NCBI GenBank assembly: GCA_002633005.1
Contig: NMRA01000025.1
Span: 941,338-995,716 of the forward strand
Direction: 5' to 3'
From: Phoronis australis
Lineage: Eukaryota > Animalia > Phoronida
DNA length: 54,379 nt
Part shown: piece after piece, positions 1 to 54,379 of the stretch
Position numbering within the stretch: the first letter of the stretch is position 1
Layout: every line of letters begins with the position of its first letter
The notes under the pieces: model-generated
What the model was told of the DNA's origin: nothing
The model's database searches: none
The model's input: the letters and a program-made list of their open reading frames with translations, nothing else
Made by a program: the position numbers and the translations under genes

Positions 1-127
1 GGGCTTGCAATGACCAAGTACAGGGCTTGCAATGACCAAGTACAGGGCTTGCAATGACCAAGTACAGGGCTTGCAATGACCAAGTACAGGGCTTGCAATG
101 ACTAAGTACAGGGCTTGCAATGACCAA
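1..127 (+). repeat. 22-bp tandem repeat, about 6 copies, truncated by the window edge
   Basis: Unit CAGGGCTTGCAATGACCAAGTA. Confidence 0.95.
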
Positions 128-357
128 TTATAAAAGTAGAGGAAAGTTTTCCAGGTTATGTATCGTTCCAAAAATTAATAGGCTTGTGTGACAGAAATAT
201 TCTTTGTTGTAAAATTTAACTGAAATAAATGTTTTTGCATGTCAAAATAATGATAAAAAGAGTGGAAAAAAAAGAGGAAACTGGAAATCAAGTATTAAAG
301 AGGAAATTGAAACCAAAATAAGAAATCCTCTTAAAAGAAGAAAAATTCCAAGCCCTG
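109..357. mobile_element. MITE of about 250 bp, copy 1
   Basis: TIR CAGGGCTTG...CAAGCCCTG; inverted homologous copy at 24779-25036. Confidence 0.8.
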
Positions 358-557
358 GGTAGAACAGTGTTCTAAAAATGAAATGCAATTAGAAAGTTCA
401 GTTTGAAACACAGCACTACAAATACCACCTAACATGTACTTCTACACAAGTTCATATGAAAACAACTTTGTTGTTGAAAATGTCCGAACACCTAAAACAG
501 CCGTGACCATAACTAGACAAAGTGATGACAATGCCAGAACAATGAGCTTCTACTCAC

Positions 558-635
558 TCCCGCGCCGCCTTCATCATATCTTCTACAAACTTTGACGCAT
601 TTTTCTTCTTTGATGGACCAATGATAACCTCGCCA
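558..635 (-). CDS. NSFL1C: NSFL1C coding exon 4
   Basis: Acceptor TTCTTCAG; GEVIIGPSKKKNASKFVEDMMKAAR; donor GTGAGT. Confidence 0.92.
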
Positions 636-3600
636 CTGAAGAAGTTAGAAGAGTAAATGAAACAGCCAACTGTCAACATGCAGTAAAATGTCACTCACTT
701 ATGACACAATATGGCTGACACTTGAAACTTTACAATCTTTTCCATGAAACATATAACAGCTCCAAATCACATGATATTCCACACAGGGGCAGATCTAGCA
801 TTTTGAGTTAGGGGGGCCAGGCAGAGTATTAGCCAGGATTTTGCCTGTCAGACATTCGCACCCCCCCGAACTTCCAAATGGAATATGGGAGAAATTTTAG
901 GGGTGCCATGGCCCCCTTGCACCCCCACCCCCTAAATCCGTCACTGCCACAGTTACCATCAAACAAAGTTTTGCTAACTTGTGCGCATTTACAACAATAT
1001 TAGAAGCCATCGAAAATGAGAAAGGGGAATTGTGGGAATCATTTTTGTTCGAATTTGATGAGATTTTAGAGTAGATATCATTTAGGCCATATGAACAATA
1101 TTCAAACAGAGCGTTGAAATGCACCCACAATTGCACCGTATACGGTATTCTTCTAGGGTTGTTTATTGGTACCATAAAGTAGCCTGTAGAGGGCATATAT
1201 GTAGTATGTTGTACTTTGCAAAATGGAAAGGCATGGTCAATGTCTCCTCAATACGTTGAGGACCTTTGAACATACAGAGGTAAACGAAAAAAAATAAAAT
1301 TGCCACTAGGTGGCACACCAGTAGTCAGCTCTGTTGGAACGTCATCGTCATCTGTTGTCAACATCAAATAAATACACTAAATTTGGTAAAGATCCTTCAA
1401 ACGATTTAAAAGATACAGCCATAGGCACTAAAAAACTTCCACTAGGAGACGCCACAGTACTCGAAATTGGCGGAAAATCATCATCAGCCGTCCACTTCAT
1501 AGTAAGAACATACGTGCTAACTTTCACAATCATCCCTTGAGCGGTTTGGTTGATAGAGGGGTGGACGCAAAAAAAACAGACTCAAAAACAGTAAAATGGC
1601 CACTACGTAGCGCAAACTACCTTGAATCCATCGGAAAACGGGAGGACAGTGTCATCTCACTAATAGGTCCTCGGAAAATCATAATCATCCATCCACTTCA
1701 GAGTAAAAAGTAACATACATGCCAATTTTCACAATTATCCTAAAAGCGGTTTGGTTGATAGACGAGTGGACGCCAAAAACAGATTCGAAAACAGTAAAAA
1801 TGGCCACTAGGTGGTGCAAACTAGGTCGAATCCATCTGAAAACGGAGAGATAGCGTCATCTCATTAACAGATGCCTGTATGCCAAATTTTATGAAAATAC
1901 GTTGAGGACCTTTGAATGTACAGAGGTAAACGTAAAAAAAAAAAATTGCCACTAGGTGGCACACCAGTTGTCAGATCTGTCCGAAAGTCGTAGTCCTTTG
2001 TTGTTAACATTATATAAATGCCCTTACTAAATTTAGTAAAGATCATGCACACGGTTTAGGAGATACAGCCATAGGCGCAAAAAAAAAACTGCCACTAGGA
2101 GGCGCCACAGTAGTCGAAGTCGTCGGAAAATCATTGTCAGCTATCGACTTTATAGTAAGAACATACATGCTAATTTTCACAATCATCCATTGAGCAGTTT
2201 GGTTGATAGACGGGTGGATGCAAAAAAACAGACTCGAATACAGTAAAAATGGCCACCAGGTGGTGCAAACTACATCGAATCCATCCGAAAACGGGAGTAT
2301 GGCTTCAACTCACTAATAGGTGCCTATATACCAAATTTTATGAAAATCCCTTCAGGACTTTTGAAGATACAGAGGTAAATGTAAAAAAAATAAAATTGCC
2401 ACTAGGGGGCACACCGGTAGTCCAATCCGTCCGAAAGTTTGCTCATGCTGCCGATTCAGGGAAGGAACACATGAGCAAAATTTCATGACCATACGTCAAG
2501 GCGTTTTGGAGATAGAGCAGCGGACGCTGGACGGACGGAGATGACGGCATAATGCGTCCACATATAAATATGTGGGCGCAAAAAAATGACATCAAGGTTT
2601 TATTTCATTAATTGGTATTTGCTTATATTACAAACTGTTTTGCAGAAGAAAGGACAACAGTCACTAACAGGTATCTTGAATTTTGAGAACTAGTTCGAAG
2701 CCTGTTTTCAGTAGCAAAAATGTTTCTCAAAAGTCGAGACCCTATACTGAAAAAATGTGTTTTTTAATTATTTTTTATCATATAAATGTCTGGAGTCATT
2801 TCACTTCATGAAACTTAGTCTTTAGACTAACAATTGTAGGCTTGATTGACATCACTACAATTTTTAAAAATTGTAATATGACATAAAATCCAGCTGCAGA
2901 CATAAACCGAGCCCATCTGTCTGTTGTTAAAAGAACAAATCTCCCTTGTTTTTCTACATTTTAACAAAACACAGACACTACGGCTGCGTATACCAATCTC
3001 ATCTTCACTTACAAAAATTCAAAATTACCAAAAACAATCATCACTGGTGTCCTCATAAGTGTGTGTTGAGTGTCACGCTACTCAGACTGTTGTACAAAGA
3101 GTTGATCATGTAACCCTCCTCATCTCTGTTCATGTGAGGAGACCAGGGGAGTTACAAGATCAGCTCTTTATATAACAGTTTGACTACAGCGATGATGGAC
3201 TGTCGAAAATTTCTGAGGTAATTTTGAATATTTGAGAGGCAATAAGTGAAGACGAAATTTATTATCATTCAAGCACCTTCCTAATGAAGCCTTTTCTTGG
3301 GGTGAGATGATACACATTGCATTTTATTATATTTAAGAGGAATTCCATTATTTTTAACTTTATTCTCACTTGCCAATTTTTTTCTTGAATATAAGCAAGT
3401 TAACTTACCATTTGTACCAATTGCACGATAAGATTCCAACTATTGAATGATCCTGATTTGTTTGCTAGATCAATATATCAATAGTACTCGTGAAAAGAAA
3501 CAAATAAATCGCAACTTTGTGCAACACCTAAAGGCAAAAATTGAAACTAAGAATAGAATCAAAGTAAGCCATGACAAATCTACATCAAAATCAGTTGCTG

Positions 3601-6600
3601 CTGCATTGCGTTTCCATCACAATTTGATTAATCGCCATACCCTTGCCATTTACTGAGTTCACAATTTGATTAATCGCCATACCCTTGCCATTTACTGAGT
3701 TCAGGCTAAAGCAAGAAATAAAAAACCTCCCTGCAGCAAGAAAATACAAACTGCAGAAACCATCCAATAGCTTTACCTTTCAAGGCCAGTAAATATCAGC
3801 ATTCAACTAACCTTTCCTCTGAGCCACCAGCATAGTATTCATTTCCTTGATTTTCGTCCTTTTTTTCTGCTTGCTTTAATCCACCAATAGTACCAAACCT
3901 GCATTGAACCACAACATTATCACAAGGCTATTCAATAGTTCACTTTCTGCCACCAAAATCAAAAAAATTTGAACAAAGCAAAAATAAAGTTTAAGGAAAG
4001 TCAGTTCATTTGCCATTTCTCTGCAAATAGAGACAAATATTTTCCAGCACCAGGGCCCTCGTTGATCGGAGAGGAAAGCTGGCTGTGACTTCTGATGAGA
4101 ATTTTTTCGTACAAGGAGAAAATTCTACCTCCTGATCACCATCAATGGTACCCCCACCATGCTGCAAGCTCTCATAGGCTCTGCCTCATTTTGTGCTTTT
4201 CCAAATTGTCACCTGTGTGGGTGATTTGAACCTCAAGGGGAGTTTTTTAATCACTTGAGGGGAATTTTGGGGGCTCGTGAGGGCAATTTCGCGTGATTTT
4301 TCAATATTTTTCAGAGGGGGACAGGGCTGATATTTAGCCCCAAAATCGAGGGATTGAGGGCCCTGAGTACTCCATTTTTGGCATATCCCATATATTGCAC
4401 AGTCCTAGTTGTTCTGTGCAATAGTTAGAAATGATACCTGGAAGGTTTACTTGTCCTCTGCGGTGGTGGTGATGCAGATCTGACAGGAGGTTGAACAGGA
4501 GGTGGAAGTTCATCGGCATCCGGACCTTCATCAAAGAATCTGGCTAGGGCAATCTGAAACAAAAAAATGACTACTTACACATTGGTCGGGCGCAACAAGC
4601 AAAAGGGAGACTAGTATAGAAATACTGACAGATTCTGAGGGTTATATTAGGTCACATGGATAGAGGGGGAGCAATAAGGCCGAAGGAAGGTTTGAATGTC
4701 GGTTACCAAATGAATGCGAGGAAGAAAAGGAGATCGAATTTATTTATTTATTTAAACTTCTTTAAAAGACTGGGTGATGATGTTTAACAAGGGCATAAGA
4801 TCAAAATACAACTTTATCTTACTGCTTTCCCCGTTCGATCCACAAACATCCGAAGAAGCTGTGTAACTTGTGTATTGCCACTGCGTATTCACTTTTACTA
4901 CCAACTTTTGCATGGAGATGAAGTTTTCCCTGTCAGGTTAAGGTGTGTGGCAGTTAATTTGGGCAAGATTACAAGTGGCTGGGACCAAATATAGCCAGCC
5001 AGCTAACTGTATGAAGACTATCATCAAAATACAGATGGGTACCACTGTGTGTTGAGCTCCGTTAGACCACGAAATTTCACACAGCCCAGGTAGTTGAACT
5101 CGTAACCTTGATGTGAAACTTTAATTAAAATGTAACAAAGAAAAGTTTGTCGTCATTTTGAAAACAGTGCAGTTATGTTACGTGCATGCACCATTTTCTA
5201 AAATTTTGCGACATCTCTTGGGAGATGATGACAACTTCAGTCAGCAGCAAAATTTGTTCCGAAATTTGGTTAGCTGGTATTAAAATACTAAAAACTTGTA
5301 ACGAAATACAACCAGTTCCACTAATTTGTTGTGACATGTACGCAAGCTCGTGAAAGAAACATTTGATTGACGAATCGGTGAAAACAGAAAGTGGCCAACA
5401 GGTGACACAATATTTCATGGCGCTGAAAACCGACACAAAAGACTGCATCAACAACCAATAAATAATTTAGTATACTCAAGGAAGATTGTAGTTTTATTTT
5501 TGTGTCAGATTTTATTAGGCCATTTTTTACCCACATTGGTGCAAAGCTGTATATTTAGCATGCAGCTTTGCACCAAAGCTACGTGGCGAGCTGCCCAGAT
5601 ATTTACACGCAAGGGAAACACTGTTACACAGGGGGCAGAGCATGATCAATATATCCCTCCTGAGACGTTTGAGTACATCTCTGACTTTGGTTCGTGGATA
5701 TCACCTCAGCCTCAGGCTTAACTGGGTGCCACTGTGGAAAAAATCAACACGTCATTGCTGTTTGACAGTATATTTGACAGCTGGAACACTGCCTGGTGCG
5801 TCCAAAAGCCATTCGGCTAATGAGAAAATTCTTATTGATTGGTATATGATTTGGAAGTGCTTTATTTGACTGTAAGTAATGCACGGAAACAGAAATTCAT
5901 TCAACACTGACACTGTCATCGACATCGGTATGCCGACAGTTAGGCAACACGTAGCCCTTCGGTTGGCCATTTACATTTAGGGGCTACATAGGCAATGACC
6001 ATCGCCTCTGTAGGCCCGAACCAGAGGCGATGCAGAGGCTATAGGCGCTCTGTACGCCGGAAGCTTTTCGTCGAATTATGCCTCGCACCGACTAAACCAT
6101 CAAAGACACGTTGTTATAAATACCTTTTGCGCATAGAGGAACACCTTAGGAGGTTGTCAATGTGCTTAAGTCCTTCCAACTCGAACAAATACTCCCATTA
6201 TGAAACTTTTTCTTCGATCAGTCCCTATTTCAGTTCTCAAAATCGTGAAATCAAAATTTTCATTTTTTTTTAACCAGGCCGAAGGTCAGAAGTTGCGATC
6301 CTACCGGCGAACTTTGAAAGCTGAAGTTCCCGCCCTTTGCGTACGTGCTGCCGGGAACCAGCCGTGCATTTGCCGTGTTGTTAAACATTAAAATGTCAAA
6401 TATGTGCACAAAGACTATTAAATGTCATATCAACAGCATTTATTTTTATCAAATACAAACAATAATTCATTGAAATATAAACAGTTTCAAGTAACGCCAA
6501 TTAAAGACAAGTATAAGTGGTGGCATTTTGGAAACGAACATTTGACTGACAAGACCGCAATGGCTCACCTTTGGCCTATTCAAAAATTGAGGTTATGAAG

Positions 6601-8280
6601 TCACATCACCTAGCGAGCGCGGTAAAAATTGGAGCGTGCGCAGTACAAAAATTTTGATTTCACTATTTTGGGAACTGAAATAGGGACTGCTCGAAGAAAA
6701 AGTTTCATAACGGGAGTATTTGTTCGAGTTGGAAGGACTTAAACACATCGACAACCTCCTAAGGTGTTCCTCTATGCGCAAAAGGTATTTATAACAATGT
6801 GGCTTTGATGGTTTAGTCGGTGCAAGGCATAATTCGCCGAAAAGCTTCCGGCGTACAGAGCGCCTATAGCCTCTGCATCGCCTCTGGTTCGGGCCAACAG
6901 AGGCGATGGTCATTGCCTAGGGGCTACAGTACTTCTGTTGTGAAAGTGCTTCCGGTGAATCACATATGAGCCTCTGTTAGCCACTCGCTAACGGGCAATT
7001 GCCTATTAGCTGAATGGTTAGCACGCTCGCCGGTTAAATCGGGGTTGCTGGTTCGATTCCCGAGGTCGGGCAATCTCGGCTATTACGACAAATGGCGTAG
7101 TCGGCAAACGGATGATCTACCGATGAAGCACTGCCAACTAGTACCCACGGACCTCGGGACAGCGCGCGTTGAAGGTTCCAGGAGTCAAGGACCTGTATGA
7201 GAGACGACCTTGTGTTCACCTGTGTTGTGGTGGTAAAGGTACCAAGGGACGTTGATGACCTGTATGCGAGACATCCTGGTGTTCACCTTCCTGTCGTGTG
7301 CCCGTTCCGTAGGAAAGGGGGGAATGTTGTAGATGTGCTTCCGGTGAATTATATGAGCCTCTGTTAGCTACTCGCTAACGGGCAATTGCCTATTAGCTGA
7401 ATGGTTAGCACGCTTGCCGGTTTTATGGGGGTCGTAGGTTCGATCCCCGGGTCGGGTAATCTCGGCTATTACTACAATTGGCGTAGTCGGCAAACGGATG
7501 ATATACCGATGAAGCACTTCATAGACCCTGGGTCCTGAGACAGCACCCTTGTTGGTAGGGTACAGGCATAATGTAAGGTGCATGTACAGGCATAATGTAA
7601 GGTGCATGTACAGACAGGGTGTAAGGTACGTGTACAAGCATAATGTAAGGTACGTGTGCAGGCATGGCGTAAGGTGCATGTACAGGCATAATGTAAGGTA
7701 CACCTAGTTGGCTGATGGCGTGCTTGTTGATAGGAAAGGGGGGAATGTTGTGAAAGTGCTTCCGGTGAATCACATATGAGCCTCTGTTAGCCACTCGCTA
7801 ACGGGCAATTGCCTATTAGCTGAATGGTTAGCACGCTCGCCGGTTAAATCGGGGTCGCTGGTTCGATTCCCGAGGTCGGGCAATCTCGGCTATTACGACA
7901 CTTCCATTCGCTTCCTGTACGGATTTCATTACATATATTTTAAACGGGCGGTAGGCCAAATCCGGCCACCGATTTTGAATTTTCACATCGTCAAAAATAC
8001 AGTCCACGCTTAAAATTATCACTTAAAAAGTGCTTACTTTCTTCATTGTAATTGCCTAGCCGACGGTCAAAATGAAAAAGGACTGTGTCATGCTGTTTCC
8101 TTGCCTCTGTCAAATCAGTTTGGCACTTACAAAACCAATCAAAAGCAATCAAACTTATTTTAAAGAAGTATTTACATCAAGCTTCCAAGCGGATGATTCT
8201 AGATAGAACTGGGCTCTTTCTTTCTCTACTGCAGTTACGTTAATGAACTCAGACAGCAAACTACTTCGATCTGTGTCCAT
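558..8280 (-). CDS. NSFL1C: NSFL1 cofactor p47 (p97/VCP UBA-SEP-UBX adaptor), 5' part; gene continues beyond the left window edge
   Basis: Exons 8280-8176, 4553-4438, 3898-3812 and 635-558 have GT/AG boundaries and compatible phases. They give MDTDRSSLLSEFINVTAVEKERAQFYLESSAWKLD-IALARFFDEG...RFGTIGGL...EYYAGGSEES-GEVIIGPSKKKNASKFVEDMMKAARE, matching the remembered p47 pattern [58 protein letters not shown]. Confidence 0.95.
784..946. mobile_element. MITE with CAGGGGC-type TIR and apparent 5-bp TSD
   Basis: CAGGGGCAGATCTAG...CTAAATCCGTCACTG flanked by CCACA on both sides. Confidence 0.65.
1094..2586 (-). mobile_element. Helentron/HINE-like non-autonomous element with internal higher-order tandem array
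   Basis: Terminal palindrome TGCGTCCACATA-TAAA-TATGTGGGCGCA, short GACG microsatellite, internal repeats of about 150 bp; related copies in the opposite orientation at about 18566-19161 and 20238-20836. Confidence 0.6.
3617..3702 (+). repeat. Perfect 42-bp tandem duplication
   Basis: TCACAATTTGATTAATCGCCATACCCTTGCCATTTACTGAGT x2. Confidence 0.9.
3812..3898 (-). CDS. NSFL1C: NSFL1C coding exon 3
   Basis: Acceptor TGCAG; (R)FGTIGGLKQAEKKDENQGNEYYAGGSEE(S); donor GTTAGT; 87 nt, phase 2/2. Confidence 0.92.
4051..4365. mobile_element. MITE with CAGGGCCCTC TIR
   Basis: CAGGGCCCTC...GAGGGCCCTG; flanks AGCAC/AGTAC. Confidence 0.65.
4438..4553 (-). CDS. NSFL1C: NSFL1C coding exon 2
   Basis: Acceptor TTTCAG; IALARFFDEGPDADELPPPVQPPVRSASPPPQRTSKPS; donor GTATCA. 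Confidence 0.92.
5989..6919. mobile_element. Non-autonomous Mutator/MULE-like foldback DNA transposon
   Basis: Highly similar TIRs of about 270 bp (5989-6260 / 6648-6919) starting TAGGCAATGACC; perfect 9-bp TSD GGGGCTACA at 5980-5988 and 6920-6928. Confidence 0.88.
7001..7072 (+). pseudogene. tRNA-like Pol III cassette inside LTR1 (repeated in LTR2 and LTR3); not a canonical tRNA
   Basis: A box TAGCTGAATGG 7007-7017, D-stem GCT/AGC, B box GGTTCGATTCC 7050-7060; acceptor and T stems imperfect. Confidence 0.65.
7558..7700 (+). repeat. 24-bp minisatellite inside the second TRIM internal domain
   Basis: Unit approximately GGTGCATGTACAGGCATAATGTAA x6. Confidence 0.9.
8176..8280 (-). CDS. NSFL1C: NSFL1C coding exon 1 (UBA-like domain start)
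   Basis: ATG at 8280-8278; 35 codons MDTDRSSLLSEFINVTAVEKERAQFYLESSAWKLD; donor GTAAAT. Confidence 0.93.
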
Positions 8281-8497
8281 TTTTATGCCGGAAGTAAACG
8301 ATGTTTTGCGTCTCCGAATAGAAATAACTTACAAGTTTGAAAAATAACAAAAAATCGATTTTGAAGCTCTCAGTCTTTAAATCTGGACAAAATAAAATAT
8401 CGAACCAGTTTCATTCAATTTCTGAGTTTAATAGCATGAATCTTTTAGAATTTTTGTGACAGACTGCAACGAATATTGAAATCGAAAAGGTTAACAG
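8281..8497. promoter_or_regulatory. Probable bidirectional promoter of NSFL1C and the Pil1-like gene, including a likely non-coding first exon ending at 8497
   Basis: Divergent start codons about 555 bp apart; ETS-type CCGGAAGT at 8288-8295; strong plus-strand donor CAG|GTGAGT at 8497/8498. Confidence 0.6.
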
Positions 8498-8835
8498 GTG
8501 AGTGGAAGAATGGACTTTAGAAAATAAATAGGGAAGACTAGGTTGAATATTGAAGAGCTTACTTGACAGTATGACAAAATATTTTAATTTTGGTTACATA
8601 TAGTTATAAATAGAATTTATTTTTAAGCCATATACACTAGAACTAGCATTTTGTGAGTTGAGTGAAAAATGTTTGTTCCTGTTTAACAATTTGTCACCCC
8701 TAACAATAGCCCTTCCCACTCGTCATGTTTCACAACAACTGAGGACAAGGAACAAAATGTCGAGTAGCGCACTCGTTAGCTTGTTTTGAGAAAAACTAAG
8801 TTTGGGGGATTGGGTTGTTGGCGTGTCAGGCAAAG

Positions 8836-8864
8836 ATGGACAGGGCTGCTAAGGCAGTGAGGCG
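8836..8864 (+). CDS. Pil1-like gene, first coding exon
   Basis: AAGATGG start context; MDRAAKAVR(R); donor GTAAGT; phase 2 matches the next exon. Confidence 0.7.
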
Positions 8865-11722
8865 GTAAGTTAAAGCATGTCTTGCTTTTACATGACAAAC
8901 AACTCTGGCACTGGTTGGATGATATAGCGGTCCCTGAATCACTGAATCTGAACATTGACAAAGTGGGTCGTTGTGATTTATCATAATTCATCGCCAACTT
9001 ATCATTTGGTCCGGGCATTGGCTGTTTGACTCTTAGGCTTGCTTGAGTCGAGTGAGTGCAAGAAAACTCAGAGCAGTAACATGGTCGCTGGAGGCACAGG
9101 CGTCCTCAGCTTCAGATCGTCCCCAATACACTATATGTATACTACTATTACTACGCTGGAGGATACGAGAGAGCCTTGTGCGTTTTACTTACAATACTCA
9201 ATAGCTGATTCACCAACCTGACCTGTTTGGCTGAGTAGGCTATTTGATGTACCTGTTACCTCTGCACCACATATTTCTGTGCATATTGAAGTTCAAAACT
9301 TTTCGGGTGAGTTATAAATGTTTTTTGGCTCATTTTCCTGATTTGTCAGGTCAAAAACAAAAATTGCTTTATGATTTCAATAGGTACGGTAAAATTTCAC
9401 CAATTTCAGACAAAAAAATAAGTGTCAAAATTCTTCTTTTTTCTCTTTTCAAAAGCTTCTTACACAACTCTCACTCGTCCTAAAGTGGTGACTGTTTTTA
9501 TCATGTTGACCAATGACGATACTTTAGTTTCAAAACAATTGTTGGACTGATTGCAAAAATTGGCTTATTTGCCTGCCTTCTTTCTATATGTATATCCAGG
9601 CTGCTGAAGGGTGCCCTCAATTTAACATCTTTTTATACAGATAGTGTTCTCAGCATTTCATTACTTGATATACATTCACGTTCTTTCGGAATCCTCTGTT
9701 AATTGAAAGTGCCTTTTATCTTCCAGGGGTGGAGTCAAGCTGCTGTCGCTGTCTGGTGGCCATGGCGATTTGAATATGATTATCTCTGAACTTAATGATG
9801 TCAAACATTCATCCAAAACTTTTACGAAAGCTCAGAAATCAGGTATACCCTTTTGTTTATCACTGCCAACAGGGTTTGTGGATATGTTTTGGAGAAAGTG
9901 GTGTGGACAAAAGGCCTTCTAATGTTGATGTTGCTTGGGCTGTGTCCCCTCGAAACTGACAACAATTTTTTTGGGGGTTCGCTTTGTTGAGTGTGGTTGC
10001 GCTTAATGAAAATCTACAGACCTTTGGAGGTATTCTAAGTTTTTGTTTTTATTCTGAATGCACTTGTGAGAGACTTAGTAACGATTGCTTAAATGAGTAG
10101 CATAATTTTCAGTATGGGTGGTCTGGTATCCTGAAAGTGCAATTAGAATGTTTAGGTTGGCTGGTTTCCGTAAGTTCTAAATGATCAGTTCCATGTAAGG
10201 AGTACATTTTGCATTTAATACCATGCCAAACTTTAATTGGTTGTTTTCTGTGTCTGCTTGGGACTACTCGTAATAGTCACTTGGGGGTGGCCTCTGCATT
10301 TTGATAACCAGTTTACTCCACTGATCGATGTAGCACACATCAAACTGGGTCTCAACATCTAGAACCCCTGTCAGTGACTATTGCTGCAAAACCTCAACAA
10401 TTTGCAGTGCAATAAAGTACCGGTGAACTTAATGCTTAAACCTTTTTGTTTGTCATTTAGTAAGATTCATCATTTTGAACAATTATGGACATTCACAGGA
10501 ATGTTGGAAACTAGAAAAAGTTCAGTTTTGGCAATAATTTTTTTGGGGGTTAGTGAGAATCTACTAGTACCACCATTCTCTACTTTAGCATGGCAACTCA
10601 ACGATTTAAAATGTGCTTCTGAAGAGTAGGTTGTTTAGCTGCCAAAATCGTTCTTAAATGTAAACAATCTGAGGTTATGTCTGGGTTCTAGAGTCTCTTG
10701 TTATGTGATAGCCACAGATTTCCCCAGAACAAATGATAAGTGGCTGTAAATTTTTTCCTTATAATATTCACAACTGGCAACTGTAAGTAGATGGTAGTGT
10801 AATTAAGTTACAAAGTTTGTCTTGTTTTTCGGTATCAGGTGCTGTTGTTTTGGTGAGTGGATATGCTGGGCTGTACTTGTTGGTCTACGGTAAAATTTCT
10901 TCAGTTTGGAACGTATATATGGAGATCAAGTGAAACTTCATGTTGTCAAATTTCTCAACCTAATTGACAACAGGAAATTTTATTTTGCTTTTTGCTTGGT
11001 TTGTATGGTGTAGCTATTACCATGTGACGTTTGGTAAAATTTTGAGCATGTGCAAAAATGTAGTAAGACTATGAAAAAATAGAAAAACGACAATTTTAAC
11101 AATTCTTTTTGTCCCAAATTGAAAAATTTTACCGTACCTAAGTTTGGCGTCATTTACCTGGAGCTACACAACATTGTGTCATATTGGAGCACAGCTCTTT
11201 CATGCTTACATGACATCATATTTTACAAGTACATAGTCAAGAATACAAAGGGTCTAATTAGTTGTTAAATTTTTGCCACCATTTTCTGAATGTCCCAAGT
11301 GCTCTTTCTGTATGAACAATATCAAAGTTATAGTGCACGGTTGCCGGAATTAAGTGCCTTTAAGGTGGGGTTACATCATGTATATCAGAATTCTCTCTAT
11401 TAAGTACATGTACATTTAAATGCTTGACTTAAGAAGTTTAATTTCTTTTGAAATTTAACTTCTTATTTCTTTGAAATTTAATTTTTGAGAAATAAAAATT
11501 GTCGAATATAAATTAAAATACCATGTCAAAATCAAGGAAGAATCCGTGTGTTCCAAACCTGATATTTAAACTTGCATTATCTGGTGCTCGTGAGTGCTCA
11601 GATTACAGTCATGTCATGTCGAAACAGGATATTTACTGAACTGTTACAGTATCTGATAATTTCATGTGAATATTTTTACTCCGGGAAATATGATGCTCTG
11701 GATTTTATCAGCTGTGTGTGTG

Positions 11723-11757
<35 letters not shown>

Positions 11758-14700
11758 GTGTCTGTGCGTGTGCGTGTGTTTATTCAATGACGAGCGTGGG
11801 TCCATTGGTTTTTGTTTTGATAATTACGGTACAGTTCATTGAAATGTACCACAAAAAGGTAGATTAAATGATGAATTACATGGAGGGGAAATGAGAAAAC
11901 AAGAATACCGAACATTCAGTGTAGTTGGTCCTTTACGTAATGGACAAAAAGCTGTCATGACGATGTGACTGGCAAGCTAATGCTACACTTTTGTAATTGG
12001 ACAGTGATTAAATAATGTGCAAACGGTATTGTCAGTCAGTGATTATGGTTGCGATTATAGAATTGTAAAATGTAACTCACTAGCGTTCTGAGAGCACAAG
12101 CATGACTTCTGTTTGGCCCAATATCAAGACCAGTAAAATAAGATGATATGAAATTCCTTTCATTCACAAAATTTAATGGCTGGTGATTCAATGTGAATCA
12201 TCTTTCTATTTTGCAAATGGTGATTTGATGCCATGGCAATAGCACAGAATTAAAAATGCTGTGAAATTTCTCTGCTTCAAACTCTACGTACACGTTACAT
12301 ATAAGTTGCGTGACATTGCACATTTGCTAACGAAGTCTTCGTAACTCCATAAGCGATCATATCTCAGAAAAGGATGATGAAGTTTTTACGAAACTTTCAG
12401 ATTCTTTCTTTTATGCACTGTTATCTAAAGTGCTGTTAGAATTAAATCAGTTCTTGGCCACAGTAAGATTAAAAACCGGACGATCGCCGCACAAATGACT
12501 ACTCTGTATCTCTCACTTCACTTCATGGATGTCACCTGATATGTATGTTGGCACTTTTTGTCCTATTGAAATATCCTGATGCTGTCTACGGTAATGAATA
12601 GACGAAACGTTGATTTATCATGAACTTCTTCATTTGTGCGGCGATCGTCCGGTTTTTAATTTTTGAGAGATATTTATGAGGGGCTATAAAAATTCAACTT
12701 TTGTTAATTTCTTGAAAAAACTTAACATTTTCATTAAGCAAAACTTGGTCATGTTACAAATGTTGTGTTTAATGTACCTGTCTTTACTAAATGTTACTAA
12801 TAATACAAGGTCAAACTCAGAGGTACAAGGCTGTCAGTTGTCACTCAAATCGAATCTCCCGGTGCCAGGCAGAGAGCAGTTCTGTTTGTATCCTAAATCC
12901 TTTCATTCACTGAATCACCATAGTATTGAGTCAACGAGTTGTACATAGCATAGAAAGATGCTGCCAAAAATGAAGACAAAACGTTCTTATCCCAAAGGAT
13001 TTGTGCATCTGCATGCATGCTAGTACAACTGTTGAGAACGAATGCATCAACTCTTAAGTCGTTGCACCGCCTCTGTCACTTTGTGTTCACTAATGCAGCA
13101 AGTTGTTAAAAAATATTAATCCTCTCCAAAATTCATTATTTGGATTGGTAATTTAACATTTGGCTGTTTTGATCTCGTGCTCACATTGCGCTTTAACCAC
13201 CAACTTGATTTCTGTCGTCCATTTTGTACTTTGTTTCTTGGCTCCGCGGCGCATGATATGTATTCAATGAATTGTTGGTCTACTTACTGTTGGTTCCGCC
13301 TTTTGACCTAGTTAACTCGAGGGATATGAAACCCCACGTACAAAATTAAAGCATTTTAGTAATAATTAAGTTAATTACCCAGTTCTAATTTCATTTGACA
13401 TTGCAAATGAATGTTGAAATAGCGAACAGGTTAAGACATGTATAGGTTGTATTGACCGAAAGCAAGTTTTCACTGGAAAATGGCATGGCGAATTTCACCG
13501 AAACTTTCTGGTGTTTATATTTATTCATCAATCTCAAAAACACGATTAGGATTTTCCTTTTATACACATAATTTTTGCGTACTGTAAGAGAGACGAATAC
13601 GACTGATATTTTTTTACAAAAATATCCTATGCTTTGTGAGATAATTTGGTATAGAAACAAAACTGAACGTCAAGTCATCAAAAATTCCTAGCTGTGTTTT
13701 TGAGGCAAATTGAGAAGTTTAATTTTAAAAGGGTTTCATTAACATCCACGAAGAGGTTACTTTGCTGTGAATGAACTTTTTTAAAACGGAAATTTGTCTT
13801 AAAAAGGTGGTAATAATAATGGTACATAAATGTACTGGTAAAACATTATTTTTTAATCTCTGATCTTTTTTCTTTCAGAATATATATACTTTTACTAGTT
13901 TGTATAGCCTGGTTTTTGTATACGAGTTAGGATGAAGGTCACTAAATAAGGTTTGAGATAACCGCGCAGTACAGCAATTACCAGTATGTCATGATTGATC
14001 AGGTACATTTTGTGTTTATGTGTCAAGACAGATTGAATTAATTTTGAATTTTCTCATCTGTTTTCTCATTGGCTGTTGAGCCAGTTGTCAGATCATACTG
14101 TGGAATGTTGTGTCACCCACAGGTAAACCTTTGTGTACCTATCCACCCACACACACTCACCTGTATTAGTTATCTTTTGTTTACCTTCCCCACTGCTCTC
14201 TCTGTACTTTCCTGTATGGTAATCTTATGAGCTTAATAGAGCTTAATAATTGTATTTTTATGCTGTTGTGGGTAAAGTGCATAGTATTGTTTTTGAATTT
14301 AGAAATATTGCCTTTTTTCGTCTTGAGATAAAAAGTACATGACTTCATTGCGTTATGAGGATGTATAAATTAAACAACAAAATTTAACTAATTAATATGT
14401 TTAATCATAAACTATTGTACATGGACCGCCAACTCTGTGTTTGTTCTCAATGAACAAGAGCTATCTTTTTGACGTTTTAGACCTAATGAAATCAAATTAA
14501 AGTGCTAAAATTAGTGAAATGCTAACAATTAGGCCAAATTTACATAGGACTGTAATCTGCTGAGCCCTTACTAGAATAAGGACCTGGTGAATCTTTAAAA
14601 TTCTTCTCAACTCCCTGGGAGAACATATTCAAGGTACCTAAACTACTAGTACACGGTTAACGGACATAAACACGGTCACAGATGCATGAACACGACTCAC

Positions 14701-17700
14701 GTACCTACAAACACCCTTCACTGACTCACAAACACGGGAACGGACTCACAAAACATGATCCCTTCACCCAAATACACGGGACATGGACTTACATTCACAA
14801 AGAAACATGGTTAACGGACCGCCAAACACGGGTCACGGACTCCATGGGCTACCTGGGTCAGCTGAAATCTACATTTTGTCTGTAAACCATGTTTGGCGGT
14901 CCGTTAATCGTCTTTCTTCGTGAATGTGAGTCCGTGTCCCGTGTATTTGGGTGAATGGATCATGTTTTGTGAGTCCGTTCCCGTGTTTGTGAGTCAGTGA
15001 ACGGTTTTTGCAGGTACGCGAGTCGTGTTCATGCGTCCGTGACCGTGTTTATGAGTCCGTTAACCGTGTAGTTTTGGTACCTTGATATTGCCTGCAAACC
15101 TCGTTGGTCCGTACCTGTGAATTCAAGCTTAAATTTTATCAAAGTTTCAAGTGCTAAAATGCCTACATCAAAAAATTCATGTCGGCTGCTGTATGTATGT
15201 CTGGCCCTCAGTAGCCAACACTGTTATTTCCTTGTGCACTGCCAAAACCAACGTATTTTGCAGCATATTAGACAGAGAGCGTCTCAAATTCTGATTTTAA
15301 AGTGATTTATATTTTTTTCTAAGCCGTTGGCTCTGATCAACACATTTGGATTGTTTCATGTATTGTAACCCTGTTTTAGTCTGTCTGTTTTAGTGTCAGT
15401 ATTGTCACGTGTTGAATTATGAGACAGAATTTACTATTTCTGTTTCACAAGCAAAGACTTCTTGTCTTACTAGTAAGTGCCTCATTAGTGTGTTGCCTAT
15501 ACACATCCCCATAAATACTTCTTGTCTTAACTTAGTGGCAACACACTTATAGGCACTTAATAAGTGTCTATAAGTGTGTTACCACTACACATCCCGTATC
15601 CATGGAATACTTCTGAATTGTACATATAAATTTCTTCTCACATGTTAATTTTTTCTGATGCCTAACTTTAATTGAAAATGTTCGAGGTAACTGTTAGGGA
15701 TATTGCGGTTTCCTTTTCAGTTGTTGTACTGTACTTACCGATCATGTGATATCTGTAAGTGGTCATGTGCCGTGGACAATTGAATCTGTTCTTAGTGAAA
15801 TTTTCCAATCATGCGCTTGCAATGTGTACAAGGAGCAGATGGGGAAGGCAGCGGTAGATAATGATTCTGAAGCAGGATGTGACTTAGCTGCTTTTTGTGT
15901 TGTTCATTATTTCATTATCAGTTTGGAATTTTACCGAAAATGAAAGCAAATGTTTATTGCGTCATGAACAAAGTGTTTATATTATCCTCTAATGTCAATC
16001 TGATTTCAAGTCACACTCTTATGTCTATTTTACAAGTGCATACACAACTTAATGGTAGTTTCATGTTCATCCTGCAACTGGGACGATGTTGTACATTAAA
16101 ATGTGATCAAGACAAAACACTGTTGAGTGGAGTTAGGTGGCATTCCATCAACATTTAAATGCCATCACATTTATATACCATCTGTGGTGTGTGTGTGTGT
16201 GTGTGTGTGTGTGTGNGTGTGTGTGTGTGTGTGTGTGTCTGTGTGTGCGTGCGTGGATTTGTTGGTAACAGCTAATCACTTCAACTTATGTTGAACATAA
16301 CATTACATTGGGATTGTTAAAATTTGCTCTTTTGAAAATGTATTATTTTCTTTTTTTGGACTTATACACAATGAGATTTTATCTTTTTTAAATTGATACG
16401 TGATTTGCACATTATTAATTTAAGAAAAGTAAGGATAGGATAATGCTGCTTTTATTAAAAAAATGTGTTACAGCTCATATAGTTCATATTTTTAATAAAA
16501 TTTAAATAATTGTGTAAAATTATACTGCCTTTTATTGTTATTCTGTGTGCTGCTGTTGTATTTGTAATGACCTTCTTACATGCAAATGACTTTCAAATTG
16601 GACCCATGCTACTGAATATTTATGATACTGTACTTACAAAGCGTCATTGGACCCGTGCAACTGAATATTTATGAGACTGTACTTTTAAAGCGTCATTGGA
16701 CCCGTGCTACTGAATATTTATGAGACTGTACTTTACCAAGCGTCATTGGACCCGTGCAACTGAATGTTTATGAGACTGTACTTACAAAGCGTCATTGGAC
16801 CCGTGCTACTGAATATTTATGAGACTGTACTTTACAAAGCGTCATTGGACCCGTGCTACTAAATATTTATGAGACTTTACTTTACAAAGCGTCATTGGAC
16901 CCGTGCTACTGAATATTTATGAGACTGTACTTTACCAAGCGTCATTGGACCCGTGCTACTGAATATTTATGAGACTGTACTTTACCAAGCGTCATTGGAC
17001 CCATGCTACTGAATATTTATGAGACTGTACTTTACAAAGCGTCGGCTCTATGTATGCATCTTTAATAAATATTAAAAGCCATAGGTGTATTATATTATCA
17101 ATATGGTGAAGATGTAGTCAGTCAGTGTTCAAAGGCACGTCTAAACATGGACCCAGCACAATGTATTTTGTGAACATGAATGCAAATATGTGAAAATATT
17201 CAAGAGCTGGTTTTCATTATGAATGTGGCAACTGACTTCACGGCAGACAAGGGAATTTTTTTTGTCAAATTTCTCAGCAGAAATAAAGATTATTAAGAAA
17301 ATGTTGCTCTTTTATTAGCTTGTTTTGCATTGTGTAGATATCATAACAACATTGGTTTGAGGTTCTGTTATTTGCAACAAGTTAAAAATCAGCCTCTGAA
17401 AAATAGAAAACCCACATTTTGGCAAAAGATATATTGATGTTTTATCATACCTAATGGCATCCCTAGTCACCTTAATATGCCCTTTCTTTAACTTATTTGT
17501 GTCAAATGGCACAAAAATGCTGCGTTGGGCAAACACTGGACAATGGGTCTCTTGGAATTTATCGGTTGACAAACCCAACCATGACCATTTTGTGTGTTTA
17601 TTTCAGCTGCTGAATATCACATGCGATGGGCTGCATTTGAACAAAACAGAGCCATTCAGGTATGAAAATTGGTATCCAATTATACACATTGTTTCCATTC

Positions 17701-20700
17701 AAGTATGTACAGCAACCGGTGCGGTGCGTATCTATGGTATGCACAACCCAGCTACGCCCATTCACCTTCAAGAAATAGTATCTATGCTTCATTAATGCAT
17801 TGGACGTAATTTACCAAAATTTATCAGAAACTTTCAATGTGATTCAAAATAACACCAGAATCAACGGAAATGATTTTTTCCAAAGAAAACCTAGTCTAGA
17901 TGTCTTTTCACCAAATTTTCTGTTGTTATGATCCAGATTAATTTTATGCAGTAAATGCGCTGTCCACTTGCCCATGCTTACTAAGTGCCAGTAGGTAACT
18001 TGTTTATGTGCTTTGATATAAATTCTCCAGTAATGTGGTGATGAGTAAGTTGTCAGGTTTTGTCTAACGTCATGATATGTGCAGTTAAAAACTTAATGCC
18101 AATAATTTGTACAGCGCACTCCTTCCTGTGTTATCTGTGTTGTCAGTGATTTACGTTTGCCTGTAGGATACCGCCATGCACATGCTAGAACTGAATTCCA
18201 TGTGGACGGAGGCACAGCAGGAGTTCACACATCAGCTAAAGGAATATCGGTCTACGTTCGAAAGAATTCTGGAAGGAGAAAAACGTGTAGACCTGGCCAA
18301 GAACAAGTTGGTGAGTTGTGCTTATTTGCTAGTTGTTAATCAACAAGGTACATGTTTCACGACCTTGTTGGGTGTATTCACGTCATATCTCACTCCAAAA
18401 TTATTTGATCAAACCATTTTTTATTTTTCGGGTCATGCTCCATTTTTCGATATCATTTTATCGTTTCTAAGAGCTGTTTCTAGTCCATAATTTTATTTGA
18501 ATTTTGTATGTCTGTGTCGTTTTCTTATCAATTTCACTTTTCTTGTCATTCAGTAGCTGTTTCCATTTTTATGCATCCCCATATGTAGGCGTATAATGCC
18601 ATCGTCCTTGTCCGTTTGTCCAGGTTTGTGTTCATCCGCCCAGTTGGCCATCATTTGTTAGATTTGGCATATAGCCATCTATTAAGGAAGTGATGATGCC
18701 TTCCTGATTTCGGTTGGATTCGTTGTATTCTGGTCATTTTTACTGTTCTCTATTTTCATGGCGTCCTTTTCTGTCTATTCGACATGATTTTGGGATGGTT
18801 CTGACTGTTGTGGTGTCCCCTTGTGTCAATTTAGTTGTTTTTCCCCGTGGATCTATATTTACAAATGATGGATATTCATGAAATTTGGCAAATGAGTTAC
18901 TACCGTGTAGATGGCAGCACCTGTTCAGTTGCTTACATCCCTAAAGTCTTTTTATTATTTTGTGTCATCTGCCTCTCTATCCTCTAAACTGCTTCAAGAA
19001 TCATGATGAAAGTTGGCAGTTGTGTTCCTGTTGAAGAGAGCAGTGTCGTTTAGTAGTACTGCTCCCTCTGTTGGGAATGTTTGAAATAATGACCGTCTGT
19101 TGTATTTGTGCTGTAAGAGATGCACACGGAAGTCGCACATAACACTTTGCGTTGCTCTTGCATTTTTCAGTGTCAGTGTGAATCAAAAGAGGGGAAAATA
19201 AAAAAGGAATTAAAGAAATGTGCAAAGGTAGGTCCAGTATTTTAGAAATTCTAATCTTAAACAAACTTCAATTGATAAATTAACAGACTCAAAGGCTTCT
19301 TAAAATTTAAAAAAAAACGCATGCCATGAATGTGCAGTTTGATAGTTTATTGACTATCAAAAAGCTGCCTATAGTTGTTATAGTACGCTTTGTTTTGACT
19401 GTTACCTGCAGTCACAAACCAAAACATCTCAATGATTCTGATAACTGTTTTCTTTTCAGAAAGCTACTCAGGACGAAATCCGTGTTTTGGAAAATCGATT
19501 GATGCAAGCGGAACAAGCGCGGGACTTAGCACAATTAGAGCGTAATAACTTTCCTCCGATGCATTATGTTTTGAAATTTGATTTTGAACATATGCCTTTT
19601 TCTGCCTCTAGATGTCAAAGAACTTTAATCATCCGTGTACTACTAGGACTATCATAAAATTTTCTTTGTTGAACACTGCATTCAAAAAGACGGCTTACAA
19701 GTTTTGACAGATCATGCAAAGTCGCGTTCATTTTGGAAAGTTAGTGATCAGCCTGGCCTATCAGTGCTAATAAAATGATGGTCACTGAAAAGTGACAGGA
19801 AGATTAAGTGTAATGTTGAATTATGGGGGCAACTCTGTCAACATCTGCCCTGCGCACTACTGCTGGATTAAGATATGTAACAACTAGTAGATCACAAAGG
19901 ATTTGCCTGCTAAATATTTTGTTTTGGAGCATCTTTAAGTGTATCGATTAGCAAAATAGTTCTTCAAGTATAGGAAATCTCTTAAAAATGTTGCAACATG
20001 TTCTGTTCCACTTATTGCTCCTTAAACTCTAATTTTCTTTGAGTAGTCTTCATTTCGTTTTTATGTGCCCTTCCTGAGATGGGCTGTGTTATGGTATAAT
20101 TAGAGAAAGAAATTTCATCCAGATAGCACTATGACGTTGGACATTTTTGACCAACTTGGTCTGTGGTTGTCCTCAGAACGATGGATAGACTTGTGGTCAT
20201 GTGATCTGATTTCTCGCCTAGGAGAATGATGTCACAGGTTTTTTATGCGCTCACATACTTATATGTGAACGCATTATGCCCTCGTCTCCGTCTGTCCGTC
20301 TGGCGTCTGCTGCTCTATCTCCAAAACTCTCTAACGTATGTTCCTGAAATTTTGCACATATGTTCTTTTCATGGATGGGACGACATGATCGAACTTTCGG
20401 ACAGATCTGAATACTGGTGTGCCCCCTAGTGGCAATTTTATTTTTTTACGCTTACCTCTATATCTTCTAATTTCTTCAACCTATTTTCATAAAATTTGGC
20501 ATGTAGGCATCTATTAGTGAGATGACGCTATCCTGTTTTCGGATGGATTCGACATAATTTTCTCTAACAACAGACGACGACGTCTTTCAAGCAGATCCAA
20601 AGAATGCTGTGCCCCATAATGGCAATTTCATTTTTTCTGTTTTCCTTGACAGATTTTTATGAAATTTGGTAAATAACTTTCTATTAAATACGCAATGGCA

Positions 20701-23700
20701 TGTTCCTGTTTTCAGATAGATTGGATGTTTTTGCGCCATTTAGTGGCTACTTTTATGAAACAAATAAACACCTCAAGAAGCACACCGTTTGCGGGGCATT
20801 TGTGAGCGCATTTCAACGCTCTGAGTTGCTCTTGTTGTAGATAGTGCTGACCAACCACATGATTCATCTTTCTATCACCGACTCTCCCTATCAAAAGACT
20901 TTTAATCCTTGAATCCAGTTTGGTTTATCAGGAATTAAAGCAGGTGATAGAGTGATGAAGCGCGAGTTTGCTTAATACCCTCAACCAAACACCTATGACA
21001 TTTTGGACCTCTTTTTTGTCTCAGTGATAGAAAAGATTCGAGAGAATGAAGTCACCAAGGTGATTCGCTACAAAGCAGCTCTATTACGACTATCAGAGGC
21101 TTATGCTGAATTGGGTAAAAAGTGCTCCATCATCTTCAAAACGCAAATGGTGAGTTGTGAACTGAATAGTACTTTGAATAACTTTCCCATGAAAAACATT
21201 TGGCTTCTCATTGTCAATGTCTGATACCGACTAATAAATTTCCAATGTAGAGGTTGACAATACCTAATAAACAAATCCGACAAGAAATTAACATAGATGT
21301 CATGATTGGGATGGAATGTGTTTACAACACAACCCATATCAAATAATTCAAACAGGAAGTGAACAATACGTCACTGACTTATTTAATTACTATCGACTAG
21401 CACATTGGTTCAAATTGGCCAAGTTCAACAAAAATAAATTTGTAAAGTCTTCAGCTCATGTCACCTTGTCTGTGAACTGTGTAGATTAATGTATTAGCTA
21501 TGTGTTTTCTTAAGCAGAGTTTAAGTGGTGATTTACCAGTTACAACTTTTGACAAAATGTGATTTCCCATAAAGAAGCGGGAAGACTTAGAACCAAGGTG
21601 GTGGAACTAGACCATCTCATATGGTGGCATCACACTTTTCATCCAAATTAAACGGTTCGATAATACCCCTGCATTGTGTTTGATCAAAGTTGGTGTTTTC
21701 ATGATATGAACACAAGATGTTTATCCTTCAATCACGACATTGCAGAATGTTACTCAGGAAATCCCTGATATAGAAACTCAGGAGCTGGAAGACATCAAGT
21801 ACACGGGTGCTGGAACATCAAGGGCACTCGTGCACGAAGCCAAAGAGAGACTGAAGAGATATCGTCGACAGTCGACTCAAATGCCGACATCTCCAATCGG
21901 TCAGCCATTAGTCAGTCCACCTACGCCAGAGCGATCCGACTCCCTGCAATGCTCATTTCAAGGTTAGATTTTATTACTATTTGTTACCAAAAGCTGTTGT
22001 AAGATGGTTAAAACATTAAATATTCCTTGATAGTTTTGTCAGAAAATTCCCAGACCTGTTCACAAACTGACCGGAAGATGTCATGAATAGGGAGTGGTGG
22101 TCATTTCTTTTCTTATCCACATCTGTGACCCAATCCGGAAGGGACCAGCAGAATTGATATAACTCATGCCCTTCATTGTCACGCTTTCTGCTGATCAGAT
22201 TGTGAATAAGTCATTTCCCATCATGAGAGCTAATTGGGTGACCAGTAAAAATTACTGATAATTTCTAATTACAAAACAGTTCTCCAGTCCTTACTAATGT
22301 AATACACCTTTGTTCTCTGTCATGAGGCAAGATTACTCTGATGGTGAATTTGGCTTATGTCCTGTTGTCTTTACGGGGAATTACGTGTCATTTTGTCTGA
22401 ATACTTATGGCTTGTACTGTACCTTGCCTGGGCCCAGTGGGTACAGATATATCCTACAACTTACGTGTTGCATTAAGACACTATCTTCCTCAGGTGCTAA
22501 CCGGGGATGATAACAGTTTCGCTGCCTACTAACGGTACTGCTATCACCGGCATCACCAGCATCAGTAAACCACCGGGTAGTGTCTGTTGGAGTCAGTCAG
22601 AGTAGATTGTCTTTGTGTGAAGCTACGATTTTCTAGATCTAGTCCTAATCTAGCTGGTTACGTGACGGACATAGGCGCTTGTGATGGACATAGGCACTTG
22701 TGATGGACATAGGCACTTGTGACGGACATAGGCACTTGTGACGGACATAGGCACTTGTGACGGACATAGGCACTTGTGACGGACATAGGCACTTGTGTCA
22801 TGATAATCAAAGTGTATTAAAACATTGCATTAGTTGGAAATTTATGCTGGACTTTTAGACAGAGTTAATGGTAAGCTCGATATATTATACTGTTTGTACT
22901 TTTTTACAGCAAAATTTTATTTTTGTATTTACAACGTGAATTATTTTTTTCAATTTTGGTGCGTGTCATCACTGTAGGTATTACTACAAACAAATGTTGG
23001 TGACTGAATGTGTGGCTTTCAGATTTTGATGATCTTCCACCCGCCTATGACCTTTTGGAGAATGTACCCATCCAGCAGACTCAACAGAGCTTTACCAGCC
23101 AAACACAGGTATAATAAGGAAGACATTACATTTAGTGCTAGTGTTGGAGTGACCACAAGTTTTGATTTGTGTTAGCACACACCGATACTTAGGCAAGAAA
23201 TGAGTCATTATTTTGCTAGCTGTTGCGAATTAGAATCATGGTAAGGATACTGTTCTATTTAAATGACGGACACGATAATGTACATTGGCTGTCATATTAC
23301 TAGATGATATAGATCATCTTTTAACCTGTAAAATCCATATCTCAGTGTTACCCAGTTTCCAATAGAAATTGTTGGGCTGGGCTAAGTTTATGTGGTGTCT
23401 CGATCGATGTAATGGAACCTCTATAGTTACAGATTTGTGAGTGGATATTTTCATGATATGCTTTAGTGATCATTACTAATTGGAAAGTGTTGTTCACATA
23501 ATTTGTAGTAATGCTTTGAGACTTATCTTGACATAGATGATTGCTCTTTCAAAGCATCGCCATCTATAAGCCTATACTGTAACTAAAGTAAACCTTGTGG
23601 ATAAGCTTACTTTCTTTCTGCACAAAACAAGCGAAATGTCCAATGAAATTTGAGCTGTCATTCTTGGGACTTTCAGTCATCTTCAGCACTAGAAGAGGTT

Positions 23701-23763
23701 ACGGCCGATGACTTGACTGGTGCCATGGGTGGGCTCAATATACGACGAGAAACCGGTGTTTGA
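8836..23763 (+). CDS. Pil1/Lsp1 (eisosome)-like BAR-domain protein, 331 aa, 10 coding exons
   Basis: Exons 8836-8864, 9727-9842, 17607-17659, 18167-18310, 19171-19227, 19460-19541, 21025-21149, 21746-21962, 23023-23108 and 23677-23763 join in frame (996 nt, all GT-AG). Protein: MDRAAKAVRRGGVKLLSLSGGHGDLNMIISELNDVKHSSKTFTKAQKSAAEYHMRWAAFEQNRAIQDTAMHMLELNSMWTEAQQEFTHQLKEYRSTFERILEGEKRVDLAKNKLCQCESKEGKIKKELKKCAKKATQDEIRVLENRLMQAEQARDLAQLELIEKIRENEVTKVIRYKAALLRLSEAYAELGKKCSIIFKTQMNVTQEIPDIETQELEDIKYTGAGTSRALVHEAKERLKRYRRQSTQMPTSPIGQPLVSPPTPERSDSLQCSFQDFDDLPPAYDLLENVPIQQTQQSFTSQTQSSSALEEVTADDLTGAMGGLNIRRETGV. The gene model is well supported; the family call is an alignment by eye to remembered yeast Pil1. 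Confidence 0.8.
9727..9842 (+). CDS. Pil1-like gene exon
   Basis: TTTTATCTTCCAG acceptor; GGVKLLSLSGGHGDLNMIISELNDVKHSSKTFTKAQKS; donor GTATAC. Confidence 0.85.
10886..11137. mobile_element. MITE with TACGGTAAAATTT termini; related ends at about 9381 and 25540-25777
   Basis: TACGGTAAAATTTCTTCAGTTTGG...CCCAAATTGAAAAATTTTACCGTA inverted pair. Confidence 0.55.
11713..11779 (+). repeat. (GT)n microsatellite
   Basis: Direct reading. Confidence 0.97.
12473..12655. mobile_element. Small TTAA-flanked MITE (Kolobok-like)
   Basis: Perfect TIR AAACCGGACGATCGCCGCACAAATGA with TTAA on both sides. Confidence 0.7.
14630..15084. mobile_element. Palindromic foldback MITE with arms of about 200 bp and 5-bp TSD
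   Basis: CAAGGTACC...GGTACCTTG; arms 14630-~14830 and ~14883-15084 are reverse complements; ATATT on both sides. Confidence 0.85.
16187..16254 (+). repeat. (GT)n microsatellite
   Basis: Direct reading; contains an N. Confidence 0.97.
16597..17043 (+). repeat. 49-50 bp minisatellite, 9 copies
   Basis: Unit ATTGGACCCGTGCTACTGAATATTTATGAGACTGTACTTTACAAAGCGTC. Confidence 0.97.
17607..17659 (+). CDS. Pil1-like gene exon
   Basis: TTTATTTCAG acceptor; AAEYHMRWAAFEQNRAIQ; donor GTATGA. Confidence 0.85.
18167..18310 (+). CDS. Pil1-like gene exon
   Basis: CTGTAG acceptor; DTAMHMLELNSMWTEAQQEFTHQLKEYRSTFERILEGEKRVDLAKNKL; donor GTGAGT. Confidence 0.9.
18566..19161 (+). mobile_element. Degenerate copy of the same HINE-like family
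   Basis: TTTTATGCATCCCCATATG..ATAATGCCATCGTC start, shared internal ATCTATT..GATG..TTTCGG.TGGATTCG block, GTTGCTCTTG end. Confidence 0.45.
19171..19227 (+). CDS. Pil1-like gene exon
   Basis: TTTTTCAG acceptor; CQCESKEGKIKKELKKCAK; donor GTAGGT. Confidence 0.82.
19460..19541 (+). CDS. Pil1-like gene exon
   Basis: TTCTTTTCAG acceptor; KATQDEIRVLENRLMQAEQARDLAQLE; donor GTAATA. Confidence 0.87.
20238..20836 (+). mobile_element. Helentron/HINE-like element, shorter copy
   Basis: TTTTATGCGCTCACATA..TATGTGAACGCA..CCGTCTGTCCGTC start and GCATTTCAACGCTCTGAGTTGCTCTTGTT end; homologous to 1094-2586. Confidence 0.6.
21025..21149 (+). CDS. Pil1-like gene exon
   Basis: TTTTTGTCTCAG acceptor; LIEKIRENEVTKVIRYKAALLRLSEAYAELGKKCSIIFKTQM; donor GTGAGT. 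Confidence 0.9.
21746..21962 (+). CDS. Pil1-like gene exon
   Basis: TGCAG acceptor; NVTQEIPDIETQELEDIKYTGAGTSRALVHEAKERLKRY...CSFQ; donor GTTAGA. Confidence 0.9.
22662..22797 (+). repeat. 19-bp minisatellite, about 7 copies
   Basis: Unit GTGACGGACATAGGCACTT. Confidence 0.95.
23023..23108 (+). CDS. Pil1-like gene exon (PPxY motif)
   Basis: CTTTCAG acceptor; DFDDLPPAYDLLENVPIQQTQQSFTSQTQ; donor GTATAA. Confidence 0.82.
23677..23763 (+). CDS. Pil1-like gene last coding exon
   Basis: CTTTCAG acceptor; SSSALEEVTADDLTGAMGGLNIRRETGV-TGA. Confidence 0.8.
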   Translation, partial: SSSALEEVTADDLTGAMGGLNIRRETGV

Positions 23764-24198
23764 CATTTGATGCAAGCATAGACGAAGCTGATTTTGTGAA
23801 TATTTGTTATTGGTTGATTCTGTGCTTCTACTCTCATAAGGTATCTGCGAGTTGGAACTTTTTATGGGTCTTCTTACGTACGCAATGAATTATGGGAAGT
23901 GCGGACTCCGCTCACATTGCGTTACACTACGTGTTCCCGTAATTTGTCGTGCTGGTATGCGTAAGAGGAGTCATAACAGGGTATCTAGGCTTTGGTTTAG
24001 GTCTATTCAAATCTGCGCAAGTTGCTGTGACAAAGCAAACTCGTTTTTGTGCAATTTATCACGTCATGAGTGAGAGGGATAGTAGGGTTGAGTTTACGTT
24101 ATGCTAGCATTTCCATGCGAAGGGTTTCAGTGTGCAATCCATCTGTTTATAGCCAAATACAGTTTGCTAGCAGCATTTAGTATGTTACTGCTGAGGAA

Positions 24199-24355
24199 CA
24201 GGGAGGGGTACTCACATTGGTAAAAGGGAGCAGGGAGGGGTACTCACGTTTGTACAAGGGAGCAGGGAGGGGTACTCACGTTTGTACAAGGGAGCAGGGA
24301 GGGGTACTCACGTTTGTACAAGGGAGCAGGGAGGGGTACTCATGTTCGTACAAGG
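24199..24355 (+). repeat. 32-bp G-rich minisatellite, about 5 copies
   Basis: Unit AGGGAGCAGGGAGGGGTACTCACGTTTGTACA. Confidence 0.95.
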
Positions 24356-24778
24356 CATATTTTAGTTCATTTTTTAACTGGGTCATGCCAGTTATGAACA
24401 CTCCACTGTCCGTCACCGTACTTACTTTATTTGTTATTTTCACGTAAAGCAGCATTAAACCCATTCTTTCTCTCTAGATAATGTAATTTGATGTAAGTCA
24501 CTTGCTGTTGTTAAATGTGTCTCATCTTGTTCATTATTTAGTCTGTAGTCATCTCTGGGTTTGAGAAGATCTTGCAGTCCATTATTTTTTCTGACCAATT
24601 TTGTAAAATGTGACCTGAAATTTTACAAGATTGGCTTGTAGAAACAACAAACTATCAGTTCTCTGGAAGCCATGACATGGCCTCCAGTTTGACTAAAGAA
24701 CAATTTGAGACTGGTTTAATAACGGTTAGTGGGTAAAGTCAAAACCTTTTTGACGAAGTATGGGTTAAATGCTGCTTA

Positions 24779-25036
24779 CAGGGCTTGGAATTTTCCTCTT
24801 TTAAGAGGAGTTCCTCTTTTTTGGTTTCAATTTCCTCTTATTTGATGTCCAGTTTCCTCTTTTTTGTCTCTTTTTTATCATTATTTTGACTTTATTCATG
24901 CAAAATCATTTATTTCAGTTAAAAATTTACAACACAAAAAATAATTCTATCACACAAACTTATTTATTTGTGGAACGAAATGATACACCACCGGGAAGCT
25001 TTTCCTCTTTTTTTTCATTGGTCATTCCAAGCCCTG
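24779..25036. mobile_element. MITE of about 250 bp, copy 2 (downstream of the Pil1-like stop, probable 3'UTR)
   Basis: TIR CAGGGCTTGGAAT...ATTCCAAGCCCTG; reverse-complement similarity to 109-357. Confidence 0.8.
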
Positions 25037-26116
25037 AAATTAGTGTTCTCATATTTTCTTAAGTGGTACTTATTGTTATGTTTAAGACGGCAACTACAGC
25101 GAGACTATTGTTGATGATGAACAATTACTTGCTAATGTCAAAATATGAAGAATCTTGCATATTTTATGTTTTGTATTGATTTCAGTTTTCTGTGCTTTTT
25201 TCAATCTTAATGATTAATTACTTAATTTTTAACACTTTGTCTGGGTTGTCTGAGATTTTGTGTAATATGTGAAATCAAAAAATCTGTTTATTGCATTTAG
25301 GTTTTTCTTTTAATGGTTCTACATTTTTGTGTACTGTAGTTTTTGATTTTAGAAAATGATTAGGTTAACCATGATGAAAAAATATTTTGTTGGATGTTTT
25401 TGTCCTTGTTTTTTGTGCTTAAAGTTCAGTTTTTAAGTTTCAACCATGGTTATTTTGATTAGTGGAAAGTTTGCCAAAATTTTCTTTTATATAAATTGAG
25501 CTATTATTATTGGGGAATCCCTGTACATTAAAAAGTGTTCAACTTGGGACAAAAATGATTGCTAAAATTGCAATATTTCTATTTTTAAGAGGTTTGCTGC
25601 TTTGTTGCAAATGCTCAAAATTTCACCAAATGTTGTTTAGTAAAAGCCAGATAATGCAAACCATGCTAAAAGCAAAGTAAATTTTCCTGAAAAATTATTT
25701 TTGTGGAGAAACTTGACAGCATGAAATTTGCCTTGTTGATCATATTAAGTCCCAAACTGAAGTCGTTTTACCGTACCTTTGGTTTGGTTTACCATCTGGT
25801 TGTGAGATTTCTGGATAACAACATTGTAGACGCCCACAAAAATAGCAAACCAGTGCAAGATACTGACCATTGTACGATGCATCGAAAATTCCGATACCAC
25901 AATAATGGAATCGACTGTCCATCTGGACAGGCACTGACTGTGCTAAAAAGTATTTAATATTTATTTCTCATTACCGACATCCTGCTTGTACTGAGGAATA
26001 TTTTAGTGTTATCTGTTTGTAACTATATTTATCATTCTACTTATATGCCGAAAATTTATGAAAGTGTTTTTTATTCAGTGTAAGAGCAATAGACATATTC
26101 CATATTCGTGTATAGA

Positions 26117-26210
26117 ATTATTTTATATTGTAGAATAGGTACTTATATATAAGGGGATAATACATTATTTTATATTGTAGAATAGGTACTTATATATAAG
26201 GGGATAATAC
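26117..26210 (+). repeat. Tandem duplication of about 47 bp
   Basis: ATTATTTTATATTGTAGAATAGGTACTTATATATAAGGGGATAATAC x2. Confidence 0.9.
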
Positions 26211-29200
26211 AATGTGTGACTTATAACTGTGCCCTCCAGCTATATAGTTGCAACATTTAATTATTTTAAGGAGAAAATGTAAGATAGCAATAAAACATGT
26301 GACTGACATTATTTACAAAAGTGACATTGTGTATTGAAATAGTTAAGGTTATTAAAGATAAGTTATACACCGATTCATTATATTGTTGATCAAGTGGTGT
26401 AACCTTGGTAATAAACCATATCAAGGATGGACTCTTAGCTTTACAACACTAACAGCAGAAAGATCTCACCTGTAGAAATTTAAACAATTTAGTATCAAAA
26501 GTGATGTAAAGGTTATGTAGCATCCTAGAAAATTGTGGTGTCGGACTTTGTTGACTTTGGAACATCATATCTCAGAAGTGGTGAATGGGATTCATACGAA
26601 ATTTGGAAATACCATGCTTCAAGCAAGGGTTTCTAAAATGTTGGTTATTGTTTTTAAAATGGGGAGATAAAAAATAGGACTTTCATAATTTTTACAAAAA
26701 ACATTAAAATTGCCTAATCTAGTTATTTTTTAGCATTAAAACATGTTTTAAAACAATCAGATATGGGAATTCAGTTATTTATCTTTTGCTTCTGGTATAA
26801 TCATCAAGAACTGACAAAGGACTTTCTAGTGACATGGCTCTTGGGCAATTCGGTTGAAAGACGGTGGAGTTGCGAAAAGTTTTATTGACAGTAAATTCCT
26901 TCGCAAGTACACACACCGGAACAAATGAAAGCTAACAACTCTCATGCATGATCGGCGCACCCTCAGCGGCCGCGAGATCGGAGTTGGCATACCAGGGAGA
27001 AAGTTCTATGGTGTGTTCTATGATGTGATGGTTGTAGAAATGAGGGCCAGGGGTGACTGTAATAGAAACGTTACAAAACACTCGCTTATAGTACTAGGAG
27101 GATCTCCGATGCCGTAGGATGTAACGATAACAAAAGAAAATGGACCAGAGAGGTTACATATATAACTAATTAAACCAACAAGGAAATAGTTTCAATGATT
27201 TAAAAGATTACTGCAGATGAACTGATGAAGACAAGATTTTACAGCATGGATGTTGTGAAAAATATAGTCAGACATTCATTCAAAATTACCCATCTTTATA
27301 CATCAGTTAGAGTTTTGGTGCCGTTTGATGTAACATGATGGAAGACGGAGGCTTGGTTTCGGACGAATGCCAACAATTAGGTGTTAGTAACCATTTTCAG
27401 GGCGAATGACACAAGTTTGGGATTACGAATATACTGTTAGTAATAAATAAGGTTATACTAAAGCACAACTCGGCAATATGATCGGCACGAGGTTTCTGCC
27501 GTTTAGTTGAGACGAACCCATGATTTTCCACTTGTTTTGTCTAAAGTTGTCACTTTCACCGTCGTGGTCAGTGAGTTCTAATCCGCCACTTCGACATGTG
27601 CAATAATGGCAAGTCCGCCAGAGGGTGTTTGTCAGTATTCAACGTTCTAAACATTATAATACTGTCCAACTCTTGCCACAAGGAGGCACCCTCAACAAAG
27701 AGTCGAATTTTGGAATTTTGAAAACAGGCCGAAAAGTCCGAAAAGGTGGTTGACATTAAAATTTAAGTCATTTTCCATAACATATGCTGATGGTGAAGAC
27801 GCCCGTTTATGTACATTGCTTATATATTCATGTATGTTGCTGGCATACGTGTCTTATTGTAGGCGTAGAACAGGAAGAGGATAGAGCTTCGTGAGTGAGG
27901 GCTATTGTGATTCCCACAGTATTCACTGACACTGGTTGTATAGTCAATTATATTGTTATGATTAACCCACACCTATGTATTATATAAATCTAGCACCCAT
28001 ACACGTCATCATTTACAAGTTCCTACAGCACGTTAACAAATCTACAGTGCATGTGAACAAGCTAAAATGTCAAATTAAATTTGTTGTTTTTTACAACGGT
28101 CGAGACCCATGATTACTCCATTCCTAATTGCCTCACAAGCTTCTTTTGTGATTTATCAGGTTAACACGTTCCTTGAATGTACTGTCCTTTTTCCCTTACC
28201 ATAGTCACAAGCAAATTATGTCAACAACAGGTGTGGACCAATGTTGGATACGCCACGTGCTGCCTCGAGGACATGACATTGTCACAACAGAGGTACTACC
28301 TCTCCCTGTCGCCTCCTACAACTGGACGAGGCAGTAGGCCTAGAGGTGTTGTCTTAACTAAATGGCACAGTCTGTCCTGATTAATCAACACAGAAGAATG
28401 CCAGGCAAATTCAGATATTGTTTGAGGAAACGGTACTGCAGATTTGGCTCGAGAGAGGGTTACAAACAGTGCTACCAGGTTCTGGACTCAAAATCTCTAC
28501 TTCCTGGGCTAATAACAATGTGACCTCACTGTTCCCTTGTCACCTCTTAACATTTATGGATTGTTGAAGACTAGCCAAGTGGCAGAGGGAGCTGTGTGAG
28601 TTTGCAGTTTTACCACCAACACTCAGTACGCCTGGTAACTGGAACAATGTGGACATTAGTATTGTGTTAATAAATAAAAGGAGGTCAGCGTAATTCGGAA
28701 AATCAAGTAGGACTAGGTCCAGGTTCTGATTAAGGTCGTGACCGCCTTTGTATGTTATGCCTACCCATGTGTCAAGGCACCATTAAATAGCCTATAGTAT
28801 ACACAGAGATTTGTACAAAGCATAAAGTTTCAGTACTCTTTTGCACATTTTCACGTAAAATACCTCCTGCTTTATCGAGCGAAGTCCTGGACTTTTTGCC
28901 AGAACTTACAAGACTGCCTCGGGAACGTTGTACTCTTCCATTACAGTTGACAGTGGTAGGCCTAATTTGAACCGGCAGTACAAGCCAGTGTTGTTTAACT
29001 ACGCTGAAAATCTGAGCCATCTTCGAATATCCTAATTCGGTGCTCTCTCTATCATTGCCACATGCGCTGTAACGTTGTAAACCAAATGGGAACACAATAA
29101 ATTTCGGAAAAAATAACCTGGTAGTACAAGAGTGTATGTCATCACCGTCAATATTCTCAAGCCCTAACTTAAACTGGGTTTCCACTTCGTTGATTCGGGA

Positions 29201-29719
29201 TGTCCATTCTAGAGAACTGTCTTGATGGTTCCCAAGACAATTCACTGATTTTTCCCTAATTCACGGTATCACGTACCTCCTCGAGAAAACTGCTATCGCT
29301 TGACTAATTTATCTTTACTGACTATCATGGACCTAGACGTCTCTCCTTTAAATACCATACGTTCACATTTCACGATATATTATAGGGGTCGTAAAATTGT
29401 TCTGGCACGATCTGGTGACTATTATTAATGCCATGATGCCATCGTCTCAAATGCTCTGCAAACAGTTCCCGGCCGTTACTTAACTTAATTCATGACATAC
29501 CAAGAAACCCGTGGACCCACTCTTCAGTGAAGACTTGTTTACGTAGTTGTCTTTTGTCACAAGTTGTGCAGTTCTAAACGATAATACGAAAATGTAAATC
29601 TTCCACTGGATAGGGCGAAACTGGCAAACTTCCTTTACGATTTGTTGGGAACTAACGCTCCTTCAGTTTATCCACCTACTACTGCTCGTTCAATATTTTC
29701 CAAAAAATCGTTTGCTACA

Positions 29720-32700
29720 TGGGACAATTCTTGTACACTCTGTAAGAGAATCCGTTTGAAATAGCAGCAATACCTACTCTGACGTCTTCATAGAAATGCC
29801 AACCTCTGATTTTTTAATGTTCGCTACAACAAACGCGTCTGTATACAAATATATCCGTGGAACATCGACAAAAAGGGGGGGGGGTATCTTTGTACACGTC
29901 TTTATAGATTTTAACGTGGAGGTACAGCTGAACGTTGCACTCTTGTTCTAGTTCAAAGCCCAATGAACTTTATTATTTTTGAAGCTTGAATTTTTAGCCT
30001 TTTGTTCTGCTTTGGGTAAGAACGCCAGGCTTTCCCGCAATTCCTCTGTCAGCTACAAAATGTATTTTGGTGATGAAATTTTCTATGCTCTCACTTGCTA
30101 TTTCTCTATGTCGTCTCTTTGGTCCTCTTGGATCATGTGCCTTCTCTTTCTTCCTACTGAATACAATCGGTCTGCACTGACTTGGTGTAAGGTTCTTGTC
30201 ATGGCAACTATGTTTTTCCTTGCTGTACCGTAAAGTCTTATGCAGCTTCTACTTTGAAAACCTCTGTAAGCCTTGAAATATATTTTTGGCAACAAAGTTG
30301 TCAGAGGTCACATTGGATAGTTTTATTTCGTGTTTTCCTTTGTTTGATCGTCCTGGAACGTGTACCTTCTCTTTCTCCCACTGACTTGGCGTATGATTCC
30401 TGATATGGCATCTATCATTGTCCTTCCTGAGCTGAAAAGTCTTATGCAACTTCGACTAAGAAAATCCATATCCAGAACCACAAAATCAAGTAATTGTGTC
30501 TCAGCATTTTGTTCAGCATTGGAAAAGGACGTCAGACTTCTCAGATTTTTGTTTCAGCTTGGCAATTCTAGCCAGAGATTTTATGAGCTCAGCTTACATA
30601 GTTGCTAATTCGATTTCTTGTCTGTTTAGTCCACTGTATTAGGTGTCTTCTCTTTCTTTCCACTTAACAACAGAGGACTCCACTGACGTGGCGTATGATT
30701 CTTGCCATGGCCTTTATATTTGTCTCTGTAGAACCGCAAAGTCTCGTGCAGCTTCTACTTAAAAAACCCACATCCACCTCACCATAAAGAAGTTGTTCCT
30801 CAGGCGAGAGTATTTCAAGGTCCTATGTTCAAGATTTTCATCTATCCTAGTCTACAACGAAACAGAAAGCTCAATCGTAATGAGTTTATGGAAACTGTTA
30901 GTATAGATGACGAAATCAGGGCGCTGTGTAGGCTAAACTATGTTCCACAGTAATGATACCTGGTGCCTGGTGACATCAGTTGCCATATTTAAACATTACT
31001 TGTACTTTTCTCAAGTCCACACAATATTTTGTTGGCTTCTCGCCATTTTCTATCCAACAAGCACGTGATCTTATGAAAGAGCTTTAAGCTCGTCTGCTGA
31101 GTTCCTGTTGCTGAGATTGTAGATCCTTGTAAATATTACTAAAACATCGTCATGATGATGATGATCCAAAAATCATGCAATAGTTAAAATAGGACTTCCA
31201 AATGGGCTTTCTCAGCAGATATCTATCTGTTTTTTTCTTTTTAGAACACTAGTAAATAGTAAATCCCCTCACTTTCATCAAAAGGACGTCAAGGAATAAA
31301 TTGTTCTCAATAGTAAAGAGATAGTTCCCCATCCGGTATCTGATTTATGTTGTCAAAATTGTAAATCAATGCAGCATATTCCTTTCTCACTTCGTAAAAA
31401 ATCTCTTTAACTTTCTTTATATATTCTATGCCTTGGAGGACTGATGCATTTAATTTCCAAAACCCTTTACCAGATGAGAAATTATTAAGTTGTATGGTCA
31501 TAGTAATCATTGAATGGTCAGTTCTATAGCCAGGTATTATCTCCGTTCATCTGAAACGAGAGAAAAATCTAATCTTGACTTTTTGACAGGGTTCAGTTTG
31601 CGCCATGTGTAGCCAGTAGCGTTTGGGTTACAAACACGCCAGGGATCTGTTAAATTTAAAACCTCTTTCATGACTTCAACCATGTTTTTGGCATTGGGGT
31701 TATTACTATTTTTATAATTGAAACAATCTATTTCAAAATTCTGCTCGATATTCCAATCACCACGTAGCTCGATGCTTTACTGGACATTTACGTTCACACT
31801 GGATACAGCACGGGTTATTTAGGAAGATTGCTGACTGTGGGCAGCATTTCAGAAATATCTAGCTAAACCTTTGCCTTAAGTGCGGGACATCTTCCATTAC
31901 ATTGTTCATTTGAGCCCATGTAAAACTTTATTGCATTTCATTCGTGCCCCTTCCTGAGCTACCGGAACTCATTCTGCGCACGTCTTCTCGTTCTCCGACT
32001 ATCTGACCGCCCTGACCATTCGGTCGTAGTAGTGTGTTGCTTCTTTTCATTGTTGACTTCTCAGTCTGTTAGCCTAATCCGTGTCTAACCTCAAAACCTG
32101 TGGCTGATAATTGCTTCTGTATTAGATGGCTTTCTGCTTCACTAACTAGTGATGGGTTTGTCCCCTTTCTTGTACACTATGTAAGAAATTCCGTTCGAAA
32201 TAGCAGCTAACCCTTTTCTGACATTTCTGCATTATTGTAAACTTCCGATTTCTTAATATACGCCAGAGCAAATGCTTCTGTATAAATATGTGATTCGATA
32301 CATCAAACACCGACAAAGAGGGGTATCAAAGAGGTGTATCATTTGACTCGTCTTTATAGATTTTGACGAGGTGGTTTTATAAGTCCTACGTAATGGTGAA
32401 AATTCCACTCTTGTTCTTGTCCAAAGCCTAATGAACCATTCTATTTTTAATAGCTTGACATTTTAGCATTTCGTTCAGCTTTGAAAAAAAGACTTCAGAA
32501 TTTCACGGCTTCTTAATTCAGCTTGGCAATGTATTCTGACCAAGGATTTTTCTGAGGTCAGATTAAATAGTTGTTAATTCGCTTTGTAGACTGTCTGGTC
32601 TCCTGTATTAGGTGCCTTCTCTTTCTTCCCACTGAACAAAGGTGGTCTACACTGACTTGGGGTATGATTCCACCCATGGCCTTTATATTTGTCTCTGCTG

Positions 32701-33400
32701 AACCGCAAAGTCTCGTGCAACTTGTGCTTAGAAAACCCATCCCGTCATAAGGAAGCTCCTCCGGTCAGTTACACCATGGGTCATTTAGAAAGATCGCTGA
32801 CTGTGGGAAGCAGGTCAGCAAGATGTTATGAAAGATATTTCTGTAAGTGAGGAGACATTTTCCATTACTTTGTTCACTTTGATCCCCTATAAAACTTTAC
32901 CTCACTCCACCCATGCCCCTCCCTCGGCTACCGGAACTCCTTCTGTGAAAGTCCTTACGCTCCCCGACTGTCTGACCTCTTTGCTTATTAAGTCTGATCC
33001 GTGACTTTTTTCTTTTCGTTGTTGACTTCTCAGTCTATAAGTCTAATCTATGTCCACCTTCGCAAGCTGTGGCTAATAAGCGCTTCTGCATTAAACTTAT
33101 TTCTGTTTCGCTGACTGGTGATGCAGCGGGCCCCTTTCCTTTGGACAGTTCTTGCACACTTTGTATGAGGTTCTGCTTGAAATAGCAGCTAAAAGTATTT
33201 TGACATCTTCGTAGACAAGTCAACTTCTCATTTCTTAATGTCCAACAAAGCGAACTCTTTTGATACATTTTGACGACGTGGTTTCATAAGTCCTTCTGGG
33301 CACAGGTGCACGTTCTACTCTTGTTCCTACCCAAAGCCTAATGAACATTTCTATATTTTTCGCATCTCGAGTTGTTTAGCATTTTGTTCTACTTTGGACA
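29720..33400. repeat. Complex diverged direct repeats surrounding the LINE fragment
   Basis: Block A recurs at ~29720-30020, ~32160-32480 and ~33145-33390; block B at ~30120-30260, ~30350-30470, ~30625-30775 and ~32595-32740; block C at ~31820-32150 and ~32780-33120. Confidence 0.7.
31200..31765 (-). pseudogene. Decayed L1/Tx1-type LINE ORF2 APE endonuclease fragment
   Basis: Minus strand reads GDWNI..DCFNYKNSNNPNA..LNLTDPWRVCNPNATGYTWRKLNPVKKSRLDF, then after a frameshift IIPGYRTDHSMI..GKGFWKLNASVL: typical GDFN/DxWR/YTW/SRLDF/DH/WKLN motifs. Confidence 0.88.
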
Positions 33401-33794
33401 GAAACGTCAGACGTTCGCAATCTTCCTCCGTCTACTATGAAATGTATTCCGTCGGCAGAGTTTTCTGAGCTCCCATTGGATAGCAGTTATTTCTCCTTGA
33501 CGTGCTGAGAAATCAGAGATGTCTGTTCCCTGTTGTTTTTTAATTTGATTTGGCAACAACCAAATAAAGGCCGTATTTATTCCAGTTGCTTTATGTTTGA
33601 CAGCTATCTTCCGATAAGTTAAAAACAGCTCGCGTGCTTTGGGAATTCTAGGTAGCATGATGGGACTTGATATGAGATGGTCAAAATTGCAGCTCAATTT
33701 AATCCTGATGTCTTGAAGTTTAGTGCGGAACAGAAACGTTACGAACGCAGGTCTGGAGGCAAACGAAAACATTTCATTTTTAAGCTCTATTTAT

Positions 33795-36490
33795 CTCAAA
33801 GCAACTTTAGAACAGACCATTATTTTGAATCTTATTGAATGAAAACTACTCACATATCCAACTATGAATCGCTCTGTTTCTCTTTCGAAGAGAGAATGAT
33901 GTCTAAGTTACTGCGTGACGTCAGAGTCTATGATGTCACAGTTTATGACATCACCACAACGTTTCATTCGCTTGTTCAGTAGAACGTCATTTTTGACATT
34001 TCGGACCCAAATGATACAAATTAGGCTTGATTTACGCAGGGCTTTAAATAAATAAGCATGTGAAAATTTATTACCTGTCCATGGACCTGCTCTATTCTAA
34101 TCCTTCTCAAGTCCTCGGGAGTATGCACTGATTACAACCATTTTCATAGCACACCGATAAATCGAAACATTTAAATATTTATTCATTTATCTATTGTAAT
34201 ATTCACAATTTGGATAGCCTCTTCAATGTCAGGACTGCTTTCCCAGAAGGCCCTCAACAACAGAATCTAATACAGTACAATATAATGTAATAAAGTTGTC
34301 AAAAACAATTAAATACAGGGAACAAAGTAACAATGAAAACAAGAATAAAATAATAAATGCATGGCGAAAGATGATTAAATTCGACCACGTGACACGAAAT
34401 TAAATAAAGAGATGATACTAAATAGTGAGAGTATTTACAGTAATGAAAAATGACATAATTAGGACAGGTGCAGATGTAAGAATGGGTAAATAAATTACAT
34501 TTGTTTACACTAATAAAGATTACACAACAGCAGGAAGGGTGAGGTATGGAAACAAATAGTTGAATTAATTAGTCTAGATTACTGTTACTATGTTAAAAGA
34601 CGCCGCTGAAAACGCTAGCATTAAAAAATCTTCACCACCATCACGGGTTCAATAAATAAATTTGACAATCGTGACTCTATTGTAAAAACTATTAGCAAAA
34701 TATTTGGAGACTGTTTCGGGAGCATTACCCTGTACTCGAGAAAGAATCATTTCTTAATCATATACAGGGTGACGTAACTTTTTCACAAAAATACTATAAA
34801 ATATGACTAGCAGAGAACTTACTGGAATCTGGATAATTTCAGAATTCCAAAAATTACAAAGTTCCTCCCACAAAGCGCAGGAGTTAAGGAAAATGTGACT
34901 GTTGACTCTAAGTGCAAAAAATGATCAATGGCGAATACATTTTTCAGACTAGTCTAAGCACTGCTAACTCTTACAGCTTTCGCATGCTCCACTGAGTGAG
35001 TACTTGCTGTACCATTCAACTACCTTGTACTCCTTCCCGTGTTCAAACTGAACACAATTTTACTACAGAAACTCATCAGCTTTGTTAAAAATCCTCCTTA
35101 TCTGCGATGGAGCTGCATAAGCGGCACCTGGTGCCAAAACTAGAAAACTGTTGTTTCTAGCAATTGTGGCAACTTTTCCAACTTTCACACGCTGCAAAAC
35201 AAACTTGTGCTTCCTGAAATATGCAAAATCGTTAATAATTCCATATGAAACTGTAAACTACGCAGTGTTCAGTTCAATCTTCACGTCTTCAAATTAAAAG
35301 TAGCGCAGAAACGGGGGGAATGCAGAAATGGCGTTACGCGAAATCACTACTTTTTACACAATTTCATGTTTAGGCTCTAATACATGAAAGCAACTTTAGA
35401 ATCAATACAGAGTACAGTTATTTGAATGTTACCCTATGAAAACAACTCACATGTCTAATTTAGAACCGCTCTGTTACTCTTTCGCAGTTAATGGTCTCTA
35501 AGTTACGGCGTGACGTCAAAGTCTATGATGCCATAGTCTTTGATATCATCACAATTTATTCACGTGTTTCCTACGACGTCATTTTGACAGTTTAACATTT
35601 TGACCTTCTCAATCTGAACCAAAATACCAACATACGAAAATATTAGGTAACTGCGTTTCTCCAATCTGTACATGTAGATTCAGTACAGACACGTCATCAC
35701 TAACGACCTGAATGTATTCTTGCTTAAGGATATGCCTGACTTCATTCACCAGAGCTTTCATAATGCATCGTTAATGCTAAATGCATTTATACCGATACCG
35801 ATATATTTGATGGTCTGCAAGTTCAGACGCTGGTGCATAATGTCACCGTGAAACACGTGGATTAGTAAAGCGAACATAACAACACCTCTAGATCAGACCT
35901 ATTGATTGTAAGAGAGATGATTGCTTTTCAACTCTATAAGTATAGTTCAAAAACCAAATGAGCTTAGATAATGCATAACAAGTGTCAAAAGTAACTTCCA
36001 GCGCGGACAGAGGTAAATATATGCAATCAATTAGACGCTGACATTCGGCTGACTATAAAAAATTATTAGTAAGAATTAAAACTGGGGAAACCTGAGGCTT
36101 TGACATAACAAGATTACACTAACGCTGTGGACCCCTACACAAGCTACAACCTATCTACTTTATCTGTTTTGGTATTTCAATCTTTATTTAACACGACTTG
36201 ATTAAACTAAAAGTGTATTTTATTGCTCATGGATCTTTATTTTTAAAAAGTACAAACAAAACTAGAAAGCAACTATGGAACCAATACAGGAAACAATTAT
36301 TTCGAATGTAACTGAATAAAAACAACTCACATGTCCAACTTTGACCCGCTCTGTTCCTCTTTCGCAGAGGTAATGGTCTCTAAGTTACTGCGTGACGTCA
36401 AAGTCTATGATGTCATTACAACAATTTATTCGCTTGTTTAGCATGAAGACACTTGATTTTGAAGTTTTTAACCCTCTCAATCTGAATCGA
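33795..36490 (+). repeat. Three dispersed direct copies of a repeat of about 220 bp (~33795-34010, ~35385-35620, ~36265-36490)
   Basis: Shared AAAGCAACT..GAA, ACTCACAT, CGCTCTGTT.CTCTTTCG and TAAGTTAC.GCGTGACGTCA.AGTCTATGATG. Confidence 0.8.
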
Positions 36491-37225
36491 AAAAGAAACG
36501 TATGCATATTTTGTGAAAAAGTAAGTGCATTTCTATTTCTATTTGTAGATCCGAAGTAGATACTAACTTTACCACTAAACATACGAATTATTTCAATTAA
36601 GGATATGTCAAAACTTATTAACAAAATGACCGTTTTTTAATAGTCTACATAATTATGTCGTACAGTGAAAAGGCAACTACAAACTTGAACCAGCTCTGGT
36701 TTATGCTCCATCTGGTCACCGGCATACAATTGCAAACGATAACGCAAGATCATTCTCTTCAGAAGCCAGAATTTCAGGTTTGGTTTCAGGGCCGTGACGT
36801 CGTAGGCCTACACCTTAGGCCTAAAAATGATCCGGCTTCGAACGGGGCCACCGCCGGTAATATAGGCTACCGGAGTAACGAACAGTCGTTCAGTCAAGCT
36901 TGACGAAAGTCGTTATTAGTATGAAAAGGAGCTTTACAAAGGTTCCTAATACAATACCGACGTACTCCAATAGATTCAGATTATTCATCGAGTCAACTTG
37001 TCGATGGACATAGTTGGATATCTTATTAGGCCTACCGTCGCCGGCTGCTGCATTGTACCGTAGAGAGTCCAGAGGTGTCAATGCAGAAGTCACAGTCTTA
37101 TAAGTAGAACAGTCTCGGCTCTCTCATCATCTTACAAAGTTAGGGCAGCCTGCTAGGCCGCTCTAATGTGGCCCAGCCAAAGCGAAATAAGGAACCTCGT
37201 TGCGTAGCCGCCATACACGTTCTGC

Positions 37226-37296
37226 CGTGCGTAACTATGAACGTGCGTAACTGTGAACGTGCGTAACGGAACGTGCGTAACTGTGAACGTGCGTAA
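37226..37296 (+). repeat. 16-bp tandem repeat, about 4.5 copies
   Basis: Unit GTGCGTAACTGTGAAC. Confidence 0.9.
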
Positions 37297-39332
37297 GCGA
37301 CTATCTCCGAGAACTTTACAGGGCTTGCGAAGTCTACGAAATTGATCGCGCATGCACAGCACGGGACGCACAAGCACGCACGCGGCCGGGCACGCCTTTG
37401 GACTCAAACATTCTGAGTAAATAAAACAGCATTTTCACGAAAGACGTCGCTCTAGGCGGCTGGCTTAGCCTACTATACGTAGTAAATGGGGTAAACAGTT
37501 GCGTTTTTATTTTCTATATTACACAGTTTCCCAAAAGACATGGCTCTAGTCGGCCAGTGTTGGCTTACGTAGTAAATGCCTCTAACGGTTACAGCAAACC
37601 TCGGTTACGTCTTCGACAGGTTCGCTGTAACGACGCTCGATTGTACATGAATGACGCGAATTTCGAATTGCCCAGTTTTCGAATTCCCACGTCATTGCTT
37701 TTGGCCCAAAAGTGACGTTGTACTTCGTTTAGTCCCGAGACATGTTCGACAGTGATGGTTGTAGGAATTAAGGCCCAGGTGTAACTAAGGTGGTTTCAAA
37801 TCACTCTCACTCCCAGTAGTACTTCTGGCGGATCGGCCGAGCAATCTCAATTTTCGAAAGAAAACAGTCCTCTTAACATCTAAAAACGACATGCCGGAGG
37901 CGCTTTTTTGGTTGTGTTCCGGAAGGGGTGGGGTCCTCCTTTGTAATAATCGCCAGAACTAAAGCAACTATGAACACACCTTCCGTGACAGAAACCAATT
38001 TTGATTTAGCCAATTACGATTAAGAAATGGTCTCAAGCTGTCCTTACCTAAATAGGTGTGACTTCGCTGTGTCAGGCATTCATTCAAAATTACACATCTT
38101 TGTATCTTAATTAGACTTTTGGTGCCCTTTGATATAATAACATTCAGTAAAAATTCAAATTATAAAAAATGTAATGCGACTTCAAATTCCCATGAGAAAT
38201 TTGCAGATAAAGGTTTTCCGACAGATAGAAAGTGAGCAAGGTTTATAATGTACTGCTGATACTTCACTACATTGGAGGCAGTTTAGGATTTTGCATAGAA
38301 ATCTAGAAATAAACGCATTTCTTCAAAAGCAAAAATACGTGATACTCATACATGTATAGGACACCGTAAACCAGAGACATGGGAACACATTTTAACAATT
38401 ATGCTACTACTAAACAAAGTGGCTTCTGGAAAATTTTCACAAAGAGACAATGGTATTAAATATGGAACACCTGTTGCATAGTTGGCAACATTCGAGAATA
38501 AAAAAAAAAACGGGACAACTGGATTTAAAAACAGGACATGCGGATAAAAAGCGGGACATCTGGGTCAATGCCAAAACGCAAAGGTGAAATGTTCGCGGCA
38601 TAGCGGGAACAATCAAAAAGCGGGACAATCCGCCAAGAGCGGAACAACTGGCAAGTACAATGTACACTGTATGTAACAAAATATTGGATTGGTGTACCTC
38701 TACAGCTGGAGTATCACTTCTAACCATGATTTTTCTCAAATAGTTTGCCTAAATTCCAGGCAGAGTTGCACACCATTTTTTAATTTTTCTCAGCTATCAA
38801 TCTAGTCCATTGTTAAGCGTTCGAAGCCTTTTGTCTGGCATCATGACAATTATATACAATGACAAACACGTTAAAGGTGAACACATCAGTCCCCACTGAA
38901 ATACAGGTCAAATAAACGAAATCGAAGTTTTTTACAGTACTTTAATTCTTGGGAGGACTATTACCCACACTTAACTTTTCATTAATAATTCAAATTCAGA
39001 AGTAAAACAGTTAAAATCACTTCAGTGTATGATATTGCAATGTATTTCAGTCAGTTTTTTATTGCTGTAAGGTCATCATCAATACATTATTGCTCTTCTC
39101 CACGCAACGGGAACTTGGAGCAGGTCTCATAATCAGAAATGATGACGCCAGCCGTTCCTCTACACGGTGCCACGCAATGGGCAGAGTTTCTAAAGTTTGC
39201 ATCTGGGCAGTAACGCACATGGGTACTAGATTTCAGGACCAGTTTTGTGCCGTTATTTATTGGAGAAATCTGGTTCTCAAAATGCGGGACCCAGTAAGTG
39301 ACTAATACCCACTTCTTTACTAATACATCTGT

Positions 39333-39765
39333 GGCCGGTTGCATGAAACAGTCCAAAATAGGGACTCCACTGAGTTCCCAAAATCTACTGCGTAATTGTG
39401 AACTTGTGAAAACACCAATTGTCCTTTCTTATGCTGTTTCGAGTTTCATTACCAAGTCAATTTTTGGTTTTGTTTCAAAAATTTAGAGTGAACTCTCAGT
39501 GAATTCTCAATAGAGCCGAAAATAAATAGGGGTCTTTTCATGCAACGCCCCTAACTTAAGGACTAAGTCGCTATTTATTTTCATCGAAGTCAGGGCTCAA
39601 TTTTTAGTTATGTTATTAGAAAATTTCATTAGTCAAAGAGGAGCTCATAATGAAGATGAAATTATAGAAAATGACAACATCTGCGAGTAAAGTAAGACAC
39701 AAACAGGCAAAAGACTAAGGGGACTTATTTGAGTCCCTATTTGGGACTGTTTCACGCAACCAGGC
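39333..39765. mobile_element. MITE with imperfect TIR of about 45 bp
   Basis: GGTTGCATGAAACAGTCCAAAATAGGGACTC / GAGTCCCTATTTGGGACTGTTTCACGCAACC. Confidence 0.7.
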
Positions 39766-41028
39766 ATTGGAGATAGAAGGACATGCACTGAAGCCACAAT
39801 GTTATCAAATTCTCGCCCTTACTCAATTCTGTACGTCCACATTGGTGTTTAGGTCTTAACTGCTGTTAACTTTATCCCCACACAAATTTGTGAACAGAAA
39901 ACTGGAACAAGTCACAAGCAACAGGAATAAATGCATAAAAACTGGAGAATTCTACATCTTCTTCTTCCCTCTATTTTCAGTTACAATGTCCCAGTTAAGA
40001 ATTATGCCTACATTCATAAATATGGCAATAATTTTAGGGCTCAAAGAAAAGACAAGTCAGGGAAACTTAAAACAAATGTTAATAAACAATGGTGCAAAGC
40101 TAAAGTCAAAGTTAAAGAACAATCACAAAGGCAGCTGTGGTTTCACTTCTCTGACAGTTCTGTGACCTCTGACCTCCAAAATGCAGAGTAAATAATTGTA
40201 TTCAAACATCTCCTGTTTTCAGTCAGAGCCAAAGTGGTTTTATGAACTCACTACTAACCTTTCCTCTTATGAGACACCCCAACCCCAGGATGAATTAAGA
40301 AGACAGCGGATGATTGTGTTGACATGTACTTTCTTGGCACCTTGTTAAAGTGATATTGAGCACTATGTTGGTAAAAAGACTATTGTCTAGGATATTTTAT
40401 CTCGCACAACAACGACTGTCGAATGTTTTGAAATGCATCACAAAAACTAGAGTAGTGAAATAACACACTGAACCTCCACATCTTGTTTTCTATGGGTCAT
40501 ACTGTTATACTGACCGAGGTCAGAATGGAGGTCATAGTAAGTATTTTATTTGTGGCTTAATAAACCACTTCAATCATTCTTATCTCATCTTAATTTGGAG
40601 TTTGTTGATTTTGATCCTTTGATGTTGAATTCAATACAAATTTAAGTTATTTTTATCAAACCATGTTTTTCAAAATCTCATGAAATATCCCGTAATTCTA
40701 CCTTCACTTTTCAGAAAAATCAAATATCTCTTTAGTGTCAATTCCTGACAACATGGGTTTCCAAATCCATTGTCTTTTGTCCAGCAAAACGATTAGCACA
40801 CCAGTTATTTCAGTCAGTATTTTACAATACCATAAAGTCATCGCTAATATGATAATGATCTGCTCCACAAAAAGGAACACAATGTTCAAGATATTGATGC
40901 TTGATACTACTAGCGGTCCGTGTACAAATCTACTGACAAAGTACACGGACCAACACACTCAGGTACAATACTCAGAGTTGATAAGTTGCAGCTCGCCAAG
41001 AGTTCTATCGACATTCAAAGTATGAGTC

Positions 41029-41115
41029 TCATGAGAAGGACAGCGTGTCCTTTAGAAATTTCCTCATTGTAGATCCCATGGATGCCGAAGATGGGCCTGT
41101 TGTTTGGTAGCTAAT
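41029..41115 (-). CDS. ATG101: ATG101 last coding exon
   Basis: [31 protein letters not shown]. Confidence 0.93.
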   Translation of the reverse strand: MSYQTTGPSSASMGSTMRKFLKDTLSFS

Positions 41116-44100
41116 CTGAAACATAATGGGGAAAACCAAGTGCATAATTAGTCACTTTCCAAATAGATTATCTTTTTGTGAAAGGTTTTTACCTGAGGTC
41201 ACGACTTTTTTTTAATTTTTAATTTTTTAACGAAGAAGCTTGTTTCATCAACTAACAAGGAGCAGCAGATAAATTCAAATATCAGAAACATCAAGCAGTT
41301 CTGGGCCCTGTAGCCTGATCACTGCAAAAATGACCACACTGTATGGAAACCTTCTGGCATCAATTTTCAACAAGTGAAAAATCCAGGATGCAATGCTCAC
41401 GAACTTCACGCAAGAATTTTTGAAAATGGGGCTTAGGCTTTTCAACTGCTGCCTACAATGATGCTTTGCCAGGTAAAGCAGATGTATTACTTAAATTAAC
41501 AGCTTCCAGTCCACAGGTTGGGTCTCCAAACAAGGCAGTAAACATGTTCTACTTTTAGTAGAATAAAGAATACGAGAACGGCAGATTTTTTACAATGTAT
41601 TTCAACAGGATAACAGAGCTTGACAACACATGTAAGGAGAAAAAACCTTCACTCTCACATTCACGCTTCCCAGCTCTGCTTGCACTTAAATTTTCAGTGA
41701 ATCTATAAGGGTATCAAATGTCAGGGGGTGATTTTTTTAGTTTTATACTCTTCCATATCTTAGCAATATCAATTATAAACAATCTAAGTACAGGGCTACA
41801 GATGGCCTAGGAACAAGTATACATAGAATATTTAATAGTATTACTTGCCACAAGACATCTCTTCATGCTTGTTTTAATTATATTTCACTGGTTGACAACA
41901 GGTTCCTTTTTGTTACTTTGTTTATAACCGCGCAATAGAGATGCGCAATTGCGTAAACACCATTTGTAACTGGCTTAAAATGAGTAACACAAAATGACAA
42001 ATGGAACCTTGATTTACACAAACCTTATGAAGATATGGTTGAACATCTGCCACAGAGGTGTCAAAAATGAGGTCAAGGTCACACTGATTAGGCATCTTGG
42101 GTATGTAGTTATATCTATTCATGGCCTCAGCAATGAACAGAAGCTTCTCACCGACAAGTTCACCGACTTTCTCACGCATCAATTGCCTCTCTACAATAAA
42201 AACAAGCTGAAGTCACTGGACAGAGTACCACAATTATTGAAAGGCACAATTACAGTGTCAGAGATAATTAATTTATATCACAAGTTTTGAGACGTCTGTA
42301 AAATAACAGTGTCGGGACACTGAAGATAACCATTTTCGTGAGCAAAATGTGCCAGAGCTGGGAAAAAATAGACTGCAAAGAGAATTGAGACGAATCTTTA
42401 ATACAAGGTAAGAATGACTTTTTGTTTGGATGAGTTATTTGCTTCGGATGTGCAACCAACTGAAGAAGGATCCTCACTGGGTTTTGACATTACAAAAATA
42501 CTTTGCGGATAATAACCATCCATAGAAAAGCTCACTACGTCAACAGATTTGATACTGCTTACAATCAGCTTGTTCGAAACAGAAAACCAGTTTGACGTTA
42601 AAGAAAATGACAAAACTGAGCCAGAGTGCTGAAAACAAATTTGCTGCATGTAAATTACAAGCCATACCAACAGGTACTAATAACACATCAGCATAAATAG
42701 TGATGACCTCTAAGGAAAGGAGCTTTCTAAAATTTTATTATTGAAATTCTATGGTAATGCATTCAAGTGACAGCAGTACACCTGGCAAATCATATTTTAC
42801 TTTCAGCAAATCTAGTATAAGCAACACAAACCTGGAGATTATATAAATGTCACGAAATTGCCATTAAAGGTACAACCCAACCACCAACTAGGTGATTAAC
42901 TGACCATGTTCGTTAGCCAGAGAGATTAGGTCCAGCTTTATTGTCCACACTTCCCATGGGATGCACTCATCAACAAAAGGCCATCGGGCACGCTTCTTCT
43001 GATAGAACTCCAGTGATATCTGCATGATAATGGTATTTATGGCACTCAACATCATAATGGTATTCATGGCACTCAAAATTATAATGGTATTCATGGCACT
43101 CAACATACATGCAGAATAATGGTGTTGATGGTGCTCAACATATATGCACGATCAATGCTGTAGTGGTAAAATTAGACGTAAGTAGGCACCCAAAGCGACC
43201 TTGAGCACTGAACTTAACTCACGGTGCATAGGCGCTACGTTTAAATGCCAAAAGGTGGTTGGCTGCACCTACGAGCGCCTACGCCCCACTACAGCGCTGT
43301 GCATGATAATGGTATTCATGGCGCTCAACATTCATGCATGATAATGGTGTTCATGACGCTAAACATACATGCAGGAATGCCACAGAGACAGTGTAAAGCA
43401 AATACAAAATTATGAATGTGAAGACTTCAAAGTTCTCAAAATGACATATCTTACACAGCTTTGCAGACTTGGCTTTCAAAGCACCATTTCTAGACTTTCT
43501 AATCAAACCAATAATCAAGAATGTTTACAGTGTTGTACAGTTTTTAAATGTGTGGCTTCCCTACTTTATGTACATGCGCGCACCCAGGGGGGCTCGGGGG
43601 GGCTCAAAGGAGCCCCTCATTTGGCAAAGTGGGCCTAAAGGTCCGCTTTAGAGAAACAAAAAGTTTGAGAAAACGAGACAAAAGTCCACTAAAAAGGCGC
43701 GAATGCACAATTCATAGGTCTGAACGTGGTACCCCATTTTTTGTCCCCCGTTTTTTTAAAAGGTTCATATTGTCAAAAATTCTAGCCCCCCCCCTATATT
43801 TTAGGCTGGATGAGCGCATGATATGCATTTCTCACAAGCCAACAGTCTTTAAAATTGAAGAACAACTGCTCAGTATCATTGACAGCTATTAAGAATCCTG
43901 CCTTAAACTTTCATGAGGACATTTTTTGCAAGAGCACTCATTAGAAACGTCAACTACACATCAACACTGACAGTGGCTTACAGAATAAGATTTTTGACTC
44001 GAGGGTCAATGTGGCACTGTCATTTGACCCATCAAGATCAACTTAATGAGAGTCCACAAACTGTAGATTGGATGACATCTCTAATCTCCTTAAGAATGGG

Positions 44101-47100
44101 CGTGACCAACATAACAAACCTGCCCACTACCAGTGTTGTCGCTAGCTCTCAATAAATCACGGAAACCAATGATCTGCCTCTTCAAGATTTTGTCCAGATC
44201 ATCGGATGATACTCGTACCTGCAACAACAATGTTACTTAAAGGTACCAGAAACCCGCATCTTTTGTCAAACAAATTTTAAGTTAGATCACTCACTGTTGT
44301 TTTAAAATCGGTCTTGTATTGTTCCTTTCTTAGAAATGATTGAATTCTAGGCTGAAGAAGAACCAACAGTTCACTAATAGCTTCAGAAACATTCATTTTG
44401 AAAGGAGTCAATGGGAAAATTCCAACTGACGCTGATGAAGACTTTTCTTCGCACTAAAAGAGCATGGTTTATAATGGTTTACAGTTATCGTTTTGTCTTT
44501 TGGTGATCAGCTTTCCAGTTGTTCTCTGGAGCCTTGAGAATTGATAATTATAGTGGCAGTTGGAAGGAGTATGCGTGAAAGTTGCCAACATACAACACTG
44601 CCGGGTATTCGATAAATTCCGCCTTGGTGTCAAAAAGCGAATCTGGCAAAATTTTCTCAAATTCAAACAAAAATAACAGCCAAAAATTTTTTTTCATTTT
44701 CAAACACTCTGCCAAATATGTTCAAAATTATAACGCATGTTTATTGATGATAGTCATACTACATAACAGTTTTTTACTAATTAAGTGGAATTGTTTACCC
44801 TTGCTGAATATTTTGATCAAACAAAATTTGATTGTTCTACCACAGTGTGTTCTAAATTGACAAAAAAATTCAGTAAACCTAAAACTGTCCAGTTGCAGTG
44901 CCTCCAAATGGATGATAGTGAAGAAATAAAGTTATAGGAGCTTGTCTGAGAGACAGCGACCTATAGTCTCTGACACAGCTGATCCACCAGCCCATGCTGT
45001 AAACATCCCTTTTCAACGAGATACCGATCGACTTAAGAGTTCTAATCTTTTGAATTTCCCCAATGTCACGAGGTCAGCCTGACCATTCCTATCCACATTC
45101 CTGTCTCATTAGGGTTGACTTTATTTGCATAGTGAGGGTAATTACTCTTTTTATATCTATAAATAGAAGGCATGAAAGCATGTTGGCTGTACTTTTTATT
45201 TTCTTTGTGGGATAAAAATGATAGAAAGTGTAAAATTTCAACAGAGCAGTAAAAATTAGACAATGAGGGTGTTTGAATTTTCAAAATTGGCAGTGTTAGG
45301 TATTTTGTCAATGAAAACCCAAACCTTGATGCAAAGTAGTTCCCAGCATGGCTTATAACCTAATTATACAGCATTCCTTCCATAATTCACAATAAAAGAT
45401 GAGACTGAAAGAATGTGGATAAAACCAGTAGTGATTGTGCAATCTTCCTTAAAGGGCGTTCAAAACATGCAACACCACTTACATATGTCAGGTCGATGAA
45501 GTCACAATCCACGTCAGTCATGCCGACAGTGCCAACAGAGTAGCTACCTTGTTCTTTGTACTGGAACTACAACACATGTCATTACAACAAACAGGTGGAA
45601 CAAGACAAAAGCATTCAGAGAGAATGACCTTGAACTCCTAGTCATGACGGCTGGGGGAGGAAGTCAATTTTACCAATATAATACGCTCTTGTTGTGGCCG
45701 AGAATGACACGGAATTAACAAAAAGGTGGTCAAGCCATTCTGAATTTCGTTGTTACAAGTCATTTTTGCTATTCACACAATTAGCACTAATGACGGGAAT
45801 GTATTTCGTCTTGAACATCATATTTTGTTTTAGCCAAGTTTTCAATGGAACAAGAGTATAAAGAGAAACCTGAACTTCATTTCTAAAATCTTATTTAATT
45901 GGTCTATTTACAACAACCTCTAGCCTGTTTACTTTAGCATGACATTTCGACTATCTTCAGGTCTCACAGCAATCATAAAAAAATAATTGCAATCGGTCTG
46001 GTACACGTAGTACCAGACATGCACAGGCTGCGCATTTGGGCCCACTGCACTGATCACCTGGAACCATTTTTGTGCTTCATTAATATATAGTTAAAACCGA
46101 GCTGTGGAGCTAGAAATCTGACTCAAGAGTCTAGCAGTATGGCCCAGCAAGACTCAAACCCATGACCTCGAGTAAAGAAACCAGGCACCCAATACACTAG
46201 GTCACACTGCCTTCTTCATAACATTTATACTATGGGTATCTGGTACACTGATGGTGGAAATGTAGACTGTACTTTCCTGGAACACCACAGCGTTTGAAGC
46301 TGATACCTCTCAGTTGTTAGTCAAGCACTCTTGCCATTAGACCACTGCCAAAAGACATCTATTAAGGAGTTGGTGTAAACAGACAAAGAGATTTTAGAAA
46401 TCCTGTTGTACTACATCACCACCTTGAAGTGGTTCTTAAAAGCCATTGTCTCGATTTTATTGAATGTTATGGTGTGCGTTGGCATATTGAACAGTTGTTT
46501 TAAAGAAAACGAGTGTCCTTAATGCTTCTTATCGAACACACTACAAGCCCACGAGTCATGTTTTTAATCAATTTGGAGTGAATCTGAAGAATTTTACTGC
46601 CCCACAGTCAGGGCCGGATTAGGCAATTGCAGGGCCTGTAGCATAAGTTGAAGTGCGGGGCCTGACTCATGGTAATGCAACGATTATCATCAATGGGTAA
46701 TTTCAGGATTAATTCACACAGCACTAATCAGGGACCCCCCACTAATCAGGGACCCCGTGCTAATCAAGGGACCCCCCACTAATCAAGGACTCCCCACTAA
46801 TCAAGGGACCCCGCGCTAATCAGGGACCCCACGCTCGAGACAGTTGATATCAAGAATGCTACTTTTGTCATTTTTCGCAAATTAAAATTTTACAGATTTC
46901 ACTGCATTGTATTTTTAAATACCCAAACCGTAAATTCAAGACTGGTTAGAAAAATCTGTGTAACGAATTCCTGGTGCCTTGGTGAGTCTCCGCGGTTTTT
47001 GTGTGTACGCTTCAGTTTTACTTCAGCAGCACTACGGCACCTACAATTCTTTGAACATCACTAATCACTGGGGCACTGCACCCTTAACCCTGCACATATT

Positions 47101-49064
47101 GCAAGTAGCAGGGTCCAAGCTTAAACTTTCCAAATAGGGTCTGCATTACCTCACATGAGTGCTTCCATAGGCGTAGCAACACCAGTACACGTAACGGTAT
47201 TGGTGCCTTTAAAAATGCTGTGAGTGCAGGGCTCCAAAAAGCAAGGGGACCGTAGCATATGCTTTGCAACTTTTGCTACGTTGTTAATTGGGTACTGCCC
47301 ACTGTACTAGCATATGCAGAAATTATTTTCACAAACAAATCTTCAGTTATTCAACTCAAATGTTTCATACTTGCCAATTTAAATATGCCAGGGAGAGAAC
47401 CCATAACCTACCTTGCCTAAAGTTCTGTGGAACATGAGGGTGTGAAAGATGCTGGCAACCACCTCTTCTATCTGCCTGCCCTCTATTGTCTGAACAAAAA
47501 GACATGTATCTTGTCAAATTCAGCTAGTCTGAGTCACACACAGATATTCTTTGAAAGATTGACAAGAACACTATGGGAATGCAAGAGCATCTAACAATAT
47601 AGTTGACAACATTTCTGTGTCTTTAATAATTCTGTGTACATTAAGGGGCTGATCCCAAACAACACTGACCTTACAATAATAAGGTCAACAATTAAATCCA
47701 AGTTCCTGTACTTGTAAAAAAGGTAAAATGGCAAATATTTAGATATATCTCACAATGCATAACAGCCCCTGTGATGGCCTGATCTGATGCTCATAGGTCA
47801 CCTGGGCTAAGCTACTGCGAAAACAGGCGACCAAACATTTTAGAGAGCGAACATGATAAAAACAGACCAGCATTTTAGAAAGTGAGCATAATTTCAGGGA
47901 GCTCATATGTAAATGTTCAACAACCAATTTGCAGGTGCTTCAATCCTCAAAATAAACAACCTTTCAGAGAGTAGTCCCTTTAACAAAACTAACCAACAAA
48001 ACATAAAATTCTTTTGAAGATTTCTTATTTCAAGGACCATCAACCGAGTCCTTCACCCACAAAGTGTGTACGTTTGCATGGAATTTAATTAAAAAGGCAC
48101 TTTGTTATAGAACTTGAGCCTAGTAGTGAAAACTCTATCCAACAGTAGGCTGACCCATTTATGCCACACCCTCCCCATGTAATGGGTCGATGAAACTCTT
48201 CCTCAGCCATCGTAGCCCAGTCAACTGGCTATACTAGACACGTGTGAAGCACTTGACGTCTGGGGGTGATGCACAGCCAATCGAGTAAAGTCTGCTCAAA
48301 TTGTTTACCAATTGGCAATAGCTTATTGGTCAATTGGTTTGGATGCTTATATATAGCTCACACACAAGAAATTCCAAGTTTGTCTCAATATTTGTACAAT
48401 TTCAACGTTCTAACATGATTGGACAATCACTTCAGTGGTCAACATTTTCTTTCTTTCTTTCTCTTCTTTACACTTCACACTCAAAGTAGAGTATCCCAAA
48501 GTGGTTCTCATTCATTCCCTTGCATTCATTCACTCACTAGTAAGACTGAGCCCAGAGGATCAGTAGGAGACACTTGTGAAATGCTCGATTGTCTACCAGC
48601 AAGTAAAACCAGGAATAAGGATTCGAACCCGGGTCTCTCGAACGGGAGTCCAGAGCTCAAACCACTGAGCCACACTGTCTCCTTTGCTAGGATATGCTGG
48701 TGGGTCTAGGGTCCTCCAGTATCCTTGCGTGAAACACTAACTATGAACTTAATCTCTGCTATTCAGAGACTGAATTGATTCCTGAGCAGCCATTTTGAAT
48801 GGGGATTGTTTTGACTTTTACTCTCGCACGCTTTTGTGTAGTCGTTTTTTGGTGAGTTTCTCAGGTCCACGGAACGCACCCTGGTGTTGGACCACACTCG
48901 GAGTTTTTAAATATAACCAGGAAGCATCTAGTGAGCTCATCATAACCCTGGCTTTATTTAGGCCAGTCAGGCTCAGAACAACTGAATTTTGGGACGAGTC
49001 AAACAATCGCAGCGATTTACAGCACAAACCATACCAGGTCAAACACTTGCGAACGAGCATTCAT
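41029..49064 (-). CDS. ATG101: Autophagy-related protein 101 (HORMA domain, ULK1/ATG13 complex), 219 aa, 7 coding exons
   Basis: Exons 49064-49035, 47489-47412, 45566-45483, 44218-44120, 43019-42905, 42190-42024 and 41115-41029 total 660 nt in frame. [73 protein letters not shown]..[25 protein letters not shown]..-..[29 protein letters not shown] is collinear with remembered ATG101; the WF finger is intact. Confidence 0.97.
42024..42190 (-). CDS. ATG101: ATG101 coding exon 6
   Basis: [56 protein letters not shown]. Confidence 0.96.
42905..43019 (-). CDS. ATG101: ATG101 coding exon 5
   Basis: [38 protein letters not shown]. Confidence 0.96.
43020..43375. repeat. 27-33 bp minisatellite interrupted by a MITE
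   Basis: Core ATAATGGTATTCATGGCACTCAACAT at 43020-43152 and 43300-43375. Confidence 0.85.
43153..43299. mobile_element. hAT-type MITE, 147 bp
   Basis: TIR CAATGCTGTAGTGG / CCACTACAGCGCTG; 8-bp TSD TGCACGAT/TGCATGAT. Confidence 0.75.
43573..43820. mobile_element. MITE
   Basis: TIR CATGCGCGCACCCAG / CTGGATGAGCGCATG; no clear TSD. Confidence 0.6.
44120..44218 (-). CDS. ATG101: ATG101 coding exon 4
   Basis: [33 protein letters not shown]; AG/GT flanks. Confidence 0.95.
45483..45566 (-). CDS. ATG101: ATG101 coding exon 3
   Basis: [28 protein letters not shown]; donor GTAAGT. Confidence 0.95.
46609..47297. mobile_element. hAT-type non-autonomous element with internal ~20-bp repeats (46722-46830)
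   Basis: Degenerate TIR CAGGGCCGGATTA / TAATTGGGTACTG; 8-bp TSD CCCACAGT/CCCACTGT; CTAATCAGGGACCCC repeats. Confidence 0.65.
47412..47489 (-). CDS. ATG101: ATG101 coding exon 2
   Basis: [26 protein letters not shown]; AG/GT flanks. Confidence 0.95.
48445..48682 (-). mobile_element. tRNA-derived SINE in ATG101 intron 1
   Basis: Minus strand A box GTGGCTCAGTGG (48673-48662), B box GGTTCGAATCC (48629-48619), (AAAG)n-like tail near 48445-48465. Confidence 0.75.
49035..49064 (-). CDS. ATG101: ATG101 coding exon 1
   Basis: [10 protein letters not shown]; donor GTATGG. Confidence 0.9.
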
Positions 49065-49166
49065 GATTCAATATTCTCATTGTACACAGCTCCCATCAAA
49101 TCACATTTCCAGAGATTTATGCCTCATTTTTGTGAGCAAAGTTCCCTCTCCCATTAAATGTTTACA

Positions 49167-49221
49167 GCGGAAGTGGTGTTGTGCGTGAACTTGGAATAAA
49201 TTTCTATTCTAAGTTCACGCA
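49167..49221. promoter_or_regulatory. ATG101 proximal promoter: ETS-like motif and palindrome
   Basis: GCGGAAGTG at 49167-49175, about 100 bp upstream of the ATG; 17-bp-arm inverted repeat at 49182-49221. Confidence 0.4.
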
Positions 49222-50519
49222 GTGATCTTGAGATTAAGCAAGCGTTTACGACATCTAGTGTGCAGCTACTAAGTAAAATTTCGAATGGTGTACACGAATT
49301 TGTTTTTCGTGAGTTATTGTTTCTGTTTTAATTATTTTTATTGCCCATTCTGTATGTTATTCTGGTCTTGGTATGGGTGACTGGCAATCTGGGACCTTTA
49401 CAATGATAAGGATTAAGCCGGAGCTAGGTCGGATGCAATGAACAACTAGTACCGTACCGTACTGAGAGGGGTTTACCTGCCATCTCATTCCCCCGTTTAT
49501 ACGCCAGTGCTTAGAGCTCGCAATTTGCTCGTAATTGGTGGAAGTGTTTTCATTTTATATCTCACTTATGACATCGTCAATCGTTGCCAGCTTATATGGC
49601 CTTAAGCAGGGATTAAGGAAGAAGTTCAGATAACACGTACTTGTTGAGTAAAAGTGTTAGTTTTGGCAAATAAAGTGGAAATACTAATTTCATTTTTAAA
49701 CGTGCAATTAAATGAATATTAGTTTTTCATTGGTATGCTGTGTGATGTCATCAGGTCTAAATAAAAGTGATGTCGACAATCAGACAAGATAGTTACAGAA
49801 CACAACTCTCTCGAGGTTCTGTTGACAGGTTTTGAATTGTTCTCATGAATAGACTTTTCTGGCCCTACGATTACCTTTGTCTGTTCAGTACAGACCCACG
49901 TAACAATACGCCAATGTATGTAAAGACAAAAGTGGCCCAGTGAATTATACTGTCACGGTCTGTCGGTACCACTTGCTTTGGCACAATATCTTACAAACCA
50001 CTGCCAGCATTCCGTTCGCTGCCGTGAAAAGCAGCAGACAGAGTGAGGTTACATATGAATATGCGTCTTTTTGCAGGTTGTCGACATCTCTAAATACAAT
50101 TGAAAACATTTAACAACTGGACTGAAACATGGTGGCATACAGTAATGTTTGATACAAATGTTCCCGTGAGTATATGGAGGAGCATACAGACTCGGGTAAT
50201 GACATAGTTATTTAAATTGGTTTTTCATTGCAAGATCGGACTTTTGGCAGCTTTCTATGCAGTTGTCATTGTCCTTGAAGGTTGTCTTCTATACCAAAAG
50301 TGTTTGTTCCATCAACTCTTTCATTTATAGGTTATATTCATTTGTCTATAGCATAGTACGTGGGCGGGGACCCAGAGGGCACGACCCCAACAAAGTAAAA
50401 AAGAAACAGCGCTAGCGTGAAGCGCGAAGAAAAAAAGGCGAGTTCAGAAACTAGGACCCGGTGGCGGACGGGGGCTCAGGTCCCAGATCGCGGCGGAACC
50501 GCGTGTTCCCGTTTTTTTA

Positions 50520-50815
50520 GGAAGCGCAGGCACGGCACGACGTAGCACTGACTTAGGCGGGCCCCAGCCACAGCTGCCGATCGGCCAAACAGGCACGGCA
50601 CGACTGACGTAGCACTTAGGTGGGCTCACTGCAGCCAAGCTGCCGATAGCAGCGCAGGCACGGCACGACGTAGCACTTAGGCGGGCCTAGCCTAGGTGCC
50701 GAAGGCAGCGCAGGCAGGCTCCGACGTAGCGCTTAGTAGGCGGGCGCCAGCCAAGCTGCCGAAGACAGCACAGGCGGGCTCCAACGCAGCACGTAGGCGG
50801 GCCCAACTGAGCTGC
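50520..50815 (+). repeat. GC-rich ~57-bp minisatellite, diverged left block
   Basis: Variants of CGTAGCACTTAGGCGGGCC..GCCAAGCTGCCGAAGGCAGCGCAGGC. Confidence 0.85.
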
Positions 50816-50839
50816 ACATAACCTAGGACTATAATATAT

Positions 50840-52712
50840 TACTCCCAGACATAACGTAGAATTGTCGTGAGGTGACTTCACAGGGACATCAGGGTCACAC
50901 TCCTCTGATTTATCCACGGGGCGCACGGGTAAGTGCATTGGCGGAGCGGAGACGGGACTGAGATTTGAGGTTTGCGGACTTTTGTTACTGATTAGGAAGT
51001 TTCCGCGGGTTTTGGTCGCGAAACGAAATGTGTCGATTTCACCGTCAATAATCGACACATTTTAAAATGCGCGTTTTCACTATACCCTATATCGTGCCAC
51101 TGTTGTTCTTTTCAAAACGCTTTGCCTCGTCACACATTGTGTGTCAAAGCTAGAAGAGATCAGCATAATTGCAGCTGACGGACACAGCAAGTAGAACTAC
51201 TCTCGTTAATCACATTGGTGTAGACTCTCAGTTAAACTGTGGTCTTCTGTTGACCCCTGACCGTCCAATTCCGGACGGTCTCTTACGACGATTTAGCGTG
51301 GGCTCCGAGGTAGCACTTAGGCGGGCCCCAGCCAAGCTGCCGAAGGCAGTGAGCGCAGGCAGGCTCCAACGTAGCACGTACTTACGCGGGCCCCAGCCAG
51401 GTTGCCGAAGGCAGCGCAAGCAGAATCCGGCGTAACACTTAGGCGGGCCTCAACCAGGCTGCCGAAGGCAGCGCAGGAAGGCTCCGGCGTAGCACTTAGG
51501 CGGCCCTCAGCCAGGCTGCTGTAGGCAGCGCAGGCTGGTTCGGGCGTAGCACATAGGCGGGCCTCAGTCAGCCAGGCTGCCGGAGTCAGAGGGCAGGCAG
51601 GCTCCGGCGTAGCACTTAGGCGGGCCTCAGCCAGGCTGCCGAAGGCAGCGCAGGAAGGCTCCGATGTAGCACTTAGGCGGGCCTCAGCCAGGCTGCAAAA
51701 AGCAGCACAAGCAGGCTCTGGCGTAGCATTTAGGCGGGCCTCAGCCAGGCTGCCGAAGGCAGCGCAGGCAGACTCCGGCGTAGCACCTAGGCGGGCCTCA
51801 GCCAGGCTGCCGAAGGCAGCGCAGGCAGGCTCCCGCATAACGCTAAACCCTCGTGAGAGACCGCCCCGAGTTGGCTGCTGGAGCATCTCGGGGCGGTCTG
51901 GGATCAAGCAATATATACCTACCCGACAGCAAGCGAAAAAAAACTCACGTTCATTGTACTTGCACGCACTTACAACGTACGAGTGAACCATGTTAGCTAT
52001 TTCAGTATTCACACGCAATTTCGAATGAATTTGCAGTGCGTAATTAATTTTATTGCCGCTAAAAGTTAATTATTTTACCGCCCTCAGCCGAGAGGTGGGT
52101 TCACTGTTGATCTACGTAAAAGAAGGTCAACAGTTCATTGATTTACACACCACACGCCAGGAGAATGATAAGAAGCCAAGTAAGAAATGGATAACAGAAA
52201 TCTGCTGTGTTCGTGACCACATAGTCACAGACGCGTTAGGCGACTCGGAGTATTCGTTCAAAAAGGTAGTATGTATGTAGACGCACAACTCCCTCAAGCT
52301 CAAAACTACGTTTCGTCTTTGTTTTCCCGGTGTCGCGTGAAATTTCTTCCCCGTGAAATTTCTTCCCAATCCGACTTTGCGCATGCGCAGATTGGCCAGG
52401 TTGGCATCCGGTCTTGAGAGCGTGAAATTTCTTCCCAAGGCAATTCTGTACGCTACTGTGAGACAGTTGAGTCGTTATCTGCTACGAACACGAATATTCC
52501 AGACGTTTTTTGCAATGATGCATGATCTCAAGTACAGTGAGAGTGACGTGAAGAAGTTTTTGGAGGATGGATCCCATCCGTTGACTTTGACGANCTTATC
52601 GATAATCGCCATTACGCAATATCTGGGAAAAGCCAATCAGCGTTGAGACAAGACTTTGTCACGTCCCTACTAAAGTGATAGGCTTACTGCTATTATTATT
52701 GACTCTGGTTTA
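50840..52712 (+). pseudogene. Possible ankyrin-repeat/SOCS-box (ASB-like) pseudogene remnants
   Basis: GHTPLIY at 50893-50913 before donor GTAAGT; frameshifted QVELL/VNHIGVD near 51190-51230; phase-compatible exons 52088-52265 and 52503 onward ending HPLTLTxLSIIAITQYLG, which continues KPISVETRLCHVPTKVIGLLL after a 1-nt shift. Confidence 0.35.
51300..51835 (+). repeat. GC-rich 57-bp minisatellite, about 9 copies
   Basis: Unit GGCTCCGGCGTAGCACTTAGGCGGGCCTCAGCCAGGCTGCCGAAGGCAGCGCAGGCA. Confidence 0.95.
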
Positions 52713-54379
52713 AAAAATTAAGTGAAATCTGTTGAGTCTACATTTGCTATAATAAAACTGAAGTATGTTTGTAGTTGTTAAGCAAGGTTATCATGTCTTT
52801 CGTAAGTCAAACCCTGCAGCGCTGTAGTACTGAGTCTCTGCATTTAGCCAAAATATTTACAGATTACTCCAACCTAGTAGACACTCTAGGAATGATATAT
52901 TTTTTAATTGTTGAATGTCAATAGAGTTTGATTTTAGTCTGTATATTTTCTGTGTGGTATTAATTAGCTGAGTAATGCGACCATGTACTGTTTGATTTAA
53001 ATAAAGGTAATCACAAAAAAACTGTTACGAGTTTTCTAAATTATCTGGATTAGAACAAACAATTTGAGTAAAATTTAACAGGCAAGCCCTGCCGTGTTTA
53101 AGCTCTTACTAAAGTAAACACTTAAGTTGGTTGTTACTAGTTCTCATAGAGAATATTGTACAGTATTATTCAGCATTCATATACTGTTGTGAGTTAATGA
53201 ATTTTGTGCCATTTAGTACGCATCTAGTTGTAATGACTTCCTTTGAGTTTAGCAAAAGTTCATAACATTGCTTCGCGAAATTCCTCTTGTAGTTGCGGTG
53301 TGTATGCTGTTGTTGTTCTACCTCATTAGCCGCTGGCTGAGACTCTGCAGTCGTATAGCATGATGCCAAAAGCTTGTCTTGCTGCATGACTTCAATTCAG
53401 TATGGTATAATCTGTGGCACTGGGGATTTGTACGGAAAACTTCTTCATGATAATGAGTCGCACATTCTCATGTGTTCAGTGTCCTGAAATTAAGTTGTGA
53501 TATCTGATGGTGATACTCTAGACCGGATCGGGATTTGCCTGCATTAGAATATTTAGGTCATTCTAATATAGACAGTCTAGGCTCATGCTAGCCATTTGCC
53601 ACCATTGGCGAGTTCTGAGTGGCACTGGCGACGGTATAGCCAAGTCCATTCGCCAACTTTGCAAATGATTTTGCAGCTTAACCATAAAAATTAATTTCGG
53701 GGAAATCTACTTGTGTGTCGACTCACTGTTAGTTCGAATCAAGTCGTGCGATGAACAGAAGACTGTTTCAGCAGCAAGCGCGATCCAGTCTCTCAATAAC
53801 TTTTTACACTCACAACATGGTGTGAGCGAGTCTGAAGTATTTTAATACCGTTGAAAAGTACCCAGGGCATAAAACTGACCTGATTTGAGATATCTCAAAC
53901 ATGCAATATAAACTCAACCTTTAAATTTACTATTTTATATTACATGAATCTCTCCTTATTCTTTAAGTAACTTTACCAGTTTCAGCTCACAATTTGTCGG
54001 GTCAAATATTAATCGAGACTAGACACTGGTAGTTTTTTTCAAATCAAAATACGCAACCTGTCATATCTAATCAGCTCGCTTAATGTCACAAGTATAAAAT
54101 CAGGGCCCTCAATTATCTAAGAGGGCGTTAACCCGCGATTTTGCGGTAATTGAAAAGGAACATCTGACTGTGATAATGATGAGTCACGTAGTTTTGATTA
54201 TATGTTTTTGTTGTACATGTGTTTTAAGGAGTTACACCACCAAATTGTATGACCACTAAGGTATGTGTGAATATCTATTATTTGTATTTATGCATGTGAA
54301 TTGTTTTGATAGGCTGTAGCTTCATCCATCATGCAGTCTGTCTTCAACGTCGTCAAAGCAAGAGGAGTCAGCAGCATAC

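Follow-up and report, generated by a model that had tools for sequence, protein, structure and literature searches.

The 965-nt element at positions 6936-7900 of the analysed window, which comprises 54,379 nt of the Phoronis australis contig NMRA01000025.1, is very probably a non-coding TRIM of the Helenus type, likely transcribed by RNA polymerase III (Pol III) and likely mobilised by the proteins of a Gypsy-type helper. Helenus (TRIMp3) comprises TRIMs with tRNA-like LTRs from fungi, a lycophyte and six animal phyla (Kojima 2024, PMC10886601). The assignment builds on the anatomy of the element, its 4-bp TSD, its tRNA-Ser PBS, its dispersed relatives in the genome and the presence of two LTR types. 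The copy is arranged as LTR-A / internal 1 / LTR-B / internal 2 / LTR-A and is likely a hybrid of two subfamilies that was inserted recently as one piece. In addition, a hairpin is predicted in each LTR between U3 and the A-box half of the promoter core, a layout of which we did not find a description in print.

Anatomy and surroundings of the element

The features of the element are compiled in Table 1. The LTR hallmarks named in an initial annotation of this DNA (TG...CA ends, a tRNA-Ser PBS, a PPT and a 4-bp TSD) are all found in the sequence. The same 14-nt PBS follows LTR1 and LTR2, and with up to 2 mismatches allowed the window contains no third copy (0.12 matches expected by chance). 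The PBS equals 14 of 14 bases of a tRNA-Ser 3'-end template printed in PMC3299991, a template that is human and not the host's own. The PPTs in front of LTR2 and LTR3 consist of the same 14 purines, and the LTR/PBS and PPT/LTR joints are clean at four of four junctions. The longest ATG-initiated reading frame measures 103 aa and lies on the minus strand, so that the element is non-coding. As regards a helper, none turned up: at the curated cut-off, Pfam gave no match in the 63 scanned ORFs among the 91 ORFs of at least 75 aa in the window, and for the 162-aa ORF the best Atlas value was 0.78. With LTRs, no protein coding and a length under ~1 kb the element is a TRIM, and its 4-bp TSD, observed at one insertion, is of the animal type. 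Together with a PBS that fits a human-type tRNA-Ser end, this TSD indicates that the host is probably an animal.

Table 1. Features of the TRIM in window coordinates
Feature	Position	Strand	Details and basis
Left TSD CTTC	6932-6935	+	Sequence, plus element-free joins in related copies of the host repeat
LTR1, A type	6936-7090	+	155 nt, TG...CA; 154/155 identity with LTR3
Predicted fold-back hairpin	6968-7031	+	U3 arm complementary to the core's 5' half with the A box; likewise in LTR2 and LTR3
tRNA-like core of LTR1	7000-7072	+	A box 7007-7017, B box 7050-7060; decayed cloverleaf; start at 7000 inferred from A-box numbering
Internal domain 1	7091-7324	+	234 nt; PBS 7093-7106, PPT 7311-7324
Post-PBS stretch	7105-7140 and 7491-7526	+	Predicted pairing partner: start of U3 in the following LTR
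LTR2, B type	7325-7476	+	152 nt, TG...CA; A box 7394-7404, B box 7437-7447, T4 7421-7424
Internal domain 2	7477-7745	+	269 nt; PBS 7479-7492, PPT 7732-7745
LTR3, A type	7746-7900	+	155 nt, TG...CA; A box 7817-7827, B box 7860-7870
Right TSD CTTC	7901-7904	+	Sequence

The outer LTRs differ at a single one of their 155 positions, i.e., the copy is young and was inserted recently. LTR2 is clearly distinct, with 137 identities, 15 substitutions and 3 gap positions relative to LTR1, and each of the three LTRs is uniformly A or uniformly B over its full length. Only the first ~42 and last ~25 bases are common to both internal domains, which across the LTR end and the PBS share 75 nt at 92%. Internal domain 1 has a conserved post-PBS stretch up to ~7132, and internal domain 2 contains a 24-bp tandem array (7560-7699, 5.8 copies). 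As monomers, the two units would be 538 and 579 nt long. The plus strand of the element has one T4 run, in LTR2; the A-type LTRs have none, in agreement with the annotated lack of T4 in LTR1 and the first internal domain.

We regard it as very improbable that the three-LTR locus is an assembly artefact in which two repeat copies were merged. Among the reads and contigs listed none spans the whole element, and the sequencing runs listed for it, among which there is no RNA run (of no weight either way), carry at most 0.57 of its words, but the perfect TSD, the near identity of the outer LTRs and the clean joints at all four junctions are at odds with such a merger.

A MITE-like non-autonomous DNA transposon of 931 bp (5989-6919; 272-bp TIRs at 96%; 9-bp TSD at 5980-5988 and 6920-6928) ends 16 bases before the TRIM. 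It belongs to a high-copy family, since many reads end their match at 6919, and its 9-bp TSD and long TIRs point to a Mutator-like element. The target of both MITE and TRIM (6920-6935 plus 7901-8060) is itself a repeat, covered by reads with many differences. Elsewhere in the window we observed a 457-bp self-inverted stretch (14629-15085, 84%; probably another MITE), clustered direct repeats that have diverged to 69-85% identity and measure 100-570 bp (29722-36607), and two GC-rich 56-57-bp tandem arrays (50519-51833). The arrays, probably a minisatellite, contain long reading frames of 250 and 153 aa in both orientations.

Promoter boxes and predicted folds of the LTRs

An A and a B box at a spacing of 43 nt are present in three of three LTRs. 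The pair appeared in 0 of 20,000 dinucleotide shuffles of the LTR, for general A- and B-box patterns, and in all three LTRs the boxes also fit the Helenus motifs for box A (TRGCY, YGG) and box B (GGTTC). Three of three Rfam scans at E up to 10 gave no tRNA match in the element. With the ARAGORN threshold at 100, 95 or 90% no gene was predicted. Lowering it to 85% produced 5 calls window-wide, one of which overlaps LTR2 but begins only at 7400, i.e., behind the first base of the A box, and no credible tRNA appeared with the threshold lowered to 70%. The core folds no better than its shuffles (z 0.05 and -1.28). A functional tRNA gene, considered as a candidate, is ruled out by the Rfam and default ARAGORN negatives together with the shuffle-like folding. 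The core consists of the A and B boxes plus a decayed tRNA outline and is no tRNA gene.

Of the "tRNA-like" stretch in the initial annotation, the boxes and the decayed outline stand, whereas Rfam, default ARAGORN and the folding of the core give no tRNA signal. The missing covariance signal is one of two findings that the annotation itself had named as counter-evidence, next to a prior cataloguing of the design. Nor are the boxes preferentially conserved to a significant degree, a check proposed in that annotation: between LTR-A and LTR-B, 1 of 22 box positions differs compared to 14 of 133 others (Fisher p 0.34, one pairwise comparison). The sole difference falls on a free position of the B box, and the boxes are intact in both subfamilies. 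A fourth A+B pair with a 43-nt spacing occurs on the minus strand at 48672-48619, is unrelated to the LTR by blastn and forms, with the sequence downstream, probably the head of a tRNA-derived SINE.

According to the predicted folds, the ~30 bases upstream of the core are complementary, though imperfectly, to the core's A-box half, and this antisense arm makes up half of the ~65-nt U3. The predicted hairpin reaches z -4.8 in LTR-A (0 of 200 shuffles) and z -3.7 in LTR-B (1 of 200 shuffles). Among 583 other 91-nt segments, 3 reach z -4.8 and 9 reach z -3.7; the predicted fold-back is strong in energy, yet not unique if judged on energy alone. The probable SINE head mentioned above, used as a matched control, yields z -2.2 and has an A box without fold-back. 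The GTTAGC..GCTAAC hairpin noted earlier is present as far as its arms are concerned; in the predicted fold of the whole LTR it does not stand by itself and is part of the longer hairpin over the A box.

The hairpin is the best-kept part of the LTR, with 2 of 64 positions differing between A and B as opposed to 13 of 91 elsewhere (p 0.017, for a region picked after the fold had been seen). Both of these differences are C-to-T opposite G, and because C-to-T is the commonest mutation they only weakly support selection on pairing. In LTR-B the hairpin ends immediately before the T4 run.

A similar arrangement can be recognised in published Helenus LTRs. In the portion of Kojima's Data S1 covered, with most insect records left aside, we scored by eye (not by computation; motif counts agree roughly) a layout of a small hairpin, a short palindrome and the A box, with an upstream arm able to pair with the box. 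Among the Helenus LTRs, 33 of 51 from bivalves, 3 of 3 from nemerteans and 2 of 2 from the coelacanth have this layout, and 13 of 14 from ostariophysan fish have it in a looser form. It is absent from 18 of the 51 bivalve LTRs, from those of brachiopods (3 of 3) and sturgeon/paddlefish (2 of 2) and from the one ctenophore LTR (1 of 1). A T4 run just behind the hairpin was noticed by eye in two published fold-back families of that portion only, Helenus-6_SaGl and Helenus-1_CVi. The running text of the paper, its figures apart, has 0 matches for "hairpin", "palindrom" or "inverted" (Kojima 2024, PMC10886601), and in the accessible parts of the TRIMp3/Helenus follow-up literature since 2024 we found no description of the fold-back, which appears unreported.

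A second predicted pairing connects the stretch behind the PBS with the 5' end of U3 in the next LTR. Its energy amounts to -21.8 to -25.9 kcal/mol, which 0.05 to 2.2% of 2000 shuffles equal, and its pairing probability is 0.82-0.83 in folds of whole units. It is possible that this predicted pairing serves cyclisation. Short complementarity between the post-PBS region and the 5' end of U3 was also seen by eye in several published Helenus elements within the covered part of Data S1, e.g., Helenus-3_CVi.

Subfamilies, transcription and mobility

Public data from one sample (four DNA runs) contain 1804-2668 contigs per run that match the stretch. Those with unlike flanks before 7325 number 43, 54, 36 and 43, and those with unlike flanks behind 7476 number 32, 29, 25 and 36. 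The family is interspersed, and its B-type LTR occupies at least dozens of insertion sites, a lower bound from this one sample. Related copies of the host repeat are found without the element, in reads that join 6939 to 7940 (2 reads each in X6 and X7), and such element-free reads across the site fit with the TSD and the element ends. A metagenome scan with a 20-nt LTR motif returned two loci (L001 and L002), whose match of only 21-27 nt was taken as chance.

In most other copies the bases in front of internal domain 1 are those of the B type, as seen at 7087 (G>T) in 892 of 1213 units of summed contig depth in X1 and 11249 of 13477 in X2, depths that are not taken as copy numbers. Contig 6 of X5, which covers 7064-7457 and has B-type bases at its beginning, represents a B-internal 1-B unit, and in RNA reads, too, internal domain 1 directly follows LTR-B (joins of 7466 to 7103 and 7445 to 7091). 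In contig 17 of X3, matches to 6954-7134 and 7716-7900 are separated by about 215 nt; it represents an A-like unit with another interior. Two LTR types exist, with different internal domains. Because the other insertion flanks are mostly of the B type and internal domain 1 is usually joined to B-type LTRs elsewhere, the copy in the window is likely a hybrid; a likely origin of its middle LTR and interiors from different subfamilies is absent from the initial annotation. If it is a hybrid, the two subfamilies would meet in one particle or recombine.

The B-type monomer (LTR-B plus internal 1) would most likely have been joined to an A-type one by strand transfer between co-packaged RNAs or cDNAs. 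In particular, the exact order A-I1-B-I2-A would result if A and B RNAs packaged together underwent a reciprocal plus-strand transfer. An origin of the three-LTR form in the genome is a real possibility, though we consider it less than probable: a B-type one-LTR circle may have recombined into an already inserted A monomer, for which it would use the shared post-PBS stretch, or a genomic tandem may have been read through and re-inserted. The 75 nt shared by both interiors across LTR end and PBS agree with this, as do, in the portions of the literature covered, the favoured model for pear Cassandra (inter-element recombination, then transposition) and the read-through transcripts of Cassandra arrays. 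However, the LTRs are pure A or pure B and the joints lie between LTR end and interior, where strand transfers act, and a read-through would need to pass the hairpin plus T4 of LTR-B. If LTR-B terminates transcription, the three-LTR copy would more likely stem from the cDNA stage than from read-through.

Three raw RNA runs of one study have 1283-1382 reads on 6700-8150, in both orientations, of which 70-77% run on into unlike sequence. Over internal domain 1 the first-mate-minus orientation is favoured in most bins, not all. The reads of these three runs display no sharp starts or ends and no discrete transcript on 6700-8150; they are compatible with the presence as well as the absence of a Pol III RNA.

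Alternatively, the boxes could be the relic of a captured SINE or tRNA piece in an otherwise ordinary TRIM, which would be transcribed by Pol II from its own U3 or by read-through from host genes. Such a relic would be in line with the absent covariance signal in Rfam, a box conservation not significantly above the rest, the A-type LTRs without T4, RNA reads that occur in both orientations and mostly run into the flanks, and the status of Helenus in general, for which no promoter or RNA end has been mapped so far and Pol III use is not validated (PMC10886601). We nevertheless consider the relic improbable: the boxes are intact in both subfamilies, where their sole difference hits a free B-box position, the same boxes are kept in Helenus families of several phyla, and a U3 of only ~65 nt, half of it antisense arm, is left to such a promoter.

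For the preferred Helenus reading we infer the following course. With TFIIIC, Pol III would initiate close to where the core of the 5' LTR begins and end within the 3' LTR, as has been reported for Cassandra. The Gypsy-type helper would package the RNA, tRNA-Ser would prime the minus strand and the PPT the plus strand, and the integrase would make the 4-bp TSD upon insertion. Pairing between the post-PBS stretch and the 5' end of U3 may bring the RNA ends together.

In such an RNA, U3 would be transcribed in the 3' LTR only and the fold-back would form only there. It would cover the RNA's A-box half and may contribute to the definition of the 3' end. This is the weakest step of the mechanism, and we regard it as doubtful. 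Short U tracts terminate Pol III more effectively next to RNA structure, according to the abstracts of two preprints (bioRxiv 2020.09.11.294140, 2021.08.27.457903), and hairpin plus T4 would allow transcription of a B monomer to pass the first LTR and terminate in the second, with an R of ~35 nt. As the A-type LTRs are without T4 and T4 was noticed in two published families only, termination by hairpin plus T4 cannot be general. The hairpin may alternatively shield the 3' copy from tRNA processing or have a role in packaging.

In its widest form, the fold-back would be a conserved working part of one cross-phylum Helenus lineage, in bivalves, nemerteans, the coelacanth and the present host, and in looser form in ostariophysan fish, acting as a switch by which the 3' and 5' LTRs are distinguished. 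We consider this unlikely. An LTR element driven by Pol III has to handle its two identical LTRs in different ways; in retroviruses, U3 signals activate the 3' LTR only. If the hairpin, in LTR-B combined with a short U tract, determines where the RNA ends and blocks tRNA-like folding of the 3' copy, it would explain why Pol III passes the first LTR of such an element but terminates in the second, and would be the Pol III counterpart of such retroviral signals. It would also serve as a marker linking animal Helenus across phyla and argue for their shared descent, whereas Kojima speculates on separate origins.

For the contrary view, that the fold-back has no role in RNA ends and is an old inherited inverted duplication, a packaging signal or something that acts at the DNA level, we find the chances evenly balanced. 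T4 is absent from the A-type LTRs and, by eye in the covered part of Data S1, from behind the hairpin of most published families, and the layout is lacking, again by eye, in the bivalve, brachiopod and sturgeon/paddlefish families counted above as without it. By the same by-eye comparison, though, the pairing is kept among bivalves, nemerteans, the coelacanth and the present element with differing letters, and a neutral relic would not long keep its pairing while the letters change.

Comparison with known systems

The tRNA-derived SINEs (SINE2) resemble the present LTRs in a head with A and B boxes that lacks a functional cloverleaf. SINEs have no LTRs, PBS or PPT and are mobile by LINE target-primed reverse transcription. 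Ajax, a nemertean TRIMp3, is similarly an animal TRIM with a small-RNA promoter in the LTR, but differs in the 5S-derived promoter, a 5-bp TSD and a tRNA-Leu primer.

Cassandra has a Pol III promoter inside its LTR and its Pol III transcription has been reported (PMC10886601), the latter unlike Helenus. It shares with the present element the Pol III-type promoter in the LTR and forms with three or more LTRs and a TSD. The latter are common: in the data extracted for pear, they account for 182 of 1175 intact copies with TSD. For three-LTR TRIMs with TSD, template switching or inter-element recombination has been proposed (PMC4079214, PMC7215508). The differences lie in its 5S rRNA-derived promoter, a 5-bp TSD in pear and its occurrence in plants. 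Rfam at E up to 10 gave no 5S match in the element, and its boxes are tRNA-type, which sets it apart from the 5S promoters of both Cassandra and Ajax.

The closest likeness is to Helenus. Animal Helenus elements have 4-bp TSDs and PBSs common to Gypsy elements, with 51 families in bivalves alone, and Kojima reads them as non-coding TRIMs with a tRNA-derived internal Pol III promoter and a Gypsy-type helper (PMC10886601). The functional reading in the initial annotation agrees with this and is sound; its suggestion of novelty, made without knowledge of a well-described animal TRIM with tRNA-derived LTR cores, is superseded, as the design had already been published and catalogued under the name Helenus (PMC10886601). 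Shared characters are the short non-coding TRIM, A and B boxes in the LTR, a PBS for a tRNA 3' end, the PPT, the 4-bp TSD, several subfamilies per genome and the lack of a functional tRNA, many published Helenus families likewise failing as tRNAs (PMC10886601). The LTR length of 152-155 nt falls within the 104-193 nt of bivalve Helenus, and tandem forms have been noted for LTR-11_DR (PMC10886601).

Nearest in layout, by eye and within the covered portion of Data S1, are Helenus-1_CGi, Helenus-2_CVi, Helenus-2_PiNo and -3_PiNo, Helenus-1_LiLo, LTR1_LCh and LTR-11_DR, in which the A box is likewise preceded by a small hairpin and then a short palindrome. The present copy differs from these Helenus elements in that its middle LTR and interiors likely come from two subfamilies. 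Its PBS is unlike both tRNA-Ser PBS types of Kojima's Fig. S2, and the PBS strings "tggcgtagtc" and "ggcgtagt" have 0 matches in Data S1, where control strings have 48 and 61. Nine short motifs of the element and two more gave 0 matches there as well, with positive controls matched, while two further 8-mers match only unrelated internal sequence of fungal and wasp elements. Since its PBS is absent from Data S1, the family is new relative to that list. Judged from its sequence, the element is a further Helenus family, with a primer site outside the published list of Data S1.

What the first reader, a model, noticed from the sequence alone, without database searches (positions are those of the whole stretch)
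8836..23763. Intact, intron-rich animal gene encoding an eisosome Pil1/Lsp1-like BAR protein
Seen: ten exons, most invisible in the ORF track, splice into a clean 331-aa ORF with a helical core of about 240 aa. Knowledge: eisosomes are plasma-membrane furrows built by the BAR proteins Pil1/Lsp1, characterised mainly in fungi and not regarded as an animal structure. Against yeast Pil1 as I remember it, the match is collinear along the whole domain: AVRR vs SFRR (N-terminal amphipathic helix); AAEYHMRWAAFEQNRAIQD vs AAKQLSIWGLENDDDVSD; EYRSTFERILEGEKRV vs QYRLTLKSIRDIEGSV; EIRVLENRLMQAE vs KIEVLEQELVRAE; IRYKAAL...ELGKK vs SKLRAAF...EHSEK; YTGAGTSRALVHEAKERLKRY vs YDGYEASKQIIIDAESALNEW. Inference: an uncharacterised metazoan eisosome-like membrane-scaffold system. 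Nine canonical introns and animal neighbours (NSFL1C, ATG101) argue against fungal contamination or recent transfer. Such proteins may already exist as uncharacterised database entries.
Basis: partly seen in the sequence, partly recalled or inferred. Interest (0 to 1): 0.9.

Follow-up and report, generated by a model that had tools for sequence, protein, structure and literature searches.

The report
Animal relative of yeast eisosome protein
This is a real, spliced and transcribed invertebrate gene whose protein is a distant relative of the yeast membrane-furrow proteins Pil1/Lsp1, a family that papers describe as fungal only; it likely bends membranes and recruits ubiquitin ligases, but it lacks several parts that yeast uses to build its furrows, so it may not form true eisosomes.

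Summary
Observation confirmed: ten GT-AG exons give a 331-aa ORF; all 9 junctions appear in stranded RNA reads of 3 runs. The protein is 59% identical over residues 1-245 to a Lingula protein and belongs to an unnamed invertebrate family (sponge, priapulid, nemertean, molluscs, arthropods). Family profiles hit only Lsp1 in the PDB at E<=0.001; 52 of 118 members match Pfam Pil1, none another BAR family; an AlphaFold model of the Lingula protein ranks Lsp1/Pil1 first (Z 17.8 versus 13.5 next). Shared intron positions, a species-like gene tree and tail-to-tail linkage with ATG101 in 5 of 34 other loci indicate ancient vertical inheritance. The 'eisosome system' reading is only partly supported: by alignment, K130/R133 of the PI(4,5)P2 pocket are E/L, the N-terminal lattice segment is absent, and the tail carries a conserved PPxY (111 of 112) and an export-signal-like end. 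Best reading: a Pil1-type N-BAR curvature scaffold recruiting NEDD4-type ligases (inferred). Papers read call Pil1 fungal-only, but databases already tag some members Pil1, and this scan noted the family before in other genomes.

The parts
8836..8864 (+). Coding exon 1 (aa 1-10): start of the basic, amphipathic N-terminal segment
   Evidence: family-conserved K3, K6, R9, R10; hydrophobic moment 0.54, charge +3 for aa 1-11
9727..9842 (+). Exon 2 (aa 10-49): rest of N-terminal segment and BAR helix 1 with basic positions 33/36/40
17607..17659 (+). Exon 3 (aa 49-66): end of helix 1 with invariant Trp56, aligned to Lsp1 W89
18167..18310 (+). Exon 4 (aa 67-114): BAR helix 2; R94, E98, L101 align to Pil1/Lsp1 R126, K130, R133
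19171..19227 (+). Exon 5 (aa 115-133): lysine-rich tip of helix 2, net +7 over aa 111-136, including a 7-residue insertion relative to Lsp1
19460..19541 (+). Exon 6 (aa 134-161): first half of helix 3
21025..21149 (+). Exon 7 (aa 161-202): second half of helix 3 with invariant K172 and a second 7-residue insertion relative to Lsp1
21746..21962 (+). Exon 8 (aa 203-275): Y-x-G loop and the fourth helix that only Lsp1 among the top BAR rows covers, then start of the Pro/Ser-rich tail
23023..23108 (+). Exon 9 (aa 275-303): tail with PPxY motif (aa 280-283, 23037-23048)
23677..23763 (+). Exon 10 (aa 304-331, stop): acidic run followed by a hydrophobic x3-x2-x spaced motif (aa 316-325, 23713-23742), export-signal-like
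23764..24400 (+). 3' untranslated region (at least to the end of the stretch laid; candidate ATTAAA at 24454, not tested)
   Evidence: same-strand read depth 5-19 in bin 23886-24400
8158..8328 (-). First coding exon of the head-to-head neighbour, UBA-like domain of p47/NSFL1C type; start codons 556 bp apart
   Evidence: Pfam UBA_4 E 1.9e-7, above cut-off
41922..45566 (-). ATG101 exons, tail-to-tail with the gene; the same linkage occurs in other animals

Best explanation
The locus is an intact, transcribed, ten-exon animal gene whose protein belongs to an invertebrate branch of the Pil1/Lsp1 BAR family and likely works as a curvature-sensing or curvature-making membrane scaffold that recruits WW-domain ubiquitin ligases through its tail. 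Shown: gene structure and expression; family membership through close relatives; conserved tail motifs; vertical inheritance. Predicted: a four-helix Pil1-type BAR fold (aa 23-241, modelled on the 59%-identical Lingula protein). Inferred from BAR and Pil1 biology: two monomers form an antiparallel banana-shaped dimer, somewhat longer than Lsp1 because helices 2 and 3 each carry a 7-residue insertion; it binds acidic lipids through the basic amphipathic N-terminus (aa 1-16), a helix-1/helix-2 patch (positions 33/36/40, 91/94) and lysine-rich tips instead of the yeast R126/K130/R133 pocket; the disordered tail binds NEDD4-family ligases by PPxY, coupling curved membrane sites to ubiquitination and turnover of membrane proteins; the C-terminal motif is a second docking site, possibly a CRM1 export signal. 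The assembly is more likely dynamic (endocytic or trafficking type) than the static yeast lattice.
For: Exon-4 search gave 41 relatives; the spliced ORF aligns without gaps at 59% over aa 1-245 to Lingula P0081. Three family profiles against 177,635 PDB sequences: only Lsp1 at E<=0.001 (1.1e-5, 7e-4, 1.3e-5). Pfam Pil1 in 52 of 118 members at E<=0.01, no other BAR family among the 13 families listed; 6 of 27 and 2 of 9 relatives pass the curated cut-off. Foldseek ranks 1-6 are Lsp1/Pil1 (E 1e-8 to 6e-7), next SNX1-SNX5 2e-5. VIA-align: Lsp1 Z 17.8, rmsd 2.7, 213 aligned; next arfaptin Z 13.5, FAM92A1 and SNX 12.8. ESM Atlas: after the animal cluster, a fungal LSP1 cluster (0.90, 190 features) ranks above FAM92 (0.84) and BAR (0.83) clusters. 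PPxY in 111 of 112 tails versus mean 12.8 in shuffles; 31 of 32 after thinning to <60% identity. Charge is concentrated at the N-terminus (+4; family median +5) and tip (+7; median +6). In yeast, K130E/R133E reduces but does not abolish membrane binding and an N-terminal segment is needed (PMC3257569 passages).
Against: No fold or Pfam score was obtained for the window's own spliced protein; 0 of 7 single exons tested match Pil1, and the Lingula proxy scores 24 bits, under the cut-off of 27. 66 of 118 members miss Pil1 at E<=0.01. Identity to Lsp1 is only 17-21% and helical bundles give inflated Z-scores. The N-terminal 22 residues are low-confidence and not helical in the monomer model. Dimerisation, lipid binding, localisation and ligase binding are all untested. 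The window protein has lost some family-conserved basic residues (N33 versus K in 98 of 116), and its PPxY lies further from the core (aa 280) than the family median. Ala/Thr at the third hydrophobic position, common in relatives, is typical of false-positive export signals (PMC3442415 passages).
Confidence: 0.6

Rival explanations
1. A true animal eisosome: the protein polymerises into a stable half-pipe lattice under plasma-membrane furrows that buffer tension and shelter transporters, as Pil1/Lsp1 do in yeast.
For: Fold, fourth helix and N-terminal amphipathic segment match Lsp1 (model 6-246 on 8qb8 31-266). R126 is kept as K/R in 105 of 118 relatives and the K66 position is K in 98 of 116. 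In yeast, eisosomes are tied to Rsp5-dependent transporter turnover (PMC7183764 passages), which a PPxY tail would fit.
Against: K130 and R133 positions are K/R in 0 of 118 relatives. 94 of 101 relatives begin right at the amphipathic segment, so the Pil1 residue 1-8 lattice contact is missing. The tip has no aromatic residue in the window protein and in 87 of 115 relatives, against the Y155-Y158 lattice contact. Only 13 of 87 N-termini contain any aromatic, against F33/Y40/F42/F50. Furrows are reported for walled cells (PMC5753163, PMC13353863 passages).
Confidence: 0.2
2. A specialised membrane-edge or organelle shaper, like the fungal Pil1-family members Ssp1/Meu14 at the forespore membrane rim, for instance in gametogenesis, cell division or autophagosome growth.
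For: Pil1-family folds have been redeployed away from eisosomes in fungi (PMC12470953 passages). The gene is linked tail-to-tail with the autophagy gene ATG101 in the window and in 5 of 34 other loci from about three further lineages.
Against: Gene linkage in animals often persists without shared function (general knowledge). No tissue or stage data; transcripts occur at low level in all three runs.
Confidence: 0.13
3. A member of another BAR family (SNX-BAR, FAM92/CIBAR, arfaptin/ICA69, F-BAR) or a generic coiled coil that resembles Pil1 by convergence.
For: UniRef labels some members 'F-BAR domain-containing' or 'Sorting nexin/Vps5-like C-terminal domain'; SNX, APPL, FAM92 and arfaptin folds also match.
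Against: Every sequence-level method ranks Lsp1/Pil1 first and finds no other BAR family; the structural gap is about 4 Z units, and the next BAR rows stop at model residue 201-219 whereas Lsp1 covers to 244.
Confidence: 0.05
4. Fungal contamination or recent horizontal transfer into the animal genome.
For: Only the literature statement that Pil1 is not conserved beyond fungi (PMC9619184, PMC3128537 passages).
Against: Nearest relatives are animal proteins at 35-59% identity and the gene tree recovers molluscs, chelicerates, decapods and insects as groups. Introns 1-6 sit at the same codon and phase in loci L015 and L031, 1-5 in L014, and intron 7 in 5 other loci. Animal neighbours and shared ATG101 linkage. 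An ancient transfer at the base of animals is not excluded by these data.
Confidence: 0.01

Closest known systems
Saccharomyces cerevisiae Lsp1 and Pil1 (eisosome core; Pfam PF13805; PDB 3PLT, 8QB7, 8QB8, 8QB9)
   Same: Collinear four-helix BAR domain (Z 17.8, rmsd 2.7 over 213 residues for the proxy model), Trp at the end of helix 1, Y-x-G loop before helix 4, basic amphipathic N-terminal segment, R126 equivalent, disordered tail.
   Different: 17-21% identity; no counterpart of about 33 N-terminal residues including the 1-8 lattice contact; K130/R133 replaced by E/L; sterol aromatics and tip tyrosines mostly absent; paired 7-residue insertions and lysine-rich tips; tail with conserved PPxY and C-terminal hydrophobic motif; host has no cell wall.
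Unnamed invertebrate family (Lingula LOC106163101, Littorina XP_070199014.1, Priapulus XP_014680887.1, Amphimedon XP_011406753.1, Trinorchestia KAF2344383.1 'Eisosome component PIL1/LSP1, partial')
   Same: This gene is a member: 35-59% identity over the core, same N-terminus, PPxY and C-terminal motif, shared introns and ATG101 linkage.
   Different: Window protein is a fairly long branch (0.52) with a few lost basic positions; it lacks two introns (near aa 86 and 223) seen in some relatives.
Ssp1 (S. cerevisiae) and Meu14 (S. pombe), sporulation-specific Pil1-family BAR proteins
   Same: Precedent for a Pil1-type fold used outside eisosomes with rearranged basic patches (PMC12470953 passages).
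Animal BAR proteins: arfaptin, FAM92A/CIBAR, SNX-BAR, amphiphysin/BIN1, APPL
   Same: Same BAR superfamily fold (Z 12-13.5).
   Different: 9-15% identity, no profile or Pfam match, no fourth-helix coverage, no PX/PH/SH3 partner domain in this protein.

Membership tests
Pil1/Lsp1 BAR family (PF13805) | Pfam Pil1 match above the curated cut-off for the window's own protein | not testable with these tools
   Only single exons could be scanned; 0 of 7 tested match.
Pil1/Lsp1 BAR family (PF13805) | Pfam Pil1 as the only BAR-family match of close relatives | tested here: met
   52 of 118 at E<=0.01, best 6.4e-8, no other BAR family; 8 relatives above cut-off across; nearest relative 24 bits, under 27.
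Pil1/Lsp1 BAR family (PF13805) | Sequence profile reaches Lsp1/Pil1 first among solved structures | tested here: met
   Only Lsp1 at E<=0.001 with three profiles; Pil1 chain 8qbf weak at E 0.86.
Pil1/Lsp1 BAR family (PF13805) | Four-helix Pil1-type BAR fold, closer to Lsp1 than to other BARs | tested here: met
   On the Lingula proxy model: Foldseek ranks 1-6; VIA Z 17.8/16.7 versus 13.5.
Pil1/Lsp1 BAR family (PF13805) | Antiparallel banana-shaped homodimer | not tested
Eisosome core protein (yeast Pil1-type lattice) | N-terminal amphipathic helix (Pil1 39-48) | tested here: inconclusive
   Basic amphipathic segment present and conserved (moment 0.48-0.57) and spanned by the 8qb8 alignment, but pLDDT about 53 and not helical in the model.
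Eisosome core protein (yeast Pil1-type lattice) | PI(4,5)P2 pocket R126, K130, R133 | tested here: not met
   By HMM alignment R94 kept, K130 = E98, R133 = L101; K/R in 0 of 118 relatives at the latter two. Register rests on a gap-free stretch of the profile alignment, not on a residue-level structural overlay.
Eisosome core protein (yeast Pil1-type lattice) | PS site K66/R70 | tested here: inconclusive
   K66 position is K in 98 of 116 relatives but N in the window; R70 position variable, with K/R one residue before in 115 of 116.
Eisosome core protein (yeast Pil1-type lattice) | Sterol-contacting aromatics F33/Y40/F42/F50 | tested here: not met
   No aromatic in the window's first 22 residues; 13 of 87 relatives have any.
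Eisosome core protein (yeast Pil1-type lattice) | Lattice contacts: N-terminal residues 1-8 and tip Y155/Y158 | tested here: not met
   94 of 101 relatives start at the amphipathic segment; tip aromatic absent in the window and in 87 of 115 relatives. The third contact (145, 171-186) aligns to a charged stretch and is inconclusive.
Eisosome core protein (yeast Pil1-type lattice) | Forms static plasma-membrane furrows with tetraspanner partners | not testable with these tools
SNX-BAR / FAM92 / arfaptin / F-BAR | Family-specific Pfam or profile match | tested here: not met
   None among 118 members at E<=0.01 or in PDB profile searches.
CRM1 nuclear export signal, class 1a | Hydrophobic x3-x2-x spacing with nearby acidic residues in an exposed region | tested here: inconclusive
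   Pattern met in the window (L316, M320, L323, I325) and in 70 of 112 tails versus 3.7 shuffled, mean 3.9 acidic residues in the 8 before; such patterns have 4-12% precision and Ala/Thr at position 3 marks false positives.

The most novel reading that the evidence does not exclude
Wall-less invertebrate cells keep an eisosome-type membrane scaffold inherited from the animal-fungal ancestor: this protein builds tension-buffering furrows with a rewired lipid-binding surface and, through its PPxY tail, ties them directly to NEDD4-type ubiquitination of membrane proteins, a caveolin-independent counterpart of caveolae that common model animals may have lost.
Probability: 0.22. Interest if true: 0.88.

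Novelty: new variant of a known kind. Interest (0 to 1): 0.64.

Why it matters
Papers read here state that Pil1 is not conserved beyond fungi and link eisosome furrows to walled cells. A conserved, expressed, vertically inherited animal branch moves the family's origin back to at least the animal-fungal split, unless an ancient transfer intervened. It adds an unstudied BAR class to the animal membrane-shaping toolkit. It also gives a natural experiment: a Pil1 fold without the K130/R133 pocket and the N-terminal lattice contact, but with a ligase-docking tail. Whether furrows need a cell wall, and what the ancestral Pil1 did, become directly testable in tractable hosts (Aplysia, Biomphalaria, spiders, mayflies, sponges).

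Tried and rejected
Seven single exons against Pfam, two against the PDB and one in the ESM Atlas gave nothing useful; a word-based search with exon 4 found 5 candidates, none significant. No whole genome is held for this window. No RNA holder was listed by index, only same-species runs; those were then laid. No fungal, choanoflagellate, Capsaspora, cnidarian, deuterostome, nematode or fly member with a name came up, but the word-based searches scored only about 8,000 candidates each, so this is no evidence of absence; claims of unicellular members come only from earlier AI notes and were not tested. A single-sequence PDB search with P0032 did not reach Lsp1. Read support for the 5' end and the upstream neighbour was not obtained. 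None of 89 ORFs of 55 aa or more between the gene and ATG101 matched Pfam at E<=0.001; small exons of an intervening gene are not excluded. The p47-like neighbour was not found in any of 34 related loci, so that linkage is not shown to be conserved. Database names such as 'arp2/3 complex-activating protein rickA' and 'zinc-binding alcohol dehydrogenase' on relatives were rejected as proline-rich-tail and neighbour-fusion artefacts (inference; P0116 carries ADH domains). The PF13805 mention in a flatworm cystatin paper is a chance hit at E 0.07. The host phylum was not fixed: the tree pairs the window protein with Lingula at 88/81, below the starred level.


Full report
Observation. Raw RNA reads from three runs of the same species label show all 9 of 9 junctions, 19 to 50 reads each summed over the runs, all in one orientation consistent with a + strand transcript; a contig from a fourth run joins exons 1-4. 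A profile made only from database relatives finds exons 2-8 in order among all window ORFs of 12 aa or more, exons 1 and 10 weakly and exon 9 not at all. The gene is real, intact and expressed at a low level.

Family. Exon 4 alone retrieved 41 relatives from 1.84 billion representatives. A profile of 27 of them found 136 proteins among 7,994 scored candidates. Named members come from a sponge, a priapulid, a brachiopod, a nemertean, many gastropods and bivalves, chelicerates, a myriapod, crustaceans and early-branching insects. The spliced ORF is closest to Lingula P0081, 59% identical over residues 1-245 without gaps. In a 47-row tree molluscs, chelicerates, decapods and insects form groups; the window protein pairs weakly with Lingula (88/81).

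What the family is. The joined protein could not be given to the remote tools, so membership rests on relatives. Three different family profiles searched against 177,635 PDB sequences return only yeast Lsp1 at E<=0.001. Pfam Pil1 matches 52 of 118 members at E<=0.01 and no other BAR family appears; 6 of 27 and 2 of 9 relatives pass the curated cut-off, but the nearest relative does not (24 versus 27 bits). An AlphaFold model of P0081 (220 residues at pLDDT>=90; helices 23-58, 63-134, 137-205, 224-241) has Lsp1/Pil1 at Foldseek ranks 1-6. In the Foldseek-independent search Lsp1 scores Z 17.8 (rmsd 2.7, 213 aligned) and 16.7, ahead of arfaptin 13.5, FAM92A1 12.8 and SNX 12.8; the next BAR rows end before the fourth helix. 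The ESM Atlas puts a fungal LSP1 cluster directly behind the animal cluster. Identity to Lsp1 is only 17-21%, so this is a distant branch.

Origin. In genomic loci from other animals the window's introns recur at the same codon and phase: introns 1-6 in L015 and L031, 1-5 in L014, and intron 7 in five loci, while L014, L015, L016-L022 and L027 read through position 7. ATG101 lies downstream, tail-to-tail, in the window and in 5 of 34 loci (L008, L010, L012, L014, L015). Many of the 34 loci are too short downstream to test; L011 and L013 have over 2 kb and lack it. By ATG101 identity the five loci represent about three lineages besides the window. No Pfam-detectable gene lies in the 18 kb between (0 of 89 ORFs). 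Contamination or recent transfer is excluded; an ancient transfer is not.

How far it resembles an eisosome protein. Kefauver et al. 2024 (PMC11324527, passages) define a PI(4,5)P2 site (R126, K130, R133), a PS site (K66, R70), sterol contacts (F33, Y40, F42, F50), an amphipathic helix (39-48) and three lattice contacts (residues 1-8; 145 with 171-186; Y155-Y158). Through the profile alignment, R126 maps to R94 (K/R in 105 of 118 relatives), but K130 maps to E98 and R133 to L101 (K/R in 0 of 118). The K66 position is K in 98 of 116 relatives but N in the window. The animal proteins begin at the amphipathic segment (94 of 101), so the residue 1-8 contact has no counterpart. The first 22 residues hold an aromatic in only 13 of 87 relatives and none in the window; the tip holds one in 28 of 115 and none in the window. 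Positive charge sits at the N-terminus (+4) and the tip (+7), and helices 2 and 3 each carry a 7-residue insertion. In yeast, K130E/R133E weakens but does not abolish binding and the N-terminal segment is required (PMC3257569, passages), so membrane binding remains likely while the yeast lattice is doubtful. Fungi also use this fold outside eisosomes (Ssp1, Meu14; PMC12470953, passages).

The tail. A PPxY motif occurs in 111 of 112 tails (shuffled mean 12.8, maximum 23; 31 of 32 after thinning), usually about 14 residues after the core; the window has it at 280-283. A second motif, an acidic run followed by hydrophobic residues spaced 4-3-2, ends 70 of 112 tails (shuffled mean 3.7) and fits a class 1a export signal exactly in the window. 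Such patterns have low precision, and many relatives have Ala or Thr at the third position, which marks false positives (PMC3442415, passages). It is a conserved docking motif whose partner is uncertain.

Mechanism. Most likely (0.6) the protein dimerises into an elongated N-BAR, grips acidic curved membrane with its N-terminal helix and basic tips, and brings a NEDD4-type ligase to those sites. Gene, expression, family and motifs are shown; the fold is predicted on a proxy; dimer, lipid binding, ligase binding and localisation are inferred. A true eisosome lattice (0.2) and a specialised Ssp1/Meu14-like or autophagy role (0.13) are the main rivals.

Novelty. Passages read state that Pil1 is 'not conserved beyond fungal kingdom' (PMC9619184), that hits were restricted to fungi (PMC3128537) and that furrows belong to walled cells (PMC5753163, PMC13353863); a 2026 review lists eisosomes under yeast (PMC13312728, passages). 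Eight searches aimed at animal members or family evolution (listings seen) showed no paper describing one. Two key papers, Lee et al. 2015 and Lanze et al. 2020, were not held, no supplements were read, and most subscription papers are not searched, so a prior mention is possible. Automatic annotation already knows some members: 28 of 120 listed relatives carry PF13805 and an amphipod protein is named 'Eisosome component PIL1/LSP1' in GenBank. This scan noted the family before in at least three other genomes. Two word searches of the scan's notes found none on the ATG101 linkage or the C-terminal motif. Verdict: a new variant of a known kind; interest 0.64.

Noticed in passing
window 41922-45566 (-); L008:1791-2273, L010:1679-2161, L012:5372-6009, L014:5558-5926, L015:5840-6600 (all -): ATG101 lies tail-to-tail with the Pil1-like gene in the window and in 5 of 34 related loci from about three other lineages, both arthropod-like and spiralian-like by best hits: an old microsynteny.
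   Followed up: partly
window 8158-8328, 4428-4574, 3799-3927 (-): p47/NSFL1C-like gene head-to-head with the gene, start codons 556 bp apart, so a shared bidirectional promoter is likely; not seen in the 34 related loci.
   Followed up: partly
window 23713-23742: Conserved C-terminal acidic plus hydrophobic motif, export-signal-like, in 70 of 112 family tails.
   Followed up: partly
window 31310-31776 (-): Two short frames that look like a broken LINE endonuclease fragment (label recalled; no Pfam match).
   Followed up: no
window 14665-15053: 176-nt inverted repeat, 90% complementary, in intron 2, MITE-like; multi-copy reads pile on it.
   Followed up: no
window 16597-17043, 22662-22797, 24195-24355, 51301-51833: Minisatellites of period 50, 19, 32 and 57 nt.
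   Followed up: no
window 20148-20840: Intron 6 holds a repeat that draws deep one-strand RNA reads with unlike flanks, probably a transcribed repeat family from elsewhere in the genome.
   Followed up: no
window 5992-6273 and 6593-6916; 6963-7079 and 7773-7889: Local near-duplicate segments inside the p47-like gene's first intron.
   Followed up: no
P0116 (Saccostrea), P0012, P0106: Mollusc gene models fuse or name this family with a zinc-binding alcohol dehydrogenase, probably a neighbouring gene.
   Followed up: no
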